Source: Candidatus Hodarchaeota archaeon (lineage in GTDB: Archaea > Asgardarchaeota > Odinarchaeia > Odinarchaeales > JBHLKK01). From it: DNA of 56,727 nt. The stretch is from NCBI GenBank assembly GCA_048886745.1, contig JBHLKK010000004.1, positions 1 to 56,727 of the forward strand. Direction: 5' to 3'. The position numbers and the translations under genes were made by a program. How positions within the stretch are numbered: position 1 is the stretch's first letter; every line of letters begins with the position of its first letter. This document shows, in pieces, positions 1 to 56,727 of the stretch. Under the pieces are notes generated by a model. That model had not been told where the DNA came from. It saw only the letters and a program-made list of their open reading frames with translations, and did not search any database.

Positions 1-720
1 GACAGCAAATAGTTTTGCATTCTTATATTTGAGACTACCTTTCATGGCTCTAAAGAGAGATTTTAGCGGATTTCTGTTTGTTTCTCTTATCGGCAGGTAT
101 GGTCTTTTAACATAACTTTTTGCATACCATAATGCCTGCCGCCATAATCGTTTCCAGTCTCCAGATATGTGTATACTTACTGGAACCGGCATTTGAAGCA
201 TAGGAATACTGTTTTTTCTGTAAATGTGGAACAGATTTAGGTCTCCACCTGCGCCAAAACTGTCATCCCCCCAATGTTTGGTGTGTTCCAAGAACTCCTT
301 TTTACTAAGCAGAACAGCTTCCAGGCCACAGATTTGCTCGGCGCTTCTTTCCATCATATAAAACGATAAAGCGTCAAATGGAGGTTTAAACCAATGCCAA
401 GTTACCCCTTTCAAAACAGCATATCCAGAATCAAGATGTTTGAAAAGAGTCTTAAAAGCGTGTGTAACTATGACATCGCTATCAACTATCATGAAATATT
501 GGCCTTTGGTGAACCAAGCTCCTTGTCTTAGCTTCAGGCTGTATTTAGCTCTGCTCTTCACAATGAAACATTCGTGCTTCTGTGCAATATCAAGTGTATC
601 GTCTTCGCTATAATCATCAATAACAATGATTCTCCCGTACGGAATATGGTTTTTTATACCTCTGATACAAAGGTCTAGTGTTTGTCCACTGTTCTTGGTA
701 GGAATTACTACATCAATCAT
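1..720 (-). CDS. GT2 family glycosyltransferase (3' end runs off the window)
   Basis: Missing from the ORF track. My translation from ATG at 720 gives MIDVVIPTKNSGQTLDLCIRGI...IIVIDDYSEDDT...FMIVDSDV (GT-A DxD motif) and is open to position 1. Confidence 0.88.
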   Translation of the reverse strand, partial: MIDVVIPTKNSGQTLDLCIRGIKNHIPYGRIIVIDDYSEDDTLDIAQKHECFIVKSRAKYSLKLRQGAWFTKGQYFMIVDSDVIVTHAFKTLFKHLDSGYAVLKGVTWHWFKPPFDALSFYMMERSAEQICGLEAVLLSKKEFLEHTKHWGDDSFGAGGDLNLFHIYRKNSIPMLQMPVPVSIHISGDWKRLWRQALWYAKSYVKRPYLPIRETNRNPLKSLFRAMKGSLKYKNAKLFAV

Positions 721-949
721 TAATTCAGGCACCCTTTGGCAAACTGAACATCTTTCATTCGATTCATTAGTATGCATATTCTTTTCACTTATATATGCTG
801 ATAGTTTCGACCCCTTCCTTATATTATTAAATTAGCAACGAATCTATGGGATTATCTTCCATAAGCAAAATGGTCTGTTGTCGACAGGATTAAATATGTT
901 TAAGATTTCAACAGTTAGCGAAATCCTATTGGATAAACCCTACAGGGTG

Positions 950-1189
950 ATGTACGTGAGTGAAATCTCTGATAAGGAAAGAAAGTTTGTCTCTATAAAG
1001 ATTCCAGCTCAGTTATATGAAAGAATAAAGAAAAGACTTAACGAAACGGATTTCTCTTCTGTTTCAGATTATGTAGCATACGTGTTGAGAGAGGTTTTGG
1101 CCAGTTTAGAGGAAGATTATGAGGTGTTTACAGAAGAAGAAGAGAAAAAGGTTAAGGAACGTCTTCGCTCTCTAGGATATTTAGACTGA
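950..1189 (+). CDS. Ribbon-helix-helix (CopG/Arc/MetJ) regulator with C-terminal EEEEKKVKERLRSLGYLD tail
   Basis: FVSIKIPAQLYERIK...SSVSDYVAYVLRE is an RHH pattern. The likely start is ATG 950 or GTG 956 near a GGGTGA SD-like site, rather than TTG 878. Confidence 0.8.
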   Translation: MYVSEISDKERKFVSIKIPAQLYERIKKRLNETDFSSVSDYVAYVLREVLASLEEDYEVFTEEEEKKVKERLRSLGYLD

Positions 1190-1201
1190 GGCGAATTTCA
1201 A

Positions 1202-2359
1202 ATGAGCAAATTGCCGAAACCACATGGTGGTAAACTGATTAATAGGATCCTGAGCAAGACAGCAAGAAAGAAAATAATAAATGAACTTTCCGAATTTGAG
1301 AAAGTAGAAATCTCAAAAGATCTTGCAGTAGATATTGAAAACATTTCAAATGGTGTTTTCAGTCCTCTTGAGGGGCCCCTTAGTAGCGTTGATTTTGACT
1401 CTGTATTACATGAAATGAGACTAGCCAGTGACATTCCTTGGACTATTCCAATAGTATTGGATATATCTTCCAGAATGATTCGAGAAAGGGCTCTAAAACA
1501 AGGTGAAATAGTTATTTTGACTCATCGAAATATGCCGATTTCTCTATTGTATATAGAAGATATTTACGCCTATGACAAGAAGAAGTTCGTGAAGAGAGTA
1601 TTCAAAACCGATGACAGCGATCATCCGGGTGTTGCAAAGATACTGCAATCCGAAGATAGGCTTGTCGGGGGAAAAATAGAGCTAATCAATAATATTGAAA
1701 ATCCTTTTGTACAATACACCCTGAGGCCAATAGAAACCAGAGTTCTCTTTAAGGAAAAGGGTTGGAGAACTGTGGTCGGATTTCAAACAAGGAATGCACC
1801 ACATATGGGACATGAATATGTTCAGAAAACAGCACTGACATTTGTTGATGGGTTATTTATAAATCCTGTAATTGGCAAGAAGAAAGCTGGCGATTTTAAG
1901 GATGAAGTAATTCTAAAAACCTATAGAGAGCTGATTGATTATTACTATTTGAAAGACAAAGCAGTAATGGCAATTCTAAGAACAGAAATGCGTTATGCCG
2001 GACCAAAGGAGGCAATATTCCACGCGATTGTTCGAAAGAATTTTGGCTGCACACATTTTATCGTCGGGCGAGATCACGCTGGAGTCGGAAAATATTATGG
2101 ACCATATGATTCACAGGAAGTCTTTATGGAATTTTCAGACCTAGGGATATCGCCTATCTTTTTCAAGGAATTTCACTTTTGCAGGAAATGTCTTGGTTAT
2201 GTTAGTGCTCAAATATGTCCTCACAGCGGTAATGACGTGATTCGTCCAAGTGGGACCAAAATTCGACGAATGCTAATGCGTCGAGAAATACCTCCCAAAG
2301 AAATGATTAGGTCCGAGGTCGCGGAGATAATTCTCAAAACGAGTAAACCTTTTATTTAA
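1202..2359 (+). CDS. sat: Sulfate adenylyltransferase (ATP sulfurylase)
   Basis: PHGGKL N-terminus, GFQTRNAPHMGHEY, MRYAGPKEAIFHAIVRKNFGCTHFIVGRDHAG, SGTKIR. Confidence 0.97.
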   Translation: MSKLPKPHGGKLINRILSKTARKKIINELSEFEKVEISKDLAVDIENISNGVFSPLEGPLSSVDFDSVLHEMRLASDIPWTIPIVLDISSRMIRERALKQGEIVILTHRNMPISLLYIEDIYAYDKKKFVKRVFKTDDSDHPGVAKILQSEDRLVGGKIELINNIENPFVQYTLRPIETRVLFKEKGWRTVVGFQTRNAPHMGHEYVQKTALTFVDGLFINPVIGKKKAGDFKDEVILKTYRELIDYYYLKDKAVMAILRTEMRYAGPKEAIFHAIVRKNFGCTHFIVGRDHAGVGKYYGPYDSQEVFMEFSDLGISPIFFKEFHFCRKCLGYVSAQICPHSGNDVIRPSGTKIRRMLMRREIPPKEMIRSEVAEIILKTSKPFI

Positions 2360-2365
2360 TAATCC

Positions 2366-3760
2366 ATGGTGTTCGAATTGGCAGTAGATAAGGTTTTTGT
2401 AATAGGCCTGGATTCTGCATCGCCTGAGCTATTGTTTGATAAATTCATAGATGGAATGCCCAATGTAAGAAGACTTCTAGATAAGTCAATTTACGGACCG
2501 ATGGAGAGTTGCATACCTGCAATTACAATACCCGCTTGGATGGTTATGGCTACTGGGAAGACTCCTGGCGAATTAGGACTATACGGATTCCGTCACAGAA
2601 AGATGGGTACTTATAACAAAGTTTGGATCGCACAAAGAAAGCTGATCAAAGAAAAAGCAATTTGGGACTATCTAGGTGAAAAACGTTTGAAATCGGTTTT
2701 GGTGGGAATACCACCCTCATACCCCCCAAGACCTATCAATGGTTGTCTTATCTCATGCTTCATAACACCTGATGCATCTGTTAATTACACTTATCCTGTG
2801 GATTTGAAACAAGAAATCAAATCGCTAGTTGGCGATTACATATTTGACGTAACTTATCGTAAAGAAGAACGTGGAGAAGTATTGGACGATATTTTGGAGA
2901 TGACTAAGCAACATTTCGAAGTTGTTCGATATCTGGCTGAAGAAAAGGAGTGGAGCTACTTCGAATTTGTAGAGATTGGCCTTGATCGACTACATCATGC
3001 GTTTTGGAGATATTTTGATGAAATGCATCATCTGCACGTAGCTGATGCCAAATATAAGAACGTTATTCGGGACTACTACTGGTTGCTCGATAGGGAAATA
3101 GGTTCTATTATTAAATCTCTAGATGGTGATACTGCTGTAATTATAGTTTCGGATCATGGGATAAAACGAATGAAAGGCGCTTTTGCTATTAATCAGTGGC
3201 TTATTGAGAGAGGTCTGCTGAAAATAAGAAATCCCAAGATTCTCAGAACCAAAAAGCAAGTCAGATTCGAAGATCTTGACGTTGATTGGGGCTCGACTGT
3301 GGCTTGGGCGTGGGGAGGTTATTACTCACGAGTCTTTCTCAATATTGAGGGCCGAGAGCCAAAGGGCATAATAACTCAAAATGAATATGAAGAAGTAAAG
3401 AATGAAATCGCAGACCAGATAAAGCAAATAACAGGACCCAATGGTGAGAGATGGGATACCGCAGTTTATTATCCGGACAGCATATATCCTAGGGCTATTG
3501 GTGACAAACCAGATATGATGGTTTATTTGGACAATCTATCGTGGCGTGCTGCAGGAACTCTGGGATACGACTCAGACTACCTGTCTGAAAATGATTTAGG
3601 TCCAGATGACGCGGTTCATTCAAGATACGGCGTCTTTGCTATACATACACCTGAGATGGATTCCTCAAAGCCTACATCGATTTCGATATACGACTACGCA
3701 CCAACCGTCTTGAGTTTGTTTAATATTAAAGAGGAATTTCGGGGGAAGAGCATTATATGA
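2366..3760 (+). CDS. Alkaline-phosphatase-superfamily protein (nucleotide pyrophosphatase/COG3379-like, Thr nucleophile)
   Basis: VIGLDSA, ESCIPAITIPAW, DRLHHAFW, IVSDHG, DDAVHSRYG. Confidence 0.9.
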   Translation: MVFELAVDKVFVIGLDSASPELLFDKFIDGMPNVRRLLDKSIYGPMESCIPAITIPAWMVMATGKTPGELGLYGFRHRKMGTYNKVWIAQRKLIKEKAIWDYLGEKRLKSVLVGIPPSYPPRPINGCLISCFITPDASVNYTYPVDLKQEIKSLVGDYIFDVTYRKEERGEVLDDILEMTKQHFEVVRYLAEEKEWSYFEFVEIGLDRLHHAFWRYFDEMHHLHVADAKYKNVIRDYYWLLDREIGSIIKSLDGDTAVIIVSDHGIKRMKGAFAINQWLIERGLLKIRNPKILRTKKQVRFEDLDVDWGSTVAWAWGGYYSRVFLNIEGREPKGIITQNEYEEVKNEIADQIKQITGPNGERWDTAVYYPDSIYPRAIGDKPDMMVYLDNLSWRAAGTLGYDSDYLSENDLGPDDAVHSRYGVFAIHTPEMDSSKPTSISIYDYAPTVLSLFNIKEEFRGKSII

Positions 3761-4275
3761 GCTTTGTAATCTGGTTAACAGGACCTAGTGGTGCTGGTAA
3801 AACAGTGTTAGCCGATACTCTGGAAAGGAGACTCAAAGGAGTGGGCTACCGGGCAGAAGTTTTGGATGGAGATATGGTGCGTCATAAGTTGTATCCCGAC
3901 ATAGGTTTCAGCAAGGAAGCTAGAAGAATGCATAACAGAGTGGTCATTCACATGGCAAAACTACTCTCCAGAAATGGAGTTATTGTTATTATATCCTTAA
4001 TATCTCCATATCGTGAAATCCGAGACTATGCTCGTCAGGAGCTTTCCAGATTTATCGAAGTATATCTCAAATGTCCTCTTGATGTAAGAATACAAAGAGA
4101 TCCCAAGGGACTTTATGCGAAGGCTATAAGTGGTGAAATCAAGGGTCTCACAGGTTATGATGGTGCTTACGAAGAACCGGAGAATCCAGAAGTGATTTTG
4201 GATACTCATAAGATGAGTGTTGATCAAGAAGCAGATCTTGTAATAGGCAAAGCAACAGAATTCGGCTATCTCTGA
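3757..4275 (+). CDS. cysC: Adenylylsulfate (APS) kinase
   Basis: IWLTGPSGAGKT P-loop, LDGD, SLISPYR, RDPKGLY, YEEPENPE. Overlaps the upstream stop (ATGA), consistent with translational coupling. Confidence 0.96.
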   Translation: MSFVIWLTGPSGAGKTVLADTLERRLKGVGYRAEVLDGDMVRHKLYPDIGFSKEARRMHNRVVIHMAKLLSRNGVIVIISLISPYREIRDYARQELSRFIEVYLKCPLDVRIQRDPKGLYAKAISGEIKGLTGYDGAYEEPENPEVILDTHKMSVDQEADLVIGKATEFGYL

Positions 4276-4295
4276 GATGTGAGAAGCCTATTCTT

Positions 4296-5411
4296 TCAAC
4301 CAAAAACAGCTTCCTTTAGAATCTCAAAATATTTTCTTGAAAGATTCTTCCAATCGTATTCAGTGGCTAGCTTTAAAGCAGCTTTTCCAAGTCGTCCTGC
4401 AAGCTTCTCATCAGACAACACCTTAGTAATCGCACCTGGTATCTCCTTTGGGGTACTTACTAAGAATGCATTCTCGTTATGTCTAAATCCCTCCAGCTCA
4501 AGATACCCCCTAAAACCAATCACCGGTCGGCCGCAAGCGCACCATTCCCAGATTTTCAATGCACCGCCATTAAATGGCAGAATACAAACGTCCGCTAATC
4601 TTACATAGCGAGGAATCTCCTCATGAGGTAGCGCCCCTGTAATAATGACTTGCTTATCAACATTGAGTCTCTTTGCCAGTTTTCTAATGCGATGAACATC
4701 ATCACCATCACCGACAAGTAGCAAGTAAAGGTCTGAAATCTTTTTGGAGGCTGTCTTTAAAGCATAAACAAGCCTAGATAGACTATACATCTTGGCGATT
4801 TTTCCATGATAAAAAGCAATTTTTCCCCTTATACCGAGTTTTTCTTTTAACTCATCGATCTCCTTTCTATGCGCAGAAGAAGGAGGCGTGAAAAGCGTGT
4901 TATCTACACCATCAGAGATTGCCGTAACTTTCTCTTTGCCAAAACCTTGCCTAAGTAGTTGATGTCTAAGTCCGACAAAGTTTGTAATAACTCTGTCAGC
5001 TTTTCTCAAAATTGTATTCTCAAGAAAACGAACTGTAATATACTTCAGTTTTTGATTTCTCCTGAAGTATTCAAAAGCAGGACTGCCGATTAGCGCATCT
5101 CCCCAATCTGCCACCCAAGGAATTTCTCCGATTTTACCAACCAAATATCCAATAGGTGCCATATACGGGAAGTATGTCAAGATTAAGTCCACATCTTTCC
5201 GCTGTCTTACAGACTTAACTATGTTTTTGAGGATGGCCAAACCATAACCGGCGTAGTATCCAAGTTGACGGGACGGAATAATCTTCTTATTTTCGATTTC
5301 TGCTCCCATTTTCTCAAAGTAACTGTTAAAAATCGTCCAACGAGCAGTTGGTTGATGAATCTTACCGTGTCTTAACACCCATGTTTCAGTACTGTAGCAA
5401 ACTATTCTCAT
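4296..5411 (-). CDS. GT4 family glycosyltransferase
   Basis: GT-B pattern: ISDGVD, FYHGKI, LLLVGDG, ITGALPHEEIPRYVRLADVCILP, ACGRPVI. Confidence 0.9.
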   Translation of the reverse strand: MRIVCYSTETWVLRHGKIHQPTARWTIFNSYFEKMGAEIENKKIIPSRQLGYYAGYGLAILKNIVKSVRQRKDVDLILTYFPYMAPIGYLVGKIGEIPWVADWGDALIGSPAFEYFRRNQKLKYITVRFLENTILRKADRVITNFVGLRHQLLRQGFGKEKVTAISDGVDNTLFTPPSSAHRKEIDELKEKLGIRGKIAFYHGKIAKMYSLSRLVYALKTASKKISDLYLLLVGDGDDVHRIRKLAKRLNVDKQVIITGALPHEEIPRYVRLADVCILPFNGGALKIWEWCACGRPVIGFRGYLELEGFRHNENAFLVSTPKEIPGAITKVLSDEKLAGRLGKAALKLATEYDWKNLSRKYFEILKEAVFG

Positions 5412-6084
5412 TGTTGATTACCTAATTGCTAGGTATTCCTATAATCCTTTCCTTCGGTTTTCAATCGACCTTCCAAAGTAATGGTCTAAATTCTTATTAT
5501 AATATTGATTTGTAATTCATTTAGATTACCATAACAGCCTTAAGACGTTGATTCTTACTCCAATGATGACTAATTTAAAGACAGTAATTTGATTTCTTTT
5601 GTATCTTACCAATATTCTTTGCTTTATTTTTGTCAATGTCCTTAGTTTTATTTACTATGAAGTTGTTGGTGAGAATTCAGCGAAAGTCACAAAATTAGCT
5701 GTATTCATAAGAAAGTGTAAAATACAGAACTGAGCAATATCTTAAACTTGAACTTTGATCACCGTAATATTACCAGCTAATACAAGCTCGTGCCATCTCT
5801 AAGGATCCTAGAAAAACATAAAATTCCTATATCGGAAGCCATTGACTACACCACTCGAAAACTTTAAGATTAACATCAACGCATTGGGCCTACGGATAAC
5901 GAGGATATCTGCTAGGCTTTCCTAGCTTTGGAGGCTGTAAACTAATTCAATAAAAAACAAAAATCATCATCAATTCAAATCACCCTAGCTTCTCTCCCTT
6001 CGGTCACTTCACCCAAATCATTCCCTTTGGTCAGGACTTCGTTTAATCCGGAATCGTCATACTAAATGTTTGGCTAAGATATAA

Positions 6085-6747
6085 TTGAAAGGAGAAAATA
6101 AGATGAATAAAACGACAAAGCAAATGGAAAAATGGATTGGAGAATTCGGTAAGGAATATACTGACCGAAATCTTCTTACACTTGAGGAGTTGGAAGCACT
6201 CTACCAAAAGAACTTTGGACTTACTCGAACAGAGATGAATCTTGAATTCATTGGGGATTTAGAGCGTTCCATCCGCATTCTCGAAGTAGGCTCAAACATC
6301 GGCAATCAGTTATTTTGCCTGCAAAATATGGGTTTTCAGTCACTATATGGCATTGAACTTCAAAAATACGCTATTGAACTATCCAGTAAATCAAGAACTA
6401 ATCATATAACTATCATCCAAGCTTCTGCGCTCAACATTCCGTACAAAGACGACTCCTTTGACTTAGTATTCACTTCTGGACTCCTTATTCACATTGCACC
6501 ATCAGATGTTGAACAGGTCCTAAGGGAGATATATCGATGCACAAAAAAATATATTTGGGGATTCGAATATTTCGCTGACAGCTATACAGAAGTAGAGTAC
6601 CGCGGGAATATTGAATTGTTATGGAAAGCCAACTTTGCCAATATATACCTTAATAGTTTTAGCGATTTACGATTGGTTAAAGAAAAAAGGTTCAAATATT
6701 TGGACAATAACAATGTGGATTCAATGTTTCTACTCAAAAAAGAATGA
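6085..6747 (+). CDS. Class I SAM methyltransferase, pseudaminic-acid-biosynthesis-associated type
   Basis: WIGEFGKEYTDRN, ILEVGSNIG, FDLVFTSGLLIHI, VEYRG...LWKANFA. These match the Pse-associated methylase family as I recall it. Confidence 0.82.
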   Translation: MKGENKMNKTTKQMEKWIGEFGKEYTDRNLLTLEELEALYQKNFGLTRTEMNLEFIGDLERSIRILEVGSNIGNQLFCLQNMGFQSLYGIELQKYAIELSSKSRTNHITIIQASALNIPYKDDSFDLVFTSGLLIHIAPSDVEQVLREIYRCTKKYIWGFEYFADSYTEVEYRGNIELLWKANFANIYLNSFSDLRLVKEKRFKYLDNNNVDSMFLLKKE

Positions 6748-6806
6748 TCCCATACTCCGTAAAGAATAACAAATAAGTATATAGTCACTTTTGAAGATGA
6801 AAAAGG

Positions 6807-7493
6807 ATGTCGTCAAGCCAAGAGGAGACCAAAATTGGTGTAATAGTTAGAACACGTAATTCTGTAAAACTTGTAAAAAATGCAGTAAATAGTGTGTTAA
6901 ATCAGACCCTTCCGAAGGAATTATGTGAGCTGGTAGTTGTAGATGACGGTTCTATTGACAACACTAGAGAAGTACTAAGGTCATATAAAGATAGAATAAA
7001 AGTAATCGAAGAGAAGAACTTGGGACATATAAGGGCTGCTAATCTGGGTATATTGCATTCAGGAAGCGAATATGTAACACTACTTGATGCTGACGATACC
7101 TTTGAGCCAACGATTCTTAAAGAGATGCTAGAAGTTTTAGAAAACGACAAAAACATAGGGTTTGTATATTGTGACTATTATGAGAGAAATCTAGAAACTG
7201 GCGAGATGAGGGTAGTATCTCTTAAAGACAATATCTTCGATAGTGTAGCGGGTGGAATAATATTTAGAAAATCGATTCTAATAGAATTTGGACTCTACGA
7301 TGAATCTCTTGTGTTCCCAGAATATGATTTGTTAATTAAGATTATGAAAAAATATAAAGGAATTCACATACCTAAACCTCTTTTTACGTACAATAGACAC
7401 CCTTGCAGTTTGACTGCAAACAAAATGCTGGTCAAAAAAGGGTTAAAGCAACTTTTTGACAAGTACGGTGAGATTAGGATCAGAAAATATTAG
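6807..7493 (+). CDS. GT2 family glycosyltransferase
   Basis: VVVDDGSIDNT, NLGHIRAANLGI, LLDADD. Confidence 0.9.
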   Translation: MSSSQEETKIGVIVRTRNSVKLVKNAVNSVLNQTLPKELCELVVVDDGSIDNTREVLRSYKDRIKVIEEKNLGHIRAANLGILHSGSEYVTLLDADDTFEPTILKEMLEVLENDKNIGFVYCDYYERNLETGEMRVVSLKDNIFDSVAGGIIFRKSILIEFGLYDESLVFPEYDLLIKIMKKYKGIHIPKPLFTYNRHPCSLTANKMLVKKGLKQLFDKYGEIRIRKY

Positions 7494-7498
7494 GGTAA

Positions 7499-8260
7499 TT
7501 GGTGTTTAATATGGGTGTGATACGAAAATCGGAGTGGGATAGTGAACATTTTGGAATAAAAGTAGGAAGATATATGCCCCACACGATTGATGATGTCCTT
7601 CCGGATATAGATTTCGCCAAAAATGATGATTATGATCTGCTTATAGCAAGAATTAGAACAGATCAGGTTGGTTTGATTAATGAAATAGAAGAAACTAAGT
7701 TCAAATTGAAGGATGCTATAGTTGAATACATATTGAATTTAGATAATGTAGAGTTTTTTGAACATAAGGGTAGTTTTAAGATACGAAAAGCAACCGAACA
7801 CGACGTCGAACATGTTAAAACAATAGCTTATGATTCCTTTAAGGATTACATAGGACATTTCCATAAGAATATGGCTCTTAATAGGAAAAAATGTGACGAA
7901 CTCTACGTAAAGTGGGCCGAAAATTCCATTAGAGACAAGAATGTGGCTGACGTAGTCTTTATCGCAGAAAACAAGGAATACAAACTAGGTTTTGGTACTG
8001 TAAAAACCATCTCAGATGAAGAAAGTAGAGGTGTACTTTTTGGAACCACTCCGGAAGCACGTGGGAGGGGTGTATATACTGAACTACTAAAAGAAGCCAT
8101 AAATTGGAGTAAACGCAAAATGTCGAAGTTATTCGTATACGGTACTCAGATAAATAACTATATAGCTCAAAATGTGTTAATAAAACTGGGATTCAAGATT
8201 CTTAGCTCATTTTATACTTTCCATCTTTGGATTAAAGATTTGGACAAGAACAAAAAATAA
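7499..8260 (+). CDS. GNAT N-acetyltransferase (WecD/PseH-like sugar amine acylase)
   Basis: SEWDSEHFG N-terminus, IRKATEHD, acetyl-CoA motif A PEARGRGVYTELL, TQINNYIAQ...LGF. Located in the nonulosonate locus. Confidence 0.82.
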   Translation: MVFNMGVIRKSEWDSEHFGIKVGRYMPHTIDDVLPDIDFAKNDDYDLLIARIRTDQVGLINEIEETKFKLKDAIVEYILNLDNVEFFEHKGSFKIRKATEHDVEHVKTIAYDSFKDYIGHFHKNMALNRKKCDELYVKWAENSIRDKNVADVVFIAENKEYKLGFGTVKTISDEESRGVLFGTTPEARGRGVYTELLKEAINWSKRKMSKLFVYGTQINNYIAQNVLIKLGFKILSSFYTFHLWIKDLDKNKK

Positions 8261-8283
8261 TCAGAAAGATGAACTTATGAAAA

Positions 8284-8509
8284 TTGAAAAATGAACTAAA
8301 TAATTTCTATGAAAGGAAAATAATCTCTGTAACTGGCAGAGTTAACTCTAAAGTCAGTGAGATTGCGAAATGACTTTTACAGTTTAAGACAAAAACATGG
8401 AAGTTTTAGATATTAGTGAATCAGGGTTATTTGCTTTGGATCGTCTGCAGAAGCACGTGGGAGAGGCATATATTCTGAATTACCAAAAGAAACTACTAAT
8501 TGATGTAAG
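8284..8509 (+). pseudogene. Chimeric remnant: degenerate 4,6-dehydratase N-terminus joined to a degenerate GNAT fragment
   Basis: Translates (with stops and a frameshift) as FYERKIISVTGRVNSKVSEIAK*LLQFKTK/NMEVLDISESGLFAL, versus FKGKRILITGGIGSIGLEII...VRVLDINETALFEL of ORF 12607-13632. Segment 8450-8509 matches 8054-8113 at 47/60 nt by manual alignment. Confidence 0.8.
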
Positions 8510-8540
8510 TACAATCGGCATTTGAACATCTTTCACCATC

Positions 8541-9572
8541 CTATATCATCTCCCAAGTGATCCATTCATCTTCTTCGATGTCTCTTTTAGCGTTTTTCCC
8601 AATCATAATGTTAATAAACTTTGGCTTAATTCCGTACCCTGGTCTCTTAATTATCAACATATCCCTCGTTATTCTTGTACCTTTCGGAATATCACATTTA
8701 GCATGGATGCTTCTTCTTGCCTTCTTATATATCTCCTTTCTCTCTATTTCGGATTTATCCTTTATTCCGTTACCCTTAGCATTCTCGACGTCCTTAATCC
8801 ATCTTATCATGTCTCTTAATTCATTTGGTTCAACTGCAAAAGAGTGATCTGGACCACGCAGCGTTCTATCCAATGTAAAATGCTTTTCAATAACACAAGC
8901 TCCCATTGCTACTGCTGCGATTGAGATATGAATCCCCAAAGTATGATCTGAAAACCCAATTGGTACTCTGAACGCATTCTTCATAGTTTCTATTGCCCTC
9001 AGATTAACGATATCAACTGGTGTAGGGTATAATGAACTGCAATGTAATAGTATTATATCATCGTTTCCAACAGATTTTACCGTGTTTTCAGCGTCCTCTA
9101 TTTCCCCAAGGTTGGCCATGCCTGTAGATATAATTACTGGTTTACCTTTCTCCGCTACATATCTTATGAGCTCTAAGTCAACGATTTCAAATGATGCAAT
9201 CTTGAACGCATGGACATATCTATCAAGAATGTCAACAGCTTCAAAATCAAATGCAGATGCTAAAAAGCCTACGTCTCTTTTCTTACAGTATTCAGCAAGC
9301 TCTTTTATCCATTCCCTTGGTGTTTCAATACTCTTAATTAATTCATACACGTTTTGACCCTTTAAATAACTAAACTCTGGTGTTTTTTTCGAGTAAAGGG
9401 TCTCAGCCTTAAATATCTGAAATTTGACTATATCCGCACCAGCTTCGACAGCAACGTCAATTAGTTTCTTTGCCTGTTCCAGGTTGTTATTGTGATTTGA
9501 GCCTGCTTCCGCTATTACTAAGCAAGGTTCTCCGTTCCCAACCAGTTGGTTTCCAATTCTAACCTTTTTCAT
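8541..9572 (-). CDS. neuB: Nonulosonic acid synthase (NeuB/PseI/LegI family) with C-terminal SAF domain
   Basis: VIAEAGSNH, GADIVKFQ, FKIASFE, IISTGMA, LLHCSSLYP, GFSDHT, IEKHFTLD, KRPGYGI. Confidence 0.95.
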   Translation of the reverse strand: MKKVRIGNQLVGNGEPCLVIAEAGSNHNNNLEQAKKLIDVAVEAGADIVKFQIFKAETLYSKKTPEFSYLKGQNVYELIKSIETPREWIKELAEYCKKRDVGFLASAFDFEAVDILDRYVHAFKIASFEIVDLELIRYVAEKGKPVIISTGMANLGEIEDAENTVKSVGNDDIILLHCSSLYPTPVDIVNLRAIETMKNAFRVPIGFSDHTLGIHISIAAVAMGACVIEKHFTLDRTLRGPDHSFAVEPNELRDMIRWIKDVENAKGNGIKDKSEIERKEIYKKARRSIHAKCDIPKGTRITRDMLIIKRPGYGIKPKFINIMIGKNAKRDIEEDEWITWEMI

Positions 9573-10254
9573 TTTTTCCCTTCCTACTCATCAAGAGTTC
9601 TGCTAGTTCAAAATCTATGTAATCGTTAATATCAATCGATTCAAATTTTCCCATTTTTAAGAAACCAGTCTTTCCCCCTACTAGAGTATTCTCCTTCATT
9701 AAAAGATCTCTTTTACACATGTAAACCGATCCGTTCTCTTTTAACAATGGTTTAATAAATTGCCTATTTCTCAATATCCTTGGATACAACCTTTCATATT
9801 TCCCGCTTTTCTCAATCCAATAGTGTCCCCGGTCTTCAACAACGCTCAAAACTGAATCGAAGTCTCCCTCTTTTAATATTTTTATTGCTTCAGAAATTCT
9901 TTCAGGTCTTAACAATGGAGAAGTAGCGTATAGCAGAACTATTATATCTGGTTTATAATTCTCATTTTCCTCCAAGTGTTTCACAGCATGCTGTAAGACA
10001 GGTAGGGTTGGGATTTCATCTTCAGCAAGTTCTTCTGGCCTTATGAATGGAACCTCCGCTCCATGTTTCTTAGAAATCTCAGCAATTTCCCTATCTTCAG
10101 TAGATACTATGATTCTATCTAATTCCTTTACCTTTAGGGCAGTTTCTATTATGTGAGCTAAGAGCGGTTTCCCGAAGAATCTCTTAATATTCTTCCTAGG
10201 GATCCCTTTTGAACCACCTCTTGCTGGAATTACAGCAATAACTCTCACCGTCAT
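9559..10254 (-). CDS. neuA: CMP-nonulosonate synthetase (NeuA/PseF family cytidylyltransferase)
   Basis: IAVIPARGGSKGIPRKNI, VSTED, PFIRPEELAED, ENGSVY, SIDINDYIDF. Confidence 0.95.
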   Translation of the reverse strand: MTVRVIAVIPARGGSKGIPRKNIKRFFGKPLLAHIIETALKVKELDRIIVSTEDREIAEISKKHGAEVPFIRPEELAEDEIPTLPVLQHAVKHLEENENYKPDIIVLLYATSPLLRPERISEAIKILKEGDFDSVLSVVEDRGHYWIEKSGKYERLYPRILRNRQFIKPLLKENGSVYMCKRDLLMKENTLVGGKTGFLKMGKFESIDINDYIDFELAELLMSRKGKNEKG

Positions 10255-10441
10255 ATCACCCCATAATCAAAGAAGAATAGATAACTTTCTGTTTCTATAA
10301 TAACCTTGCCTAAAATCTCTGTATGTAATACCTTCAAAAGTTTTCATCTTTTTTAATCATCCGTAAGCTGTTCATCCACAATTGACCATGCGCAATTTAT
10401 GATTCTTTAACATGTTGAAAGTAAGTTACTTCTCACAAGTC

Positions 10442-11596
10442 TCATTTTAATTCTTCAATAGACTTCTTTATGGCGTCAATTACCTCCCGAATCTGTTCTT
10501 CGTTCATCTTTGGAAACAATGGTAATGTAATAATCCTATTAAAAACCTGCTCAGTTACTGGAAAATTCTCAGGGCTAAAACTGAAGTGTTTTCTATAATA
10601 CGAGAAGCGGTAGATTGGGATATAGTGAACATTTACTCCGATATTCTTTTCCCTCATTTTACTAAAGAAGGCATCTCTATCTAAGTTATTTAACAAAGTT
10701 GTGTAAATGTGCCAAACATGCTTAACATTGGGTCTAACAACAGGGACCTCAAATTCGGGTATGTCTCCTAGAATTTCATTGTACCTTTTCGCAATTTCAC
10801 TCCTTCTCCTTATGAATAAATCAAGCTTCTTTAACTGAGAGAGGCCTAAAGCTACCTGAAAATCTGTAATTCTATAATTCCTGCCGAGATATTTCAAATC
10901 ATATGCCCAACCCGCCTTTGGACCAAATCTCTCCAAGGCGCTCTTATCTATACCATGATTCCTTAACATCTTCAATTTATCATAAAACTCTTCATTGTTT
11001 GTGGTGATAACCCCTCCCTCACCTGTTGTTATATGCTTCACAGGATGAAAACTAAATACAGTTGTATCTGCAGAGTTTCCTATCTTTTTTCTGTTATATT
11101 CCGCACCAAGTGCATGACATGCGTCTTCAACAAGGTATAAATTATGCTCATCCGCAATTTCCCTTATTTTGCTTATATCGCATGGATGACCAGCGTAATC
11201 CACGTATATGATTGCCTTTGTTTTATTGCCCAGTTTCTTCTCAATCTCATCTGGATTTATGTTCCTGGTCTCCTTTTGTATATCGGTAAACACAGGTTTT
11301 AAACCATTGAAAAGTATGGCGTTTGATGTTGCTGCAAAAGTGAAAGGAGTTGTGATGACCTCAGAGCCTCTTGGCAGATCCAAAGCTTGAACAGCTATGT
11401 CCAGAGCCGCTGTTCCCGAGCTAACGGCAACTGCATACTTACATCCAATGTACTTACATAATGTATTCTCAAATTCGTCAATTTTCGATCCGCTAGTTAT
11501 CCAGTTGCCTTTCAAGACCTCTATAACTTCTTCGACATCCCCCTCATCTATCCAATGCAAACCGTAAGGTATAAACTTGGAGGCCATCCTGAACAC
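10442..11596 (-). CDS. pseC: PLP-dependent sugar aminotransferase, PseC-like (DegT/DnrJ family)
   Basis: FIPYGLHWID, AVSSGTAAL, VEDACHALGA, FSFHPVKHITTGEGG, LGRNYRITD. Confidence 0.85.
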   Translation of the reverse strand: MFRMASKFIPYGLHWIDEGDVEEVIEVLKGNWITSGSKIDEFENTLCKYIGCKYAVAVSSGTAALDIAVQALDLPRGSEVITTPFTFAATSNAILFNGLKPVFTDIQKETRNINPDEIEKKLGNKTKAIIYVDYAGHPCDISKIREIADEHNLYLVEDACHALGAEYNRKKIGNSADTTVFSFHPVKHITTGEGGVITTNNEEFYDKLKMLRNHGIDKSALERFGPKAGWAYDLKYLGRNYRITDFQVALGLSQLKKLDLFIRRRSEIAKRYNEILGDIPEFEVPVVRPNVKHVWHIYTTLLNNLDRDAFFSKMREKNIGVNVHYIPIYRFSYYRKHFSFSPENFPVTEQVFNRIITLPLFPKMNEEQIREVIDAIKKSIEELK

Positions 11597-11653
11597 TACC
11601 CCCTCGATGTATTGTTGTTTTAGTCTAATAATTCGCCTCTATCGATTTTCTGC

Positions 11654-12595
11654 TTAATCTCTCTGTTCAACAACTTCCTTTTCAATCCATTTTTTTGTTT
11701 TTTCAATTCCTTCTTCTAAGGGTGTCTTAGGCTCCCATCCCAGTAACCTTTTTGCTTTTCTGCAGTCACATACTAATTTATAGATCTCACTTTGAGGATG
11801 GTGATGCTCAAAGTATCGTATTTTCCTGGGGTCTTTGCAGATCAACAACGCTAATTCCCTTATTGCGATATCCTTACCAAAACCAGCATTTATTACTTCC
11901 CCAACGGCTTTATCTGAAACCATTGCTCGATCTATGAACTCTACACAGTCTTCAACGTAGAGGAAATCTCTTGTCTGTGTTCCGTCACCAGAAACATTGA
12001 GCATCTGCCCATCGAGAAAAGCCTTTATAAATATGCTTATGACTCCTCCCTCCATATCACTCTTCTGATATGGACCGTAAGTATTAAATGGTCTCGTAAT
12101 TACAATAGGTAGGCCATAAGCATGAAAATATGATAAAGCTAAATTTTCTGCTGCCAACTTTGAAGCAGCATAGGGAGATTTAGGCTTTAAACGGTGTTCT
12201 TCGTTAATGGGTTTTGATAGAACTAAATCATACACCATGCAAGTCCCTATTAAAACTACCTTCACATTTCTTTTCCTTGCTTCCTCTAAAATATTAAAAG
12301 TTCCATTCAAATTTACCTCATAATATCTCTGTGGATTTTCTATGCTCTCTTGAACATCTATTGCCGCGGCAGCATGAATACAAATATCAATATCTTTAAA
12401 AATCCCCTCCAAGACTTCTCTATTTCTTATGTTTCCTAAAATGAATCTAAACTTGGAGTTGTCTTTAAAATCTTCAAGGTTTTTCATTTGACCATTAGAA
12501 AGATCATCCAAAACACATACTCTTTGTCCCTTATCTAACAGCTTTTTTACTACCCATCTTCCAATAAATCCCGCTCCACCAGTTACAAGTATCAC
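11654..12595 (-). CDS. NAD-dependent sugar-nucleotide epimerase/dehydratase
   Basis: VTGGAGFIG, SPYAASK (YxxxK), RPFNTYGP, RDFLYVED. Confidence 0.93.
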   Translation of the reverse strand: MILVTGGAGFIGRWVVKKLLDKGQRVCVLDDLSNGQMKNLEDFKDNSKFRFILGNIRNREVLEGIFKDIDICIHAAAAIDVQESIENPQRYYEVNLNGTFNILEEARKRNVKVVLIGTCMVYDLVLSKPINEEHRLKPKSPYAASKLAAENLALSYFHAYGLPIVITRPFNTYGPYQKSDMEGGVISIFIKAFLDGQMLNVSGDGTQTRDFLYVEDCVEFIDRAMVSDKAVGEVINAGFGKDIAIRELALLICKDPRKIRYFEHHHPQSEIYKLVCDCRKAKRLLGWEPKTPLEEGIEKTKKWIEKEVVEQRD

Positions 12596-12606
12596 TTATA
12601 ATCTCC

Positions 12607-13632
12607 TCATAGCAAACTCTCTTTTTGCAGGAACTTCCTTATCTCTTCTTTGGAAAGCGGTTTTATGTCTTTGGATGAATATGCATTAATATCACCTTGA
12701 AGGAATTGAGGATAAAAAGATTTGTCAACACGTGATAAGCTCTCCATCTCTGGAAGAAGAATAAACATGTCTTTATTTTCTAAGATTCTGCTTGCTTCAT
12801 ACTCAGTCACTAACGCCTCATGCAATTTCTCGCCAGGTTTTGATCCTATTACCTTTATCTCAACATCAGTGGGAGAGTACCCATAGACTGAGGCCAGCTC
12901 CTCGATCATAACCTCAGCTAGATCCGATATTCTTATCACGCTCATCTTGAAAATAAAAATCTCACCTCCTTGTGCTAACTCTACTGCTTTAAGGAGTAAA
13001 TAGATAGCCTTCCGCATAGGCATAATGAATCTAGTCATATCTCCATCGGTTATGGTTATCGGTCCTCCCATCTCGATTTGCCTCTTAAACAATGGGATCA
13101 CAGAACCTCTTGAACCAAGAACATTCCCGAATCTTATGCTTGAAAAAACGGTCTTCCTCGCACCTTTATAATAATTCGCAGAAGTAATTAATCTCTCCGC
13201 TAAAAGCTTTGTAGCCCCCATCACGTTGGTAGGACTAACCGCTTTGTCGCTGCTTGTAAAGATAAGTTTTTCGACTTCTTCTTCGATACAAGAATCAATT
13301 ATGTTTTGCGTACCAATTACATTGGTTTTTATACTCTCAAATGGATTATACTCACAAATCTCAACATGCTTAAGAGACGCTGTATGAAGTACTATGTCAA
13401 TGTTCTCTATGGCAAATCTTACCCTACTTTTATCACGAATATCGCCTAGTAAAACTCTCAGATTAGAGTAATTCTTAAGCTCTTCTTTTAATTCAAACAA
13501 CGCAGTCTCATTTATATCTAATACCCTAACAACTTCTGGATCATGCTTCAATATCTCGTTAATAATCTCCAAGCCTATTGAACCAATTCCACCCGTAATC
13601 AAAATCCTCTTACCTTTAAATACGCCGCTCAT
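12607..13632 (-). CDS. UDP-HexNAc 4,6-dehydratase (CapD/FlaA1/PglF-like, soluble)
   Basis: ITGGIGSIG, ASLKHV, YNPFESIKTNVIGT, SSDKAV, MGATK, RFGNVLGSRGSV, MTRF, GEKLHE. Confidence 0.92.
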   Translation of the reverse strand: MSGVFKGKRILITGGIGSIGLEIINEILKHDPEVVRVLDINETALFELKEELKNYSNLRVLLGDIRDKSRVRFAIENIDIVLHTASLKHVEICEYNPFESIKTNVIGTQNIIDSCIEEEVEKLIFTSSDKAVSPTNVMGATKLLAERLITSANYYKGARKTVFSSIRFGNVLGSRGSVIPLFKRQIEMGGPITITDGDMTRFIMPMRKAIYLLLKAVELAQGGEIFIFKMSVIRISDLAEVMIEELASVYGYSPTDVEIKVIGSKPGEKLHEALVTEYEASRILENKDMFILLPEMESLSRVDKSFYPQFLQGDINAYSSKDIKPLSKEEIRKFLQKESLL

Positions 13633-13977
13633 ACAACCACTTCATTTTAGAGATAATTGTAGTTAAATCTCTTAACTCTAAAAAACCTATTTAAAAATTC
13701 CTGAGGATTCCTTTTGCCTATCTTAGTGAGGCTCATCATTTTTTCTATTAATTACATCCCAAACATCATATTTACGCCCACTTGGAAGAGTACTATATGA
13801 TTGTGCCAATCTACACAGGAATTGGGCTAGACTGGGATATTATCTACTCTCTATTCTACATGCCATTTCATAAACAGAATTTGTGTAAATCGATAAACAT
13901 ATAGGCTACTTTCATTGAAAACAAACTACTTGCATTTTCTATGAGATTCAATCTAAAATTCTGTGGAGTTTGCCTTA

Positions 13978-13995
13978 GGGAAAATTATTTAAGCT
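13978..13995 (+). promoter_or_regulatory. Putative BRE-TATA element of the flippase gene
   Basis: GGGAAAATTATTTAAGC (purine run followed by a TTTA[A/T]A-like box) about 50 nt upstream of ATG 14043. Confidence 0.35.
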
Positions 13996-14042
13996 ATCAC
14001 ATGTTGGTTCTTCCAATATTAATACGTGGTATTACATAACGT

Positions 14043-15515
14043 ATGGGGAAAGTTGTTAAGGTGTCAGAATACAGAGAGTTCGCAAAAAACATCGGGACAA
14101 CTGCTATTGGGCAAATGTTGGTATATTTAGGCGGGATTCTGTTATTACTAATGCTAACAAAGACTCTAGGTGCAGGGGACTATGGTTTATGGGTGCAGGT
14201 TGAGGTTACCGTTTCTCTTCTAACAATTATATCGGGGCTTGGATTACCTTATGCGCTAAATCGCTTTCTTGTCTCCGAGAGAGATCCAAATAAGGTTAGA
14301 GACATATTTTATTCTACAGTTTCATTTACACTTGCATCAACAATACTTTTATCGATTTTCTTATTCATTTTTTCCTCTAGCTTCGCAAATTTGTTCTTTG
14401 ATGGAAATCAGGAAGTGGTTTTAATCGCTGCAATCATTGCCCCTATACGGGCATTGTGGTGGTCATATCTTAATTATTTTAGGGCCTTCCGTGAAATGGA
14501 TAGGTACACTCTCATAACGGTTTCTCAGAGATACGGTGTTATTGTCTTGAGCTCTCTTTTTATCTTCGTAGGATATGGTTTAATCGGCGTTGTTTCCACT
14601 TTGATCATATCTTACACGGCCACGCTGCTGATTTTGGCATATTTGGTAATAAGACGTATCGGGCTAGAAAAACCTGCATTCGTTGGATTAGGAAAACGAT
14701 TGAGATTTAGCCTACCTGCTGTGCCAGGTGCACTATCTTTTTGGGTAGTAGATGTAAGTGATCGTTACGTTATAGGAGCATTATTGGGCGCCGTTTTTTT
14801 AGGATACTACTCTTCCGCATACGTCATTGGAAGCATTTCTATTTTTGCTAGCTCCATTTTAGGTTTAATTCTCATTTCAACACTCTCAAAACTTTATGAT
14901 GAAGGAAAAATGACTGAACTCAAAAACCATATGACTTATTCCCTAAAGCTTTTCTTGATGGTGAGTATTCCTCTAATATTCGGAAATATGGCGCTATCCA
15001 AACCTATACTAACAGTCTTATCGACAGCTGAAATTGCGAATTATGGCTACATGGTGGCAACAGTCACTTCCATAGGAACAGTGTTCTTCGGCGTACAAAG
15101 TATCTTTGCTCAAATATTGGTTGTAGTGAAAAAGACTGAGATAGTTGCATCAATATGGGGAATTTCCGCTTTGGTGAATCTAGCGCTTGCATTGAGCTTA
15201 GTGGTATTTCTGGGCGTCATAGGGGCAGCAATAGCCACTTTAACCTCGTACCTCATAGCGTGCTTTCTTACCACCTACTTCTCATCGAAAATACTTACCT
15301 TCGAAATAGATCTAAAATTCATCGCGAAATGCATTCTCTCTTCACTTGTTATGTATGGGGTTATCTCTCTATTCTCTCCAATTGGAGCCGTACAAACATT
15401 TCTTGTAATCCTTTTTGGAGTAGGGATATATTTCTTCATGCTAATCGTTTTTAGAGGATTTAAAAAGGGAGAAATTAACTTTGTCAAAAACCTGGTTAAG
15501 TCGCTGGGACGATAG
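14043..15515 (+). CDS. Oligosaccharide flippase (Wzx/AglR-like, MOP superfamily)
   Basis: About 14 hydrophobic segments, LTKTLGAGDYGL, LRFSLPAVP, VSDRYVIGALLG...LGYYSSAY, GAAIATL. Confidence 0.92.
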   Translation: MGKVVKVSEYREFAKNIGTTAIGQMLVYLGGILLLLMLTKTLGAGDYGLWVQVEVTVSLLTIISGLGLPYALNRFLVSERDPNKVRDIFYSTVSFTLASTILLSIFLFIFSSSFANLFFDGNQEVVLIAAIIAPIRALWWSYLNYFRAFREMDRYTLITVSQRYGVIVLSSLFIFVGYGLIGVVSTLIISYTATLLILAYLVIRRIGLEKPAFVGLGKRLRFSLPAVPGALSFWVVDVSDRYVIGALLGAVFLGYYSSAYVIGSISIFASSILGLILISTLSKLYDEGKMTELKNHMTYSLKLFLMVSIPLIFGNMALSKPILTVLSTAEIANYGYMVATVTSIGTVFFGVQSIFAQILVVVKKTEIVASIWGISALVNLALALSLVVFLGVIGAAIATLTSYLIACFLTTYFSSKILTFEIDLKFIAKCILSSLVMYGVISLFSPIGAVQTFLVILFGVGIYFFMLIVFRGFKKGEINFVKNLVKSLGR

Positions 15516-15630
15516 TTGTTGGAGAAAAACAACACATTTAGATATGCATTTGGTTGCGATCCCCTAAAAATGTATGAAAAATCATGAATCTATTAGTATA
15601 ATGGGGTGATACCAACTAGTCAAGGGTAAG

Positions 15631-16842
15631 CTAGTGCCTAGGTGGTGATTTGCTTATTATCTTCAATATGGCTCTAGCTACACGTAAAGATGCATTTCCA
15701 TCTAATCGGTACAAATGCTTACGTATATTCTCTTTATAATCGACACTTAAACTCTTTATAAAATCTGGTGGGTCCTGCGCAAAGTCCCTCAACCCTTCAA
15801 TCGTGTCGATGGTTGCACCCAAGCTTTTGAGCAGATTAACATATGGGAATTTAGCAATATCTATAATAACCAGTGGTTTTTTATATACAAGAGCAGTTAA
15901 GCCCGAGGTTGACTGAAATGTGCTAACAATTTCTGCGTTAAAAACTAGGCCTGCCAGTTCATGCTTTGGACTGGTTATTATCACTCTGTCTGGATATTTG
16001 TTGATAAATCGCGTGTATTTGCCTGTGTCCTCTCTTGGGTGAGGTTTTATTATCAGCTGATACTCGCTGTTAAGATTTCCAATCAAAGCTTCTAATATAT
16101 TAATATACTTGTTAAGACTACATATGTTGTCCTCAACTAGTGTTTGTGACAATAGAAGAATTTTTTTCTTTGTTTGATCCAATCTCGGAATGTTATCCAG
16201 CTTGTGAGACAGCATCTCACTAGACGCTGATCTAACTATTTCGTCTAGCAGCACATACCCATACACTACTACTTTGTGAGGTGGAACACTTCTTTTTATC
16301 ATAAGTTCTTTATAATAATCACCCATTACGGCTACTAAATCCGTTCCGCCTAACCCCCACTCAAGGACCCTTACTTTCCAGCGTATTAGGACGAGAATCT
16401 TTGAGATCAGACGGTTTCTTATAATTCTTGAGAATAAACGCCACAAAAAATATCTTCTCCATCTAAAAATGGATTTGATGCTCTTTCGCACTTCTTCCGA
16501 TAACATACCTACCTGAACCGCTATTACAGGTATACTCCTTAGAAGAGCTAATTTAACAATAAAGGCGTTTATCCCGCCATCATCACCAACTATTATAATG
16601 TCTGGACTTTTTTCTTCTAGAATTTTTTTTGCAGTAATTATGCGGTTATCCCCTACAAAACCCTTCAATATACCGGGCTTCCTGTAAGCTTTATCATGTT
16701 CCAATCTATACGTATTAATCATTTCACATTTTACTTTGTCTGCAGAAATTTCTGTTAGTTCTTTAGCAATACTCTTTGATATCCTTACGCTATTTGGACA
16801 TCCTGCTACAAATAGAACCCTGTAAAGATTCAATTTTTGCAC
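15631..16842 (-). CDS. GT-B fold protein, candidate nonulosonate (sialyl-type) transferase
   Basis: PDIIIVGDDGG, DLVAVMG, VVVYGYVLLD, LIIKPHPRE, STFQSTSGLTALVYKKPLV. Adjacent to NeuA/NeuB genes and the flippase. Confidence 0.65.
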   Translation of the reverse strand: MQKLNLYRVLFVAGCPNSVRISKSIAKELTEISADKVKCEMINTYRLEHDKAYRKPGILKGFVGDNRIITAKKILEEKSPDIIIVGDDGGINAFIVKLALLRSIPVIAVQVGMLSEEVRKSIKSIFRWRRYFLWRLFSRIIRNRLISKILVLIRWKVRVLEWGLGGTDLVAVMGDYYKELMIKRSVPPHKVVVYGYVLLDEIVRSASSEMLSHKLDNIPRLDQTKKKILLLSQTLVEDNICSLNKYINILEALIGNLNSEYQLIIKPHPREDTGKYTRFINKYPDRVIITSPKHELAGLVFNAEIVSTFQSTSGLTALVYKKPLVIIDIAKFPYVNLLKSLGATIDTIEGLRDFAQDPPDFIKSLSVDYKENIRKHLYRLDGNASLRVARAILKIISKSPPRH

Positions 16843-16864
16843 CTCTCTTGATTAAAAATGCTAA

Positions 16865-17300
16865 AGATCTATTATACGTCAGTCAAATGATTTTATCAAA
16901 ACGCATGTGGGTCTAAACCTTATAAATGTTGACTTCAAGACTTTAGAAAAATTCTTGATATGTTATGAGTAGGGGTAATATCTTCAATGCTGAATTGATG
17001 CACATCGCTGAGCCTAGCAAATATAATAGTCCTTGTGTCTTGTTCTTTTCTGGCAAATCCTTTTGACCGACCTATTATGTCTCCCATGGAGAAATATGAA
17101 GTTATAATCGGAACAATTATGATTAACTAGGGGTCCAACTCAATGTAAGCTGATCTACTTTTGTAGGAAACTCACCCAAAATAACCGAGAATATTCAACC
17201 CCAGCACTGCTATTGAAGTGACAGCTCCAAAAAGCAGCCGAACGATTATTAACGGAGAAGGTATCGCCAAGACTACCAATAATGGCATCAATATAATACC
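16865..17300 (-). pseudogene. Chimeric remnant: GT2 C-terminus fused in frame to the last ~45 codons of a membrane-protein paralog
   Basis: 17300-17046 gives GIILMPLLVVLAIP...LGYFG*VSYKSRSAYIELDP*...GDIIGRSKGF, versus GFLILMPLLAILSIP...LGYLGWIYYKSRIANIDLDLK...GGIIGRLKGF of ORF 20822-21811. A 24-nt block at 16916-16939 is identical to 18364-18387. Confidence 0.85.
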
Positions 17301-17500
17301 AATATCAATTTGCTGATGTACTCCATGCATGAGTACAATTGTATAGGATTATCCTAAATCTTATTGTTACCGGGCTTATGGCTGACAATTCTCTAAGGAA
17401 TCTTAAAACCTACTTTACACCAAAGACGGTGTAACGGTCCTCTTACATAAAGCTTATAATAGGTGATGAGAGCTAAAAATAAATACGATTCATAGGAAGA

Positions 17501-18193
17501 GTGGTGGTAGGAATAAAGCTGACCAGTTTTATCCCAGATTTCCTTAAGCCAGTATTAAGGCGAATTCATATGATGTATAAAAGAATGACTAGTCCTTCCC
17601 CACTAACTCGAGGTAAACTTCATGAGTATTGGAAGAAACCTTGGGATGGTAACAATCTTCCAGAAAGCTATTTACGGGGGGAGGAAAAAAGCAAATTTCT
17701 GGTTGAGATCGTGAAGAAATATTCTACTTCAAATGCAAAGATTCTTGAGATTGGCTGCAATGTTGGTAGAAATTTGAACTATCTATTTCTTAATGGTTTT
17801 AAAAACTTGGAAGGTATAGAGATAAGTGATGAAGCAGTGCAATTATTGAAACATACTTATCCCGAAATGGAACGCCATACCAAAATCCATAACGCGGCAG
17901 TTGAAGAAATAATAAGAGAATTTAGAGATTATGAATTCGATATCGTGTTTACTATGGCTGTTCTCGAGCACGTGCATCCAGACAGTGAATGGATATTTTC
18001 TGAAATAGTTCGGATAACGAATCATATTTTGGTTACCATTGAAGATGAGTATGCAGCAAGTTGGAGGGCATTCCCGCGCAATTATAAGAGAGTCTTTACG
18101 CATCTTGGGATGAAACAAATAGAGGATATTAATTGTGGTGAAATAGATGGATTGGGTGATAGTTTCTTTGCAAGAATTTTTAAGAGAAGATAA
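17501..18193 (+). CDS. Class I SAM-dependent methyltransferase
   Basis: KILEIGCNVGRNL, EGIEIS, FDIVFTMAVLEHVHP. Confidence 0.9.
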   Translation: MVVGIKLTSFIPDFLKPVLRRIHMMYKRMTSPSPLTRGKLHEYWKKPWDGNNLPESYLRGEEKSKFLVEIVKKYSTSNAKILEIGCNVGRNLNYLFLNGFKNLEGIEISDEAVQLLKHTYPEMERHTKIHNAAVEEIIREFRDYEFDIVFTMAVLEHVHPDSEWIFSEIVRITNHILVTIEDEYAASWRAFPRNYKRVFTHLGMKQIEDINCGEIDGLGDSFFARIFKRR

Positions 18194-18342
18194 TCTATTT
18201 TTAATATTTGAGATTATTCTGCTTTGATCGAATGGACCTTAGTTTCACATGCATTGACTGCCACAAGAGAGTGAATCCCTAAAGAGTGAATTCAAGGATC
18301 AAAATTGTTGAAGATCTATTATACACGCCTCAAATGATTTTA

Positions 18343-20811
18343 TTAAGACGCAGGATGTGTCTCAACCTTATAAATGTTGACTTCAAGGTTTTGAAATATT
18401 CTTGATACATTGTAGTAAGGTGCAATACTCTCAATGTCAAATATGACAGGATCATTGAATTTAATAAATATGAAAATGCTTCCCGCTTTATCATCGAATG
18501 TAGCATCGAGATATTCAATCAATTCGTAGGATTCTGAGAAATACATTACAGTCGGTTTGATCACTAATGCACACAGGGTTTTATAGGGGGTTTTTTGGTG
18601 CCAATCCCCCCATGCAGGCGTCTCAAAATTAGGTGCGAATATTATTGCATCTGCTCCCAAATAGCTATTAACCCAATTTATCCCCTCACCCATAGGAACG
18701 CTCACAATAGTATTAATTGGATGATTACTCCACGCTTCTATTGAATGCCCATAAGAAACATACGAAATAGATAACAGAAGGATGACAGAAGCCGGTCTCA
18801 GGTAGCCTAGTACCTTATATATTTTGCTACTCGCATGAAAAATGTCAGTCTTAATCGAATCTAATTTTATGGCTGCAAACATGATTAACGGTATGTCTAT
18901 TCTTGATAAGAGCCTATGAGTCCACAGATTCCGCCAGAAGATTGCTGGGAGAAATACACCCAGAAGCGATAACAATAATAAAGCTGCGATAAATGCAATT
19001 ACAATCCCAAGCCCATTCCTGTAATTTCTTAATGGTATCCCTGCTATAATGCCTATTGGTACCATTGCATTGACTACATACCACCAAGATGGCATTATTG
19101 CATATATGTCTACGTTTATATTAGGAAGATTTAACTGACCAAGAAAATAGGCCAGTAATGCGGCGATTATAGCCAGAAAAATAATCGCGGATGAGATTAT
19201 GCGAATTGTTACATCCTCAACCTTAGGTAACCAACTATGAATCTTCTGTCCAATAGACTTGAATTTGGGTATAATACTATCCTTCATTATTACAAAGAAA
19301 ATTCCCACATCCATAATAATGAAGAATACGGGAATAAGCCATAAGGCAGAATAAGAGAACTGCAGTTGTGAAACTCTGAGCCAAACATATTTCGCTAAAA
19401 AGAATTTATAGAGTGGCTCCAATGCTAACGTAAGAAGTACTGATGCGACTAAGACCTTTGAAAACCCCTTCAATCGCTTCTTATATAGAGAAAGAATTAG
19501 TAACGAACATAGTAAAATTGCAGTTTCCATAATGTTGTGTGAATATAAGGATACGCCTGCAAATAAGGCAGTCAAGAGGAGATTTATGGCACTATTACCC
19601 ATTTTATTGAGATAACGGTAGCCAAAAACAATCCCGAAAATAACTAGGGATAAAGTAAACAGATGTCCGTAAACGGTGAACAACATTCCTCCTGCCCCGT
19701 AAGAAGTCAAAAGATCGAATTTGTTTGTTGATGTTGTGTATAACGCTAGAATCTGAGTATTGGTAAATATATTATACAAGAAGTAGACAGAAGATATCTT
19801 TCCCATTAGTAGAATTAGTAATGCATAATAAGGAGTTTTAGTATTTTTTGGAAATAGCGTTTTTATTAGCACATATATTGAAAGAAATAACAGTATGGAA
19901 TAATACTGTAACGCCGCATATACATAGAGCATTGGAATGTATGCGACACGGCTTACGATGTAAAAGAAAAGTGGAAAACCCAAATATGGCTCCCATGTCA
20001 CATCAGAAACAGCAAAATTATTTGCAATTCTCATATACTCGTAAACATCCCACCTTGTATACCCTCCCAAAGGTCCTGGAACTGATATAACGTAGTAAGA
20101 AGTAACCATTACTACAGTCAGTATGACAAAAGTTAGTAAATGTAGATTAAAACTGACAGGATTACATTTTCTACTAGCATTAGACTTCTGTAGATATCTA
20201 TTCTTCTTTAAAGTTCTAAACCTCAGAGAACTGATCGTCGCTATTAGAATCCATAACCCGATCACATAGGTCAAAGGTGTTAAGACACCAGTTGTGACTA
20301 GAAATGTCCCCATAACATTACTGATGCAATAGCTCAAAGCCAGAGATACACCGATTTTTCCAAGTCTGTCCAAACCCCAGCTCCTCAAAAAGTATTCAAC
20401 GATCAAATAACCCGGCGCAAAAGTAGTCAGAAAACAGGCTGAAACTAATTCAAATAATTGTAAAGGGCTCATAAGTATGAATGTCTCAAAAATGTGCTCC
20501 GAGCTTATTGTAACCGGATTTTTTGGCATGAAAACTACAGCTAAACTTGTGATTGCTGTAAAAATAAAAAACAATAAGAGTCTCTTGCTAATATTCATAT
20601 GTAAACTAAATCTATTTCTCAACGGTATTCCGATGTTGAGGAGCAACGTCATAAACAGAACAATGAGAACTATGAAAGTGACTGTAAAGAGAATCTTTAG
20701 GGTCAAGGTGGCGATACCAAAGAATATCAGTAATACCCCTAAAGCTGTACAAATTGAGAAGAGTAAAATTGCGCGGTTCTTCACCTTGTGCACCCCTATG
20801 GCTTTTGTCAC
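18343..20811 (-). CDS. Large polytopic membrane protein, possibly GT-C/polymerase-like
   Basis: 822 aa, many hydrophobic helices, a loop RWDVYEYM...PYLGFPLFFY and a small soluble C-terminal domain. Lies directly downstream of a GT2 gene. Confidence 0.6.
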   Translation of the reverse strand: MTKAIGVHKVKNRAILLFSICTALGVLLIFFGIATLTLKILFTVTFIVLIVLFMTLLLNIGIPLRNRFSLHMNISKRLLLFFIFTAITSLAVVFMPKNPVTISSEHIFETFILMSPLQLFELVSACFLTTFAPGYLIVEYFLRSWGLDRLGKIGVSLALSYCISNVMGTFLVTTGVLTPLTYVIGLWILIATISSLRFRTLKKNRYLQKSNASRKCNPVSFNLHLLTFVILTVVMVTSYYVISVPGPLGGYTRWDVYEYMRIANNFAVSDVTWEPYLGFPLFFYIVSRVAYIPMLYVYAALQYYSILLFLSIYVLIKTLFPKNTKTPYYALLILLMGKISSVYFLYNIFTNTQILALYTTSTNKFDLLTSYGAGGMLFTVYGHLFTLSLVIFGIVFGYRYLNKMGNSAINLLLTALFAGVSLYSHNIMETAILLCSLLILSLYKKRLKGFSKVLVASVLLTLALEPLYKFFLAKYVWLRVSQLQFSYSALWLIPVFFIIMDVGIFFVIMKDSIIPKFKSIGQKIHSWLPKVEDVTIRIISSAIIFLAIIAALLAYFLGQLNLPNINVDIYAIMPSWWYVVNAMVPIGIIAGIPLRNYRNGLGIVIAFIAALLLLSLLGVFLPAIFWRNLWTHRLLSRIDIPLIMFAAIKLDSIKTDIFHASSKIYKVLGYLRPASVILLLSISYVSYGHSIEAWSNHPINTIVSVPMGEGINWVNSYLGADAIIFAPNFETPAWGDWHQKTPYKTLCALVIKPTVMYFSESYELIEYLDATFDDKAGSIFIFIKFNDPVIFDIESIAPYYNVSRIFQNLEVNIYKVETHPAS

Positions 20812-20821
20812 TTTATTATTT

Positions 20822-21811
20822 TCATTTCTTGATAAATCCTTTCAGCCGTCCTATTATGCCTCCGATGGAGAAACATAAAGCAATGATCGGAATAAGTACA
20901 ACTGACTTAAGATCTAAATCAATATTGGCTATTCTACTTTTGTAATAAATCCAACCAAGGTATCCTAAAACGCTCAATCCCAAGACTATTATTGGTGTAA
21001 AAATCCCAAAAAATATTAGAGTGATCATCATCGCAGCAGGAATCGATAAGATCGCCAACAACGGCATCAATATGAGAAATCCACGGAGATAATTTTTGTG
21101 CTTCTTTATGTAATAACTATAACCCATTCCCAAGTTGTGACTCCACCAAAAAACCTCTCGCAATGATGAACGATGGTTATGATAGACAACCGCCTTTGGA
21201 GTAAGCTTTAGCTTATGTCCCTCTTTGATTAATCTATGACTGATATCGACATCGTCTGCACCGTAGGCAATTTTTTCGTCCCACCCCCCAATACTCTCTA
21301 CTGTAGACTTTTGAAAAGCAGAATTGATGCCTGCGATACGTTTGCGACGCATATCGGAAATTTCTTCCTTATGCAACCAAGCCACGCCAACTAGCTCAAG
21401 TAGTGTTATTCCTTTTGAAATGGCATCTGAATGTAGTGACCTGACTATTCCGCCAACTCCTTTGGTCTTATCATCCGAGACAAAAACCTTAACTAGCTCT
21501 TCTAGCCAAAATCTATCTGCAATGCAGTCGTCATCTGTAAATGCTATTATCTCCCCATTTGCGTGCTTTACACAAAGATTGCGTGCAGAAGATAGCCCTC
21601 CTATCTTCTTTCGGAAAAGCAATCTTATTGGATATTTTTTGAGCCTATTATATGCCCTAGTGCTTTCATCAACAACTACAATTATTTCGTATTTATCGCT
21701 CGGATAGCTTTGACTCAGAAGTGACTTTATCGTATCCTCTAAGGTCTTAGCTTTGCCAAGCGTACAAACTGCAACAGTTACGAAGGGAAAGCTGTTACCG
21801 AGTTCACTCAT
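20822..21811 (-). CDS. GT2 family glycosyltransferase with C-terminal membrane helices
   Basis: GGLSSARNL, IAFTDDDC, GGWDEKIAYGADDVD, hydrophobic C-terminus. Confidence 0.9.
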   Translation of the reverse strand: MSELGNSFPFVTVAVCTLGKAKTLEDTIKSLLSQSYPSDKYEIIVVVDESTRAYNRLKKYPIRLLFRKKIGGLSSARNLCVKHANGEIIAFTDDDCIADRFWLEELVKVFVSDDKTKGVGGIVRSLHSDAISKGITLLELVGVAWLHKEEISDMRRKRIAGINSAFQKSTVESIGGWDEKIAYGADDVDISHRLIKEGHKLKLTPKAVVYHNHRSSLREVFWWSHNLGMGYSYYIKKHKNYLRGFLILMPLLAILSIPAAMMITLIFFGIFTPIIVLGLSVLGYLGWIYYKSRIANIDLDLKSVVLIPIIALCFSIGGIIGRLKGFIKK

Positions 21812-21828
21812 TTATAAGCACCGATAGT

Positions 21829-22863
21829 TCAGACTTTCACCTCTATGGAATTGCCTGTTTTTATGCTTTTATACGCTCCATCTAGAACAGCTAATGTTTC
21901 TAATGCATCATCTATCGGGACCGGCATACGTTTCTTGTGTTGGAAGGCACTCATAAGATGCCTGTAGAAGCTGTCATAGACCATCTTTGTCACTCTAAAA
22001 AACCTTCCCGATAGAATGTCTGGAATAACTCTCATGCGTGTCGTGAATTGTCTTATATCGTCAAGTGGTGTAGGAATTCCACTGACTCTAAAAAGCGTGT
22101 TGTATCTAGGATCGATTTCAAGCCTTCCGGAAGTTCCTATGAACGACATCACAAAACGAAACATACCTGTTAGCCATGAAACATCTATTGTACCAACGAT
22201 TTTTTCATGAAAATCTATCGAAATCTGTGCATAATTAATGAATTTGCAGAAGGATGTGTAATCTCCGCCTATTGCGAAAACTCTTTTGGGTTTGGACTTC
22301 GATATCCAAAGAATGGCATCAACTACGTGGGGAGTGAAGTCCAGTAAAACACCAGGTTCATAGTACAACCATGTTCCTCTGGTCCATTGGTTGGGGAAAG
22401 GGGTATGGGCTATTCCGTATACACTGGTTAATCCCCCCAGCTGCCCGCTTCTTATTATTTTTCGAGCTTTAATTATTGAGGGATAGTATCTATAATTCTG
22501 AACTACTGTTGCTCTTATGTTGCTTTTCTTAATTGCTTTCTTAATCTTGAGTCCGTCAGATAGAGAAGCGGCCAGTGGTTTTTCGATAATTAAGTGTTTT
22601 CCTGCCTGAGCAGCCTTTATGGCTACGTCCTTATGTGTTGGGGTAGGGCTGGCAATTATGACAGCTTCAATTTCCTCATCTTTTAAAACAGGATCAATGT
22701 TCTCGTAGTATTTTTTTATGCCAAATTTTTTTGCAACCCTCTTTGCGGCATTTTCATTAGGATCAACAATAGCCAAAACCTCTGCATCTCTTATTTCTTT
22801 CAAAGAAGGCAGGTGACCCCGACGAGCGATTGCCCCAGCACCTATTATAGCAAATCTCATCAT
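21829..22863 (-). CDS. Gfo/Idh/MocA family oxidoreductase
   Basis: RFAIIGAGAIA, IASPTPTH, HLIIEKPLA, VQNYRY, LLDFTPHVVD. The start is more likely ATG 22863 than 22914. Confidence 0.9.
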   Translation of the reverse strand: MMRFAIIGAGAIARRGHLPSLKEIRDAEVLAIVDPNENAAKRVAKKFGIKKYYENIDPVLKDEEIEAVIIASPTPTHKDVAIKAAQAGKHLIIEKPLAASLSDGLKIKKAIKKSNIRATVVQNYRYYPSIIKARKIIRSGQLGGLTSVYGIAHTPFPNQWTRGTWLYYEPGVLLDFTPHVVDAILWISKSKPKRVFAIGGDYTSFCKFINYAQISIDFHEKIVGTIDVSWLTGMFRFVMSFIGTSGRLEIDPRYNTLFRVSGIPTPLDDIRQFTTRMRVIPDILSGRFFRVTKMVYDSFYRHLMSAFQHKKRMPVPIDDALETLAVLDGAYKSIKTGNSIEVKV

Positions 22864-22882
22864 ATTTCTACTCCATCCATCA

Positions 22883-23776
22883 CTATGCCACTTTCTTTCG
22901 CAGCCAGGATGCAAATCTGTGCATTGTCCACTCCATTTTATTTGGCTTATAAATTTGACATATATCTTTCAAATCTCCAGTGATCTGATAATCCATCGAA
23001 CCAATTTTCATTTCTTGGCATTTCAATATGTGTGTTATTGATTTTGGATTGAAACCCAAGATTTTCGCTGCTATAGCATCTAACGCTACGGGATCATTGC
23101 CAACCAAAACTAAATTGGATCGTATCGGATACCCAAAAGCTGGTCCTTGTATGCCAACATGGGATAGTATTCCATCGACTATACACAGGTCCGGTCTCAT
23201 GACTGTATTAATCTCTGCTATCACGGAGTCGACCACACCGTGATATCTACTCTTTCTAACTATTGGTAAACAACCGAATTGATTCTTTAGGCAGCAAGAG
23301 ACCTTCGTTAAAGAATTTATCTTCAGTTTCGGGGCTGAAATAAAGAAATCAGTTTCAGCCAGAGTCTTTGGTACCGGTACTTCCTTCAAAACATCTCCAT
23401 TTGATTGTTTGTATTCGATTTCATCCTGGCTCAGATTTACATACTTTGCATCCCATTTTTTTATGACATTCATAAGACCAAACCATTCGATGAACAAATC
23501 TGGCATGGCAACACTAGCATCGCTTTCAACAACATTGATAATGACTTTGTCTTCATATTCTTCTCTTAGAATTCTTAGTAACTTATCCAAAAACAGAGGA
23601 TGAGTTATGGCTCCTGAATCTGGAGGTCTTGCATCACAGAGATTGATCTTTATTGAAATGGTTGAATCACTATCCAAATCTGGAAGTTGATAAGATTGCA
23701 GCGCTTTCTTAAGCTTTTCATAGAGTGTTCTATAGCTGGTTTTTAGTATCATAACTTTTGCTTCACTTGTGGGCAA
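22883..23776 (-). CDS. DUF362 domain protein
   Basis: ISIKINL, AITHPLF, VVESD, ISAPKLK...VSCCLKNQFG, CIVDGI, DPVALD. Confidence 0.85.
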   Translation of the reverse strand: MPTSEAKVMILKTSYRTLYEKLKKALQSYQLPDLDSDSTISIKINLCDARPPDSGAITHPLFLDKLLRILREEYEDKVIINVVESDASVAMPDLFIEWFGLMNVIKKWDAKYVNLSQDEIEYKQSNGDVLKEVPVPKTLAETDFFISAPKLKINSLTKVSCCLKNQFGCLPIVRKSRYHGVVDSVIAEINTVMRPDLCIVDGILSHVGIQGPAFGYPIRSNLVLVGNDPVALDAIAAKILGFNPKSITHILKCQEMKIGSMDYQITGDLKDICQIYKPNKMEWTMHRFASWLRKKVA

Positions 23777-24037
23777 GTAGGTATTTCCTCCATTTTCTAT
23801 GTTCTGAGAACAAACATGAGTTTTATCCTTTAATCCTTTCGATAAAAGGATTTTGCTGTAGGGCTTCTCTCTCCAATTTTGCTTTTAGGAGTTTTAAAGG
23901 ACCATTCATTTTACGATCACTTTTTGTGGGCAACAAATGATATCTTGGCACCAAAAAACACATCGGAGAGGTTTCATTAGCAATCTTGTAAATACTCTAA
24001 ATGGATTCCCCAAAATTTGGATTTGGAGAAGGTTCAA

Positions 24038-24892
24038 CTACATTTTCAGGTGTTTTTGACTTATCCTGTTTTGCATATTTGCTATCAGGCTCCTTATTGG
24101 CCCTGCTCGAGGATAAGTAAACAAAGCAGTAATTGTACTGATACAAAAGGCAATATCCCTGAGCGACCTGAAGCCATATTGGACTGCTGCAAATGCTTTG
24201 GATCTAAGATAATTCAGTCTGTTTATCAACCATTCACGGCCTCTTGTTATCGATGTTGGATTCTCTCTTAAATGGAATAAAAACTTGGGAATGTTCGCTA
24301 TCAGATAACCGGCTTTTATGGCCCTCAACCAGACCTCATAGTCTTCATTTGCTCTAAAATGGGGGGAATATAACCCGATATTTCTAAAAACATCCTTTTC
24401 TATCATGACGCTTCCATGTATGATTGGATTATGGAGCATCACTATTTTCCTGATCGCCTTACTATCTGTTGGTGGTGTTGCCACTCCGACCATTTTCTCT
24501 TCGTAATCGACAATCTTAGCCCATGTTCCGACTATGTGAATCTTACTGCTTTTTAGCAGTTCTAATTCCCGTTCGAGCCTCGTCTTTACGCTTATATCGT
24601 CACTATCCATTCTTGCGATAAATTCCCCTTTAGAAGATACTATGCCCCTATTAAGTGATCTGGTAAACCCTTTTCGGGTCTTGTTACATATGACCCTTAT
24701 ACGCTTATCGTCTTGATAGTCATTAATTACTGCTATTACGTCTTTATGGTGTTTATCATTCAGATCAGGGTCAATGATGGTTATTAGCTCGAGACTATCG
24801 TGTGTCTGGTTTAATATACTCTCTATGCTTTTCTCCAGATATGGTCCATAGGTACGGTAAACTGGCATTATGACTGAAACCAGATCTTGCAT
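24038..24892 (-). CDS. GT2 family glycosyltransferase
   Basis: VSVIMPVY, GFTRSLNRGI, IARMDSDD, EDYEVWLR. Confidence 0.92.
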   Translation of the reverse strand: MQDLVSVIMPVYRTYGPYLEKSIESILNQTHDSLELITIIDPDLNDKHHKDVIAVINDYQDDKRIRVICNKTRKGFTRSLNRGIVSSKGEFIARMDSDDISVKTRLERELELLKSSKIHIVGTWAKIVDYEEKMVGVATPPTDSKAIRKIVMLHNPIIHGSVMIEKDVFRNIGLYSPHFRANEDYEVWLRAIKAGYLIANIPKFLFHLRENPTSITRGREWLINRLNYLRSKAFAAVQYGFRSLRDIAFCISTITALFTYPRAGPIRSLIANMQNRISQKHLKM

Positions 24893-25188
24893 GTGCTCTT
24901 CACAACTCGATTTTAGTGATCACTTATTGAATAATTAAATGCTTTCTGGAATCCCAATTAATATATATTAGGATATGTGGAGGTCATCCCTGTTTTCCTA
25001 ACCTGTTTTACTAAAGCTGTTCTATTAATTAATGCTATGAGTTTTGCTTTGTAGTTGAATCTAGTTATCTATCATAAATAAACTAATCTATATAAACATC
25101 ATATCATCCATTTAACCTAGGCAGATGTTTAACTGTCGCTTTTACTGACTCTGGCGATAGTATATATTCATCAGGAGGAGGGATAAGT

Positions 25189-26154
25189 CTGACAGATTAT
25201 GCTGGAATTAGTGTTCTGGTTACCGGCGGTGCAGGCTTTATCGGTTCTAATTGTGTTGATACTTTGGTAGAGAAGGGCGCAGATGTCATCGTTCTTGACA
25301 ATTTCCAAAGTGGATTGACAGCCAACCTTGAAAAGGCCTCAAACAAGATTAAGCTCGAGAAAGGTGACGTACGCGATTTCAAGTTAGTGAAGCGTCTGGT
25401 TGCCGATCGGGACTTAGTGGTTCACTATGCTGCTAATGCCTCTGTTCCGGCTTCCGTCGAGAATCCATTATACGATTTTGAAACGAACGCTCTGGGCACC
25501 TTCAACATTCTTGAAGCAGTTCGCCAGAGCAGAGGTAATTTAGTTATTGCTTATGCATCTTCTGCTGCTCTGTACGGTGAGGTTACAGGAACTGCTCTCA
25601 AAGAAGATCTGTGTGCTAGACCAATTTCTCCTTATGGTATTAGCAAAATGTGTGGTGAGAGTTATTGTAGACTGTTTCATAAGACATATGGTATAAACGC
25701 TGTTTCTTTGAGGTATTTCAACGTCTATGGACCTCGACAGCCCCGATACGTAATGTTTGACTTCCTCCGTAAACTATCCAATAATCCAGACAAGTTAGAG
25801 ATTTTAGGGTCTGGCAGTCAACTTCGTGATTTCATCTATGTCGCTGATGCTGTGGGTGCTACTTTGATGGTTGCTGGTATTCCGTCTGCTTCTGGAAAAG
25901 TTTTCAATGTTTGCACGGGCGTCGGAACCTCTGTGTCGAATATCGCTAAGAATATGTTGGATCTCTTGGGTTTAGAGAATACAGAAATTGTGTTTACTGG
26001 CAAGAGCTGGGAAGGAGATGTGAATATCTTGGTTGGAGATCCATCAAAACTTGCCAATCTTGGCTTTAAGCCAAAGTATTCGCTGCGTGAAGGACTTCGG
26101 AGATTAATCGAATGGTATATTAAGGTCTATCCGACGGATTTACGTCTTATTTAG
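25189..26154 (+). CDS. NAD-dependent epimerase/dehydratase (UDP-glucose 4-epimerase-like), probable CTG start
   Basis: The frame extends upstream of the tracked TTG 25264 through VLVTGGAGFIGS. There is no in-frame ATG/GTG/TTG before the upstream stop, and CTG 25189 follows AGGAGGAGG. SPYGISK, RYFNVYGPRQ and RDFIYV are present. Confidence 0.9.
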   Translation: MTDYAGISVLVTGGAGFIGSNCVDTLVEKGADVIVLDNFQSGLTANLEKASNKIKLEKGDVRDFKLVKRLVADRDLVVHYAANASVPASVENPLYDFETNALGTFNILEAVRQSRGNLVIAYASSAALYGEVTGTALKEDLCARPISPYGISKMCGESYCRLFHKTYGINAVSLRYFNVYGPRQPRYVMFDFLRKLSNNPDKLEILGSGSQLRDFIYVADAVGATLMVAGIPSASGKVFNVCTGVGTSVSNIAKNMLDLLGLENTEIVFTGKSWEGDVNILVGDPSKLANLGFKPKYSLREGLRRLIEWYIKVYPTDLRLI

Positions 26155-26279
26155 ATAATTGTGGCGTCAATGATATTTTGAATCATAAACAAGTCTTTTA
26201 TGTCCACTAAACGGGATTCAGAAAAACGTTTTTATTACTTGCATCATATATGATGCCATATCGATTTATGGTGATTCCA

Positions 26280-26864
26280 ATGAATCCTTGGCTGGTAAAT
26301 ATCTTGGCTTGCCCGATTTGCAAATACCATCCTTTGAGAACCTATTTCTTCAGCTGGGAAACGTCGGATGAGCAGATTGAGCAGATCTCCAAAAAAGACT
26401 CAAAGGCTGATGTAAGCGACCGCCTTCTAGAATACCTAATTCGGGAGTTTGCAGAAGGTATTATTAGCCTTCCTGCTCTTGATGCTGTTGAAGATTTGAG
26501 TGGAAATGAAATGACTTCTCGGCTTGCGGCAAGCGCAAAAGATACTGCCATAAGGCTTGAGAAAGCCATTAAATCATCCAGAGAGAGTAGGGAAAAAATT
26601 CTGAAAGACTCCGAGCCTGATCTGAGTCTCGTATATTCTTATTTTCATTTGATTTCAGCAGCCGAGGGTCTTCTTCTATGTGATGGATGTGACAGGTGGT
26701 ACCCGATTGGTAATAGGGTTCTAGGAGTTCCTGAGATGTTACCGGACGATATGCGCCGCAAAAGGTCAGAAATTGCCTTCTTAAAAAAGTGGCAGAATTC
26801 TGTTCCTGAAAAAGCGTTGAATGAAGGTAAACCTTTTAATTTGGCTAAAATTTCTCAAGAATAG
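26280..26864 (+). CDS. trm112: Trm112 family methyltransferase activator with a long central helical insertion
   Basis: MNPWLVNILACPICKYHPL ... EGLLLCDGCDRWYPI...VPEMLPD split zinc-ribbon. GGTGA SD lies before ATG 26280. Confidence 0.85.
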   Translation: MNPWLVNILACPICKYHPLRTYFFSWETSDEQIEQISKKDSKADVSDRLLEYLIREFAEGIISLPALDAVEDLSGNEMTSRLAASAKDTAIRLEKAIKSSRESREKILKDSEPDLSLVYSYFHLISAAEGLLLCDGCDRWYPIGNRVLGVPEMLPDDMRRKRSEIAFLKKWQNSVPEKALNEGKPFNLAKISQE

Positions 26865-26998
26865 CTGAGTCAAGCTTTGCCTCGACCCTTTTTTCAAGTT
26901 CTTACTCTACTTTTCCATAAAAAGCTACCAATTTCCTTGAACACCCAGCAAAAAACTTTTTAAGGATTTAACCTTTCAAAATCTCAAAGGTTGAGATT

Positions 26999-29900
26999 AT
27001 GGCAATTATTGGGATAGAGCTCTGGGAGATTCTCCTATTCTCGGCTTCCTTAGCAATCTTCATGAATTTGTATGTATTGACCAACCGTGATTTGCGCGCT
27101 AGTCGAAAAGAGATGTGGTCTACTCAAGACTCCCTTGCTTTGACACTTCGTTATCTGTTCTTTGGCTCCCTGTTTGCCTTTCTGATTTCAGGTTTGCTAA
27201 TGTTTTTTGTTTGGATCTTGAACATTCTGTTTGAAGGTCTTGCATCTGCGATCTTGGGAATATCCCCAATAATCCCGCTACTATCTCTCATCGCGGTCAT
27301 AACCTTTGGTATTGCTTATGGGATAGCGAAGACTAGGCATTTGTACGATCTTGCTGATGAAGAGGTCTATGGGTTTAAACCTTGGTGGACTCGCCACCAG
27401 AGATTGCGAAAGGCCCTGAGCTTTCCTCTATATCTAAGCACCGGAAACTATCGTCGGTGGAGAAATGCTCAATTAACTCCAAGGAAGTTACGTAGACTGA
27501 AACGCGACATTGATAGGTCTTTTACAAAGACTCGTGATGATTTGATTGGGAGAGACCAAGAGTTCCAGACTATAATGTCTAGTATCTTTTATCACACGGT
27601 CAGAGATGAACGTATTCGCGAGGTTTTAAGGACCAATCCACCTCCCAAATTCTTTATTCTTAAAGGGATGACTGGAACTGGCAAAACGTTATTGGCCGAT
27701 GTATGTATGCGTGAAGGTGTGCTGAGAGGCATCAAGAACCAAACTAATGTTGTAGCGCTTTCGATAAAGGGCTCAGATGTTTTTAATCCATATTATGGTC
27801 AATCCGCAAGAAATCTTAGCTCGATCTTTAGGGCAACTCTTAATACTCCAAGCGTGTTGTTTTTCGATGAGTTCGATAGCTTCGCTAAGAGTGTAGCCAA
27901 GGGTGAATCTCATTGGGCTCAATTAGAGGACTTAAGAGTCCAGACTACATTCATTGAGGGATTAAAGAAAGTCTTAGATACCGAATCCAGGATTGTCGTT
28001 ATAGCAGCAACGAATTCCTATGAATCGGTTCGAGACGACATTAGAAGACGTGCCTTTATGATGGATCTTGATCAGAATGTAAGTAGCGAGATGTTGACGG
28101 CTGTATTGAACGCAGAATTGGAGAAGAATGGATGGACCTATCTTGATCCTAAAGAGATAATAGAAGCACTTGAGAGGTCAGTGAGCGTATACCGTCAAAC
28201 TCAGCTAACCCCTTTTGACATTATTGATGCTTGTCAAAAGGTAAGAAATCTCAAGATAGAGCCGATACGAAAGACAATATTCGAATTTGCAGAAACACCT
28301 GTAGACACGAAATACAGGGTTTCTATCGATGATTTCAGGACTATTGCCAGAGGTTTAAGGGGATATCTTGAAAAGGAGAAGAGTAGCGAGGTTATGACTT
28401 CTGTTCTCAGGATAAAACCTGCCGTAACCTATAGGGATGTTGGAGGCCTTTATGGCATAAAGGAAAAGATCTTCAAAAGCATATCTTTGAGTCTTCGTCC
28501 AGATTTGGCAACAAAACTTGGCTGGATCCCCCCGAAGGGCTTTATTTTGTGGGGAGAACCCGGCTGTGGCAAAACTCACATATCTAAAGCGATTGCAAAA
28601 GAGAATAATGCAACGTTTTTTTATGCACCTGCAGCTCAGCTCCTAATAAATGCAAAATGGGTGGGTGAACCTGAGAAGAATGTTCGAGACTTATTCGATT
28701 ATGCAAGGAAAGAAGCACCTAGCATCATATTCTTTGATGAATTTGATATCATTGCTGGTAAGAGAAGAGGCGATCCTGTAGGTGATAAAATCACTGCTCA
28801 GATACTAACAGAGTTGGATGGCTTGCAGCCTTTAGAAAATGTAATTGTTATTGCTGCTACAAACAAACTAAGTACCGTAGACGAAGCTATTATCAGCAGA
28901 TTTGAGCCAAACATGGTCGAAATCCCACTTCCTAGAAATGATGAGGAACGACTCGATATAATAAACATTCATCTGAATCGATACTTAACGCATCTTCATC
29001 CAGAAGTTACAGCGGATAAGGTAATCGGGATACTAAAGCGCCATCGTATGGTATCTCCAAGAGTTGTCGCTGAAATCATTAAAGAGGCTAATCGTTTGCG
29101 ATCCCAAGAGCTTTTTGCGGCCTGGGAATCCTATAAAGAGGCTAGCGGGGATTTTGTGTCTGAAATCTTCAAAGACGATTTTGACCGTCTTCTTCAGGTG
29201 TTGGAAATCATAAAAGGAGAAAGGAGCAAATCTATAGATATTAGAGAATTGGACAGTGAAAACTACAAGGTTCGTCTATATCACTTTGAAAAAGCAGCTG
29301 AGCTCTTAGAACAAGAGATTGATGCAGAGCTGATGGAGGCTCAGGAAAGTCTCATACCGGAAACAGCTGAGGTCGGCTTATCATATGGTCTTGCAACAGA
29401 TATTTCAGGAAGAAGAGGAATTATCCTAATTGTTGAGTGTTTGGTTAATAGAAATGGAAGTGGCAAGATTTCAGTAACGGGAGCAGCCAAAACCGCAGTT
29501 ATTGGCCCAGCCACAACTGTCGATGATCTAAGCGTCATTGAGAGTGCAACGAATGCTGTTACCTATGTCCGCCATTATATCAAAGATAAGCTAGGCATAG
29601 ATGGTTCTAAATTTGATTTTACTTTCCAAATAATAAGTCCACTGGAAGGGTCTGCTGGCATGGGAGTCAGTGGACCTAGTCTAGGGATTGCATTTAGCAC
29701 AGCAGCAATCTCTGAGTTGGCTAAGCTAGAGATGGAACCAAATGTGGTTATGACAGGTAAGGTTGATATTAAGGGTAATGTTGGTCCGGTTGGAGGATTG
29801 GGATGGAGAGGAACCGGTAAGTTCCTAGCTGCAATTAGGACTAAGAAGATTAAGATAAAGAAGTTCTTGATTCCTAGGTGGAATTATGAAAAGTCAAGTG

Positions 29901-30031
29901 ATGAATGGGCAATTCTTGAGGAGAAGAAAATTAAGATTATCCCCATCAATAGACAGATCGATGCTTGGACTACTACGTTTGACGTGAAAGAGGATGAAAT
30001 CCTAAGACAAATAAAACTCAGCTCTGAATAA
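26999..30031 (+). CDS. Membrane-anchored tandem AAA ATPase (Cdc48/p97-type) fused to a Lon S16 protease domain
   Basis: About 3 N-terminal TM helices. D1: GMTGTGKT/FFDEFD/ATN. D2: GEPGCGKT/KWVGE/FFDEFD/ATN. C-terminus: SGPSLG...VVMTGKVDIKGNVGPVGG...GKFLAA...FLIP. Confidence 0.85.
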   Translation: MAIIGIELWEILLFSASLAIFMNLYVLTNRDLRASRKEMWSTQDSLALTLRYLFFGSLFAFLISGLLMFFVWILNILFEGLASAILGISPIIPLLSLIAVITFGIAYGIAKTRHLYDLADEEVYGFKPWWTRHQRLRKALSFPLYLSTGNYRRWRNAQLTPRKLRRLKRDIDRSFTKTRDDLIGRDQEFQTIMSSIFYHTVRDERIREVLRTNPPPKFFILKGMTGTGKTLLADVCMREGVLRGIKNQTNVVALSIKGSDVFNPYYGQSARNLSSIFRATLNTPSVLFFDEFDSFAKSVAKGESHWAQLEDLRVQTTFIEGLKKVLDTESRIVVIAATNSYESVRDDIRRRAFMMDLDQNVSSEMLTAVLNAELEKNGWTYLDPKEIIEALERSVSVYRQTQLTPFDIIDACQKVRNLKIEPIRKTIFEFAETPVDTKYRVSIDDFRTIARGLRGYLEKEKSSEVMTSVLRIKPAVTYRDVGGLYGIKEKIFKSISLSLRPDLATKLGWIPPKGFILWGEPGCGKTHISKAIAKENNATFFYAPAAQLLINAKWVGEPEKNVRDLFDYARKEAPSIIFFDEFDIIAGKRRGDPVGDKITAQILTELDGLQPLENVIVIAATNKLSTVDEAIISRFEPNMVEIPLPRNDEERLDIINIHLNRYLTHLHPEVTADKVIGILKRHRMVSPRVVAEIIKEANRLRSQELFAAWESYKEASGDFVSEIFKDDFDRLLQVLEIIKGERSKSIDIRELDSENYKVRLYHFEKAAELLEQEIDAELMEAQESLIPETAEVGLSYGLATDISGRRGIILIVECLVNRNGSGKISVTGAAKTAVIGPATTVDDLSVIESATNAVTYVRHYIKDKLGIDGSKFDFTFQIISPLEGSAGMGVSGPSLGIAFSTAAISELAKLEMEPNVVMTGKVDIKGNVGPVGGLGWRGTGKFLAAIRTKKIKIKKFLIPRWNYEKSSDEWAILEEKKIKIIPINRQIDAWTTTFDVKEDEILRQIKLSSE

Positions 30032-30284
30032 CGATCAGAAACCTCTTTGTCCAGTAAATTCTTTCCTTCTTCAAAAATGCAAATTGTTTTTTGGCAAAAA
30101 TTTTTTAATTAGTTACTTCTCTATTGACGGTAACGGTTAATTCACTTCCTATAGATGTTGGTATTGATTGTGTTCGATTTGTATATCATTTCCAGCTTTG
30201 AGTTAAATAGTTTCAACCCCATAGTATATAGTAGTGGTGTGGTGATTAAGGATTCTTTCCAAAGGAAATGAGCGACATAACCTG

Positions 30285-31667
30285 GTGCTTATAACTATTG
30301 ACTGTCTCAGATACGATATTACAAACTCACTTATTGAAAAGAAAAAAATACCCAATATTCAGAGACTTGCGACGAAGGGTTTATTCTTTAAGAGGGCTAT
30401 TTCCACTGCGCCTTGGACCGTTCCATCTGTGAAGTCATTTTTAACCTCTACATATCCACTTATGTATGATGGATATGTCAACTTCTCACCAAGAAAATCC
30501 TTTGTCCGTCTGTTGAGGAAGATCGGTTATTCTACAATATCATGTCAAACGAATCCGTGGATTTCAAGATATTTCGGCTTTGATAGAGGATTCTCATCCT
30601 TTATTGATGACAAAAGAGTGGTGTTGCAAAATCTGCTCGCTAAACTGGAGAGAGTCAATCTCAGGAATCGGAATCCATTTTTGTATAGTTCAGGGGCTAT
30701 TGTACGGTTCTTGGTGTGTTTTTTCAGCGCCTTTTTCAATCTATGGCCAAGATTCTGCCTACAATCGGATCAGCTAACTAAGGCAAATTTGGAGCTGATG
30801 AAGAAAAGCAAACCACCACTCTTTGCTTGGCTTCATTATATGGATTGCCACGAACCACACATTCCCAGCAGACCAAATTCATTTACCTCATTTAAATTCG
30901 GTCGAATTCAAAGCAAACTCCTTGAAAATAAGCGACTATCTAAGGACGAAATTCTATGGACTTTGAGTTGGTATAAAGACTCAATAATCCGTGTTGATAA
31001 ATCCATTGGCTTCCTTCTGTCGAAGCTCGAAGGAATGGGCATAAACTTAGGCAATACTTACTTTGTTTTAACAAGCGATCATGGCCAGGAATTCTTTGAG
31101 CATGGAAGATTCGGCCATCTGCTTCATCTTTATGATGAACTGATACGTGTTCCCCTAATCATGGCGGGTCCTGAACTGACGCCAGGAGTTGTTTCGGAGC
31201 AAATGAGCCTCATAGATTTGCCTTCTACAATGCTTGGTCTCTTAGGGTTTTACGAAATGCCTAGGAACTATCTGGGAAGAGATTTAAGCATGTTTCTGAA
31301 AGAATCCAGACCAAATTTTCCCGATAATCCTGCAATCAGTGAGGAAGGAGTTAAGAATCGTGAATCTTTAATGTCATACGATAGATCCAGAATCCTAAAA
31401 TTGGATTTAGGACATCGACGGATATCTTACCGATCTGATGGCTGGAAATACATATACAATGAGAATGCCTCTGATGAGCTATATGATCTTAATAAGGATC
31501 CTGGTGAGCAAATCAATCTTTTTGAAGAAGAAAAGGAATTAGCAAAAGAGTTTCTTGAAAGGATTGATCAACATATAAGAATGGAAGAGAAAACAAAGAT
31601 CAAGCAAAGAGAATATCTAAAAATACGGAGTCTGAGTAACCAATTGGGATCAACACTACGTCTTTGA
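30285..31667 (+). CDS. Sulfatase-like hydrolase/transferase (AlkP superfamily, Thr at the nucleophile position)
   Basis: LITIDCLRYD, APWTVPSV, HYMDCHEPH, TSDHGQEF, LYDELIRVPLI, ELYDLNKDPGE. The true start may lie a few codons upstream. Confidence 0.88.
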   Translation: MLITIDCLRYDITNSLIEKKKIPNIQRLATKGLFFKRAISTAPWTVPSVKSFLTSTYPLMYDGYVNFSPRKSFVRLLRKIGYSTISCQTNPWISRYFGFDRGFSSFIDDKRVVLQNLLAKLERVNLRNRNPFLYSSGAIVRFLVCFFSAFFNLWPRFCLQSDQLTKANLELMKKSKPPLFAWLHYMDCHEPHIPSRPNSFTSFKFGRIQSKLLENKRLSKDEILWTLSWYKDSIIRVDKSIGFLLSKLEGMGINLGNTYFVLTSDHGQEFFEHGRFGHLLHLYDELIRVPLIMAGPELTPGVVSEQMSLIDLPSTMLGLLGFYEMPRNYLGRDLSMFLKESRPNFPDNPAISEEGVKNRESLMSYDRSRILKLDLGHRRISYRSDGWKYIYNENASDELYDLNKDPGEQINLFEEEKELAKEFLERIDQHIRMEEKTKIKQREYLKIRSLSNQLGSTLRL

Positions 31668-31751
31668 AGTTCAGGTTAATCTAGAATCTCTTGCAATTCA
31701 ATATGGCTCTTATGAATTGTCGACTAACGCTTTTTAAGGAGAAGAATTGAC

Positions 31752-32429
31752 ATGGAAACTGGTTTGTGGTTTACACTTCTTCGACTGGCTGAAATTGACA
31801 GACAGATTGGAATTTCTTCTGTGAAATTAGCTGGAGTACTTGGATTAAGTCAGCAAACTGCCTCAAGACATCTTCAAGAGCTTGAAAAGATAGGTTGGAT
31901 TACTCGTGAAGTATCTCGAAAGGGGCAGAGAATAGAAATTACTGAAACTGGTATGAATGCTTTAAGGACTGTATATATATCTTTAAGTACTATTTTTGAA
32001 GGCCATCTGGCTCCTTTTGAGATTAGAGGCGAGGTTTTTGAGGGAATGAGAGAAGGTGCCTATTATGTGAGTCGGGAAGGATATTTCAGACAGTTCAAGG
32101 AAAAACTGGGGTTTGAGCCTTACGCTGGAACACTGAATATTCGTATAAAGACACAAGATGATTTACGCGCAAGAAAAATGCTGGATCTGCTTCCTGGCAT
32201 CATAATAGAGGGATTCGCGAACGAAGGTCGATCTTTTGGTTCTGTGAAATGTCATCGAGTTACTGTTAATGGGAAGGTGGAAGGGGCTGTCATACTTATC
32301 AAACGAACCCATTATGGAAGCGATGTTCTGGAGATTATCTCACCAGTTTTCCTCAGAAAAGAACTAGATCTTAGAGACGGGGATACTGTAAGTCTGACTG
32401 TAGTTGCAGAGAAGCCCGAAAAGAAATGA
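31752..32429 (+). CDS. ribK: CTP-dependent riboflavin kinase with N-terminal wHTH
   Basis: LSQQTASRHLQELEK wHTH, GEVFEGMREGAYYV, FEPYAGTLN, RTHY, LEIISPVFLRKEL. Confidence 0.93.
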   Translation: METGLWFTLLRLAEIDRQIGISSVKLAGVLGLSQQTASRHLQELEKIGWITREVSRKGQRIEITETGMNALRTVYISLSTIFEGHLAPFEIRGEVFEGMREGAYYVSREGYFRQFKEKLGFEPYAGTLNIRIKTQDDLRARKMLDLLPGIIIEGFANEGRSFGSVKCHRVTVNGKVEGAVILIKRTHYGSDVLEIISPVFLRKELDLRDGDTVSLTVVAEKPEKK

Positions 32430-32442
32430 AGAAAAAAAATAA

Positions 32443-32958
32443 CTAGCGATTTGGATATTTCCTTTCCTTATTCAATATCTTTTTGATAATCTTCTGAGTA
32501 TGACACAACGGATGCTCATCGCATACCTTATCAATGCGGACAATCTTAACATTCAGTCCCTGACTTCTTAATTCATTTTGCACATCTTCTTCTGAAAATA
32601 CTTGATCTGGGCCCAAGACTATGATATCGGGCTTTAGTTCCTTCATTATCTCCAACAAGTCATCTGATTCACTACCAAGAATTGCCTCGTCAACATACTT
32701 CAAGCCTTTGACTACTGCAAGACGTTGTCTTTCTGGGATCACTGGTTTATGCCTCTTAATTCTCTCAACGTTTTTGTCTCTAGCGACTATGACAATCAAT
32801 TTTCCAAATTCTCTTGCCTTCTTAAGGAAGTATAAGTGTCCAGGATGGATTAAATCAAATGTTCCTCCAACGACTACTCTTTGTTTTTTAGTGCCAGACT
32901 CCATCTGTATGCGTCGCCTCCGGCTTTGTGATGTCTTCTCAATCATTAAAATAGTCAA
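32443..32958 (-). CDS. ribL: Archaeal FAD synthetase
   Basis: VVGGTFDLIHPGHLYFL, VIVARD, PDIIVLGPDQ. Confidence 0.9.
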   Translation of the reverse strand: MTILMIEKTSQSRRRRIQMESGTKKQRVVVGGTFDLIHPGHLYFLKKAREFGKLIVIVARDKNVERIKRHKPVIPERQRLAVVKGLKYVDEAILGSESDDLLEIMKELKPDIIVLGPDQVFSEEDVQNELRSQGLNVKIVRIDKVCDEHPLCHTQKIIKKILNKERKYPNR

Positions 32959-33069
32959 TGATTTTTGAACTGTCGAAGGGATGTCTTCATGGTAAAAAAC
33001 ATATATAAGATAATAGTAGTTAAATCTTTAATTCTAATCAGGATGAGCTTTCGTCCTTAAGGGGACTTT

Positions 33070-34053
33070 ATGATGGCTTTAGCATCTTTCTGGTGGTTAT
33101 TTGTCTTACAGTTCGCAGCTGTATTCGCAATGAGTTTTCTCTTTATTCCAACGGCTGGAAAAAAGTTTATGGAAAATGGCTTGTCTGGTATGGATTATCA
33201 CAGGATCAAAGAGACAAAAGTCCCGGAGAGTCTGGGATTGGTTGTTGGAATGATTTTCATTCTATCTACCGTTGCATTTTCGCCACTTCTCGGGATCCAG
33301 GTTAATCTCATCTATACGAGTCTGCTGGCTATTTCATCAGCTCTTCTATTGGGATTTATGGATGATGTTTTAAACATACGCTGGAGGTACAAACTATTGA
33401 TTCCGCTTGTTTCTGCTATACCTCTTATAGTAAATTATGCTGGTGCGACTTCCGTTTCTATTCCTTTTTTCGGTGTTATTGAACTTGGATTAGTCTACAT
33501 GTGGGTGTTAATTCCTTTGATGACCGTTTATATGGCCAACACAATAAACATATATGCTGGGATAAATCTGCTTGAAGTCGGACAATCAATAGTGCTGGGT
33601 GGAACCGTCCTTATCTTGGGCGTTTTAACAGAACAACTTTTTGCTGTTTTCATGATGACGCCGTTCTTAGCAGCTAGCTTTGCCCTGGCCTACTATAATA
33701 AACATCCTGCCAGAGTTTTTGTCGGCAATTCTTATACTTATTTTAGTGGAATGTGTATTATTGTGGCATCTATTTTATCAAATATGGAAAAGATAATCAT
33801 ACTATGTACAATCCCTCAACTTCTAAATTTCGTCTATTCGTTCAAAGATTTTCTGCGGGATTGCCCTCGACACAGGCTTCCTGCTTTTAACAAAGGAACA
33901 GGATTGCTTGAAGATTCACATTATGCTACTCTTCTCAATTTAGTTCTACGTATATTCGGACCGCAAAGCGAAAAACGCCTTGTTTATACTTTGATTTCAG
34001 TCCAAGCAATAATTTCTGTAGCTGTTCTTGCAGGATGGTATTTCCTTCCCTAG
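33070..34053 (+). CDS. aglH: UDP-GlcNAc:dolichol-phosphate GlcNAc-1-P transferase, DPAGT1/Alg7-like
   Basis: VPESLG, LGFMDDVLNIRWRYKL, NTINIYAGINLLEVGQ, PARVFVGN, PQLLNF, CPRHRLP. Confidence 0.9.
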   Translation: MMALASFWWLFVLQFAAVFAMSFLFIPTAGKKFMENGLSGMDYHRIKETKVPESLGLVVGMIFILSTVAFSPLLGIQVNLIYTSLLAISSALLLGFMDDVLNIRWRYKLLIPLVSAIPLIVNYAGATSVSIPFFGVIELGLVYMWVLIPLMTVYMANTINIYAGINLLEVGQSIVLGGTVLILGVLTEQLFAVFMMTPFLAASFALAYYNKHPARVFVGNSYTYFSGMCIIVASILSNMEKIIILCTIPQLLNFVYSFKDFLRDCPRHRLPAFNKGTGLLEDSHYATLLNLVLRIFGPQSEKRLVYTLISVQAIISVAVLAGWYFLP

Positions 34054-34097
34054 CTCGGAATTCTAAAAACCTAATGAAAGATAGATCAACATCTAAT

Positions 34098-34934
34098 CTA
34101 GACCAGATGTAGGTTTTTCTCTTTTAAGACATATAGTTCTCCTTTTCCGCTTTCTGCCAAATCCCCCACAAATTTGAGAAAGGGCCCTTCAATTTCCTCC
34201 TCATCCAGCTTCAATATTGGTACTTCTTCATTGAACTTGAATCCAGGCAATAGACCCTCCAATTTACTGAATGCAGCTATGGTACCCTTTTTCATTTCCG
34301 CTCCCAAAAACCCGTTAATATCACCGTGAATCATAACAGTTCCTCCGCTCAAATGTGCGCCAGCAAACGAGCCTGCATTTCCCTTAACAGTGATTCTTCC
34401 TCCCCTCATCCACAGTGCCAATTCATTGCCTACATTTCCCTCCACAATTATTAGCCCTTTTTTCATTCCTCTCCACTCTCCTCTATAGACCGCACCTACA
34501 TAATCTCCAGCATTTCCTTTGATATGAAGCAAGCCTCCGCGAAGCTCGGTCCCAGCCCAGCTTTCAGCATCACCCTCAACAATAATCTCTCCCCCATACA
34601 TCTCAGCTCCGACGTGCATTCCGATATTCCCTGATATTGTGATTTTGCCAGAAGTCATTCGTTTTCCCACCCATTTGACTTTCGAAGCATCCCCCTTGAT
34701 TATTACGTGTAAGTTCTCCGGTTCAGTGAATGTTTCCCCCTCTATTTCGAAGAAATCTCCCAAATTCGTTCTTCTGTTACCGTGCCAGGCCGCAAGACCG
34801 GCAATCTCGCTTATTTTTTTCTCTGAGAATATATTTGGTGATATCACATCGGCTTCGAGAGGGACCTTTAATTTTTTCTTTAATACAAGCGTGATTTCCT
34901 GCATCTTTTCCACTCGCAAATTCATCTGTATCAA
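34098..34934 (-). CDS. fwdC: Formylmethanofuran dehydrogenase subunit C
   Basis: PLEADVISP, LGDFFEIEG, beta-helix G-repeats, YRGEWRGM, GDLAESGKG. Confidence 0.95.
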   Translation of the reverse strand: MIQMNLRVEKMQEITLVLKKKLKVPLEADVISPNIFSEKKISEIAGLAAWHGNRRTNLGDFFEIEGETFTEPENLHVIIKGDASKVKWVGKRMTSGKITISGNIGMHVGAEMYGGEIIVEGDAESWAGTELRGGLLHIKGNAGDYVGAVYRGEWRGMKKGLIIVEGNVGNELALWMRGGRITVKGNAGSFAGAHLSGGTVMIHGDINGFLGAEMKKGTIAAFSKLEGLLPGFKFNEEVPILKLDEEEIEGPFLKFVGDLAESGKGELYVLKEKNLHLV

Positions 34935-36670
34935 GAGCTAACCTTTATCGGAGATGATTTAGGGAGTTCCCCATCTCCTATTAAGTAATTTGACAGATTA
35001 ACTGTATAATATTTGTCAAAGCTTTCCTTCACATCACTATAGGTTTCCTTCATTATACTATCGGGCATTTCTATGTCTATCCAGTATGTCTTGCCAAGAG
35101 GTTGCTCAATTATCTTACCTTTCGCCGCAATCACAGTTCCGTCCTTGATTGTATAGGCTGTTTTGGAAAAACCCTTAATTACCTTCTTAGGCTCCGTAGC
35201 AGCATCATCTTTCTCAGGATAAATAGGATATATGGCTATATCTGCATCAGCTCCAATGCCTAAATGTCCCTTGTTCTTCAGGCCAAGAGCTTTAGCTGTG
35301 GCCGCACGTGATATTGTTGTTATTTCTCCAAAATCGAGTTCTCTATCAACATCAGGCAAAGTTGTTCTTCCAGAAGCTGCTTGATGAACCTTTTTTAGCA
35401 TTTCCAATCTGGCTTTCTTACTCATGAGCCATGAGATGATTGTAGGATAGGCTGTAAATGGTCCTCCATTCGGATGATCGGTAGTAAGGTAAACTTGCCA
35501 AGGATCTTTTGTTAGGAGGGCTAATTCTAGTCCCACCGCCCACTGAATGGCATTGACGAAATTCTTGCGTGAAAAAATGTAGGGAACCACGCCCATTCCC
35601 GTTTCAAGTTCAACGTCCCCATTCACCCATTTGAATCCAGTTAGTTTACGAAGCCGGTATTGCCATTCACCGTCTGCAGTCATGGTGGTCGTATTGCCAA
35701 AGACGACCTGTCCCATGTCTATACTTACGTGTTGATGCGAATTCAAGTAGTTGGCTATATCAGCTGCACCTGAACCAAAATCCTTCCAAGAGGTGCCTGA
35801 ATATGAATTAAACTGAATGTGTGTGATGTGGAGTACTCTTTTACGCCCCCTTGCGGGCTTAACGTCCTCTAGAATTCTCATTGTCTCGATAGCCGTTTCA
35901 TAGTTTCCGGGCCGTCCCAAGTTGAGTGTATGCAAGTGAACTGTGTGCGGAAGCTTCAGATTCTCATTTGCCTCTGCAAGTCCTCGGATTATTTCCTTTG
36001 GAGAAACACCAAAGTGGGGAACTTCTTCATCAAGGCTTGATACTCCCTTGGCCCAACTCCAAGCTTCAGTCGAGCCTGGTGCCACAATTTTGATTGCATA
36101 CCCCTTGATAGCTCGCATGATCCAAGCTATGTATCCTTTGAGTTTCTCAGTTTCCCCATCTTTAAGATAATTCATAATTATCCAATTATTTCCGAGTAAT
36201 GGAAAACAGGCCTTATCAATAATTGGGGTATCATTTAGCTCTTCATGAGTGTGTCTTGTCTTTAGAGGCGGTGTAGCCGGTTCGAATGCCGTTGTATAAC
36301 CCATGATGGCGTATCTATATCCACATATGTATGTTGTGGGTGTTGAGTATCCTCCGCCAGATTTCGGCATCACACCTTTGGGCACGAAAGATACTCGATG
36401 CTCTTCTGGTCTAAGCATGCGGCCTGTGTTAACTTTGGAGCCTGCAATATGTGTGTGTATGTCAACACCACCAGGAATAACGAGCATTCCTTGAGCATCT
36501 ATTACCTTTGCACCATTCTCTCTGAACTCATCCACGATTTTGTCTTTTTTGATATATAGACTCGCCTTCTCTCCCAAGACATTGTTTAGAGGGTCATAAA
36601 TAATCCCATTGTTTATGATCAATGAACTTTTGGAAGTGACAGACATTTCTCTCATCCATCCTCTTCTCAT
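34931..36670 (-). CDS. fwdA: Formylmethanofuran dehydrogenase subunit A (amidohydrolase)
   Basis: PGGVDIHTHIAG, GRMLRPE, RHTHEE, LPHTVHLH, TTMTADG, TTDHPNGGPF. Confidence 0.97.
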   Translation of the reverse strand: MRRGWMREMSVTSKSSLIINNGIIYDPLNNVLGEKASLYIKKDKIVDEFRENGAKVIDAQGMLVIPGGVDIHTHIAGSKVNTGRMLRPEEHRVSFVPKGVMPKSGGGYSTPTTYICGYRYAIMGYTTAFEPATPPLKTRHTHEELNDTPIIDKACFPLLGNNWIIMNYLKDGETEKLKGYIAWIMRAIKGYAIKIVAPGSTEAWSWAKGVSSLDEEVPHFGVSPKEIIRGLAEANENLKLPHTVHLHTLNLGRPGNYETAIETMRILEDVKPARGRKRVLHITHIQFNSYSGTSWKDFGSGAADIANYLNSHQHVSIDMGQVVFGNTTTMTADGEWQYRLRKLTGFKWVNGDVELETGMGVVPYIFSRKNFVNAIQWAVGLELALLTKDPWQVYLTTDHPNGGPFTAYPTIISWLMSKKARLEMLKKVHQAASGRTTLPDVDRELDFGEITTISRAATAKALGLKNKGHLGIGADADIAIYPIYPEKDDAATEPKKVIKGFSKTAYTIKDGTVIAAKGKIIEQPLGKTYWIDIEMPDSIMKETYSDVKESFDKYYTVNLSNYLIGDGELPKSSPIKVSS

Positions 36671-36673
36671 TAG

Positions 36674-37981
36674 TCAGGATTTTCTGATTACTTTTAACAT
36701 TTTTAACAGGATCTCTTCGTCAGGAAGACATCCTGCTGGAGGTTCAACTATCTTCTTCAATCTAAGGGGAACCCGATCCATCCTATATGCGGTTCCCTCA
36801 ACTTCAATTCCAACAATAGCGGATGGAATTACAATATCAGCTATCTCAGTTGTCGGAGTCCTGTGGGGATCTATTGCAATCATTGGTATTCTCGCAAGAT
36901 GTTCTGCTGCTTTTATTGGAAAATTCGAAACCGGGTCTGAAGCTACTATTAGTGCCGCATCAACCTCTTCTCGTAAAAGAAGTTCGACGGCGGTTGTCTC
37001 TCCAGGGTTGTATCGAGGATAACCCCTACTGAAATCAACTCCGAAAGGAAAACCCGTGGTCCAAGTCGAAACTGCATTCACTCCTGTGACATTATAGTGT
37101 CCTCTCATTGGCATTATTATCCATTTTGTATGGTCGTTCAGATCACTTGTGAGACATACGGCTGCATCTATGTTCCTATGCTTTCCTCTGCTCATTGTCA
37201 ATCCTAAACCAAAGAACAGGGCTCCATATTCCGCATTCTTCATTAACTCTGCAAGTTCTAGTATTCTTTCCTTAGGAATACCTGCTACAGTCTTTTGATC
37301 CAAATCTCCCGTCTTTATTGCTATTCTTAACGCAGAGAGAAGTTCATAATCGCTATTTGGCTTCACTTTCAAGAAACGTGTTGCAACTTTTGCAGTTTTG
37401 GTTTCCCTAGCGTCAACCACAATGAGTTTCCTGTCTTTTGAGCTCTTTCGGAAAAGACCTTTGGAAAGATGGGTGTATCTGCTAAGATGTCTTGGATGGG
37501 CCTCCAATGGATTACTACCCCAATAGATTATCAAATCCGCTCGATTTTTCACTTCGCCTAAGGTGCACGCGCTCATTCCTACCTCATGAAATGCCAAGGT
37601 AGTTGGGCCATGACAGACCGAAGTCGTGTTATCAAATATACCGCCAATCTCTTCCGCTATTTCCAATCCGATCTTTTGTGCTTCACAGCTTGTTGTACTC
37701 CATCCATATAGAAGAGGTAGCCTTGCATTTGATAATATTTCAGCACTATTTTTGATCGCCTGATCCAATGTGGCATCGATCAATCTACCTTGTTCCCTGA
37801 CTAGTGGTTTTCCTAGTCTTTCTGTATCTTCGGCGGTAAGCAATCTTGCCTTTCCTAGCGCACAGGTCTTCTTGGTCTTTGTTATCCTATTATTGTCTAT
37901 GGTAACTTCTATATCATCACACAAACATCCGCAGAATGAGCAAATAACATCATTAACAATCTTCATAGATAGCACCTTCAT
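36674..37981 (-). CDS. fwdB: Formylmethanofuran dehydrogenase subunit B (Mo/W-bisPGD, Cys ligand)
   Basis: CSFCGCLCDD, TTSVCHGP, GEVKNRAD, HPRHLSRY, RGHYNV, GTAYRMD. Confidence 0.97.
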   Translation of the reverse strand: MKVLSMKIVNDVICSFCGCLCDDIEVTIDNNRITKTKKTCALGKARLLTAEDTERLGKPLVREQGRLIDATLDQAIKNSAEILSNARLPLLYGWSTTSCEAQKIGLEIAEEIGGIFDNTTSVCHGPTTLAFHEVGMSACTLGEVKNRADLIIYWGSNPLEAHPRHLSRYTHLSKGLFRKSSKDRKLIVVDARETKTAKVATRFLKVKPNSDYELLSALRIAIKTGDLDQKTVAGIPKERILELAELMKNAEYGALFFGLGLTMSRGKHRNIDAAVCLTSDLNDHTKWIIMPMRGHYNVTGVNAVSTWTTGFPFGVDFSRGYPRYNPGETTAVELLLREEVDAALIVASDPVSNFPIKAAEHLARIPMIAIDPHRTPTTEIADIVIPSAIVGIEVEGTAYRMDRVPLRLKKIVEPPAGCLPDEEILLKMLKVIRKS

Positions 37982-38403
37982 TGCTTGAACTTAAGCAGGG
38001 TCTTTATGAATTCCTTGGGAGTAGACGGTTTTTCTCCTGGTGCCACCGTCAAAGTTCCCCTAACACCCTTAAAAGAAGGCATTCCAGTGGCATCGGTATT
38101 TGGGCTAATTACACGATTTGCCCAAAGACCCATAGGGATAAAAACAGTGCCGATATCAAGGGATTTAGATGGTTTAGCGATAAATACGCTCTCGCCATAA
38201 TCTGTCCTTAGTTTCACTGTTTCCCCTTCCTTGACTTTAAGCTTCTCCATATCCTCTGGACATAATTCACAGGTGGCTGCAATATTTGGTAGGTCATCTG
38301 AAATCTTTTTGCCTTCAATGGCTTTTCCTTGATCTAAGGTTCTACCGGTGATTATGACAACTTTCAGAATCTCATCTTTGCGTCTCATTTTCCCCACAAT
38401 CAA
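37978..38403 (-). CDS. fwdD: Formylmethanofuran dehydrogenase subunit D
   Basis: ITGRTLDQG, FIPMGLWAN, TDATGMPSFKG. Confidence 0.93.
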   Translation of the reverse strand: MIVGKMRRKDEILKVVIITGRTLDQGKAIEGKKISDDLPNIAATCELCPEDMEKLKVKEGETVKLRTDYGESVFIAKPSKSLDIGTVFIPMGLWANRVISPNTDATGMPSFKGVRGTLTVAPGEKPSTPKEFIKTLLKFKQ

Positions 38404-38491
38404 TACTTTTCCGATGATTCTTTGCCAAGGATTTTCTATTACTCTTAGTCAAACATATAAGTTTTTGGTGCAAATCCAATTATGTTTTGGT

Positions 38492-39529
38492 TTACCTAAG
38501 CGTTCTTGCTTTTCCTGTAATAGTATCAGAGAGCTTCCAAAGTTGATCTTGTTCTGGCAGCGGCAGATCTAATATTTTTCCATCTCTTTTGACAATTCTC
38601 CGACCTTTATTCTTCTCTGTTGCTTCACCGATTATCTCGGCTTTAATACCGGCCTTATTAAGGCCATCGACTATTCTTTGACTGGTTTTTGCGGTTGCGA
38701 TGATAATTAATGCACCTGAACTTATTACCTGCAGTGGATCCAAACCGAATAGTTGACACATTTTCTGTGTTTCCGGGGCAACATAGATCTTGTCTTCATG
38801 CACCAAAAAACCTATGTTTGAAGCTTCTCCTAATTCATGTAATGCTGCTGCAACTCCTCCTTCCGTAGCATCATGCATTGCAGTAACTTCCCCATTCTTA
38901 ACGGCAATGAGAGCGTCTTTTACAACACTGATTTTCTGAATAAATGATTTCCCCCTCTCTACAGTCTCTGATCCCAGTTCCTTTTTGATTTCTTCCGCCA
39001 TGTCTGTAGCCAGTATTATCGTACATTCTATTGCTGCTCCTTTTGTCAAGATTATCTTGTCTCCTGGTTTTGCTCCTCCAGAAGTCACGTATTTGTCTTT
39101 TTTGATTATTGCAGCCATAGTCCCTGCAATGATAGGGTGATCAATACCATCAATGAACTCTGTATGACCTCCAACTACGGCTACTCCTAGTTCTGTGGCA
39201 GCCTCATGGATTTGCTTCATGATCTTTTCTACAGTTTTAACTGTAGTGGTGGTAGGCATTATGAGGGTTGGCAAAAACCATCTTGGCTCCGCTCCTCTTG
39301 TGGCTATGTCATTGGCATTAACATGAACGGACAGCCAGCCCGCCCGTTCAACCGCCCCAGTTATGGGGTCTGCCTTTAGTATAAGGATACTAGTTCCCAA
39401 ATCAATCAAAGCAGTATCTTCGCCTACTCTTGGTCCAAGTAAAACGGAACTGTCCTGAACCCCCGTGTAAGGAAATACGAATTTCTTGAGATCTTCTAGA
39501 CTGATTTTGCCTACAGGTCTTCTTAGCAT
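38492..39529 (-). CDS. AIR-synthase-related protein (PurM/HypE/ThiL fold)
   Basis: GKISLEDL, GEDTA, VHVNANDIATRGAEP, VVGGHTE, AMHDATEGG, ISSGAL. Confidence 0.88.
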   Translation of the reverse strand: MLRRPVGKISLEDLKKFVFPYTGVQDSSVLLGPRVGEDTALIDLGTSILILKADPITGAVERAGWLSVHVNANDIATRGAEPRWFLPTLIMPTTTTVKTVEKIMKQIHEAATELGVAVVGGHTEFIDGIDHPIIAGTMAAIIKKDKYVTSGGAKPGDKIILTKGAAIECTIILATDMAEEIKKELGSETVERGKSFIQKISVVKDALIAVKNGEVTAMHDATEGGVAAALHELGEASNIGFLVHEDKIYVAPETQKMCQLFGLDPLQVISSGALIIIATAKTSQRIVDGLNKAGIKAEIIGEATEKNKGRRIVKRDGKILDLPLPEQDQLWKLSDTITGKARTLR

Positions 39530-39641
39530 ATGATTCCCTCCGCCGAATGAAGGTTAAAATGAACGTTCTATCATTTAATGCCTTTATGCGTTAATCACTT
39601 TTTCGCTGAAAAAGTAATTAAATAATGAGGATTTATATTCA

Positions 39642-40583
39642 TTGGGAGAACAACTGAACGAGTTTGGAGGGATTCATTTGGTTGTAAGGCGTCCAGTTGC
39701 AACTGGCTTTTACTCATCATCGCCCGATGAGACGAAAGAACTTATTAGAAGCTCTTTCCTGAATCCTCATGGTCCCGGTAGGTTACCCAAAACAGAAAAT
39801 GATGGGTCACGCAGAATAATCGCGGGAATCAGTCCTCATGCAGGATATATCTATTCTGGTCCTATTGCCGCCCATCTCTTTTACGAGCTGGCTCATGATG
39901 GCCGGCCTGAGACTTTTGTGATTATTGGCCCCAGTCATGGTGGATACCTGGGGATTGCCATCATGAGAGAAGGACTCTGGCAAACCCCCTTGGGTAACGT
40001 TGAGATCGATAAAACAGTTGCCGAGTCCATAATGAAGCTAGGAAAAGAGCAAGATAAACGTCTTATAGTGGCAGATAGCTGGCCTCACGAGCGTGAACAC
40101 AGTCTAGAAGTTCAACTTCCTTTTCTTCAATTCCTTTATGGAGAAGGTTTTAAGATTGTTCCTATTGCTGTTGGAAGGTCTGATTTGGACACCTGTCGTC
40201 GTGTAGGTGAAGTTGTCGCCAAAGCCATAGAAAAAAGCAAACAGGACATTGTTATTTTGGCAAGCACTGATATGACTCATTACGGCTCTATGTTTTATGG
40301 TTTTGCTCCTATTGGCTCAGGCCCCATTGAAAAGGTAATTGAATGGGTTTACGAGACTGATGGGAGAATCATATCCGCCATTTGTGAACTTGATACTAAT
40401 AAAATGCTGAACCTCGCCAAAAAAACCACGATGTGTGGGTCAATACCGGTTGCTATTACAATGGAAGCCTCACGGGCTTTGGGGGCCCAAGAGGTCAAAA
40501 AACTGAAATATGCAACAAGTTTTGACATTCAGGGTAGTATAGACGCAATAGTGGGCTATCTTAGTATCAAAATAACGCACTAA
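39642..40583 (+). CDS. MEMO1 family protein (AmmeMemoRadiSam protein B)
   Basis: RRPVATGFY, SPHAGYIYSG, IGPSH, EHSLEVQLPFLQ, ASTDMTHYG, MCG, VGY. The start is probably TTG 39678. Confidence 0.93.
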   Translation: MGEQLNEFGGIHLVVRRPVATGFYSSSPDETKELIRSSFLNPHGPGRLPKTENDGSRRIIAGISPHAGYIYSGPIAAHLFYELAHDGRPETFVIIGPSHGGYLGIAIMREGLWQTPLGNVEIDKTVAESIMKLGKEQDKRLIVADSWPHEREHSLEVQLPFLQFLYGEGFKIVPIAVGRSDLDTCRRVGEVVAKAIEKSKQDIVILASTDMTHYGSMFYGFAPIGSGPIEKVIEWVYETDGRIISAICELDTNKMLNLAKKTTMCGSIPVAITMEASRALGAQEVKKLKYATSFDIQGSIDAIVGYLSIKITH

Positions 40584-40603
40584 CCAAAAACCAAAAGCGC
40601 TGA

Positions 40604-40861
40604 TTACTTCTTTCTCTTGGCTAATTCTTGAGCCCAAATTCCAAGCTCTGGGCACAAGATTGGCGATATTTCCTGTCCCGTTCCGCAGGCTTTTATTTCC
40701 TTACATATCAAACAAGGACATCCATGCAGATATGATTGCCCGAGTCTGGAATCGTCTTTGGAAGGGGTATATTCTTCATACAAAAGTCCACTACTGACAG
40801 GGTTCTTCTTCTTATGGACTTGTTCTTGCTCCTCCATCCTAACTGTCATCTCTGACACCAT
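40604..40861 (-). CDS. Small Rpc34/RPC39/TFE-beta-type four-Cys (Fe-S) domain protein lacking the wHTH
   Basis: PCLICKEIKACGTGQEISPILCPELGIW fits the PCxxCxxxxxCxxGxxISPxxCxxxxxW motif. Confidence 0.75.
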   Translation of the reverse strand: MVSEMTVRMEEQEQVHKKKNPVSSGLLYEEYTPSKDDSRLGQSYLHGCPCLICKEIKACGTGQEISPILCPELGIWAQELAKRKK

Positions 40862-41222
40862 TTACTTTTATGTCCGAGACATGGGATTGCTTTAGCTCTC
40901 TTCTACCTTTGCTCACCCACTTTCCTCTTCGTAAGGCATCTCTTAAAGCATAGTAGACCTTATTAGTTAAAAAGGTATGTGTTACAGAACTCTTACTTCT
41001 CATTTTTTGGCTGACAGCGATAAGAATCTCCCGACATTATTAGAGAATGCGGCTCAATTCAGATTATATTTACTCTCTAGCAGATTTGTGCAATAATAGG
41101 CCCGTTTATCGCATTGGCAAAGTCAATAGATGCGCTTTTCATAATAATGGATCGTTTTTTTGCGAAATTGTTAAATACCTATACTACTTAATTATGAATG
41201 TAGCAGTTACTGGGGGCATAAG

Positions 41223-41744
41223 ATGCGTCTAGACAAACTTGATCGCCAAATCTTGGCTATGCTGGTTGAGGATGCCAGAACTCCTTTTACAAAGATTGCC
41301 AGTAGTGTAACCAAAGAATTGCGTAAAATGGGAGAACTTGGTCCCAAAGATAAGATTCCCGATACCACCATACACTTCAGAGTTAAGAAACTCAAGGATA
41401 GTGGAATCATAAATAGGTTTACAATAAATATACCGCCTGAAAGCCTCGGATTTGAGCTGTTTGCCTTGATTAGCTTCAAGATTGGTGGCCATATAATCGA
41501 AGACATTAGTGTGAAAAGGACGGAGGAGATTTCAAAGAAATTCCTGAAGAATACGCACATCAGATTCTTGGCAACTGGTGAGGATAAGACCTCGCTGTAT
41601 GCATTAGTTATCGCTGAAAACCAAGATGCGCTCGAGTCCTTCGTTAGAGAACTTAGAAATGATCCGGACATTCAAGAAATAAATTTGTGGAGTATATCGA
41701 AAATATTGAAAGGTAAAAACATGATTACCCCAAGTCCTATATAA
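41223..41744 (+). CDS. Lrp/AsnC family transcriptional regulator with an insertion in the HTH
   Basis: LDKLDRQILAMLVEDARTPF...TTIHFRVKKLKDSGII...LGFELFA. Confidence 0.88.
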   Translation: MRLDKLDRQILAMLVEDARTPFTKIASSVTKELRKMGELGPKDKIPDTTIHFRVKKLKDSGIINRFTINIPPESLGFELFALISFKIGGHIIEDISVKRTEEISKKFLKNTHIRFLATGEDKTSLYALVIAENQDALESFVRELRNDPDIQEINLWSISKILKGKNMITPSPI

Positions 41745-41762
41745 TAAAGAGGAGGAAAATCG

Positions 41763-42500
41763 ATGAAAAGACAAGTTTTGCGACGCACTAAAACCGGAAT
41801 CCCCGGGCTTGATGGCATTCTTCACGGAGGCTTCATACAAGGAAACAACACACTGTTAACAGGCGGGGCTGGGACTGGCAAAACTATAATCGGAATGCAA
41901 TTTCTCTATAATGGTGTTATTGAAAATAAAGAGCCAGGTGTTTTTATAACTTTAGAGGAGATTCCCAAAGAGCTTAGGCGTGAAGCTCTCCAGTTTGGCT
42001 GGGACCTAACAGCACTGGAAAAGCAGAATAAGCTTGCAATTATCGATGCAGCGTCGGCGAGAGCTGGTTTGCCCACGGACGAGGTTTATGCCGTCCGAAG
42101 AGGCTTTGGAATTAACGATCTGGCAGAGCAAATCTATATGGCAGCAAACAAAATCAACGCTCAGCGAGTTACTATTGATTCGTTATCCGCACTTGGTTTA
42201 AGATTTGATGACCTTGCAGGAATTAGAACCGCCATCTTCAAGCTTAGTGCTCTTCTTAGAGAGCTTAATACTACCTCCTTAATGACATCGGAGATAGTTG
42301 GCGAAGGCACTTACAGTCGATATGGTGTGGAAGAATTCGTGGCACAAGGTCTAATCTTGCTCTATTTGGATGAAAAAGAGGGCGAGCTAAGGCGAAGTTT
42401 AATCGTAAGGAAAATGCGATCGACAGCTCACTCTCTAAAAAGGTATCCATTTGAAATATCAAGTCGTGGTATTGTAGTTATGCCAGGAGAGGAAGTATAA
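41763..42500 (+). CDS. Single-domain KaiC/RAD55-like RecA-superfamily ATPase
   Basis: KTGIPGLDGILHGG, GGAGTGKT, ITLEE, VTIDS, VRKMRST, YPFEI. Confidence 0.93.
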   Translation: MKRQVLRRTKTGIPGLDGILHGGFIQGNNTLLTGGAGTGKTIIGMQFLYNGVIENKEPGVFITLEEIPKELRREALQFGWDLTALEKQNKLAIIDAASARAGLPTDEVYAVRRGFGINDLAEQIYMAANKINAQRVTIDSLSALGLRFDDLAGIRTAIFKLSALLRELNTTSLMTSEIVGEGTYSRYGVEEFVAQGLILLYLDEKEGELRRSLIVRKMRSTAHSLKRYPFEISSRGIVVMPGEEV

Positions 42501-42554
42501 GCATCATAGCCCGACAAAACTTTTTTTGATCTTTAGGCTTCTAAGGTAGTGATT

Positions 42555-43331
42555 TTACGCAAAAACAAAAGAGAACATCATAAGAATTATGTCACCCAAC
42601 ACAACCGTCATAATGAATGCTATCAGGACAAATAATATGAGAGGAATGGGAGAGCTTACCCAGACTTTTAACTGCAGACCCTTTTCCTTCTTGTAGCTTT
42701 CAATCAGTTCTAGGTTCGTCTCATTTTCACATTCGATTCTTCTAAAGGTTTTCAGATACAGATCGTTGTCCCTAATTACTTCTCTGACTTGTATGTGTTT
42801 TTTACCTATGATCTTAGATACAGGAATCCTGTAGCATGTGAGCGATGTTAACACTCGTCTCCAAGACTTTTCTTTCTCAAATCCTTCAAAAGGGTTGTAA
42901 ATCGGTTTTGCTGTACCAATATTCCAGACTAACAACAAAATCGATGAAACAGCCAGTAGGACTAACATGTTATTAAATGTCGATATGGCAAAAATGGGGA
43001 GAGTTTGCAGATCTCCTATCAGATTAGGTGCGATTGGGAGAACGAGGGAGATGGAAAGCAGCGCCTTACCGTCAGCTCCCCCAAATACACCGATAGAGAA
43101 TAAAATGAACACCAAAAGAAAAGTGACACCAACAGAAATGAAAAAGAACAACAAATACTCAGAATTTAGATAGGTTCTGGCCAGTAGGATTACCAGACTT
43201 CCTCCGGCAGGGTATATCCATATCTTGTTATTTACCCTTCTGTATTTCCAATCCAACCAGGCTGTATAGCCTAGTACAGTAATTATTATTAAGACGCCTG
43301 CGATTTCGAGTAAGCTTTGTTCGAGTTGCAT
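42555..43331 (-). CDS. Class III signal (prepilin/prearchaellin) peptidase, A24 family
   Basis: AWLDWKYRRV, GVFGGADGKAL, WVSSPIPLILF. Confidence 0.88.
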   Translation of the reverse strand: MQLEQSLLEIAGVLIIITVLGYTAWLDWKYRRVNNKIWIYPAGGSLVILLARTYLNSEYLLFFFISVGVTFLLVFILFSIGVFGGADGKALLSISLVLPIAPNLIGDLQTLPIFAISTFNNMLVLLAVSSILLLVWNIGTAKPIYNPFEGFEKEKSWRRVLTSLTCYRIPVSKIIGKKHIQVREVIRDNDLYLKTFRRIECENETNLELIESYKKEKGLQLKVWVSSPIPLILFVLIAFIMTVVLGDIILMMFSFVFA

Positions 43332-43374
43332 ATCGGTCCTTTTTCAGTAGTAATGCTATTCTTATAAACTAATC

Positions 43375-44046
43375 TTATGTAATCGAAACCGGTCTTCCGG
43401 TCATGATTATTTCTTTTTCGTCCTTAACTATGCCTTTTTTGAGATACCCAATCAGTCCGGGCGCAAACAATGGTTTTCCGTCAACTTGCGGAAATGCAAA
43501 TGGCAAAGTTACACTATAATTATCGGTTATTGTTATCTCAGGTTTCAGGGTAATAGGAATGCTCTCAATGCCTTTCCCTTTGGCGATTTGTAACACAATA
43601 TACACAGCTCCATCAATAGAGAATTGGTGTTTTCCAATGTGCCTATAAGGGATGTCTTTCATCCTTTTGCTTAGGAGTAGCTCTGTACGACCGATTGGCG
43701 GGTGATCTCCCAGTATTCCTCCCAATATAATCCATTTATCCCCCTTGAGATCCTGGGGATCTAGAACAATATCAGCTCTAGGATCAAGTATTATCAGCTT
43801 GCTCCTGTCAAAAGGAAGCCTAGTTATGCTTAGGTTTGCTATACTGGCTATCTCAGCAAATTTTATTGCATCTCTTCTCTTTTTTATGTTTGTAATAAGA
43901 AGATTTTCTCTACCTACCAATCTGGAAACATGTCTGTATTCTAACCATATCCAGCGTCCAACCACTTTCTCTAGGTGTTCTATGATTATACGCGGCTCTT
44001 TTCCCATACCCATTGGCCGTAACCCTCCTTCCGAGAGGGAATCCAT
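43375..44046 (-). CDS. Sfm1-like SPOUT methyltransferase
   Basis: IIIEHLE, WIWLEYRH, ILDPRA, ILGGILGDHPPIGRT, QFSIDGAV, LPFAFP. Confidence 0.88.
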   Translation of the reverse strand: MDSLSEGGLRPMGMGKEPRIIIEHLEKVVGRWIWLEYRHVSRLVGRENLLITNIKKRRDAIKFAEIASIANLSITRLPFDRSKLIILDPRADIVLDPQDLKGDKWIILGGILGDHPPIGRTELLLSKRMKDIPYRHIGKHQFSIDGAVYIVLQIAKGKGIESIPITLKPEITITDNYSVTLPFAFPQVDGKPLFAPGLIGYLKKGIVKDEKEIIMTGRPVSIT

Positions 44047-44209
44047 GATTTCAGTCGTGTGTTCTTAGCCAAAGAAATGCGTAATGTAACTCCTCTTCCT
44101 TCAATAATAAAGGAGTTACTTCAGTTATTATGCCATGCGGTGCTTCTATTATACAGTGTGCCTCCATTATTCTAGAATACATATATTTTAAAGACATTGG
44201 AAATATCTG

Positions 44210-44497
44210 CTATATACGAATTATTGTGAATGTAAGAGTCCAAACGACTATCCATAAGAAAAAGAACTGAAGGAGACCCGAAGTAAAAGCTGATCTTCGT
44301 CCCCCGACCTCATCCGGGTCAATCCCCAGACCATAGATTGTTATAGGATATGTTGCAAACAGCATACAGATACCTAATATCGCTCCATATTTACCCTCGA
44401 AAGGTGGGTTGAATATTCCATTAAGTACCCCACATACAATACCTGTTATTATGGCTAGTATGATTTTCCCATAGTAGATTTTGTCCTTGTCTCGCAA
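44210..44497 (-). CDS. EMC6/Rab5ip-like three-TM protein
   Basis: IYYGKIILAIITGIVCGVL and AFTSGLLQFFFLWIVVWTL resemble EMC6 TM1 and TM3. 95 aa. Confidence 0.65.
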   Translation of the reverse strand: MRDKDKIYYGKIILAIITGIVCGVLNGIFNPPFEGKYGAILGICMLFATYPITIYGLGIDPDEVGGRRSAFTSGLLQFFFLWIVVWTLTFTIIRI

Positions 44498-44522
44498 GAT
44501 CTAATCCTCCTATTGGCGGGAA

Positions 44523-46532
44523 TTGAAATTGAGCGTTACACCCAAAGCTTCCATGTCGAACATTGATGTGGCTGCAATTACCACAGAGTTGTCTCCCTTG
44601 ATCAAAGGATCTTGGGTAAACAACATTTACCAAGTTAGTAATAAATTTTTATTTAAATTCAGATCCAAAGAGGGGAAATCATTAGTCCTTCTCATAGAAC
44701 CTGGCCATCGCGTTCACTTAACGAACTATGAACATCCGTTGCCCAAGTCCCCACCCATGTTTTGTCGGGCTCTTCGATCACGTCTAAAAAGACGCCTTTT
44801 AACTGATGTATATCAACACGATCTGGACAGGATACTGGTTCTCGATATTGGACAAGGAGAGGATAGGTATACGGTCATTATTGAACTTTTCGGTGTAGGG
44901 AATATGATTCTTGTTGATTGGATGGGAAAAATCGTTTTAGCTCAGCACTACAGGCGTATGAAGGATCGAGACATTATACTTAAGAAAAAGTTTGCATTTC
45001 CACCCAAAAGAGGAAAGGACATCACGGAACTGACAGAGAATAACTTAATCAATATTCTCTCATCTTCAGATGCTGATTTAGCTCGTACTCTTGTTACGAA
45101 TCTGAACATAGGGTCAGAATACGCTGAGGAAATTTGTCTCCGCTCAAATGTGAACAAATCTAGGAATGCTAAGGAGGTATCTTTGGATGAAGCTAATACA
45201 ATCTATTCAGAGATCTCGGGGATTTTTGAGAGAGTTCAAACTGCGGATTTTGAGCCAAACATAGTTTATGATAATAAGATTCCAATCAATGTTCTCCCTT
45301 TCATTTTCAGGAAACACGTCCCAGCGGATATCAAGGTTTTCTCGACATTCAATGAAGCTGCCGATACGTATTTCAGTTTTATCGAATCATCTGAAGTGGG
45401 GGAAGAACTGCACAGTGAAATTGATGAAAAAAAAGGCGAATTAATTAGAATATCTGAAAAGCAGAGAGAAAAAATAGAGGAGATGCAAGAACTTGCTGTG
45501 AAGTACAAGCATTATGCGGATTTGATCTACGCCAGTTTCCATCTGATTGAGGACTTACTATCCAAACTCAAGAGATCTAGGAAAGAAGGTCATTCTTGGG
45601 AGGAGATAATTGATATTATAAGTAATGATAAGGAAAGGGGGTTGCCTTATGCTGCCATCTTAGATAGTCTACACGCTTCATCGGCGAGTGCCATCGTAAG
45701 TCTAAATGGTGAGTTGATTTCCTTGGATTTCAGAGTAACTGCAAGCGAGAATGCAGCTCGGCTTTACGAGAAGGGCAAGAAAGCTGAAGCTAAGGTTAGA
45801 GGGGCCAAGATTGCGCTTGAAAAAACTCTAAAGAAGAAGGTCGGGCTAAAAAAACCCCCTAAAGAAAAGCCAATAGCTCTAGTTAAGAGGAGAGCCAAAA
45901 AATGGTATGAGAAGTTTCGCTGGTTTGCCTCATCTGATGGCTTTCTTGTGATTGGAGGTCGAGATGCAAAAACCAATGAAATTCTTGTTAAAAAGCATAT
46001 GTCGCATCAAGACATATTTATGCATGCAAACATCCATGGTGCACCAGCCGTCATAATTAAAGCCGAGGGAAAGAAGGTACCGGAAACAACTATTAACCAG
46101 GCTGCGGAGTTTGCTGCATCATTTTCAAAAGCTTGGAATGCTGGTTTGGGACGAATAGATGTATACTGGGTTAATGCTGATCAAGTTTCTTTTTCTCCAC
46201 CATCTGGTGAATATCTGGCAAAAGGCGCTATCATCGTCAAAGGAGAGAGAAATTATGTACGAGGTGTGCCTTTAAAGCTGGCCGTTGGAGTCGAATTCGA
46301 AAATGAGCATATTATTCCGATATGTGGGCCTGTTAACGCCATAGAAACCAAAACCAAAGTATTTGCAGTAATAACTCCTGGAGATATGAAGTTCGGGCAG
46401 CTTGTAAAATCACTGAAGGCAGCAATGATTCAGAAAGTTCCAAAAGCTCGAATGGAAAGGATTCAGGCAATTTCGCCTACAGAATTTCAAAATATAATAC
46501 CACCAGGAGGAGGGCAGATTAGCTACTCCTGA
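44523..46532 (+). CDS. rqc2: Ribosome quality-control NEMF/Rqc2 (RqcH) homologue
   Basis: MSNIDVAA, IELFGVGNMILVD, ENAARLYEKGKK, WYEKFRWF, GGRDAKTNE, HANIHGAP, PSGEYLAKG. Confidence 0.95.
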   Translation: MKLSVTPKASMSNIDVAAITTELSPLIKGSWVNNIYQVSNKFLFKFRSKEGKSLVLLIEPGHRVHLTNYEHPLPKSPPMFCRALRSRLKRRLLTDVYQHDLDRILVLDIGQGEDRYTVIIELFGVGNMILVDWMGKIVLAQHYRRMKDRDIILKKKFAFPPKRGKDITELTENNLINILSSSDADLARTLVTNLNIGSEYAEEICLRSNVNKSRNAKEVSLDEANTIYSEISGIFERVQTADFEPNIVYDNKIPINVLPFIFRKHVPADIKVFSTFNEAADTYFSFIESSEVGEELHSEIDEKKGELIRISEKQREKIEEMQELAVKYKHYADLIYASFHLIEDLLSKLKRSRKEGHSWEEIIDIISNDKERGLPYAAILDSLHASSASAIVSLNGELISLDFRVTASENAARLYEKGKKAEAKVRGAKIALEKTLKKKVGLKKPPKEKPIALVKRRAKKWYEKFRWFASSDGFLVIGGRDAKTNEILVKKHMSHQDIFMHANIHGAPAVIIKAEGKKVPETTINQAAEFAASFSKAWNAGLGRIDVYWVNADQVSFSPPSGEYLAKGAIIVKGERNYVRGVPLKLAVGVEFENEHIIPICGPVNAIETKTKVFAVITPGDMKFGQLVKSLKAAMIQKVPKARMERIQAISPTEFQNIIPPGGGQISYS

Positions 46533-46722
46533 CTCCCCAAGATCTGCCCTAATCCTATCTGAATTATGAGATCATTGAGGGAAGTCGCATTTAGGCGGTT
46601 TAAGCATCAATGAATATTGATTCTGATTCACCTATCTTGAACGCTTGCTTTAGGAAAGCCTGACTCGCATAATGCATAAATAATCATAGACTATTAGTTA
46701 GTTCTCGAGGGGGATATGCCAT

Positions 46723-47592
46723 ATGGATGCTTCCGAGATTATGGTCTCTCCTATTATCGTAATGAAACCTAACGATACGCTTGCTCGTGCTAGGAAACTG
46801 ATGCTGAAACATGAAATAACTCGGCTGCCAGTTATCGATGAGAATGAAACCCCAATCGGAATAATCACTCAGAAGGATATGATAAGAGCCATAGAGCAAA
46901 GCGAACCAATATGGCGGCGCAGACCGATAGGGCAAGTTTTGGTGCAGCAGATTATGACCAAGAATCCGATAACTGTTGATGAAAAAAGCGATATAGTAGA
47001 CATCACCAAAATAATGATAAAAAACAATATATCCGGAGTCTTAGTTACGGATGACTCAAGATTGATCGGCTTAGTAACAAAAACAGACATCGTAAAGGCT
47101 TTTCCTGAGATTTACAGTGGAAGAGCTAGAGTTGAGGATTTTATGGCAAGGGAAGTGAAAACTGCCGATCGAGGACATCCTATTACCCACATTATTGATT
47201 TGATGAATAAGGCAAATGTTTCTAGAATAGTGATCGTTGAAGGCGAAAGACCAATCGGAATGATAACTTCGAGAGATCTTACTTTCGTGAAGCCAATTGA
47301 GGTAGAGACAGGCCTACGTTCCCGAAGACTTGGGATAAAGGATCCTCAGTCTCTTCTAAGAACTAGAAGATCACTGGCTCAAAAAATGCTTGTAATAGCA
47401 GAGGATGTCATGTCGACTGATTTGGTAACAGTAGAGGCCTCAGAAGACCTTGCAAATGCGGCAAGGTTAATGATACTGAATAATATTGGTGGCTTACCAG
47501 TAATATCTAATGGAGATCTTGTCGGAATAATTACAAAACGTGATATTCTCAGAAGTGTTGTTGAATTAGGAGGTAAACATAATGAAGGTTAA
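46723..47592 (+). CDS. CBS-domain protein (two CBS pairs)
   Basis: Repeated RLPVID..GIIT / GGLPVI..LVGIIT units. Confidence 0.92.
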   Translation: MDASEIMVSPIIVMKPNDTLARARKLMLKHEITRLPVIDENETPIGIITQKDMIRAIEQSEPIWRRRPIGQVLVQQIMTKNPITVDEKSDIVDITKIMIKNNISGVLVTDDSRLIGLVTKTDIVKAFPEIYSGRARVEDFMAREVKTADRGHPITHIIDLMNKANVSRIVIVEGERPIGMITSRDLTFVKPIEVETGLRSRRLGIKDPQSLLRTRRSLAQKMLVIAEDVMSTDLVTVEASEDLANAARLMILNNIGGLPVISNGDLVGIITKRDILRSVVELGGKHNEG

Positions 47593-48385
47593 AAATGTCA
47601 TGTCAAAACCCATAACAGTGGATAAGGATCAATTAATATCACACGCTCTAGATCTTATGGAAAAGAACGAGATTTCCCAGTTACTAATTACGGATGAAGA
47701 CAAGTTGGTCGGCTTACTCACTGAGAAGAGCATTGCAGACAGACTTGGCTCAAGCCGTTTAGATAGTCTTCAGGCTTCAAGTATTCACATTTCAGCAGCC
47801 ATGGTCTCAGCTTTCGAAACAGCAACTCCTGAAACCGATATAGAAAGCGCTGCAGAGATAATGTTGAAAACAGGTTGTTCTGCTCTACCAGTGCTGGAGA
47901 ACAATGAACTTAGGGGCATAACAACAGCGACTGATATGATTAAGCTCTGTGTCAAAATTCAAGATATCTTCGCAGGACAAATAATGAGAAAAGATGCATT
48001 TACTATCGCACCACAAAGCCGTGTTGTACATGCTCGTAGGTTAATGATTGATCGTGATCTAACGGCTCTCCCAGTGATCGAAAGCGATAAACTGGTCGGT
48101 TTAGTCAGCGAGAGAACTGTTGCTTATGCTATGGGGGCCTTTCGAGAAATAGTTCCAGGAAAACATCAAGACGCAAGGATAAAGCATCTTCTGGTTATTG
48201 ATATTATGCGTCAGAACCCTCCTTCAGTATATCCAGACGCGAAAGTAGCAGATGCAGCTAAGGTAATGCTTGAAGAGAGAGTAAAAGGCCTTCCTGTATT
48301 AAACTATGAGAATCGTCTTGTAGGCATCTTGTATCCTCAAGATTTCGTCTTATTGGTCTCAAGAAAGTTCACTAAACCTGATTAG
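47582..48385 (+). CDS. CBS-domain protein (two CBS pairs)
   Basis: SALPVLE, TALPVIE..LVGLVS, KGLPVLN..LVGIL. Confidence 0.92.
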   Translation: MKVKNVMSKPITVDKDQLISHALDLMEKNEISQLLITDEDKLVGLLTEKSIADRLGSSRLDSLQASSIHISAAMVSAFETATPETDIESAAEIMLKTGCSALPVLENNELRGITTATDMIKLCVKIQDIFAGQIMRKDAFTIAPQSRVVHARRLMIDRDLTALPVIESDKLVGLVSERTVAYAMGAFREIVPGKHQDARIKHLLVIDIMRQNPPSVYPDAKVADAAKVMLEERVKGLPVLNYENRLVGILYPQDFVLLVSRKFTKPD

Positions 48386-49711
48386 GTGTTGATTTTGCTT
48401 CCAGATCTAAAGATAAAAAACGCCAGGATATATACTTCGGATGGCCTCTACGCGGGTGGATTGACTATCAAAGACGGTGTCATCATGAGAATCGGCAAAA
48501 ATACAGCTCTCCCTGATGGCAGGGAGACTCTCGATGCAAAGAAAAAACTCCTAATCCCTGGCATGATTGATGCTCACGTCCACCTAAGAGATATGAACCA
48601 ATCATACAAAGAAGACTTTTACAGCGGAACCTGTGCTGCAGCAGCAGGTGGCGTTACTACTGTTCTTGACATGCCTAATAACAAGATCCCTATCACAAGT
48701 CCCTCTGGTCTAAGAAGAAAGATGAAAGAGGCAAGCCAGAAGATAATTATTAATGTTGGTTTCTATTCTGCTCTTCCAAAGAGCCTCAGTGATTTTCAAA
48801 CTCTGATCAAAACTGGAGCTGTTGCCTTCAAAATCTACCTACCTAGTCCGATAGGCGAAATCGACGTCTATGACGATGGACAACTATCGTCAGTCTTTAG
48901 GGAAACCTCGAAGCTGAATGCGATAGTAGCATTCCATCCTGAAGTTAGAGCATCGCCTTCCTTCAAGCCAGGCTCCGATGACTCCGGAATTCAAGAATTT
49001 CTGACCGCTCATAAAGATGGATTGGAGAAATCAGCAATACTTCGTTTTATTCGAATCAACAATGAAATTGGTACAAAGCTCCACATATGTCACATGAGTA
49101 GTCAAGGTTCGCTACTGGCACTACGTACCACAAAGAGTCAAAACCCAAGGATCACCTGTGAAGTGACTCCCCATCACTTATTATTAACCAAAAAAGCGAT
49201 TTCTCGTTGGAAAGCCTTTGCCAAAATGCTGCCACCTCTCCGCACAAAATCTGACGTTGAATCCTTGTGGGCAGAAGTTGTTAATGATGGACTCGTAGAC
49301 ATTGTTGCCAGCGATCATGCCCCCCATGCTATTGAAGAGAAGAGCGATTTCACCTCAGCTCCATCAGGAATTCCAGGATTAGAAACCACAGTTCCCCTGC
49401 TCTTGACCCAAGTCTTGGCAGGAAGGCTGAGTATGAAACGTTTCGTTGAGCTGACTTCTGAAAATCCTGCTAGAATCTTCAACTTGGGGAAAAAAGGAAG
49501 AATTGCAGAAGGCTATGACGCTGATTTAACACTTATAGATACGAAATCGGAGACTTGCATAGATGCTGAAATGTTCTTTTCGAAAGCCAAATTCTCCCCT
49601 TTCTCTGGTTGGAAAGTCCACGCAATACCAATGACAACAATAGTTGGTGGGAGAATCGTAATGAGAGATCGAGAAATCATATCCTTGCCTGGGTCTGGAA
49701 AAGTAATTTAA
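48386..49711 (+). CDS. pyrC: Dihydroorotase (type I amidohydrolase)
   Basis: PGMIDAHVHLRD, AAAGGVTTVLDMPN, AFKIY, HICH, CEVTPHHL, ASDHAPH, GIPGLET. Confidence 0.9.
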   Translation: MLILLPDLKIKNARIYTSDGLYAGGLTIKDGVIMRIGKNTALPDGRETLDAKKKLLIPGMIDAHVHLRDMNQSYKEDFYSGTCAAAAGGVTTVLDMPNNKIPITSPSGLRRKMKEASQKIIINVGFYSALPKSLSDFQTLIKTGAVAFKIYLPSPIGEIDVYDDGQLSSVFRETSKLNAIVAFHPEVRASPSFKPGSDDSGIQEFLTAHKDGLEKSAILRFIRINNEIGTKLHICHMSSQGSLLALRTTKSQNPRITCEVTPHHLLLTKKAISRWKAFAKMLPPLRTKSDVESLWAEVVNDGLVDIVASDHAPHAIEEKSDFTSAPSGIPGLETTVPLLLTQVLAGRLSMKRFVELTSENPARIFNLGKKGRIAEGYDADLTLIDTKSETCIDAEMFFSKAKFSPFSGWKVHAIPMTTIVGGRIVMRDREIISLPGSGKVI

Positions 49712-49769
49712 TCTCAATATTCTTAAATGCTATTTGTCTCATATTCTTGGTTAAAACGGGTGAGAAAAG

Positions 49770-50171
49770 ATGAGCGAGCTCAACAAGCGAATTGGAGAAT
49801 ACCTGACAAAAATGAATCTAAACTATAATCTGATCGAGGAGAAAGACCAATTTGAGATTCCATACAAGATAGAAGGCCATGACCACTGTGTAATAATATC
49901 GATCGTTGGTAAGTGGGTATCTATTAGAGCTGGAATTCTCCAACCTGAAAAGGTACCGAAAACCAAGGAAACCGAGTTATACAAATCTCTTCTTATCTCT
50001 AATCATACAGTTCCTGAAGTATGCTATGATATGGACGATCAAGGATATATTGGTACAAGTCAAGAAATCCTGACATCTGCCCTATCATTTGATGTCTTTG
50101 AAGAGGAGTTTTATGCTATTCCATATGCAATTAGCCATTTCTGGACGAAAATCATGCCAAAATTCGAGTAA
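49770..50171 (+). CDS. YbjN/CesT-like (T3SS-chaperone fold) small protein
   Basis: 133 aa, ELYKSLLISNH...YDMDDQG pattern. Confidence 0.55.
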   Translation: MSELNKRIGEYLTKMNLNYNLIEEKDQFEIPYKIEGHDHCVIISIVGKWVSIRAGILQPEKVPKTKETELYKSLLISNHTVPEVCYDMDDQGYIGTSQEILTSALSFDVFEEEFYAIPYAISHFWTKIMPKFE

Positions 50172-50200
50172 TCCTTTTCTATTCTAAAAGGTTTTAGAGT

Positions 50201-50704
50201 GTGTTTGAGACACTAGATTATGGATTCAAAAAAAGAGGGTTTAGAATGGATAAACGTCGCGCCTATGATCGCTTCCTACACACGATATGGAGTAAGGAGA
50301 TTAAGTCTATCAACGATCATCTACCGAAGCGTTTCAAAACGCTCGAGGAGCTATTGCAAGAAGAAGACCCCTATGTTATTACAAGAGACGGAAGTAAATA
50401 TCCACTTGACAAGGAAGAATTGAAAATCTTGACAAATCTGCTTCCAAAGGAATATTACTCAAAATTGAAACTCCCTATTATCTTGATTAGAAGAATTAGC
50501 TTGGGTCCTGGTATTTTTAGCATCGGCGGTGGTAGGATCGAGAATTTCGTTATCAGAAAGATTCTAAACCTTACCGATAAATCGAAACCAGATGAGGATG
50601 AATCTCATCCTTATCTATACCGTCCGCAAATACAGAAACTTCGACGGAAACTTCGAACTCTTACCGTCATCGGGTTTGGTGCACCTGAAAAAACCCTCCA
50701 GTAA
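50201..50704 (+). CDS. DUF61 family protein
   Basis: INDHLPKRFKTLEELL, TRDGSKYPLDKEEL, LKLPIIL. Confidence 0.8.
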   Translation: MFETLDYGFKKRGFRMDKRRAYDRFLHTIWSKEIKSINDHLPKRFKTLEELLQEEDPYVITRDGSKYPLDKEELKILTNLLPKEYYSKLKLPIILIRRISLGPGIFSIGGGRIENFVIRKILNLTDKSKPDEDESHPYLYRPQIQKLRRKLRTLTVIGFGAPEKTLQ

Positions 50705-50764
50705 ATTGAAAAAAGGGAAATTTTAATAATATGCAAAAAACATCTGACAATTGGGTTGTAATCA

Positions 50765-51727
50765 ATGGAGACCGATAGGCTGACACATCTCAAAAAAGTA
50801 GCTTTTACGTTTCAGAAGACAGGATACATGGTTTCTCAACGACATGGTATGCGGTCTTCATGTTTTGACCTAGCTGCAAGAAAACAGTCACATCTGGTTC
50901 TCCTGAAGATTCTCCTAAACATAGATAATTTTCATGAACTCCACGCTAAGGAGCTTGCTCTATTTTCCCTGCTTTTTTCTGCCTCTCCTCTGATCATTGG
51001 GGAGAAAACAAGAAAAGCTCCTGTTGAAGATGGTGTAGTTTATGAGAGGTTTAGCATTCCTGTGGTAAATTATTCTACCCTAACAAAAATCCTCTATGAG
51101 AAGCTGCTACCCCTTATCTATGCTAAGCGTGGTGGATTATACGCCAATATAGACGGAGAAAAACTCAAAGAAGCTAGAGAGAACGAAGATCTATCACTTG
51201 GCGATGTTGCAGAGCTGATAGGAGTCTCAAGAAAAGCCGTATACGAATATGAACGGAGCAACATGAATAGTACAATAGCAACCGCTCTTCGTTTGGAGGA
51301 AGTCTTCGACATCCCGTTAACGATACCTCTAGACATTTTTTCCTGGATGATTAGACACAGGGAGTCAATCGAAAAGGAGTTGCATCAGCCAATTCTGGAT
51401 AGCGCATTAGAACGTTTGGTTCAGAAGGCACTCCTTCAATTAGGTTTGAGAGTTTTATGGACAAAGAGTGCACCTTTTAATGCTGTTGCCGAGAGGGAAA
51501 AAAACGTTCTAATTACCGGTGTAGGCTCCGTTAAGGAAAAGGGAATAGAAGAAAGAATTGCAGTTGTAGGCAGTGTTTCTAAGGTAGTAGATCGAAATGT
51601 TATGTTTGTAATGGAAGGAAAATGTGATACACCAAATATTGGCGGGGTGCCCGTAATTCGAAGAAAAGAACTAAAACAAATAGAAAAGCCTAAGAAGCTA
51701 TTTGAAGTCATAGAAGAAAGATCTTAG
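50765..51727 (+). CDS. Archaeal HTH transcriptional regulator with nuclease-like N-domain (COG1395-type)
   Basis: SCFDLAARK, LLKILLNID, PLIIGEK, VVYERFSIP, LREARE...LAELIGVSRKAVYEYER. Confidence 0.88.
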   Translation: METDRLTHLKKVAFTFQKTGYMVSQRHGMRSSCFDLAARKQSHLVLLKILLNIDNFHELHAKELALFSLLFSASPLIIGEKTRKAPVEDGVVYERFSIPVVNYSTLTKILYEKLLPLIYAKRGGLYANIDGEKLKEARENEDLSLGDVAELIGVSRKAVYEYERSNMNSTIATALRLEEVFDIPLTIPLDIFSWMIRHRESIEKELHQPILDSALERLVQKALLQLGLRVLWTKSAPFNAVAEREKNVLITGVGSVKEKGIEERIAVVGSVSKVVDRNVMFVMEGKCDTPNIGGVPVIRRKELKQIEKPKKLFEVIEERS

Positions 51728-51801
51728 TAATGTGTACATCACGGATTCTATGCCTTGAACAATTCCGGCAACTGATTCTACAGTAATTTGGGGTCTCCTG
51801 A

Positions 51802-52350
51802 ATGGGCAAAGTACGCGTACTCATAAGCGGAAGACCTGGCGTAGGAAAAAGCACTGTAGCAAAGAGAGTTTTTGATATACTAAGTTCGAAAGGACTAAGA
51901 ACTGGCGGAATAATGTCTCCGGAGATAAGAGAAAGGGGGGTAAGGCTCGGTTTTAAAATAATTGATTTATTAGATGAGAAAGAGGGTACACTGGCCCACG
52001 TTAACCAAAGAAATGGACCCAGTGTTGGCAAGTATCGAGTAAATCTCGGAGATTTGGAAGGAGTTGGTGTGACCGCCATTGAAAAAGCCATCAAAGAAGC
52101 TGATTGGCTCTTAATTGATGAAATTGGAAAGATGGAATTGTTCAGTAAGGCCTTTCAGGATGTGGTAATTCGGGCTTTTGATTCTGAAAAACCTATATTG
52201 GCCGTTATCCCCCAAAGATATCATCATCCCACACTCAAAACCATAACGCGAAAATCGAATGTGAAAATCTACGAAGTTACCCTGGAAAATAGAGAATACC
52301 TATCTGAAAAGATCTCGTCAGATATACTGTTGGTTCTCAAAGGGGGATAG
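51802..52350 (+). CDS. THEP1-type nucleoside triphosphatase (NTPase 1)
   Basis: ISGRPGVGKST, ERGVRLGFKI, VGKYRVN, LIDEIGKME. Confidence 0.93.
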   Translation: MGKVRVLISGRPGVGKSTVAKRVFDILSSKGLRTGGIMSPEIRERGVRLGFKIIDLLDEKEGTLAHVNQRNGPSVGKYRVNLGDLEGVGVTAIEKAIKEADWLLIDEIGKMELFSKAFQDVVIRAFDSEKPILAVIPQRYHHPTLKTITRKSNVKIYEVTLENREYLSEKISSDILLVLKGG

Positions 52351-52356
52351 AAGAGA

Positions 52357-53556
52357 TTGAATTTTGCATTCTCCACCAAATTATACAAGGAAGGAAGAGT
52401 TTCTTTCTTAGCGCCAGTTAAGTCAGATAGTACGAGTCCAACACGTCGCTTGCCTGTCTTTTACAATCCAAAAATGGAGCTTAATCGTGATCTAGCTATA
52501 GTACTTATTCAAACATATCAGAAAATACTTGGAACACCAATCAATGTGTGTGACCCTTTGACAGGTTGCGGGGTGCGAGGTATACGGTTTGCTTTAGAGG
52601 TGGACAGCGTAAGAAGTGTAGTATTGAACGATATTAGCCCTAGAGCCTATGAATTGACAAAGAAGAATACAGAATTGAATAATCTGAAAGCAGTCAGAGT
52701 CTACAATAAGGATGCTAATTTGATGCTTTCGGAACACTCTGAACCAAGCAGGAGATTTGATGTGATTGATGTTGATCCTTTTGGAACACCCACCCCGTAT
52801 CTTGAGTCTTCTATTAGAGCCTTGAAACGCAGGAATTCTTTGCTTGCGCTGACCGCAACCGATATGCCCCCTCTGTGTGGAATATATCCCCAAGTTTGTT
52901 TGAGAAAATATGGTGGTTATTCTCTTAGAACCTATTACTGTCATGAGACTGCTGTTCGTCTTCTCATTGGATGTACGGCTAGAGTGGCTGCAAGACATGA
53001 GTTCGGAATTGAAGTCTATTTTGTTCATAGTTCAGATCATTATATACGTGCCTATCTTCGCCTTTCTAAGGGTGTAAATCGTGCTAATGAATCAATGAAG
53101 AATCTTGGCCATTTCTTCCATTGCTTTGATTGTGAGTATAGAGAGACCATAGATGGTCTTATTCCCAAAATACCAGAAGCATGCCCTAATTGCTCGTCTC
53201 TCAAAACAGGTGTGGCAGGACCACTTTGGATTGGGATGTTATTCAACAGTTCTTTCTGCGAAAAATCATTATACACTGTCGAAGAAAAGATATTAGGAAC
53301 GCACAATAGGGTAACTCGGATAATACGCCTAGCTCTAAATGAGGCAAACATGCCTCCAACTTACTTCAATCTGCATGTTTTATGTGATCGAATGAACTTA
53401 GAGGTTCCTCCATTTAATAAAGTAATGAATAGGCTAGAAGAAAACGGGTTTGATGTCTCACGTACTCATTTTGACCCTATTAGCATTCGCACCACAGCAG
53501 GGGCGGAAGAAGTAAAATCAGTTCTGCGTTCCATATCCAAAAGGAACTTGCTTTGA
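52357..53556 (+). CDS. trm1: tRNA (guanine-26-N2)-dimethyltransferase
   Basis: VFYNPKMELNRD, DPLTGCGVRGIR, DVIDVDPFGTP, TATD, ETAVRLL, GPLWIG, SRTHFDP. Confidence 0.96.
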   Translation: MNFAFSTKLYKEGRVSFLAPVKSDSTSPTRRLPVFYNPKMELNRDLAIVLIQTYQKILGTPINVCDPLTGCGVRGIRFALEVDSVRSVVLNDISPRAYELTKKNTELNNLKAVRVYNKDANLMLSEHSEPSRRFDVIDVDPFGTPTPYLESSIRALKRRNSLLALTATDMPPLCGIYPQVCLRKYGGYSLRTYYCHETAVRLLIGCTARVAARHEFGIEVYFVHSSDHYIRAYLRLSKGVNRANESMKNLGHFFHCFDCEYRETIDGLIPKIPEACPNCSSLKTGVAGPLWIGMLFNSSFCEKSLYTVEEKILGTHNRVTRIIRLALNEANMPPTYFNLHVLCDRMNLEVPPFNKVMNRLEENGFDVSRTHFDPISIRTTAGAEEVKSVLRSISKRNLL

Positions 53557-53572
53557 CTTACTATGAGAATGC

Positions 53573-54193
53573 CTAGCTATCTTTTGTAAAAATGCCTCGA
53601 AAATCTCTGGCAATTACATATATCTCGGCACTCCTCTTTCTGGAAGCTTCTGGCTTGGTAACATACATGCTTCTAAAGGAGTCTTCGACTTTGGAAAGAA
53701 ACTCTTTCAACAGCCTTCCCTGAAAGACCTTGGCAACAAGAATCCCGCCTATTCTCAGTATTTTACTGGCGATCTTTAATGAGGCCTCTGCAAGATGAAT
53801 CTGTCTTGCATGATCAACGTCCCATATTCCCGATACTTTCGGACTGCAGTCTGATAAAACCACATCTGCCTTTCTTGGTAGGGTTTTTAGTATTTCCACT
53901 GCTGTTTCAGTCTTGGTTATATCTCTATTCATTGTTGCTATTCCGTCGATGGCAGCAATTGGCTGAATGTCAACCCCCAAGACAAATCCTCCCTCTCCGA
54001 CCACCTGTTTGGATATCTGAAGCCACCCACCGGGTGCAGCTCCTAAGTCCACGACCACATCACCTTCCTTTAAAAGAGAGAATTTTTTGTTCAATTGAAG
54101 GAGCTTGTATGCTGCCCGAGATCTATAATCCTCTCTTTTGGCCATTCTGAAGTAATGATCCTTCTTTCGCCTTTTCTTTCTTTTTTCCGGCAG
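53573..54193 (-). CDS. rlmE: 23S rRNA U2552 2'-O-methyltransferase (RlmE/FtsJ), probable CTG start
   Basis: KDHYFRMAKREDYRSRAAYKL, VVDLGAAPGGW, VLSDCSP, KVFQG, KPEASRKRSAE. The conserved KDHY lies upstream of the tracked ATG 54145; CTG 54193 follows GGAGGGGG. Confidence 0.93.
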   Translation of the reverse strand: MPEKRKKRRKKDHYFRMAKREDYRSRAAYKLLQLNKKFSLLKEGDVVVDLGAAPGGWLQISKQVVGEGGFVLGVDIQPIAAIDGIATMNRDITKTETAVEILKTLPRKADVVLSDCSPKVSGIWDVDHARQIHLAEASLKIASKILRIGGILVAKVFQGRLLKEFLSKVEDSFRSMYVTKPEASRKRSAEIYVIARDFRGIFTKDS

Positions 54194-54335
54194 TTAAAGC
54201 CCCCTCCAATACGGAATTTCTTGTTAGGTGTCGTAATTGTTGTATTGACTTGATTTTCGGTTATAAGTGAGAATGAATAAGTTAATAAAAATGCTCATAG
54301 ATATGATTTTATACTGAGATTGGAGGAAACTACCT

Positions 54336-54941
54336 TTGTCCAAAGTAAGGGTCTTTCGTATCGTTAGGGGCGAACTAAAAAGAGCAGAACCAGGGAAGTT
54401 CGCAACTGGGGATGCTTACATAGTCGATGATGGAATGCAGATTTTCATATGGCTCGGCAAGTCCTGTACGGTTGACGAGAAATTCGTATCCGCTTTGACC
54501 TCCGCCCAGTTGGATCTTGAACGTAAGGGCAAACCAACAATTACAACCATTGAAGAAGGAAATGAGATACCTGCCTTCTTAAATCTGTTTGGCGGGAAGA
54601 TCACCATTACGGCCGAGGATGAGAAAGGCCTTCTCAAACAAGTAATTGTTGAAAAACCAACAGAAGTTAGGATGTATCAGGTATCTGGAGAGTCATATGA
54701 AAAGGTTAAGTTCTCAAGCTTACCCGCTAAGAAGGATCTCTTGAACTCAAACGACGTTTTTGTTATTGATGCATTTGAAAGAATCTATGTGTGGATCGGG
54801 AAGAGTTCAAGTGGTATGGAAAGATATCGGGGTTCTATGCTTGCAGAGAGATTTGACAGAGACAGATCGGAAAAAGCCGATGTGACCGTCCTAAACGAAG
54901 GAGAAGAACCAGAAGAATTTTGGCGTATATTCGAAGGATGA
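54336..54941 (+). CDS. Two-domain gelsolin-family actin regulator
   Basis: FATGDAYIVD...IFIWLGKSCTVDEK...EEGNEIPAFLNLF and LNSNDVFVID...IYVWIGKSSSGMER...EGEEPEEFWRIF. GGAGG SD before TTG. Confidence 0.9.
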   Translation: MSKVRVFRIVRGELKRAEPGKFATGDAYIVDDGMQIFIWLGKSCTVDEKFVSALTSAQLDLERKGKPTITTIEEGNEIPAFLNLFGGKITITAEDEKGLLKQVIVEKPTEVRMYQVSGESYEKVKFSSLPAKKDLLNSNDVFVIDAFERIYVWIGKSSSGMERYRGSMLAERFDRDRSEKADVTVLNEGEEPEEFWRIFEG

Positions 54942-54961
54942 AGCATATTTTTCTATCCTTC

Positions 54962-56727
54962 TTACACTTCTTGGCTGATCAATAACCTAGTCTTCATTAG
55001 GGCAGCTATGGATTGACCAAAGGAAATGCCTCCGTCACCCGGGGGAATAGCACCATGAACCACAAACTCTAATCCACTCTTCTCAACATATTCTTTGATT
55101 CTACGAGTAATATAATCATTGAATGCAACACCGCCCGAAAATCCAATGAAATTTGCGCCAAGCCTTGCCGCCTCTAAAACAGCTAGCTCTGCTAGGCTTC
55201 TGGCAAGATAAGATTGGGCAGAAAAGGCCAGATCCCCTTTTGAATGATTTCCTCTATGTTCAAAAACCTCTCTGACGATTCTTGTTGTACCTATAATATT
55301 ACCGCGAATTTGTGGAGCTAGATTAAGAACATCTTTACCTTCGATCGCTGTGCTTTCAAGTTTCATCGCTGGCTCCCCTTCATAGGTGCGTTTGCGGCAA
55401 ATATCCAGAATCGCCGAGATTGTATCTAAAATTCTGCCGCAGCTAGTTGTATTTATGAATCGGCCGGATTTAAGTTGCTTCAAAACAATGTTAACCTCAG
55501 TCTCACCGTAGGGAAAGAATTTGGCCTTATCCAAAAGCCATTCTTCTACATCTGCTTCCCCAAGTAGTATCCCCGCAGCCATTCTGAGAGGATTCTTTGT
55601 GGCTAAATCCCCACCTACCATCGGCTGCTCCTCCAAATGTCCCAACCTTTGTATATCATTCCCACCGTAAATCACCTCTCCGCCCCAAGCATTCCCATCC
55701 AAGCCTAGCCCAAACCCATCACATACTATGCAAACTATCTCGTTGATATTATGCTCGCTCATAAGGGCGGCTACATGCGCATAATGATGCTGAATAGGGT
55801 AGATCTCGCAATTATACTCCTTGGCAAATCTGTGTGCATATCTAGTTGTATTGAATCCGGGATGAAGATCACAAGCAACCATATCAACATTGATTCTCGT
55901 TAGGTTCAACATGTGATTAATGGTATCCTCAAAAAACCTAAATGTTCTCAGATTTTCTGTCTCGCCTATATACTGGGAGAGAAAAGCTTTATCATTGGAG
56001 AGCAAACAAAACACAACGTTCTCCTCTGCACCTACACCCAAAACAGAGAGATCTGTCTTTTGCTCCAGATAAATCGGTTCAGGTACATATCCTCTGGACC
56101 GACGAATTAACGTACTCTTTCCATCGACAAATCTAGCCACTGAATCATCGCAGCGTTGAGCTATCTCCCTGTCGTGGAACAAAAAGAAGTCAACAATTGA
56201 TCCAAGCCTTTCAAGCGCTTCTCCGTTTCTCGCTACAATGGGCTCATCTGAAGGGTTTGCACTTGTCATTAGAAATGCTGGCTCTTTGACCTCGTCAAAC
56301 AGCATGGCGTGAAGCCCTGTGTAGGGAAGCATGACACCGACTGTATGTAACCCAGGCGATATTAACTCAGAAAGGTAGTAATTTTCACTTTTCCTCAGCA
56401 GTATGATTGGCCTGATGTGAGAGGTTAGTAGTGCCTCTTCGGCAGGACTAATGTTCACGAAGGATTTTATTATATCGACAGAAGGGGACATTATTGCGAA
56501 CGGTTTGTATGGACGATTCTTTATTCTCCTCAACCGAATAATTGGTCTTGACTGAGTTGTCGCAGTCGCTATATGGAAACCTCCGTTTCCTTTGATTGCT
56601 AAAATATGCCCCTCTACCAGGAGCTTTCCAGCTTCCCGAATTGAATCCCTGACATCTATTGGTTCCCCGTCCTTCCCCGTTAAAAACGCTTTGGGGCCGC
56701 ATTTTAGACAAGCTGCGGTTTGAGCAT
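54962..56727 (-). CDS. hypF: [NiFe]-hydrogenase maturation carbamoyltransferase HypF (5' end beyond the window)
   Basis: The frame is open to the window end (HAQTAACLKCGP...AIKGNGGFH). Also RPYKPFAIM, VGVMLPYT, MTSAN, RRSRGYVP, DLHP, QHHYAH, DGFG, TTSCGRILD, PPGDGGISFGQ. Confidence 0.96.
   Translation of the reverse strand, partial: AQTAACLKCGPKAFLTGKDGEPIDVRDSIREAGKLLVEGHILAIKGNGGFHIATATTQSRPIIRLRRIKNRPYKPFAIMSPSVDIIKSFVNISPAEEALLTSHIRPIILLRKSENYYLSELISPGLHTVGVMLPYTGLHAMLFDEVKEPAFLMTSANPSDEPIVARNGEALERLGSIVDFFLFHDREIAQRCDDSVARFVDGKSTLIRRSRGYVPEPIYLEQKTDLSVLGVGAEENVVFCLLSNDKAFLSQYIGETENLRTFRFFEDTINHMLNLTRINVDMVACDLHPGFNTTRYAHRFAKEYNCEIYPIQHHYAHVAALMSEHNINEIVCIVCDGFGLGLDGNAWGGEVIYGGNDIQRLGHLEEQPMVGGDLATKNPLRMAAGILLGEADVEEWLLDKAKFFPYGETEVNIVLKQLKSGRFINTTSCGRILDTISAILDICRKRTYEGEPAMKLESTAIEGKDVLNLAPQIRGNIIGTTRIVREVFEHRGNHSKGDLAFSAQSYLARSLAELAVLEAARLGANFIGFSGGVAFNDYITRRIKEYVEKSGLEFVVHGAIPPGDGGISFGQSIAALMKTRLLISQEV

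Follow-up and report, generated by a model that had tools for sequence, protein, structure and literature searches.

ATP sulfurylase (Sat) converts ATP and sulfate to APS and PPi, and APS kinase (CysC) converts APS and ATP to PAPS and ADP. The equilibrium of the ATP sulfurylase reaction lies far toward the substrates. In eukaryotes, ATPS-pyrophosphatase fusions have been described from diatoms, oomycetes and haptophytes (PMC2275785). The closest archaeal systems come from the Thermococcales. For Thermococcus onnurineus, the listing of cluster TON_1707-1704 gives TON_1705 as an inorganic pyrophosphatase, citing Lee et al. 2009 (PMC4463584), and Table 1 of a second source reports for this enzyme a pH optimum of 9.5, a kcat of 2.1 per s, a Km of 18.8 uM and a kcat/Km of 1.1e5, with a kcat two to four orders below those of the housekeeping PPases tabulated alongside it (PMC9653972). 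In Pyrococcus yayanosii, cluster PYCH_17520-17560 comprises copG, ATP sulfurylase, a DHH pApase, a type I phosphodiesterase/nucleotide pyrophosphatase and APS kinase; PYCH_17520 is described as a putative copG transcription factor, PPi removal is assigned to PYCH_17550 as a proposal only, and no sulfotransferase was identified in KEGG for this species (PMC8268124).

This study describes a related module on a whole contig of 56,727 nucleotides (C4, hereafter the window) from an Asgard MAG that is 78% complete. The module is probably the Asgard version of a cluster for sulfate activation already known from other archaea, in which an NPP-type enzyme splits PPi and PAPS is spent by ordinary sulfotransferases. 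In databases, the gene for this enzyme is labeled only as "alkaline phosphatase family protein"; our analysis assigns it the published function, PPi removal.

Organization and distribution of the module

Four co-directional genes form the module, which sits within a nonulosonic-acid glycan island. These genes and the other features of the window referred to below are as follows:

1 to 777, minus strand: GT2 glycosyltransferase (PF00535, 52.4 bits), oriented away from the module and, at the edge of the contig, essentially complete
950 to 1189, plus strand: RHH/copG-like protein of 79 aa, read from the ATG at 950 (the mechanical ORF begins at TTG 878), 67-69% identical to Thermococcales genes
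1202 to 2359, plus strand: sat, ATP sulfurylase of 385 aa (PF01747, PUA_2, NF003166, TIGR00339)
2366 to 3760, plus strand: NPP-type PF01663 AlkP-superfamily metalloenzyme of 464 aa (P0001), orthologue of TON_1705 and PYCH_17550
3757 to 4275, plus strand: cysC, APS kinase of 172 aa (PF01583, TIGR00455)
4296 to 5411, minus strand: GT4 glycosyltransferase (PF00534, 81.4 bits), convergent with cysC
30285 to 31667: sulfatase-family AlkP-superfamily protein, on the same contig as the module

The RHH/copG-like gene ends 12 nt upstream of sat. The TAA stop of sat is followed, after 6 nt (taatcc), by the ATG of the AlkP gene, whose own stop overlaps the cysC start in an ATGA at 3757-3760. The tight coupling of sat, AlkP and cysC between glycosyltransferase genes, as described in a first-pass annotation of this DNA, was therefore seen again, as were both the GT2 and the GT4 flank. 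Neither the RHH gene nor the sulfatase-family protein figured in that annotation. The GT4 neighbor recurs in two related loci (L007 and L030), with 74-89% identity.

The same annotation had read the operon as a source of PAPS, and the assignments behind this reading proved strong. Sat matched PF01747 at 286.6 bits and PUA_2 at 159.8 bits, as well as NCBIfam NF003166 (503.5 bits, cut-off 387) and TIGR00339 (377.3, cut-off 322.95); CysC matched PF01583 at 192.9 bits and TIGR00455 at 227.5 bits (cut-off 138.7). Both proteins thus exceed curated NCBIfam equivalog or subfamily cut-offs. Its statement that the window holds no P-loop sulfotransferase, PAPS reductase or sulfite reductase also stood: none was matched among the contig ORFs scanned individually up to ~34.9 kb, and the whole-genome searches for these families returned no match on the contig. 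We considered whether contig C31, which carries sulfotransferase genes, abuts the start of the window and splits the GT2 gene. This arrangement was rejected, as the GT2 homolog of the closest relative (L030:5435-6211), at 258 aa, matches the window ORF in length and this relative shows no sulfotransferase within 10 kb.

In 19 of 22 related loci and in 31 of 34 orthologue-bearing Asgard genomes, the AlkP gene immediately precedes cysC, and the sat-AlkP-cysC arrangement is therefore not due to chance. An RHH homolog accompanies the module in 17/22 loci. In the Asgard modules (the window, L007, L009, L020, L030 and L031), no DHH gene lies between sat and AlkP, and a DHH gene is present in the modules of Thermococcales, Methanocaldococcus and Archaeoglobi. 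The Archaeoglobi loci read copG-DHH-AlkP-cysC and hold no sat, and cysC is a closer companion of the AlkP gene than sat is. The cluster known from the Thermococcales thus occurs widely among Asgard archaea, in a version that lacks the DHH pAp phosphatase. A literature search on Asgard sulfotransferases and PAPS found nothing relevant, and a published study of sulfate assimilation in ANME archaea names no enzyme of this kind.

The RHH/copG-like protein, a putative regulator of the module by homology, shares 67-69% identity with the small genes upstream of sat in P. yayanosii and T. onnurineus, with matches beginning at positions 977-983. It ends in a near-invariant tail (...KERLRSLGYLD), and alignment revealed K69, R71, L72, L75, G76 and Y77 to be invariant. 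A tail of the form ...RLRALGYLD is carried by the RHH protein and often also by CysC. Structure prediction of a complex between the AlkP enzyme and the copG-like protein, run without controls, gave a median of 0.30 against a mark of 0.32.

Family, fold and orthology of the NPP-type enzyme

Thr-nucleophile enzymes of the AlkP superfamily include the group transferases LtaS and EptA. The sole Pfam match of P0001 at E <= 0.01 was PF01663, with 150 bits (cut-off 23). Accordingly, it matches neither PF00685 nor PF13469, the sulfotransferase domains, nor PF00884, which in LtaS and EptA is combined with an N-terminal multi-pass membrane domain. In an alignment of 18 sequences, D16, T54, D207, H211, D263, H264 and H418 were invariant; the metal ligands were assigned by correspondence of motifs (GLDS, DRLHH, SDHG and AVHS) rather than by superposition. 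Across phyla, members of the family share 62-84% identity and about 100 invariant positions, among them many family-specific Arg and Trp residues.

The AlphaFold2 model of P0001 has a pLDDT of 85.1, and its best PDB matches were ENPP1/3 and the Xanthomonas (Xac) NPP, with a probability of 1.00; against NPP structures, Foldseek returned an E-value of 3e-15 and TM-scores of 0.51-0.67. The structures nearest to P0001 are thus NPPs and not sulfatase folds of the Agl30/Agl31 type. The catalytic beta-strand begins at residue 9, and no membrane segment is seen in the model. A direct sequence search against the PDB returned nothing at E 0.01, and the one match of a profile search, to PhnA, was weak. 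It places T54 in the nucleophile column of PhnA, where the two deposited phosphonoacetate hydrolase sequences differ by Thr versus Ala.

Orthology to the Thermococcales proteins is clear from sequence and locus. P0001 shares 65% identity with ACJ17195.1 of T. onnurineus NA1 (301/461 residues, covering 461 of 464; 629 bits) and 67% with P. yayanosii P0042 (PYCH_17550). ACJ17195.1 was identified as TON_1705 by its neighbors copG, sat, DHH, cysC and TauE, an order that matches the published listing of TON_1707-1704 (PMC4463584), and the P0042 locus matches PYCH_17520-17560 (PMC8268124). In the phylogenetic tree, P0001, TON_1705 and PYCH_17550 fall into one clade of 12 rows with support of 100/99 and short branches, and the 525-545-aa AlkP2 paralogues and the sulfatase-like protein of the window lie outside it. 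The pyrophosphatase activity of TON_1705, which three papers treat as biochemically characterized, reportedly goes back to Lee et al. 2009, J Bacteriol 191:3415.

Probable pyrophosphate removal, PAPS use and competing readings

Hydrolysis of PPi by the window protein is likely, as judged from its orthologue TON_1705. Sat would form APS and PPi from ATP and sulfate. The NPP-fold enzyme, predicted to be a soluble cytoplasmic two-metal hydrolase with Thr54 as nucleophile, would split the PPi and pull the Sat reaction forward, so that the unfavorable ATP sulfurylase step could proceed. CysC would then phosphorylate APS to PAPS, which would most likely be used by two P-loop sulfotransferases encoded on contig C31, sulfating surface glycans. 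We infer the in vivo PPi role of P0001, the passage of PAPS to glycans and the identity of the enzyme that recycles PAP. In favor of the PPi role, the host itself has a membrane H+-PPase, with no soluble family I or II enzyme found. Searches of its genome and two others (G001 and G002) detected no family I PPase (PF00719). This does not make the AlkP enzyme the sole pyrophosphatase, as all three genomes have either a membrane H+-PPase or a family II PPase.

The first-pass annotation had proposed the AlkP-fold protein as the sulfo-transfer step, on the premise that no canonical sulfotransferase was available. Genome-wide, this premise fails. Two PF13469/PF00685 P-loop sulfotransferases carrying a GxSGT(T/F) motif, at L006:389-1450 and L006:4764-5579, are encoded on contig C31 in a second glycan cluster, with a Wzx flippase, DegT and others as neighbors, and the host genome needs no unorthodox sulfotransferase. 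A genome search for sulfotransferases and cysH/sir gave a divided outcome, recovering these two proteins on the one hand and, on the other, no NIR_SIR sulfite reductase in the 78%-complete genome and a single PAPS_reduct-domain protein, a PUA-PAPS_reduct-2x Fer4 fusion. With canonical sulfotransferases on C31 and no sulfite reductase found, it is plausible that PAPS serves glycan sulfation through ordinary enzymes. The earlier preference for glycan sulfation over assimilation holds up in this setting, given also the surrounding glycan island.

Several observations count against the PPi reading, namely the low kcat of TON_1705, the tighter linkage of the gene to cysC, the sat-less Archaeoglobi loci and a conservation (62-84% identity) unusually high for a hydrolase of a small substrate. 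The full reading also has to contend with the many hosts that show no recognizable sulfotransferase as PAPS consumer: 21/34 module-bearing Asgard genomes have no PF13469 match, and neither PF13469 nor PF00685 was found in Ca. Asgardarchaeum abyssi or Methanocaldococcus sp. 16A. NPP-family enzymes are generally broad pyrophosphate and phosphodiester hydrolases, and a promiscuous NPP could be splitting PPi merely as a side activity.

This breadth bears on an alternative that we regard as unlikely, in which the protein serves the PAPS pathway as an accessory hydrolase with PPi as neither its sole nor its main substrate, removing the 3'-phosphate of PAP or cleaving the phosphosulfate bond of APS or PAPS to control the pool. 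PAP removal would be needed in the Asgard modules, which lack the DHH pApase, and tblastn recovered no homolog of the Thermococcales pApase from the host genome; the tight linkage to cysC and the low PPase kcat tabulated for TON_1705 (PMC9653972) point the same way. However, the DHH pApase and the AlkP enzyme are both retained where they co-occur and so are not redundant. Comparison of DHH-less with DHH-containing modules found no alignment column separating their AlkP proteins, and there is thus no sign of a specificity switch. Additionally, further pApase candidates of the host are a DHH-DHHA1 protein encoded on C100 and an IMPase-family protein on C24; HMM searches detected three DHH-family proteins, none of them assignable to the pApase. 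It would also be futile for one operon to encode both the synthesis and the hydrolysis of APS or PAPS. The first-pass annotation had named PAP/APS recycling as its own alternative to sulfo-transfer; an accessory pathway hydrolase comes nearer the mark, although the reported substrate of TON_1705 is PPi rather than PAP or APS.

Very unlikely, in our estimation, is a reading in which PPi hydrolysis by TON_1705 is a side activity and the family acts on APS or PAPS, for example by using Thr54 to hand on a sulfuryl or adenylyl group, with the invariant Tyr of the tail on the RHH protein, and often on CysC, as a conceivable acceptor. If true, it would explain the linkage to cysC rather than sat, the strong conservation across phyla, and the missing classical sulfotransferase in most module-bearing Asgard genomes, in Ca. 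Asgardarchaeum abyssi and in Methanocaldococcus sp. 16A.

Least credible is the proposal of a non-canonical sulfotransferase in which Thr54 would receive the sulfuryl group from PAPS (or APS) before its transfer to a glycan, a lipid or a protein. It draws on Agl30 and Agl31 of Halobacterium salinarum, sulfatase-like proteins that are needed for N-glycan sulfation and confer sulfation on Haloferax volcanii (PMC11980604), on the many module-bearing genomes without a P-loop sulfotransferase, and on the constant company of cysC and an RHH protein with an invariant Tyr-containing tail. Against it stand the PPi hydrolysis listed for an orthologue with 65% identity (PMC4463584; PMC9653972, Table 1), the placement of Agl30/Agl31 in the sulfatase branch (PF00884) rather than with the NPPs, where the PF01663-only match puts P0001, the canonical sulfotransferases of the host and of T. 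onnurineus, in the latter adjoining the module at a distance of three genes, the lack of the membrane domain or acceptor-binding module that sets LtaS and EptA apart, and the fact that all nearest solved structures are hydrolases. The sulfatase-like protein at 30285-31667 is the better analogue of Agl30/Agl31 on this contig.

The reading of the enzyme as a PPi hydrolase of sulfate activation corrects a tempting over-interpretation. PPi removal in sulfate activation is already published, and its extension to an Asgard gene is routine annotation. For archaeal glycan sulfation, questions are raised as to the PAPS consumer in hosts without sulfotransferases and the role of the LGY tail of the RHH protein. 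The Agl30/Agl31 precedent further raises the question of what role is played by the 525-545-aa AlkP paralogues and by the sulfatase-like Thr-nucleophile proteins encoded near the modules.

Comparison with described systems

With the Xanthomonas NPP, ENPP1/3/5 and PhnA, P0001 shares the fold and the bimetal, Thr-nucleophile core. It differs in that identity is only 11-14%, the FPNH that follows the nucleophile is replaced by IPAW, and the protein is cytoplasmic, without a signal peptide. Agl30 and Agl31 of H. salinarum likewise belong to the AlkP superfamily and indicate that this superfamily can supply archaeal glycan sulfotransferases; however, by their nearest structures, the sulfatases 5G2U and 6HHM, they fall in the sulfatase branch and not in the NPP branch (PMC11980604).

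At the level of the pathway, the eukaryotic ATPS-PPase fusions resemble the module in physically linking a PPi-removing activity to sulfate activation (PMC2275785), although a conventional PPase is fused there and a separate NPP-family gene serves here. The locus of Methanothermococcus thermolithotrophicus similarly combines stand-alone ATPS and APSK with an accessory phosphoesterase, a DHH-type PAP phosphatase. Its PAPS, in contrast, is assimilated by way of a PAPS reductase and Fsr, and the text of the paper contains no phosphodiesterase or alkaline-phosphatase-family gene (PMC10322725).

The P. yayanosii CH1 cluster PYCH_17520-17560 follows the same module logic, and its copG-like protein has the same tail; unlike the window locus, it has a DHH pApase and TauE, and it carries a 545-aa AlkP paralogue where T. 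onnurineus has a sulfotransferase. Unlike the window locus, the T. onnurineus cluster TON_1704-TON_1707 has a DHH pAp phosphatase (TON_1706) separating sat from the NPP-type gene, a TauE-like transporter after cysC and a canonical sulfotransferase three genes on; the sulfotransferases of the window's genome lie on another contig. The Thermococcales-type DHH pApase, TauE and the T. onnurineus-type sulfotransferase gave no match in that genome (tblastn, E 1e-3). All four shared genes nevertheless belong to the same families in the same order (copG, sat, ..., NPP-type, cysC), and both clusters abut glycan-biosynthesis genes (flippase, DegT and epimerases).

Module genes and identity of the AlkP-fold protein

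The window spans the whole of the 56.7-kb contig C4, which belongs to a 1.75-Mb MAG (78% complete) whose closest relatives are Asgard archaea labeled Promethearchaeota or Hodarchaeota. Its sulfate-activation module and flanks comprise the following genes.

Genes of the module and its flanks (window coordinates)
1-777, minus strand: GT2, flanking the module
950-1189, plus strand: copG-like ribbon-helix-helix (RHH) gene, 79 aa, 12 nt upstream of sat
1202-2359, plus strand: sat, family score far over the curated cut-off
2366-3760, plus strand: AlkP-fold gene (protein P0001), family score far over the curated cut-off
3757-4275, plus strand: cysC, family score far over the curated cut-off
4296-5411, minus strand: GT4, flanking the module

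The ORF coordinates, the 6-nt spacer between sat and the AlkP gene, the ATGA overlap of the AlkP stop with the cysC start, and the GT2 and GT4 flanks all agree with the first-pass annotation, which overlooked the RHH gene, a part of the same unit. Its statement that neither a P-loop sulfotransferase nor a reductase of PAPS or sulfite is recognizable in the window was likewise borne out: none was detected among the window ORFs scanned (to ~34.9 kb), and whole-genome searches for these three families gave no match on contig C4.

The P0001 family is very tightly conserved, with 62-84% identity to proteins from other Asgard archaea, Methanocaldococcus, Methanotorris, Pyrococcus, Geoglobus, Archaeoglobus, Ferroglobus and Korarchaeum. 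In Pyrococcus yayanosii CH1, the homolog (P0042) is preceded by a 73-aa small gene, ATP sulfurylase and the pAp phosphatase gene DHH, and followed by APS kinase and TauE. This neighborhood reproduces the PYCH_17520-17560 cluster, in which PYCH_17550 is named as a type I phosphodiesterase/nucleotide pyrophosphatase with a proposed role in PPi breakdown (PMC8268124). The Thermococcus onnurineus NA1 homolog (P0139, ACJ17195.1) lies between DHH and APS kinase, downstream of sat, a position matching TON_1705 in the gene list of PMC4463584; that list gives TON_1707 as ATPS, TON_1706 as PAP phosphatase, TON_1705 as pyrophosphatase and TON_1704 as APS kinase. TON_1705 is tabulated as a PPase with a pH optimum of 9.5, a kcat of 2.1 per s and a Km of 18.8 uM (PMC9653972), and both papers cite Lee et al. 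2009. P0001 is 65% identical to P0139 across 461 residues, and the maximum-likelihood tree places P0001, TON_1705 and PYCH_17550 in one short-branched clade (support 100/99); the longer AlkP paralogues fall outside it, as does the sulfatase-like protein of the window. The earlier proposal that the AlkP-fold enzyme is a sulfotransferase is not supported, since this orthologue shares clade and synteny and has been characterized as a pyrophosphatase.

Residues D16, T54, D207, H211, D263, H264 and H418 are invariant among 18 aligned members, as is typical of the two-metal site of NPP enzymes, in which Thr is the nucleophile. T54 aligns with the sole column (Thr vs Ala) separating the two deposited phosphonoacetate hydrolase sequences; this column is the PhnA nucleophile. 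The AlphaFold model was confident (pLDDT 85, pTM 0.88), and in the PDB it matched ENPP1, ENPP3, ENPP5 and Xanthomonas NPP best, with sequence identities of 11-14%. Neither a signal peptide nor a membrane domain was found in P0001, and a Pfam scan gave no match to PF00884, to which LtaS, EptA and true sulfatases belong.

Distribution of the module and removal of PPi

The 22 related loci show three arrangements: copG-sat-DHH-AlkP-cysC-TauE in Thermococcales and Methanocaldococcus; copG-DHH-AlkP-cysC in Archaeoglobi, with sat not at the locus; and copG-sat-AlkP-cysC in Asgard archaea, at times followed by a second copG and TauE. In 19 of the 22, cysC directly follows AlkP, and no alignment column sets the AlkP proteins encoded in DHH-less modules apart from the rest. 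Between Asgard archaea, Thermococcales, Methanococcales, Archaeoglobales and Korarchaeota, the NPP-type protein and its module retain 62-86% identity, with branch lengths in the protein tree far below organismal distances; evidently, horizontal transfer has carried the complete module between archaea, of which many are thermophiles.

Of 121 evenly sampled Asgard genomes, 34 contained the AlkP orthologue (E <= 1e-115), and cysC was the next gene in 31 of these. In families f4 and f14, the APS-kinase domain occurs in ORFs of ~576-586 aa, probably sat-cysC fusions, and the NPP-type orthologue is missing (0/9 and 0/3); genomes of this type encode many PF13469 sulfotransferases. The phylum therefore contains two alternative set-ups for sulfate activation.

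Sat yields APS and PPi in a reaction whose equilibrium lies far toward the substrates, and PPi removal is the standard means of pulling it. Searches of the window's genome found a membrane H+-PPase, whereas soluble PPases of families I and II were not detected. A dedicated PPi hydrolase that is soluble and translated together with Sat and CysC would therefore make sense. ATPS-pyrophosphatase fusions are found in some eukaryotes (PMC2275785).

For PAP recycling, one candidate is a DHH-DHHA1 protein on contig C100, and another is an IMPase-family protein on contig C24, adjoining a divergent APS-kinase-like gene and an APH-like phosphotransferase.

Candidate pair on contig C24 (locus L033)
3104-3928, minus strand: IMPase-family protein (PF00459, 115.9 bits)
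3941-4498, minus strand: second, divergent APS-kinase-like protein (PF01583, 107.5 bits)

Further copies of this kinase paralogue occur in Asgard genomes without the PAPS module. The two proteins may form a pAp phosphatase pair of the CysQ type, or else a nucleotide kinase/phosphatase pair unrelated to it.

Wider roles and other AlkP-superfamily proteins

There is a small probability that P0001 acts beyond PPi hydrolysis. Pointing this way are the low kcat of TON_1705 relative to housekeeping PPases in the table of PMC9653972, the unusually high conservation of the NPP-type family, and the tie of its gene to cysC even where sat lies elsewhere. PF13469 is unmatched in 21 of the 34 module-bearing Asgard genomes, the two other genomes of the same genus among them, and both PF13469 and PF00685 are lacking in Ca. 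Asgardarchaeum abyssi and Methanocaldococcus sp. 16A. The RHH protein ends in a tail near-invariant across phyla (acidic-basic, ...EEEKVKERLRALGYLD), with K69, R71, L72, L75, G76 and Y77 invariant in 15 aligned sequences (Asgard, Thermococcales, Methanocaldococcus, Archaeoglobi and a Eubacteriales MAG); CysC of these modules often ends in ELGYL (L008, L009, L013, L020, L023, L025, L030), and that of the window in ATEFGYL. AlkP-superfamily glycan sulfotransferases also exist: Halobacterium salinarum has two that are sulfatase-like, Agl30 and Agl31 (PMC11980604). However, none of these points outweighs the direct biochemistry tabulated for the 65%-identical syntenic orthologue TON_1705.

Other AlkP-superfamily proteins
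Window 30285-31667, plus strand: sulfatase-family protein, 460 aa (PF00884, 110.8 bits)
L032:11703-13280 and 13693-15279, Asgard genome G040: 525-545-aa AlkP paralogue (PF01663 plus SGSH_C-like C-terminus)
L025:10386-12023, P. yayanosii: same paralogue
L010:568-2145, Methanocaldococcus sp. 16A: same paralogue

The 460-aa protein shares 91% identity with a 'sulfatase-like hydrolase/transferase' from Hodarchaeota, and its gene lies ~1.4 kb upstream of a DPAGT1/AglH-like GT (33070-34053). It lacks the C/S-x-P-x-R formylglycine motif; its T-V-P-S-V aligns with S-S-P-H-R of arylsulfatase 8DI0, and its nucleophile is therefore probably Thr. Given the Agl30/Agl31 precedent (PMC11980604), it is a better candidate for an unorthodox sulfotransferase in the window than the NPP-type enzyme.

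The 525-545-aa paralogue keeps the Asp/Thr/His core and recurs beside the PAPS module, but was not detected in the genome of the window. Its P. yayanosii copy stands at the site of the canonical sulfotransferase of T. onnurineus, and in Asgard genus g25, where PF13469 is absent (0/6 genomes), two tandem copies lie directly upstream of sat. It is not exclusive of sulfotransferases, as both occur together in three genomes (G032, G043, G060).

Fate of PAPS

The premise that canonical sulfotransferases are lacking failed at the genome level, where two were found on contig C31.

Canonical P-loop sulfotransferases on contig C31 (locus L006)
389-1450, minus strand: 353 aa (PF13469, 68 bits), SGT(T/F) PAPS-binding loop
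4764-5579, minus strand: 271 aa (PF13469, 42.9 bits), SGT(T/F) PAPS-binding loop

The surrounding glycan cluster encodes a Wzx-type flippase, methyltransferase, WbmS-like, radical SAM and FemAB-like proteins, AsnB (asparagine synthase) and a DegT aminotransferase. Between the sulfotransferases lies a 530-aa ORF without a Pfam family (L006:3185-4777); another ORF of 530 aa, likewise with no Pfam match, lies near the module in L031. An 822-aa ORF in the window's glycan island (18343-20811, minus strand), between a methyltransferase and a GT2, likewise matches no Pfam family at E 0.01.

Whole-genome search of the 78%-complete MAG detected no NIR_SIR sulfite reductase. The only PAPS_reduct-domain (ATP-PPase-like) protein found is a 669-aa PUA-PAPS_reduct-2x Fer4 fusion with two 4Fe-4S ferredoxin motifs (contig C10, L005:778-2787, minus strand), whose PUA domain suggests an RNA-related role over sulfate assimilation. 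The window itself bears a pseudaminic-acid-type nonulosonate cluster (NeuB, CMP-transferase, DegT, dehydratases, flippase). Taken with the C31 enzymes and the T. onnurineus sulfotransferase, these observations make glycan sulfation by ordinary sulfotransferases the economical reading of PAPS use. The first-pass interpretation remains plausible as to PAPS for glycans, given two canonical sulfotransferases and no NIR_SIR detected, and is not supported as to the AlkP enzyme, given its orthology to TON_1705.

The window locus is an Asgard, DHH-less member of an already known archaeal sulfate-activation cluster. The T. onnurineus module has a canonical sulfotransferase three genes away, whereas in the window's genome the sulfotransferases reside on the separate contig C31.

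Follow-up and report, generated by a model that had tools for sequence, protein, structure and literature searches.

The window, i.e., the whole 56,727-nucleotide stretch of DNA that was analyzed, carries a nonulosonate (NulO) gene set that is probably a horizontally acquired, strain-variable cassette of an Odinarchaeia-related Asgard archaeon, making a CMP-activated pseudaminic-acid-type 5,7-diamino nonulosonate and adding it to a lipid-linked surface glycan. A preliminary description had proposed a near-complete ten-gene cluster at 6085-16842 for NulO biosynthesis and transfer with pseudaminic/legionaminic acid (Pse/Leg) logic. The ten ORFs are all present there without internal stops, their family matches agree with those first listed, and the gene identities bear out the proposed logic. 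The term "near-complete" is likewise accurate, the UDP-sugar hydrolase step being absent from both the window and the MAG. The proposed extent holds in part: all ten genes lie inside the real unit, which is bigger, namely a variable cassette of 12.9 kb (5428-18364) with the whole NulO gene set.

Gene content and proposed pathway

The early steps would be carried out by two SDRs and an aminotransferase, all encoded on the minus strand. The SDRs had been described as a dehydratase and an epimerase, of which the former label stands and the latter does not. [quoted passage not shown] For the second (11654-12595), an epimerase assignment is rejected: the protein is an orthologue of Pal, and Pal 6bwl leads its PDB matches with 329.2 bits, the runner-up reaching 170.8. 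The PseC-type PLP aminotransferase (10442-11596) scores 454.6 bits with TIGR03588 (cut-off 423.5) but fails the LegC model (244.5 bits versus 420), and its closest counterparts in the PDB are ArnB and H. pylori PseC, two enzymes whose substrates are L-configured 4-uloses. Among the NCBIfam equivalog models, PseC passes its cut-off, while NeuB, the PseF-like protein and the Pen-like SDR all score under theirs. [quoted passage not shown] The pathway gene order is also kept in an ANME-1 genome and a bacterial MAG, and conservation of this extent is far beyond chance. By analogy with B. thuringiensis, the two SDRs would convert UDP-GlcNAc through the 5,6-ene to UDP-4-keto-6-deoxy-L-AltNAc, which the aminotransferase would then aminate at C4.

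Acylation at N4 is predicted to fall to a WecD-like GNAT (7499-8260, plus strand; 84 bits with NF008212, the dTDP-4-amino-4,6-dideoxygalactose acyltransferase model, below cut-off) in the role of PseH. In relatives of the cassette, a 177-aa PseH-like GNAT follows NeuB; this gene is absent here, and the different GNAT, conserved in sister contig L036, occupies its place. The subsequent removal of UDP is the gap in the encoded set. The window, the sister contig and the remainder of the 78%-complete MAG were all found to lack PseG, NeuC/LegG and a GH88-like gene; thus, the pathway as encoded cannot release the free sugar required by NeuB. ANME-1-type relatives of the cassette differ in carrying a GH88-like gene, a putative PseG substitute, between PseC and the CMP-transferase.

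The free sugar would be condensed with PEP by the NulO synthase, composed of NeuB and SAF domains (8541-9572, minus strand; PF03102, 305.7 bits), and activated by a PseF-like CMP-NulO synthetase (9559-10254, minus strand; PF02348; 168.2 bits with TIGR03584, short of its 205.7-bit cut-off). The two genes overlap by 14 nt, and the PseF-like protein is 73-76% identical to homologues in Aenigmarchaeota and L029. Tailoring may be performed by a pseudaminic-acid-associated SAM methyltransferase (6085-6747, plus strand; TIGR03587, 176.6 bits versus a cut-off of 112), which probably starts at the ATG at 6103 and shares 54-56% identity with homologues that neighbor PseF/NeuB in Aenigmarchaeota and L029; genes for both of the modifications originally claimed, methylation and acylation, are thus present. 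A second SAM methyltransferase within the variable cassette (17501-18193, plus strand; PF08241) matches TIGR03587 weakly (46 bits) and has 91% identity in L037.

In the final steps, a membrane-associating GT-B protein of 403 aa (15631-16842, minus strand) would move the sugar from CMP to a polyprenyl-carried glycan made by neighboring GT2/GT4 enzymes, including perhaps a short GT2 glycosyltransferase (6807-7493, plus strand; PF00535, 100.4 bits). A Wzx/MOP-type flippase (14043-15515, plus strand; PF01943, PF03023, PF01554), predicted to act on the lipid-linked glycan, would then export it for attachment to protein by AglB; the 78%-complete MAG yielded no AglB, whereas all 12 relatives searched have it. 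Priming by the GT4-family, AglH/Alg7/WecA-type polyprenyl-phosphate HexNAc-1-P transferase (33070-34053, plus strand; PF00953, 105.3 bits) is circumstantial, as the gene lies 15 kb from the cassette with unrelated genes between. The proposed sulfation is circumstantial as well: PAPS genes do adjoin the cassette in its conserved flank, but the sole sulfotransferase found is encoded elsewhere, within a second glycan locus on a different contig.

Host and exchange of the cassette

The boundaries of the cassette emerge from a blastn comparison with a close relative, L054, in which the site is occupied by another cassette, one of the NeuC type. Positions 2-5427 and 18365-19130 of the window align at 81.8% and 85.9% nucleotide identity, respectively, and between them the alignment is limited to the flippase and GT-B genes (69%), which are rearranged. 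The conserved left flank comprises the genes for PAPS synthesis (1202-4275, plus strand), i.e., ATP sulfurylase, an alkaline-phosphatase-family protein (PF01663) and APS kinase, at 84% amino acid identity and in the same order in L054, and ends with a GT4-type (Glycos_transf_1) glycosyltransferase (4296-5411, minus strand; 89% identity in L054). To the right lies a polytopic membrane protein of 822 aa whose C-terminal domain is soluble (18343-20811, minus strand; 85% identity in L034), possibly a GT-C-like enzyme; it has no Pfam hit, just three homologues in a set of 5.8 billion proteins, and an AF2 model that is unusable at pLDDT 34.6. It is followed by a conserved backbone of GT2, GFO/IDH/MocA oxidoreductase, DUF362 and GT2 genes (20822-24892, minus strand), which share 83-90% identity with L034 and 66-67% with the Odinarchaeia record L033. 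The flippase reaches 65-67% identity to relatives, compared with 83-90% for flank genes. In close relatives, the flanks persist along with the transferase and flippase genes, but the NulO cassette is a different one of the NeuC type, and the terminal acidic sugar would thus be switchable, a serotype-like trait.

The closest homologues of NeuB, PseF, PseC, Pen and Pal are found in Aenigmarchaeota, ANME-1/Halobacteriota and bacteria, the core cassette genes being 67-78% identical to those of ANME-1 and Aenigmarchaeota, and the GC content of the cassette is slightly lower (0.35-0.38) than that of most of the window from 20 kb onward (about 0.38-0.43). Both features would fit a mis-binned ANME-1, DPANN or bacterial piece rather than an Asgard contig, which is nevertheless extremely improbable. 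The same 56.7-kb contig, which also bears archaeal housekeeping genes, encodes an Asgard-type two-domain gelsolin (54336-54941, plus strand; two PF00626 domains) that matches Thorarchaeota 2DGel3 across its full length (7c2g, 149.8 bits, residues 2-200). This family occurs in 16 of the 21 genomes comprising this one and relatives in the phylum, in none of the 14 control genomes, and is missing from the Aenigmarchaeota genome that holds the closest NeuB. The syntenic GT-B, flippase, DUF362 and GFO genes share 63-67% identity with those of a record named Candidatus Odinarchaeia, the closest named relative, and the foreign affinity is confined to the 12.9-kb cassette, outside of which the flanks align with L054. 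The Asgard affiliation first proposed is therefore upheld.

It is also improbable, though less so, that what remains here of a transferred ANME-1/DPANN-type cluster is incomplete and non-functional, having lost its GH88-like and PseH-like genes, and makes no NulO. Both genes of the relatives are indeed absent, and the search of the window and the MAG yielded no substitute hydrolase. However, every gene is intact, the acyltransferase role is filled by a different GNAT, 22% of the genome is unsampled, and the reduced architecture is kept in the sister lineage: the sister contig, recovered from a different sample, preserves the gene order at dS of 0.12-0.25 and dN/dS of 0.14-0.39, values which place the arrangement under purifying selection.

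For a functional cassette in an Asgard host, the replacement at one site and the foreign closest homologues, together with a sparse distribution of NeuB, which occurs in only three of 40 Asgard relatives, each time in another clade and none from the same genus or order, point to horizontal acquisition and strain-level switching rather than Asgard ancestry.

Configuration of the sugar

In a NeuB phylogeny rooted on N. meningitidis NeuB as the chosen outgroup, the synthase of the window forms a clade (100/99) with those of ANME-1, Aenigmarchaeota and Halobacteriota; this clade is sister to bacterial clades with PseG-context loci (L016, L020), and together they are sister (89/94) to PseI and SpsE, while NeuC-context synthases fall outside. 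The placement of NeuB among Neu, Leg and Pse clades, suggested earlier as a check, hence puts it on the PseI/SpsE side, apart from the NeuC-linked Neu/Leg synthases. Given this position, the replaced cassette, the foreign homologues and the rarity of NeuB among relatives, the supposed relevance to the prehistory of eukaryotic sialylation is not sustained; a cassette that is exchanged horizontally, belongs to a type known from bacteria and archaea, and lacks one standard enzyme tells little about the origin of that process.

A genuine pathway with a legionaminic-type or other 5,7-diamino NulO stereoisomer as its product, instead of a pseudaminic-type one, is doubtful but has several points in its favor. 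Among PDB entries, NeuB matches B. subtilis SpsE best (240.9 bits versus 199.2 for PseI), and its TIGR03569 score exceeds that of the PseI model (378.7 versus 332.9), both slightly under their cut-offs of 399.65 and 340.25. SpsE is part of a set of enzymes that looks Pse-like but yields legionaminic acid, a pathway that Pen and Pal are also able to feed (PMC7439481). Moreover, the Pen-like SDR has the motif SDK-x7-M-x3-K, in which Met takes the place of the Tyr of Pen, a variant of the catalytic dyad common to ANME-1 and bacterial L020 and also present in SpsM, CapE and PglF (PMC7439481; PMC8987622). Conversely, the aminotransferase passes the PseC rather than the LegC cut-off and is nearest to enzymes using L-configured substrates, the closest bacterial NeuB clades stand in PseG contexts, the methylase is of a Pse-associated family, and the hydrolyzing 2-epimerase needed for the Leg route was not found in the window or the MAG.

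The candidate NulO transferase

The GT-B protein is predicted to be the CMP-NulO transferase. It scores above the gathering score for PF07388 (45.4 versus 23.3 bits) and below it for Epimerase_2 (PF02350, 26 bits), and reaches 42 bits (cut-off 200) with NF046086, the BFO_1060 family of the T. forsythia Pse/Leg transferase. The possibility that this epimerase-fold protein is instead the missing UDP-sugar hydrolase, with PseG/LegG function, and that NulO transfer falls to another enzyme such as the GT2 or the 822-aa membrane protein, appears unlikely. It draws on the AF2 model (pLDDT 78), for which the best 50 Foldseek hits are all of the UDP-GlcNAc 2-epimerase family (TM about 0.6), as are the best profile hits, including hydrolyzing NeuC/SiaA, on matches to PF02350 in 73 of the 78 wider-family members, on the retention of two residues, Asp in GD(D/T) and His in the HP motif, and on the lack of any other hydrolase candidate in the window or the G009 cluster. 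However, the epimerase catalytic Glu (HVEAGLR) is replaced by an invariant Gln, and a conserved 54-residue basic amphipathic insertion (14 K/R versus 3 D/E) suggests work at the membrane surface. A second hydrolase would also be redundant where orthologues or relatives of the protein accompany genuine NeuC (417 bits in L034; also L054), a PseF-PseG fusion (G008) or, in ANME-1, the GH88-like gene.

For the transferase assignment, members of the family are encoded within 3-7 kb of NeuB in two of the three other Asgard genomes with a NeuB (hypergeometric P about 0.011 among 40 genomes). Between the two cassette types, the C-terminal domain is 56% identical, compared with 72% for the N-terminal domain; in GT-B enzymes, the C-terminal domain usually binds the donor. 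The wider family, besides Epimerase_2, also matches families of transferases with cytidine-nucleotide donors, namely TagB/F, KpsC/S, polyST and GT52. The protein is structurally nearer to 2-epimerases than to solved sialyltransferases, and its motifs (GDDGG, Q-x-G, KPHPRE and S-T) include the D-D-G and HP motifs common to bacterial sialyltransferases and to the genetically validated Pse/Leg transferases of T. forsythia (PMC5420450).

Gene content of the cassette and the predicted sugar

All ten genes that the preliminary description had listed for a sialic-acid-like (nonulosonate, NulO) glycan were recovered as intact ORFs, with Pfam and NCBIfam assignments consistent with that list. They lie within the cassette, a variable glycan stretch between conserved flanks (5428-18364). 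These include a Pse-associated methylase (6085-6747; TIGR03587, 176.6 bits, cut-off 112), a GT2 glycosyltransferase (6807-7493), a WecD-like GNAT of 253 aa (7499-8260), NeuB with a SAF domain (8541-9572), and a PseF-like cytidylyltransferase (9559-10254), whose best match, TIGR03584, reaches 168.2 bits against a cut-off of 205.7. They are followed by PseC (10442-11596; TIGR03588, 454.6 bits, cut-off 423.5), a Pal-like SDR of 313 aa (11654-12595), a Pen-like SDR of 341 aa (12607-13632), a Wzx-type flippase (14043-15515), and a 403-aa GT-B protein with a polysialyltransferase-family match (15631-16842, reverse strand).

Where Bacillus thuringiensis makes CMP-pseudaminic acid, Pen and Pal jointly stand in for PseB (Li et al. 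2015, as cited in PMC5109656 and PMC8987622). Against the PDB, the 341-aa SDR scores 328.9 bits with Pen of this organism (6bwc) and 224.5 bits with H. pylori FlaA1/PseB, and the 313-aa SDR scores 329.2 bits with Pal (6bwl), the runner-up standing at 170.8 bits. A B. thuringiensis plasmid carries the arrangement SDR-SDR-pseC-...-pseG-pseH-pseI, in the same order as the window, and encodes proteins that are 49-51% identical. [quoted passage not shown] The motif of the Pen-like enzyme is SDK-x7-M-x3-K, in which a Met occupies the position of the catalytic Tyr of Pen; this variant is common to the ANME-1 homologue and one bacterial homologue, both of which have a Pal partner. Activity is known for the Met-type dehydratases PglF and WbpM (PMC8987622), and the same Met occurs in CapE and SpsM (PMC7439481), so that the substitution is read as a variant and not as a defect.

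The window aminotransferase passes the equivalog cut-off of PseC, fails that of the LegC model (244.5 bits, cut-off 420), and has ArnB and H. pylori PseC, two enzymes acting on L-configured 4-uloses, as its closest matches. The window NeuB scores 332.9 bits with the PseI model TIGR03586 (cut-off 340.25) and 378.7 bits with TIGR03569 (cut-off 399.65). In a maximum-likelihood tree rooted on N. meningitidis NeuB, it falls, together with a 96%-identical sister, in a 100/99 clade with ANME-1/Methanophagales, Aenigmarchaeota, Halobacteriota, and Thermotogota sequences. This clade is sister to bacterial clades holding PseG-context loci, and the two together are sister (89/94) to canonical PseI (C. 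jejuni 8h2c, B. thuringiensis, Klebsiella, and Mesorhizobium) plus B. subtilis SpsE, without lying inside canonical PseI; the NeuC-associated synthases and three other Asgard NeuBs fall outside the whole group. The phylogeny that the preliminary description had proposed as a check therefore yields a placement beside PseI and SpsE, away from NeuC-linked synthases; its few characterized anchors are PseI 8h2c, SpsE, and NmNeuB, and, with verified LegI left out, it does not place the Leg clade.

A pseudaminic-type product is the best reading of these sequences, because the PseC cut-off is passed, the LegC cut-off is failed, and NeuB takes this position in the tree. It falls short of proof since the window NeuB finds its best solved-structure match in SpsE, which makes legionaminic acid within an enzyme set that looks pseudaminic, and Pen and Pal can feed the sps pathway (PMC7439481).

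The hydrolase step and the GT-B protein

No PseG, NeuC/LegG-type Epimerase_2, or GH88-like gene was found in the window, the sister contig, or the rest of the 78%-complete MAG. The whole-MAG profile search returned no homologue of PseG (TIGR03590, best score anywhere 13.5 bits), hydrolase-type Epimerase_2 (PF02350), or GH88-like proteins (PF07470), and tblastn of the MAG with four PseG, a PseF-PseG fusion, one NeuC, two GH88-like, and a PHP protein as queries found no hydrolase homologue, the sole match of the fusion being the window's PseF-like gene, reached through its PseF half. The intergenic gaps of the window hold no remnants of PseG, GH88-like, or PseH-like genes, no convincing small ORFs, and no Rfam families.

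In the cassettes of ANME-1, Aenigmarchaeota, and locus L029, a GH88-like gene lies exactly between PseC and the CMP-transferase, and a 177-aa PseH-like GNAT, missing in the window, follows NeuB. No TIGR03585-type PseH occurs within the cassette; its place is occupied by the WecD-like GNAT, a member of a family that acetylates 4-amino-4,6-dideoxy sugars, and a PseH-like GNAT is found outside the cassette, on contig C31 of the same MAG. Decay is considered an unlikely cause of this reduced architecture because the sister contig from another sample (L036) keeps the gene order of the window, with dN/dS of 0.14-0.39 at dS of 0.12-0.25. The GH88-like proteins (PF07470, six-hairpin) at the PseG position are 375-382 aa long and were located at 8037-9164 in the ANME-1 locus L025, at 1602-2750 in L029, and at about 7925 in locus L010. 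They may be non-orthologous replacements of PseG in those NulO clusters; we know of no description of a GH88-like gene at this position.

The close homologues of the GT-B protein are few and all about 400 aa long, and one is named Candidatus Odinarchaeia. Its sequences GDDGG (83-87) and KPHPRE (263-268) represent the D/E-D/E-G and HP motifs of bacterial GT-B sialyltransferases of the GT38/GT52/GT80 type (Freiberger 2007, as cited in PMC5420450), which are also present in the genetically validated Pse/Leg transferases of T. forsythia (PMC5420450). D85, H265, and P266 are kept in at least 90% of 78 family representatives. PF07388 matches residues 213-285 only, at 45.4 bits (gathering score 23.3). 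The NCBIfam model of the BFO_1060 family weakly matches the C-terminal half at 42 bits, far under the 200 required, which excludes membership in that family.

With the AF2 model of the GT-B protein (pLDDT 78), the best 50 Foldseek matches are all 2-epimerases, with no sialyltransferase among them, and UDP-GlcNAc 2-epimerases are likewise the nearest solved structures in the profile search. Membership of the UDP-GlcNAc 2-epimerase family itself (WecB/NeuC) was rejected: an invariant Gln (AVQVGML) replaces the catalytic Glu of the epimerases (HVEAGLR), PF02350 reaches 26 bits against a gathering score of 30.6, and only the fold is shared. After the Gln motif comes a cationic amphipathic segment of 54 residues that is conserved better than any other part of the protein. 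The wider family comprises 3,824 representatives at E <= 1e-10, and among the 78 members scanned, matches were obtained to Epimerase_2 (73), Glyphos_transf of the TagB/F type (62), KpsC/S (51), polyST (36), and GT52 (6). The TagB/F, KpsC/S, polyST, and GT52 transferases all use, as far as is known, cytidine-nucleotide donors.

Members of the family adjoin NulO genes in two other Asgard genomes, whose unrelated clusters each hold one distant member with a Q-H-G motif. They are a Leg-like NulO cluster without NeuC (L052, genome G009, contig C4, 8076-15568; CBS-SDR fusion, DegT, LbH, NeuB, and CMP-transferase) and a NulO cluster with a PseF-PseG fusion and a pyruvyltransferase (L053, genome G008, contig C19, 3648-12639).

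With the motifs, the fold, the exchange of Glu for Gln, the inserted segment, the wider family, and the genomic context weighed together, the GT-B protein is read as a probable CMP-NulO transferase. The main alternative, that an epimerase-fold protein encoded beside a pathway devoid of PseG is itself the missing UDP-sugar hydrolase, is considered distinctly unlikely; the family coexists with a genuine NeuC in the close relative carrying a NeuC-type cassette (L034/L054), with the PseF-PseG fusion in G008, and with the GH88-like gene in ANME-1. A broader proposal builds on the predicted transferase and joins a PseG-independent Pse-type pathway in Odinarchaeia-related Asgard archaea with a GT-B family of NulO transferases and cassette switching of the terminal NulO; as a whole it is tentative and rather unlikely. 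According to this proposal, the release of UDP would fall to a non-homologous enzyme, with two candidates: the GT-B protein, which would then hydrolyze as well as transfer, and the alkaline-phosphatase-family enzyme encoded in the conserved flank. The family defined by GDDGG, Q-x-G, HP, and S-T would constitute a large uncharacterized group of NulO transferases acting on lipid-linked glycans. If true, it would describe a serotype-like system at a fixed locus in the closest prokaryotic relatives of eukaryotes.

Host, cassette exchange, and flanking genes

The Asgard origin of the contig, on which the preliminary description depended, is borne out by a 2DGel-type gelsolin and archaeal housekeeping genes on the same contig. 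The gelsolin has 201 aa and two domains and matches Thorarchaeota 2DGel3 (7c2g) over its full length at 149.8 bits; the archaeal genes include a CTP-dependent riboflavin kinase, Fwd subunits, an archaeal A24 (prepilin) peptidase, and Trm1. Gelsolin was detected in 16 of 21 genomes (its own and relatives in the phylum) versus none of 14 controls. By its gene content, the contig is Asgard. Four genomes of the same order but a sister family (G003-G006, 1.3-1.4 Mb) gave no gelsolin match at E <= 0.001, although gelsolin occurs in the genus of the window and in the majority of the phylum's other families. The host class is probably Odinarchaeia, from which the sole named close homologue comes; an assignment to Hodarchaeales was considered and, on the same ground, not adopted.

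The cassette is both foreign and mobile. Identity to ANME-1 genes is 67-74% for its Pen, Pal, PseC, and NeuB, and identity to Aenigmarchaeota genes is 56-76% for its NeuB, PseF, and methylase. A true NeuB was present in three of 40 Asgard relatives, none from the same genus or order, and these three belong to other clades, with 37-40% identity to the window NeuB. The close relative GCA_975960255.1 aligns with the window at 81.8% nucleotide identity up to position 5427 and at 85.9% from 18365 onward; between these flanks it carries DegT, SDR, NeuB (exceeding the TIGR03569 cut-off), NeuC (417 bits), an LbH acetyltransferase, PIG-L, ATP-grasp, and PHP genes. Its GT-B protein and flippase are 63-65% identical to those of the window at the amino acid level, against 83-90% for the flank genes, and the C-terminal domain of the GT-B protein shows 56% identity versus 72% for the N-terminal domain. 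In GT-B enzymes, the C-terminal domain usually binds the donor. By analogy, the pattern is that of a serotype-like locus, whose best described parallel is found among T. forsythia strains. The proposed relevance of the cluster to the prehistory of eukaryotic sialylation is left unsupported, since the cassette is foreign, mobile, and swapped in a close relative, and NeuB is rare among Asgard relatives; the swappable pattern in fact argues against these genes as ancestors of eukaryotic sialylation.

In a Candidatus Odinarchaeia record (L033, GCA_054383955.1, 12981-17705), no NulO cassette lies within 10 kb of the GT-B and flippase genes; after these two come hypothetical genes, a GmrSD-like gene, and a phage integrase split into fragments, which suggests integrase-mediated turnover at this locus.

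The wider window is itself a glycan locus, with PAPS synthesis genes and glycosyltransferases on the left (1-5411) and further GT2 genes, an oxidoreductase, DUF362, and an orphan membrane protein on the right (17.5-25 kb). The latter (18343-20811) is an 822-aa polytopic protein with a C-terminal soluble domain of roughly 150 aa, no Pfam match, and an AF2 model of pLDDT 34.6; only three homologues were found among 5.8 billion proteins, and the gene always adjoins that of the GT-B protein. One possible identity is that of a lineage-specific GT-C-like enzyme. The gene at 26999-30031, immediately outside the glycan locus, encodes a 1010-aa protein that combines two AAA domains with a Lon protease domain at its C terminus; the version in the relative is 88% identical.

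A route of N-glycosylation for the NulO glycan is plausible. AglB was not found in the 78%-complete MAG; it is present in all 12 relatives searched, and its true absence was rejected on this count. A PF00953 primer gene lies at 33 kb, and nothing ties either this gene or AglB to the cassette.

Sulfation of some glycan is likely, and that of the NulO glycan is possible. The PAPS genes are part of the conserved flank, and the sole recognizable sulfotransferase of the MAG (PF13469/PF00685, 4764-5579) is encoded in a second glycan locus (L055) on contig C31, where it likely uses PAPS made by the window genes at 1202-4275. This second locus (1447-13379) also contains DegT, an AsnB-like amidotransferase, a FemAB-like protein, the PseH-like GNAT (37% identical to that of ANME-1), a radical SAM enzyme, a WbmS-like protein, a methyltransferase, a 530-aa unknown protein, and a Wzx flippase. 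Among the PAPS genes of the window, a 464-aa alkaline-phosphatase-superfamily gene (2366-3760; PF01663, no NCBIfam match) lies, overlapping by 4 nt, in between the genes for ATP sulfurylase and APS kinase and is 84% identical, at the same position, in the relative; it may act in sulfate activation, PAP removal, or the cleavage of nucleotide sugars.

Novelty and comparison with known systems

NulO pathways are already known in Archaea, namely in Halorubrum (references in PMC11407970) and Methanoperedens (PMC11337218), and annotation pipelines already assign names to the genes described here; the literature search found no paper describing NulO genes in Asgard archaea. The noteworthy features are the lack of a known UDP-sugar hydrolase, the epimerase-fold family of candidate NulO transferases, so far uncharacterized, and cassette switching between close Asgard strains. 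Asgard archaea, probably Odinarchaeia, hereby join the organisms encoding sialic-acid-like surface sugars, and in this lineage the type of sugar is exchanged as a cassette while the flanks are conserved, as happens at bacterial capsule and O-antigen loci, a pattern that points to selection at the cell surface by viruses, partners, or predators. Two leads emerge: a predicted Pen/Pal-type pathway with no known UDP-sugar hydrolase, and a widespread GT-B family in which the little-known transferases of pseudaminic and legionaminic acid may well be found.

The CMP-Pse enzymes of B. thuringiensis are Pen, Pal, Pam/PseC, Pdi/PseH, Phy/PseG, Ppa/PseI, and Pcp/PseF (Li et al. 2015, as cited in PMC5109656; structures 6BWC and 6BWL). 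The window shares with this pathway the order of Pen, Pal, and PseC, a NeuB-type synthase, and CMP activation. However, it lacks PseG, has the WecD-like GNAT instead of PseH, a Met for the Tyr of Pen, a NeuB in a sister clade of canonical PseI, a Wzx flippase, and a different transferase, and its host is archaeal. [quoted passage not shown] It differs in using a single dehydratase and the PseG-like SpsG, with legionaminic acid as the proven product, whereas the window has Pen and Pal and neither SpsG nor PseG.

Among archaea, Halorubrum sp. PV6 has a legionaminic acid N-glycan (PMC6137143, as cited in PMC11407970), and 'Ca. Methanoperedens' enrichments contain Leg/Pse-type NulOs (PMC11337218). 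Archaeal glycan loci, a NeuB-family synthase, CMP activation, and amino-sugar tailoring are common to these systems and the window, with the NulO probably carried on surface glycoproteins; however, they are Leg-type and belong to Halobacteriota, whereas the pathway predicted from the window is Asgard and of the Pen/Pal/PseC type. In T. forsythia, terminal Pse or Leg is strain-specific, with Tanf_01245, TFUB4_00887, and BFO_1060 as the transferases (PMC5420450). As in the window and its relative, close strains carry a Pse-type or a Leg-type locus beside a cognate GT-B transferase with D/E-D/E-G and HP motifs and TagB-like affinities. The T. forsythia enzymes have identical C-terminal halves and differ in the N-terminal ones, whereas the C-terminal domain diverges more in the GT-B protein of the window; furthermore, T. 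forsythia performs bacterial O-glycosylation, in contrast to the archaeal and probably dolichol-linked N-glycosylation of the window system.

Follow-up and report, generated by a model that had tools for sequence, protein, structure and literature searches.

The gene at positions 26999..30031 on the forward strand of the window, that is, of the whole 56,727-nucleotide stretch of DNA analysed, encodes a protein that is probably a membrane-tethered, ATP-dependent serine-lysine protease, in which substrates would be threaded through stacked hexameric rings. The protein is the derived, fused form of a two-gene module composed of a gene for an anchor with three transmembrane (TM) helices and a gene for an AAA-AAA-Lon protein, and this combination of anchor and AAA-AAA-Lon is an undescribed archaeal family, the soluble core of which is widespread among archaea. 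A membrane-anchored ATP-dependent protease had already been proposed in a sequence-only reading of the window, and it is still the best prediction given the domains, the motifs and the conservation of the catalytic dyad, the most likely function being that of a hexameric enzyme acting like FtsH or LonB.

Domain anatomy of the protein

The open reading frame starts with ATG and codes for 1010 amino acids, arranged as three TM helices, a linker, two AAA modules (D1 and D2), a helical linker and a Lon protease domain. In a Pfam search two AAA modules (PF00004, E 1.2e-53) and Lon_C (PF05362, residues 786-968, E 2.7e-15) were detected, and no Pfam family matched residues 1-213. The AlphaFold2 (AF2) model (mean pLDDT 82.3) shows three long helices (8-35, 42-77 and 91-112), two AAA modules of the alpha/beta-plus-lid type, and a Lon fold, and a search with this model returned p97/Cdc48 protomers as the closest solved-structure folds (~615 columns, E ~1e-26). 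The architecture read earlier from the letters was thus borne out by Pfam, hydropathy and the model, and all of the motifs then listed (Walker A and B, pore loops, sensor-1, GPS and GKFLAA) were located where they had been placed.

All features described here lie on the forward strand. The membrane-anchor module (26999..27364, aa 1-122) ends in YGIAKTRHLYDLADEE; in a Kyte-Doolittle scan its hydrophobic region covers residues 3-112, with cores at about aa 6-28, 45-72 and 90-110, and its positive residues lie in the loop 29-44 and after the third helix, the predicted topology being N-out, C-in. A basic helical linker follows (27365..27598, aa 123-200; K+R 18 vs. D+E 6), in which W129 and W130 are invariant and W154 is near-invariant (at least 90%), and which is the counterpart of the N-terminus of the unfused ATPases (…FKPWW…).

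D1 (27599..28408, aa ~201-470) is a divergent classical AAA module with a Walker A motif GMTGTGKT (27665-27688, aa 223-230, K229), a pore loop PYYG (27788-27799, aa 264-267), a Walker B motif VLFFDE (27854-27871, aa 286-291, D290/E291), a sensor-1 ATN (aa 337-339) and the SRH arginines R349-351. D2 (28409..29134, aa ~471-712) is a conventional classical module with its lid, carrying a Walker A motif GEPGCGKT (28553-28576, aa 519-526, K525), a pore loop KWVG (28655-28666, aa 553-556), a Walker B motif IIFFDE (28724-28741, aa 576-581, D580/E581), a sensor-1 ATN from aa 620 (N622) and the Arg finger R634, the single one of the usual SRH arginines kept in this module. The D2-protease linker (29135..29353, aa 713-785) is helical in the AF2 model (717-742 and 760-785), with H762, A766, L770 and E783 conserved in a 100-sequence alignment. 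Finally, the Lon (S16) proteolytic domain (29354..30028, aa 786-1010) contains Ser894 in G-P-S (892-894; Ser codon 29678-29680) and Lys941 in GKFLAA (940-945; Lys codon 29819-29821), the latter preceded by a family-specific GWRG insertion.

Upstream of the ATG, a gap of 134 nt to the preceding gene holds a putative promoter region (26956..26995), in which a TATA-like cTTTTTAAGG (26956-26965) and a possible ribosome-binding region GGTTGAG (26989-26995), as judged from the letters, could conceivably serve this gene as its own promoter and ribosome-binding region.

Predicted mode of action

In the predicted complex, six copies would form a stacked hexamer, its 18 TM helices arranged as a ring within the membrane and followed by the basic linker, the D1 ring facing the membrane, the D2 ring and, farthest out, the Lon chamber. 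The substrates would be membrane proteins or proteins close to the membrane, which would be gripped by the aromatic loops PYYG and KWVG in the pores of D1 and D2, unfolded and pulled straight into the Lon chamber by ATP hydrolysis in both rings, and cleaved there by Ser894/Lys941. The order anchor-ATPase-protease is that of FtsH, and the double-ring threading would resemble that of Cdc48/VAT-20S or ClpAP. Most carriers are TACK archaea, in which the anchor is a separate small protein, whereas in the Odinarchaeum order, to which the window belongs, the two genes have been fused into one. The earlier description of this machine as ERAD-like holds as an analogy only, as there is no sign of a tagging system or of a retrotranslocon, and FtsH and LonB are closer functional analogues than ERAD.

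A broader proposal, to which we give slightly less than even credence, is that the family may constitute a third, previously unrecognised class of energy-dependent archaeal protease, in addition to LonB and to the proteasome working with PAN or Cdc48. As a membrane "dislocase-protease", in which a Cdc48-like double ring is covalently joined to a Lon chamber and kept at the membrane by a dedicated anchor, it would extract and destroy membrane proteins in TACK archaea and Odinarchaeia, both of which lack FtsH and canonical LonB.

Comparison with Cdc48

Like Cdc48, the protein has classical AAA modules in tandem, and TIGR01243 was its best profile match, D1 to D1 and D2 to D2. The pore loops PYYG and KWVG also resemble those of the true Cdc48 of the same genome (KFYG and KWVG). 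However, the TIGR01243 score was 204.8 bits against a cut-off of 802.65, compared to 1073.7 for the true Cdc48, and the Cdc48 N domain (CDC48_N and CDC48_2; double-psi barrel and beta-clam) had no Pfam match, the AF2 model showing only helices in its place. In Cdc48 the 20S is a separate particle, whereas here the protease is fused and an HbYX-type tail was not found at the C-terminus of the 1010-aa protein, as fits a protein that does not dock on the 20S.

When separate trees were made for D1 and D2, neither module grouped with Cdc48, contrary to what the earlier label would imply; each formed its own clade outside Cdc48 D1/D2 (support 100/100 and 99/100). A scan of genome contigs with the family alignment, which picked up generic AAA motifs, returned ordinary Cdc48, PAN and FtsH-like paralogues, a few of which served as tree outgroups. 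D2 scored 160 bits to PAN and 155 bits to the CDC48 D2 region. D1 was very divergent, with 53 bits to the CDC48 D1 region and a branch of 2.9 substitutions, and its ring could serve regulation or assembly instead of acting as a motor. Therefore, the term "Cdc48/p97-type" is valid for the nearest fold and profile match, and not for membership.

Comparison with Lon proteases, FtsH and Clp

LonB (MEROPS S16.005), as in Archaeoglobus fulgidus, Thermococcus onnurineus and Haloferax volcanii, is likewise a membrane-bound single polypeptide with an ATPase and an S16 Ser-Lys protease. The S16 domain with its Ser-Lys dyad is shared (PF05362 match, AfLonB alignment), and among solved structures the LonB P domain matched the sequence best (1z0b, E 1e-10). 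Both proteins probably have the same role, ATP-dependent membrane proteolysis without FtsH, an enzyme that archaea are stated to lack (PMC4343526). However, LonB has one HCLR-clade AAA+ module with a TM hairpin inserted inside it, an Asp immediately preceding the catalytic Ser and a Ser-Lys gap of exactly 42 residues (PMC9569914), whereas the protein described here has two classical-clade modules and an N-terminal 3-TM anchor, with all of its hydrophobic helices ahead of D1 (aa 3-112) and none between Walker A and Walker B. In the protease-domain alignment, G-P-S plus 46 residues is found here, compared to G-D-S plus 42 in the LonB and LonC references; two other references (Halomicrococcus and Sphingopyxis), taken in the wrong frame, were disregarded. 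No Pfam match to AAA_32 or LonB LID (PF13654, PF20436) was obtained with the 1010-aa protein, and the TIGR00764 (LonB) score was 60.8 bits against a cut-off of 516.6.

LonA, as it is described in PMC9569914, has one Lon-type AAA+ module and a 42-residue spacing, and the Pro-Ser centre is the sole feature shared with it; the LON substrate-binding domain (PF02190) had no Pfam match and TIGR00763 scored 64.6 bits against a cut-off of 608. The LonBA proteins of Firmicutes (Bacillus subtilis "LonB") resemble the present protein in being anchored to the membrane at the N-terminus and in their A-type (Pro-Ser) catalytic centre (PMC9569914), but in LonBA as in LonC there is only one Lon-type AAA+ module, which is degenerate in LonC, and Ser and Lys keep the canonical spacing of 42 residues. 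If the proposed function is true, the Lon protease domain would have been taken up by AAA+ modules of two distinct clades, a point that bears on module swapping in the evolution of AAA+ proteases.

FtsH has the same order of TM anchor, classical-clade AAA and protease from N- to C-terminus, without this implying homology of anchor or protease, and it is also similar in the geometry predicted here, with the ATPase ring facing the membrane and the protease distal, and in the predicted turnover of membrane proteins. In contrast, FtsH combines a single AAA module with an M41 zinc metalloprotease, and its two TM helices come with a periplasmic domain, where the present protein has two modules, an S16 serine protease and three helices. 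Peptidase_M41 had no Pfam match in the 1010-aa protein and TIGR01241 (FtsH) scored 145.7 bits against a cut-off of 600. In ClpAP and ClpCP two stacked ATPase rings thread substrates into a self-compartmentalised serine peptidase, as proposed here, but the Clp ATPases belong to other AAA+ clades, their peptidase is a separate protein of S14 fold and the complexes are soluble. We know of no other double-ring classical AAA unfoldase joined to a peptidase in one polypeptide. Overall, the protein fell outside LonA, LonB, FtsH and Cdc48 when tested for membership, just as the sequence-only reading had anticipated.

Distribution of the family and its separate anchors

The AAA-AAA-Lon core was present in 55 of the 401 sampled TACK genomes (about 14%) and in none of 503 sampled euryarchaeal genomes, and among Asgard archaea its carriers were restricted to one order and one other genome. 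The protein of the window shows the features that define the family, namely the tandem classical AAA modules, a GPS-type Lon domain with 46-48 spacing and the N-terminal WW motif. Bacterial members were rejected, as the "bacterial" matches lie on archaeal contigs mis-binned into bacterial MAGs: TFIIB, tRNA-intron endonuclease, SUI1 and actin genes are carried both by the "Acidoferrales bacterium" contig with a family member and by a 3.7-Mb contig labelled as bacterial (L005).

A full-text literature search (including PMC11188069, PMC5070193, PMC2605481 and PMC9569914) returned no description of this architecture, and a 2008 survey of serine proteases lists Lon_C architectures without AAA-AAA-Lon. 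As far as could be judged from this search, the family thus has neither a name nor a published description, in agreement with its original reading as novel.

Canonical LonB was not detected above cut-off in any of the seven genomes of the window's order or of the 44 TACK genomes tested, whereas it was present in five of five euryarchaeal genomes. How membrane proteins are removed in those lineages thus needs explaining, and the AAA-AAA-Lon family is a concrete candidate for this role. Nevertheless, the remaining TACK genomes tested were without both the family and LonB, so that a replacement of LonB is only suggestive. AAA-AAA-Lon is an additional system in the genome of the window, where genes for a true Cdc48, for PAN and for five 20S subunits are also present. 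The same genome encodes a LonC-type protein (L117) that matches AAA_32 and LonB LID.

A small multi-TM gene, with three TM helices, was found upstream of the ATPase gene, overlapping or abutting its start, in 24 of 24 unfused loci. By BLASTP, residues 1-122 of the fused protein matched an anchor from Bathyarchaeia (36% identity, E 1e-11) and one from Nezhaarchaeales (33%, E 6e-10), and homology was detectable in the separate TACK anchors of the closer clade, clade A, the motifs of which, RW(S/T)xxD(S/T)xAL..RYLF and YG.xK.R..Y(E/D)..DEE, are present in the fused N-terminus; no similarity to these residues was detectable by BLASTP in the anchors of clade B.

In most TACK anchors the three helices are preceded by a signal peptide and an extracytoplasmic beta-sandwich domain of ~110 residues. 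This domain could be a sensor, and the protein a dedicated processing or regulatory protease for a few envelope or membrane substrates, such as a signalling or surface-structure protein. The patchy occurrence of the family would suit such an accessory role better than an essential housekeeping one. However, the outside domain is wholly absent from the fused anchor of the window and from the Bathyarchaeia anchors, a fold search with it gave non-significant Ig-like matches only, without any specific structural relative, and no conserved neighbouring gene for a substrate or regulator was found across the loci examined. A dedicated protease is thus, in our judgement, an unlikely reading, although the one to be taken most seriously after that of a membrane-tethered protease of broader action.

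Conservation of the active sites

More than 100 full-length homologues were found, with E values from 0 to 1e-174, which together with the invariance of the motif residues excludes chance. In the 100-sequence alignment, K229, D290, E291, Y266, G267 and R349-351 are invariant in D1, and K525, T526, D580, E581, G556, N622 and R634 in D2. In the Lon domain, G892, P893, S894, G940 and K941 are invariant, and S894 and K941 align with the catalytic dyad of LonB protease domains of solved structure. The alignment with the LonB P domain also confirmed the displacement noted at the outset, a Ser-Lys distance of 47 positions compared to 43, produced by the GWRG insertion.

This four-residue insertion just before the catalytic Lys is unlike every characterised Lon, and the GPS motif was not recognisable in two divergent representatives (P0161 and P0166), as might be expected if the protein acted by unfolding or disaggregation and its Lon-like domain served, as in RadA/Sms and ComM, as a scaffold for oligomerisation or substrate binding rather than as a peptidase. 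Against this, the pattern GPS…46-48…GK is kept in other divergent branches of the family, and the invariance of the dyad is what purifying selection on an active Ser-Lys pair predicts. We therefore regard the scaffold reading as very improbable.

Gene neighbourhood

The neighbours of the family loci are housekeeping genes (SUI1, TFIIB, tRNA-intron endonuclease and riboflavin kinase). The glycosylation genes around the gene in the window, previously taken as a hint of quality control of membrane or glycoproteins, recur only at a locus of the same genus, neither the sister family nor any TACK locus having them, and thus give no hint of function.

Matches to IetA (138 bits) and TRIP13 were obtained with PADLOC, as could be the case for an effector of an anti-phage or conflict system, like other AAA-plus-protease or Lon-like defence proteins. 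However, these matches span the generic AAA core only and score below PAN, and the gene is single-copy, has housekeeping neighbours and shows a phylogeny that follows lineages and not mobile islands, leaving a defence role even less credible than the scaffold.

Origin of the fused gene

The fused frame was found unbroken in seven genomes of the window's order, which belong to two families and include a closed 1,418,269-bp Odinarchaeum chromosome together with 230-kb and 712-kb contigs that stem from independent projects. At the Bathyarchaeia junction, the anchor end "…EWYELIDEEE*" overlaps the ATPase start "MNLLMKKNNNEEFKPWW", whereas the fused junction in the window reads "…HLYDLADEEVYGFKPWW" and lacks the stretch of ~26 nt in which the unfused genes overlap, so that it is no simple frameshift. 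An artefact of assembly or frameshift joining an anchor gene to an ATPase gene, against which the first reading had cautioned, is thus effectively refuted.

The upstream 3-TM gene of all the unfused loci and the homology of the clade A anchors indicate that the proteins of this order derive from one gene fusion. The singular architecture first claimed for the protein is therefore true of the fused form, which is confined to the Odinarchaeum order, but it is not a one-off, as the unfused two-gene module is widespread in archaea. The split forms of TACK archaea and the fused forms of this order constitute a natural experiment on the interaction between anchor and motor subunits, and, if the proposed function is true, the single chain would lend itself to structural and mechanistic work as a natural minimal form. 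Being from an Asgard archaeon, the protein is also informative about the proteostasis toolkit close to the origin of eukaryotes. In the tree, the fused forms make up one clade (SH-aLRT 100) nested within the unfused clade A, inside a Bathyarchaeia-like branch, a position which suggests that this order either obtained the family from a Bathyarchaeia-like lineage or has it in common with one, and that the family is no Asgard hallmark.

Domain organization of the fused protein

The ORF at 26999..30031 (+ strand, ATG start, 1010 aa) was found exactly where the sequence-only reading had placed it, with every motif claimed for its product present at the expected residue. Two AAA modules (PF00004, E 1.2e-53) and a Lon_C domain at residues 786-968 (PF05362, E 2.7e-15) were detected by Pfam. 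The modules, D1 and D2, carry Walker A lysines K229 and K525, Walker B DE pairs at 290/291 and 580/581, the aromatic pore loops PYYG (264-267) and KWVG (553-556), and sensor-1 ATN at 337 and 620, and the Lon active site consists of a GPS with S894 and a GKFLAA with K941. In a phmmer search against solved structures, both residues fell opposite the catalytic Ser-Lys pair of the LonB protease domain from Archaeoglobus (1z0b, E 1e-10), and a 4-residue gap opposite GWRG bore out the Ser-Lys spacing of 47 compared to 43.

The approximately three N-terminal TM helices proposed earlier agree with a hydrophobic block detected by hydropathy at residues 3-112 and with three long helices (8-35, 42-77 and 91-112) in an AlphaFold2 model built from 100 homologues (mean pLDDT 82.3), in which two AAA alpha/beta-plus-lid modules and then a Lon-type alpha/beta domain follow. 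The N-terminal linker of the ATPase part is basic (K+R 18 vs. D+E 6). The ORF is not an assembly chimera, as the same unbroken frame was found in independent assemblies: a 95%-identical fused protein is encoded on a 231-kb contig and another, 89% identical, elsewhere, fused proteins of 1012-1015 aa (62-70% identical) are present in Odinarchaeia MAGs, and the carriers found by whole-genome search include one single-contig genome of 1,418,269 bp.

Relation to known AAA and Lon families

When tested against NCBIfam, the best model was CDC48 (205 bits, cut-off 803), followed by FtsH (146, cut-off 600), LonA (65, cut-off 608) and LonB (61, cut-off 517); all four scores are far under cut-off, in agreement with the claim that the protein fits none of these families. 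As a control, the real Cdc48 of the same genome scored 1074 and its PAN 538. Scored by itself, D1 matched classical AAA modules weakly and as a divergent member (53 bits, over the D1 region of CDC48), and D2 scored as a conventional one (160 bits with PAN and 155 bits with the D2 region of CDC48). When single AAA modules were placed in a tree, D1 (100/100) and D2 (99/100) of the family formed their own clades, nested in none of Cdc48 D1/D2, PAN or Vps4. The best solved Foldseek matches were p97/Cdc48 protomers (~615 columns, E ~1e-26); no Cdc48 N domain was found by Pfam and no HbYX-like tail was found on the protein. The label "Cdc48/p97-type" is therefore apt for the nearest fold and profile, but the sub-cut-off score, the separate D1 and D2 clades and the lack of the N domain show that the protein is not a Cdc48.

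Regarding the protease domain, the interval from Ser to Lys is exactly 42 residues in both LonA and LonB according to a Lon review, and the catalytic Ser is preceded by Pro in LonA and by Asp in LonB (PMC9569914). The LonB and LonC references extracted for comparison had Asp and 42 residues. The AAA-AAA-Lon family has Pro before Ser, as in LonA, but an interval of 46 residues in one of its two clades (clade A, the closer to the window protein) or 48 in the other (clade B), thus differing from LonA in the interval and from LonB in both features. By these sequence features, the protease domain of the family is classed as a type of its own.

The full-text literature searched, with subscription-only literature and MEROPS outside its scope, held no description of the architecture, and homologues are named in databases only "AAA family ATPase" or "SpoVK/Ycf46/Vps4 family". 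Its presentation as unmatched by any family thus stands in this respect, but it is not a one-off, being the fused form of a widespread archaeal split module.

A separate anchor gene in unfused loci

More than 100 full-length homologues found by protein search share the Pfam combination, with N-terminal TM segments only in those of Odin type (~1010 aa) and the remainder soluble (~900-930 aa). In all 24 unfused loci, a same-strand upstream gene ends at the AAA-AAA-Lon gene start, either with an overlap of about 26 nt or directly adjacent to it, and encodes a multi-TM protein of no Pfam family, here called the anchor. These loci were L001, L003, L005, L114, 20 sampled TACK genomes (L094-L113) and one Asgard outlier (L092); the L094 protein is the same as that of L001, and the L100 anchor the same as that of L003. 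Compared to residues 1-130 of the window protein, the Bathyarchaeia (36% identity, E 1e-11) and Nezhaarchaeales (33%, E 6e-10) anchors matched over the entire 3-TM module, with the common motifs RW(S/T)xxD(S/T)xAL..RYLF and YG.xK.R..Y(E/D)..DEE. For clade B, the one anchor compared (L005) had no BLAST match to the N-terminus of the window protein, so anchor homology is shown for clade A only.

The Bathyarchaeia anchor ends in …EWYELIDEEE*, and the ATPase start lies inside the anchor gene in another frame (MNLLMKKNNNEEFKPWW…); the window junction reads …HLYDLADEEVYGFKPWW… in one frame, and its DNA near TTTAAACCTTGGTGGA is almost identical to that of Bathyarchaeia. Among the separate TACK anchors (L003:3205-4026, L096-L113), most begin with a signal peptide, followed ahead of the three TM helices by a beta-sandwich of 10 strands and ~110 residues (AF2 pLDDT 85.4), for which no Pfam family, significant PDB fold match or specific structural relative was found; Bathyarchaeia and Odin-order anchors are devoid of this domain. 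An N-out, C-in topology is indicated by the outer beta domain with its signal peptide and by positively charged residues in loop 29-44 and following TM3, and the ATPase would therefore be cytoplasmic. For the split forms, the obvious candidate interface pairs the acidic tail of the anchor (…IDEEE) with the basic ATPase linker.

Distribution and origin of the fusion

In the window's own phylum the gene was detected in 8 of 301 sampled genomes, seven of them from the window's genus and the Odinarchaeum genus (both of the window's order), where it is fused wherever the contig includes the N-terminus; the eighth carries an unfused, 40%-identical copy. It was not found in the cultured Promethearchaeum MK-D1, nor in the sampled genomes of three euryarchaeal phyla (0/201, 0/151 and 0/151), and was present in 55 of 401 from the TACK phylum, as clade A (~60% identical to the window protein) and clade B (~40%).

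In a tree of full-length proteins with anchor columns removed, the fused proteins formed one clade (SH-aLRT 100) nested in unfused clade A and sister (95) to a Bathyarchaeia-type group, whose separate anchor is of the short kind with 3 TM only. This nesting shows that the fusion arose once, as a derived state, within the lineage of the Odin order.

Putative bacterial members were rejected, since their contigs are archaeal in gene content. L114 (GCA_035517955.1 DATIYC010000125.1) and L005 (ERZ25039519 contig_5992), under labels of the "Acidoferrales bacterium" type, carry TFIIB, an archaeal tRNA-intron endonuclease, SUI1 and an actin-family gene, and are archaeal DNA mis-binned into bacterial MAGs; other clade B proteins come under similar soil-bacterial labels.

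An exhaustive search with residues 701-1010 of the window protein revealed other, divergent soluble lineages sharing this architecture, characterised by GPS and a Ser-Lys interval of 46-48 residues, none of them with a TM fusion. P0135, P0138, P0140, P0159 and P0163 (967-1067 aa) have long soluble N-terminal extensions, and at least the first three have a canonical RPGRFD in the D2 second region of homology, which is shortened (…ISRFEP…) in the clade of the window protein. In two representatives, P0161 (…RASLGLA…) and P0166 (…DGGSIGLA…), the GPS was not recognisable, and in these members the protease site may have been altered or inactivated.

Proposed mode of action

As the best-supported reading, we infer a hexameric, membrane-tethered, ATP-dependent Ser-Lys protease, for which ATP hydrolysis, proteolysis, assembly into an oligomer and localisation at the membrane are all predicted properties. 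Outward from the membrane, a TM ring would be followed by the basic WW linker, the D1 and D2 rings and finally the Lon chamber; the aromatic pore loops, which are invariant, would grip substrates, which would be threaded via D1 and then D2 into the protease. Such double-ring action would match that of Cdc48-20S and ClpAP, and the layout matches that of FtsH. The term "ERAD-like" is acceptable only as a loose analogy; neither a tagging system nor a channel was found. The family is placed among the self-compartmentalised AAA+ proteases, and the window encodes its lineage-specific single-chain form.

Other proteolysis genes

In archaea, the proteasome and LonB have been considered the only ATP-dependent proteases, with no FtsH (PMC4343526). 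Canonical LonB exceeded cut-off in all five euryarchaeal genomes tested but in none from the window's order (7 genomes) or from TACK (44 genomes), and Promethearchaeum syntrophicum MK-D1 and Nitrosopumilus had no match to TIGR00764 (archaeal LonB) at E <= 1e-10. Within these samples, canonical LonB seems to be mostly restricted to lineages of the Euryarchaeota. The fused gene is the sole Lon-domain match in the closed genome of the order.

The window's genome also encodes five 20S proteasome subunits, PAN, two Cdc48-sized tandem-AAA paralogues (the one scanned being Cdc48), a CdvC/Vps4-like ATPase and a soluble LonC-type protein. The latter (802 aa; contig C6:48203-49546, locus L117:580-2988; Pfam LonC_helical, AAA_32, LonB LID and Lon_C) has a degenerate Walker A (GEPGTGRM) and an intact GDSAS…K dyad, and was found in the window's genus and not in the Odinarchaeum genus. 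Most descriptions of LonC have come from thermophilic bacteria.

Genetic neighbourhood

The neighbours encode a GT2 glycosyltransferase, an NAD-dependent epimerase, a Trm112-like protein, a sulfatase, a CTP-dependent riboflavin kinase and a RibL-like enzyme. Of these, the epimerase, Trm112-like protein and sulfatase were seen again in the same-genus locus alone, and Odinarchaeum family and TACK loci share none of the neighbours; the suggested link of this position among glycosylation genes to membrane or glycoprotein quality control is therefore unsupported. A TATA-like box and a 134-nt gap weakly suggest that the gene may have its own promoter.

Directly upstream, the Trm112-like gene (26250-26864, + strand, 204 aa), an arrangement kept in the same genus only, matched the 40-position Pfam zinc-ribbon profile over residues 15-153, and thus the ribbon halves appear to be split by a ~100-residue insertion. 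The convergent pair at 31752-32958, encoding the riboflavin kinase, with an N-terminal winged-helix (MarR-like) domain, and the RibL-like cytidylyltransferase (FAD synthase type), are ordinary archaeal flavin-cofactor genes.
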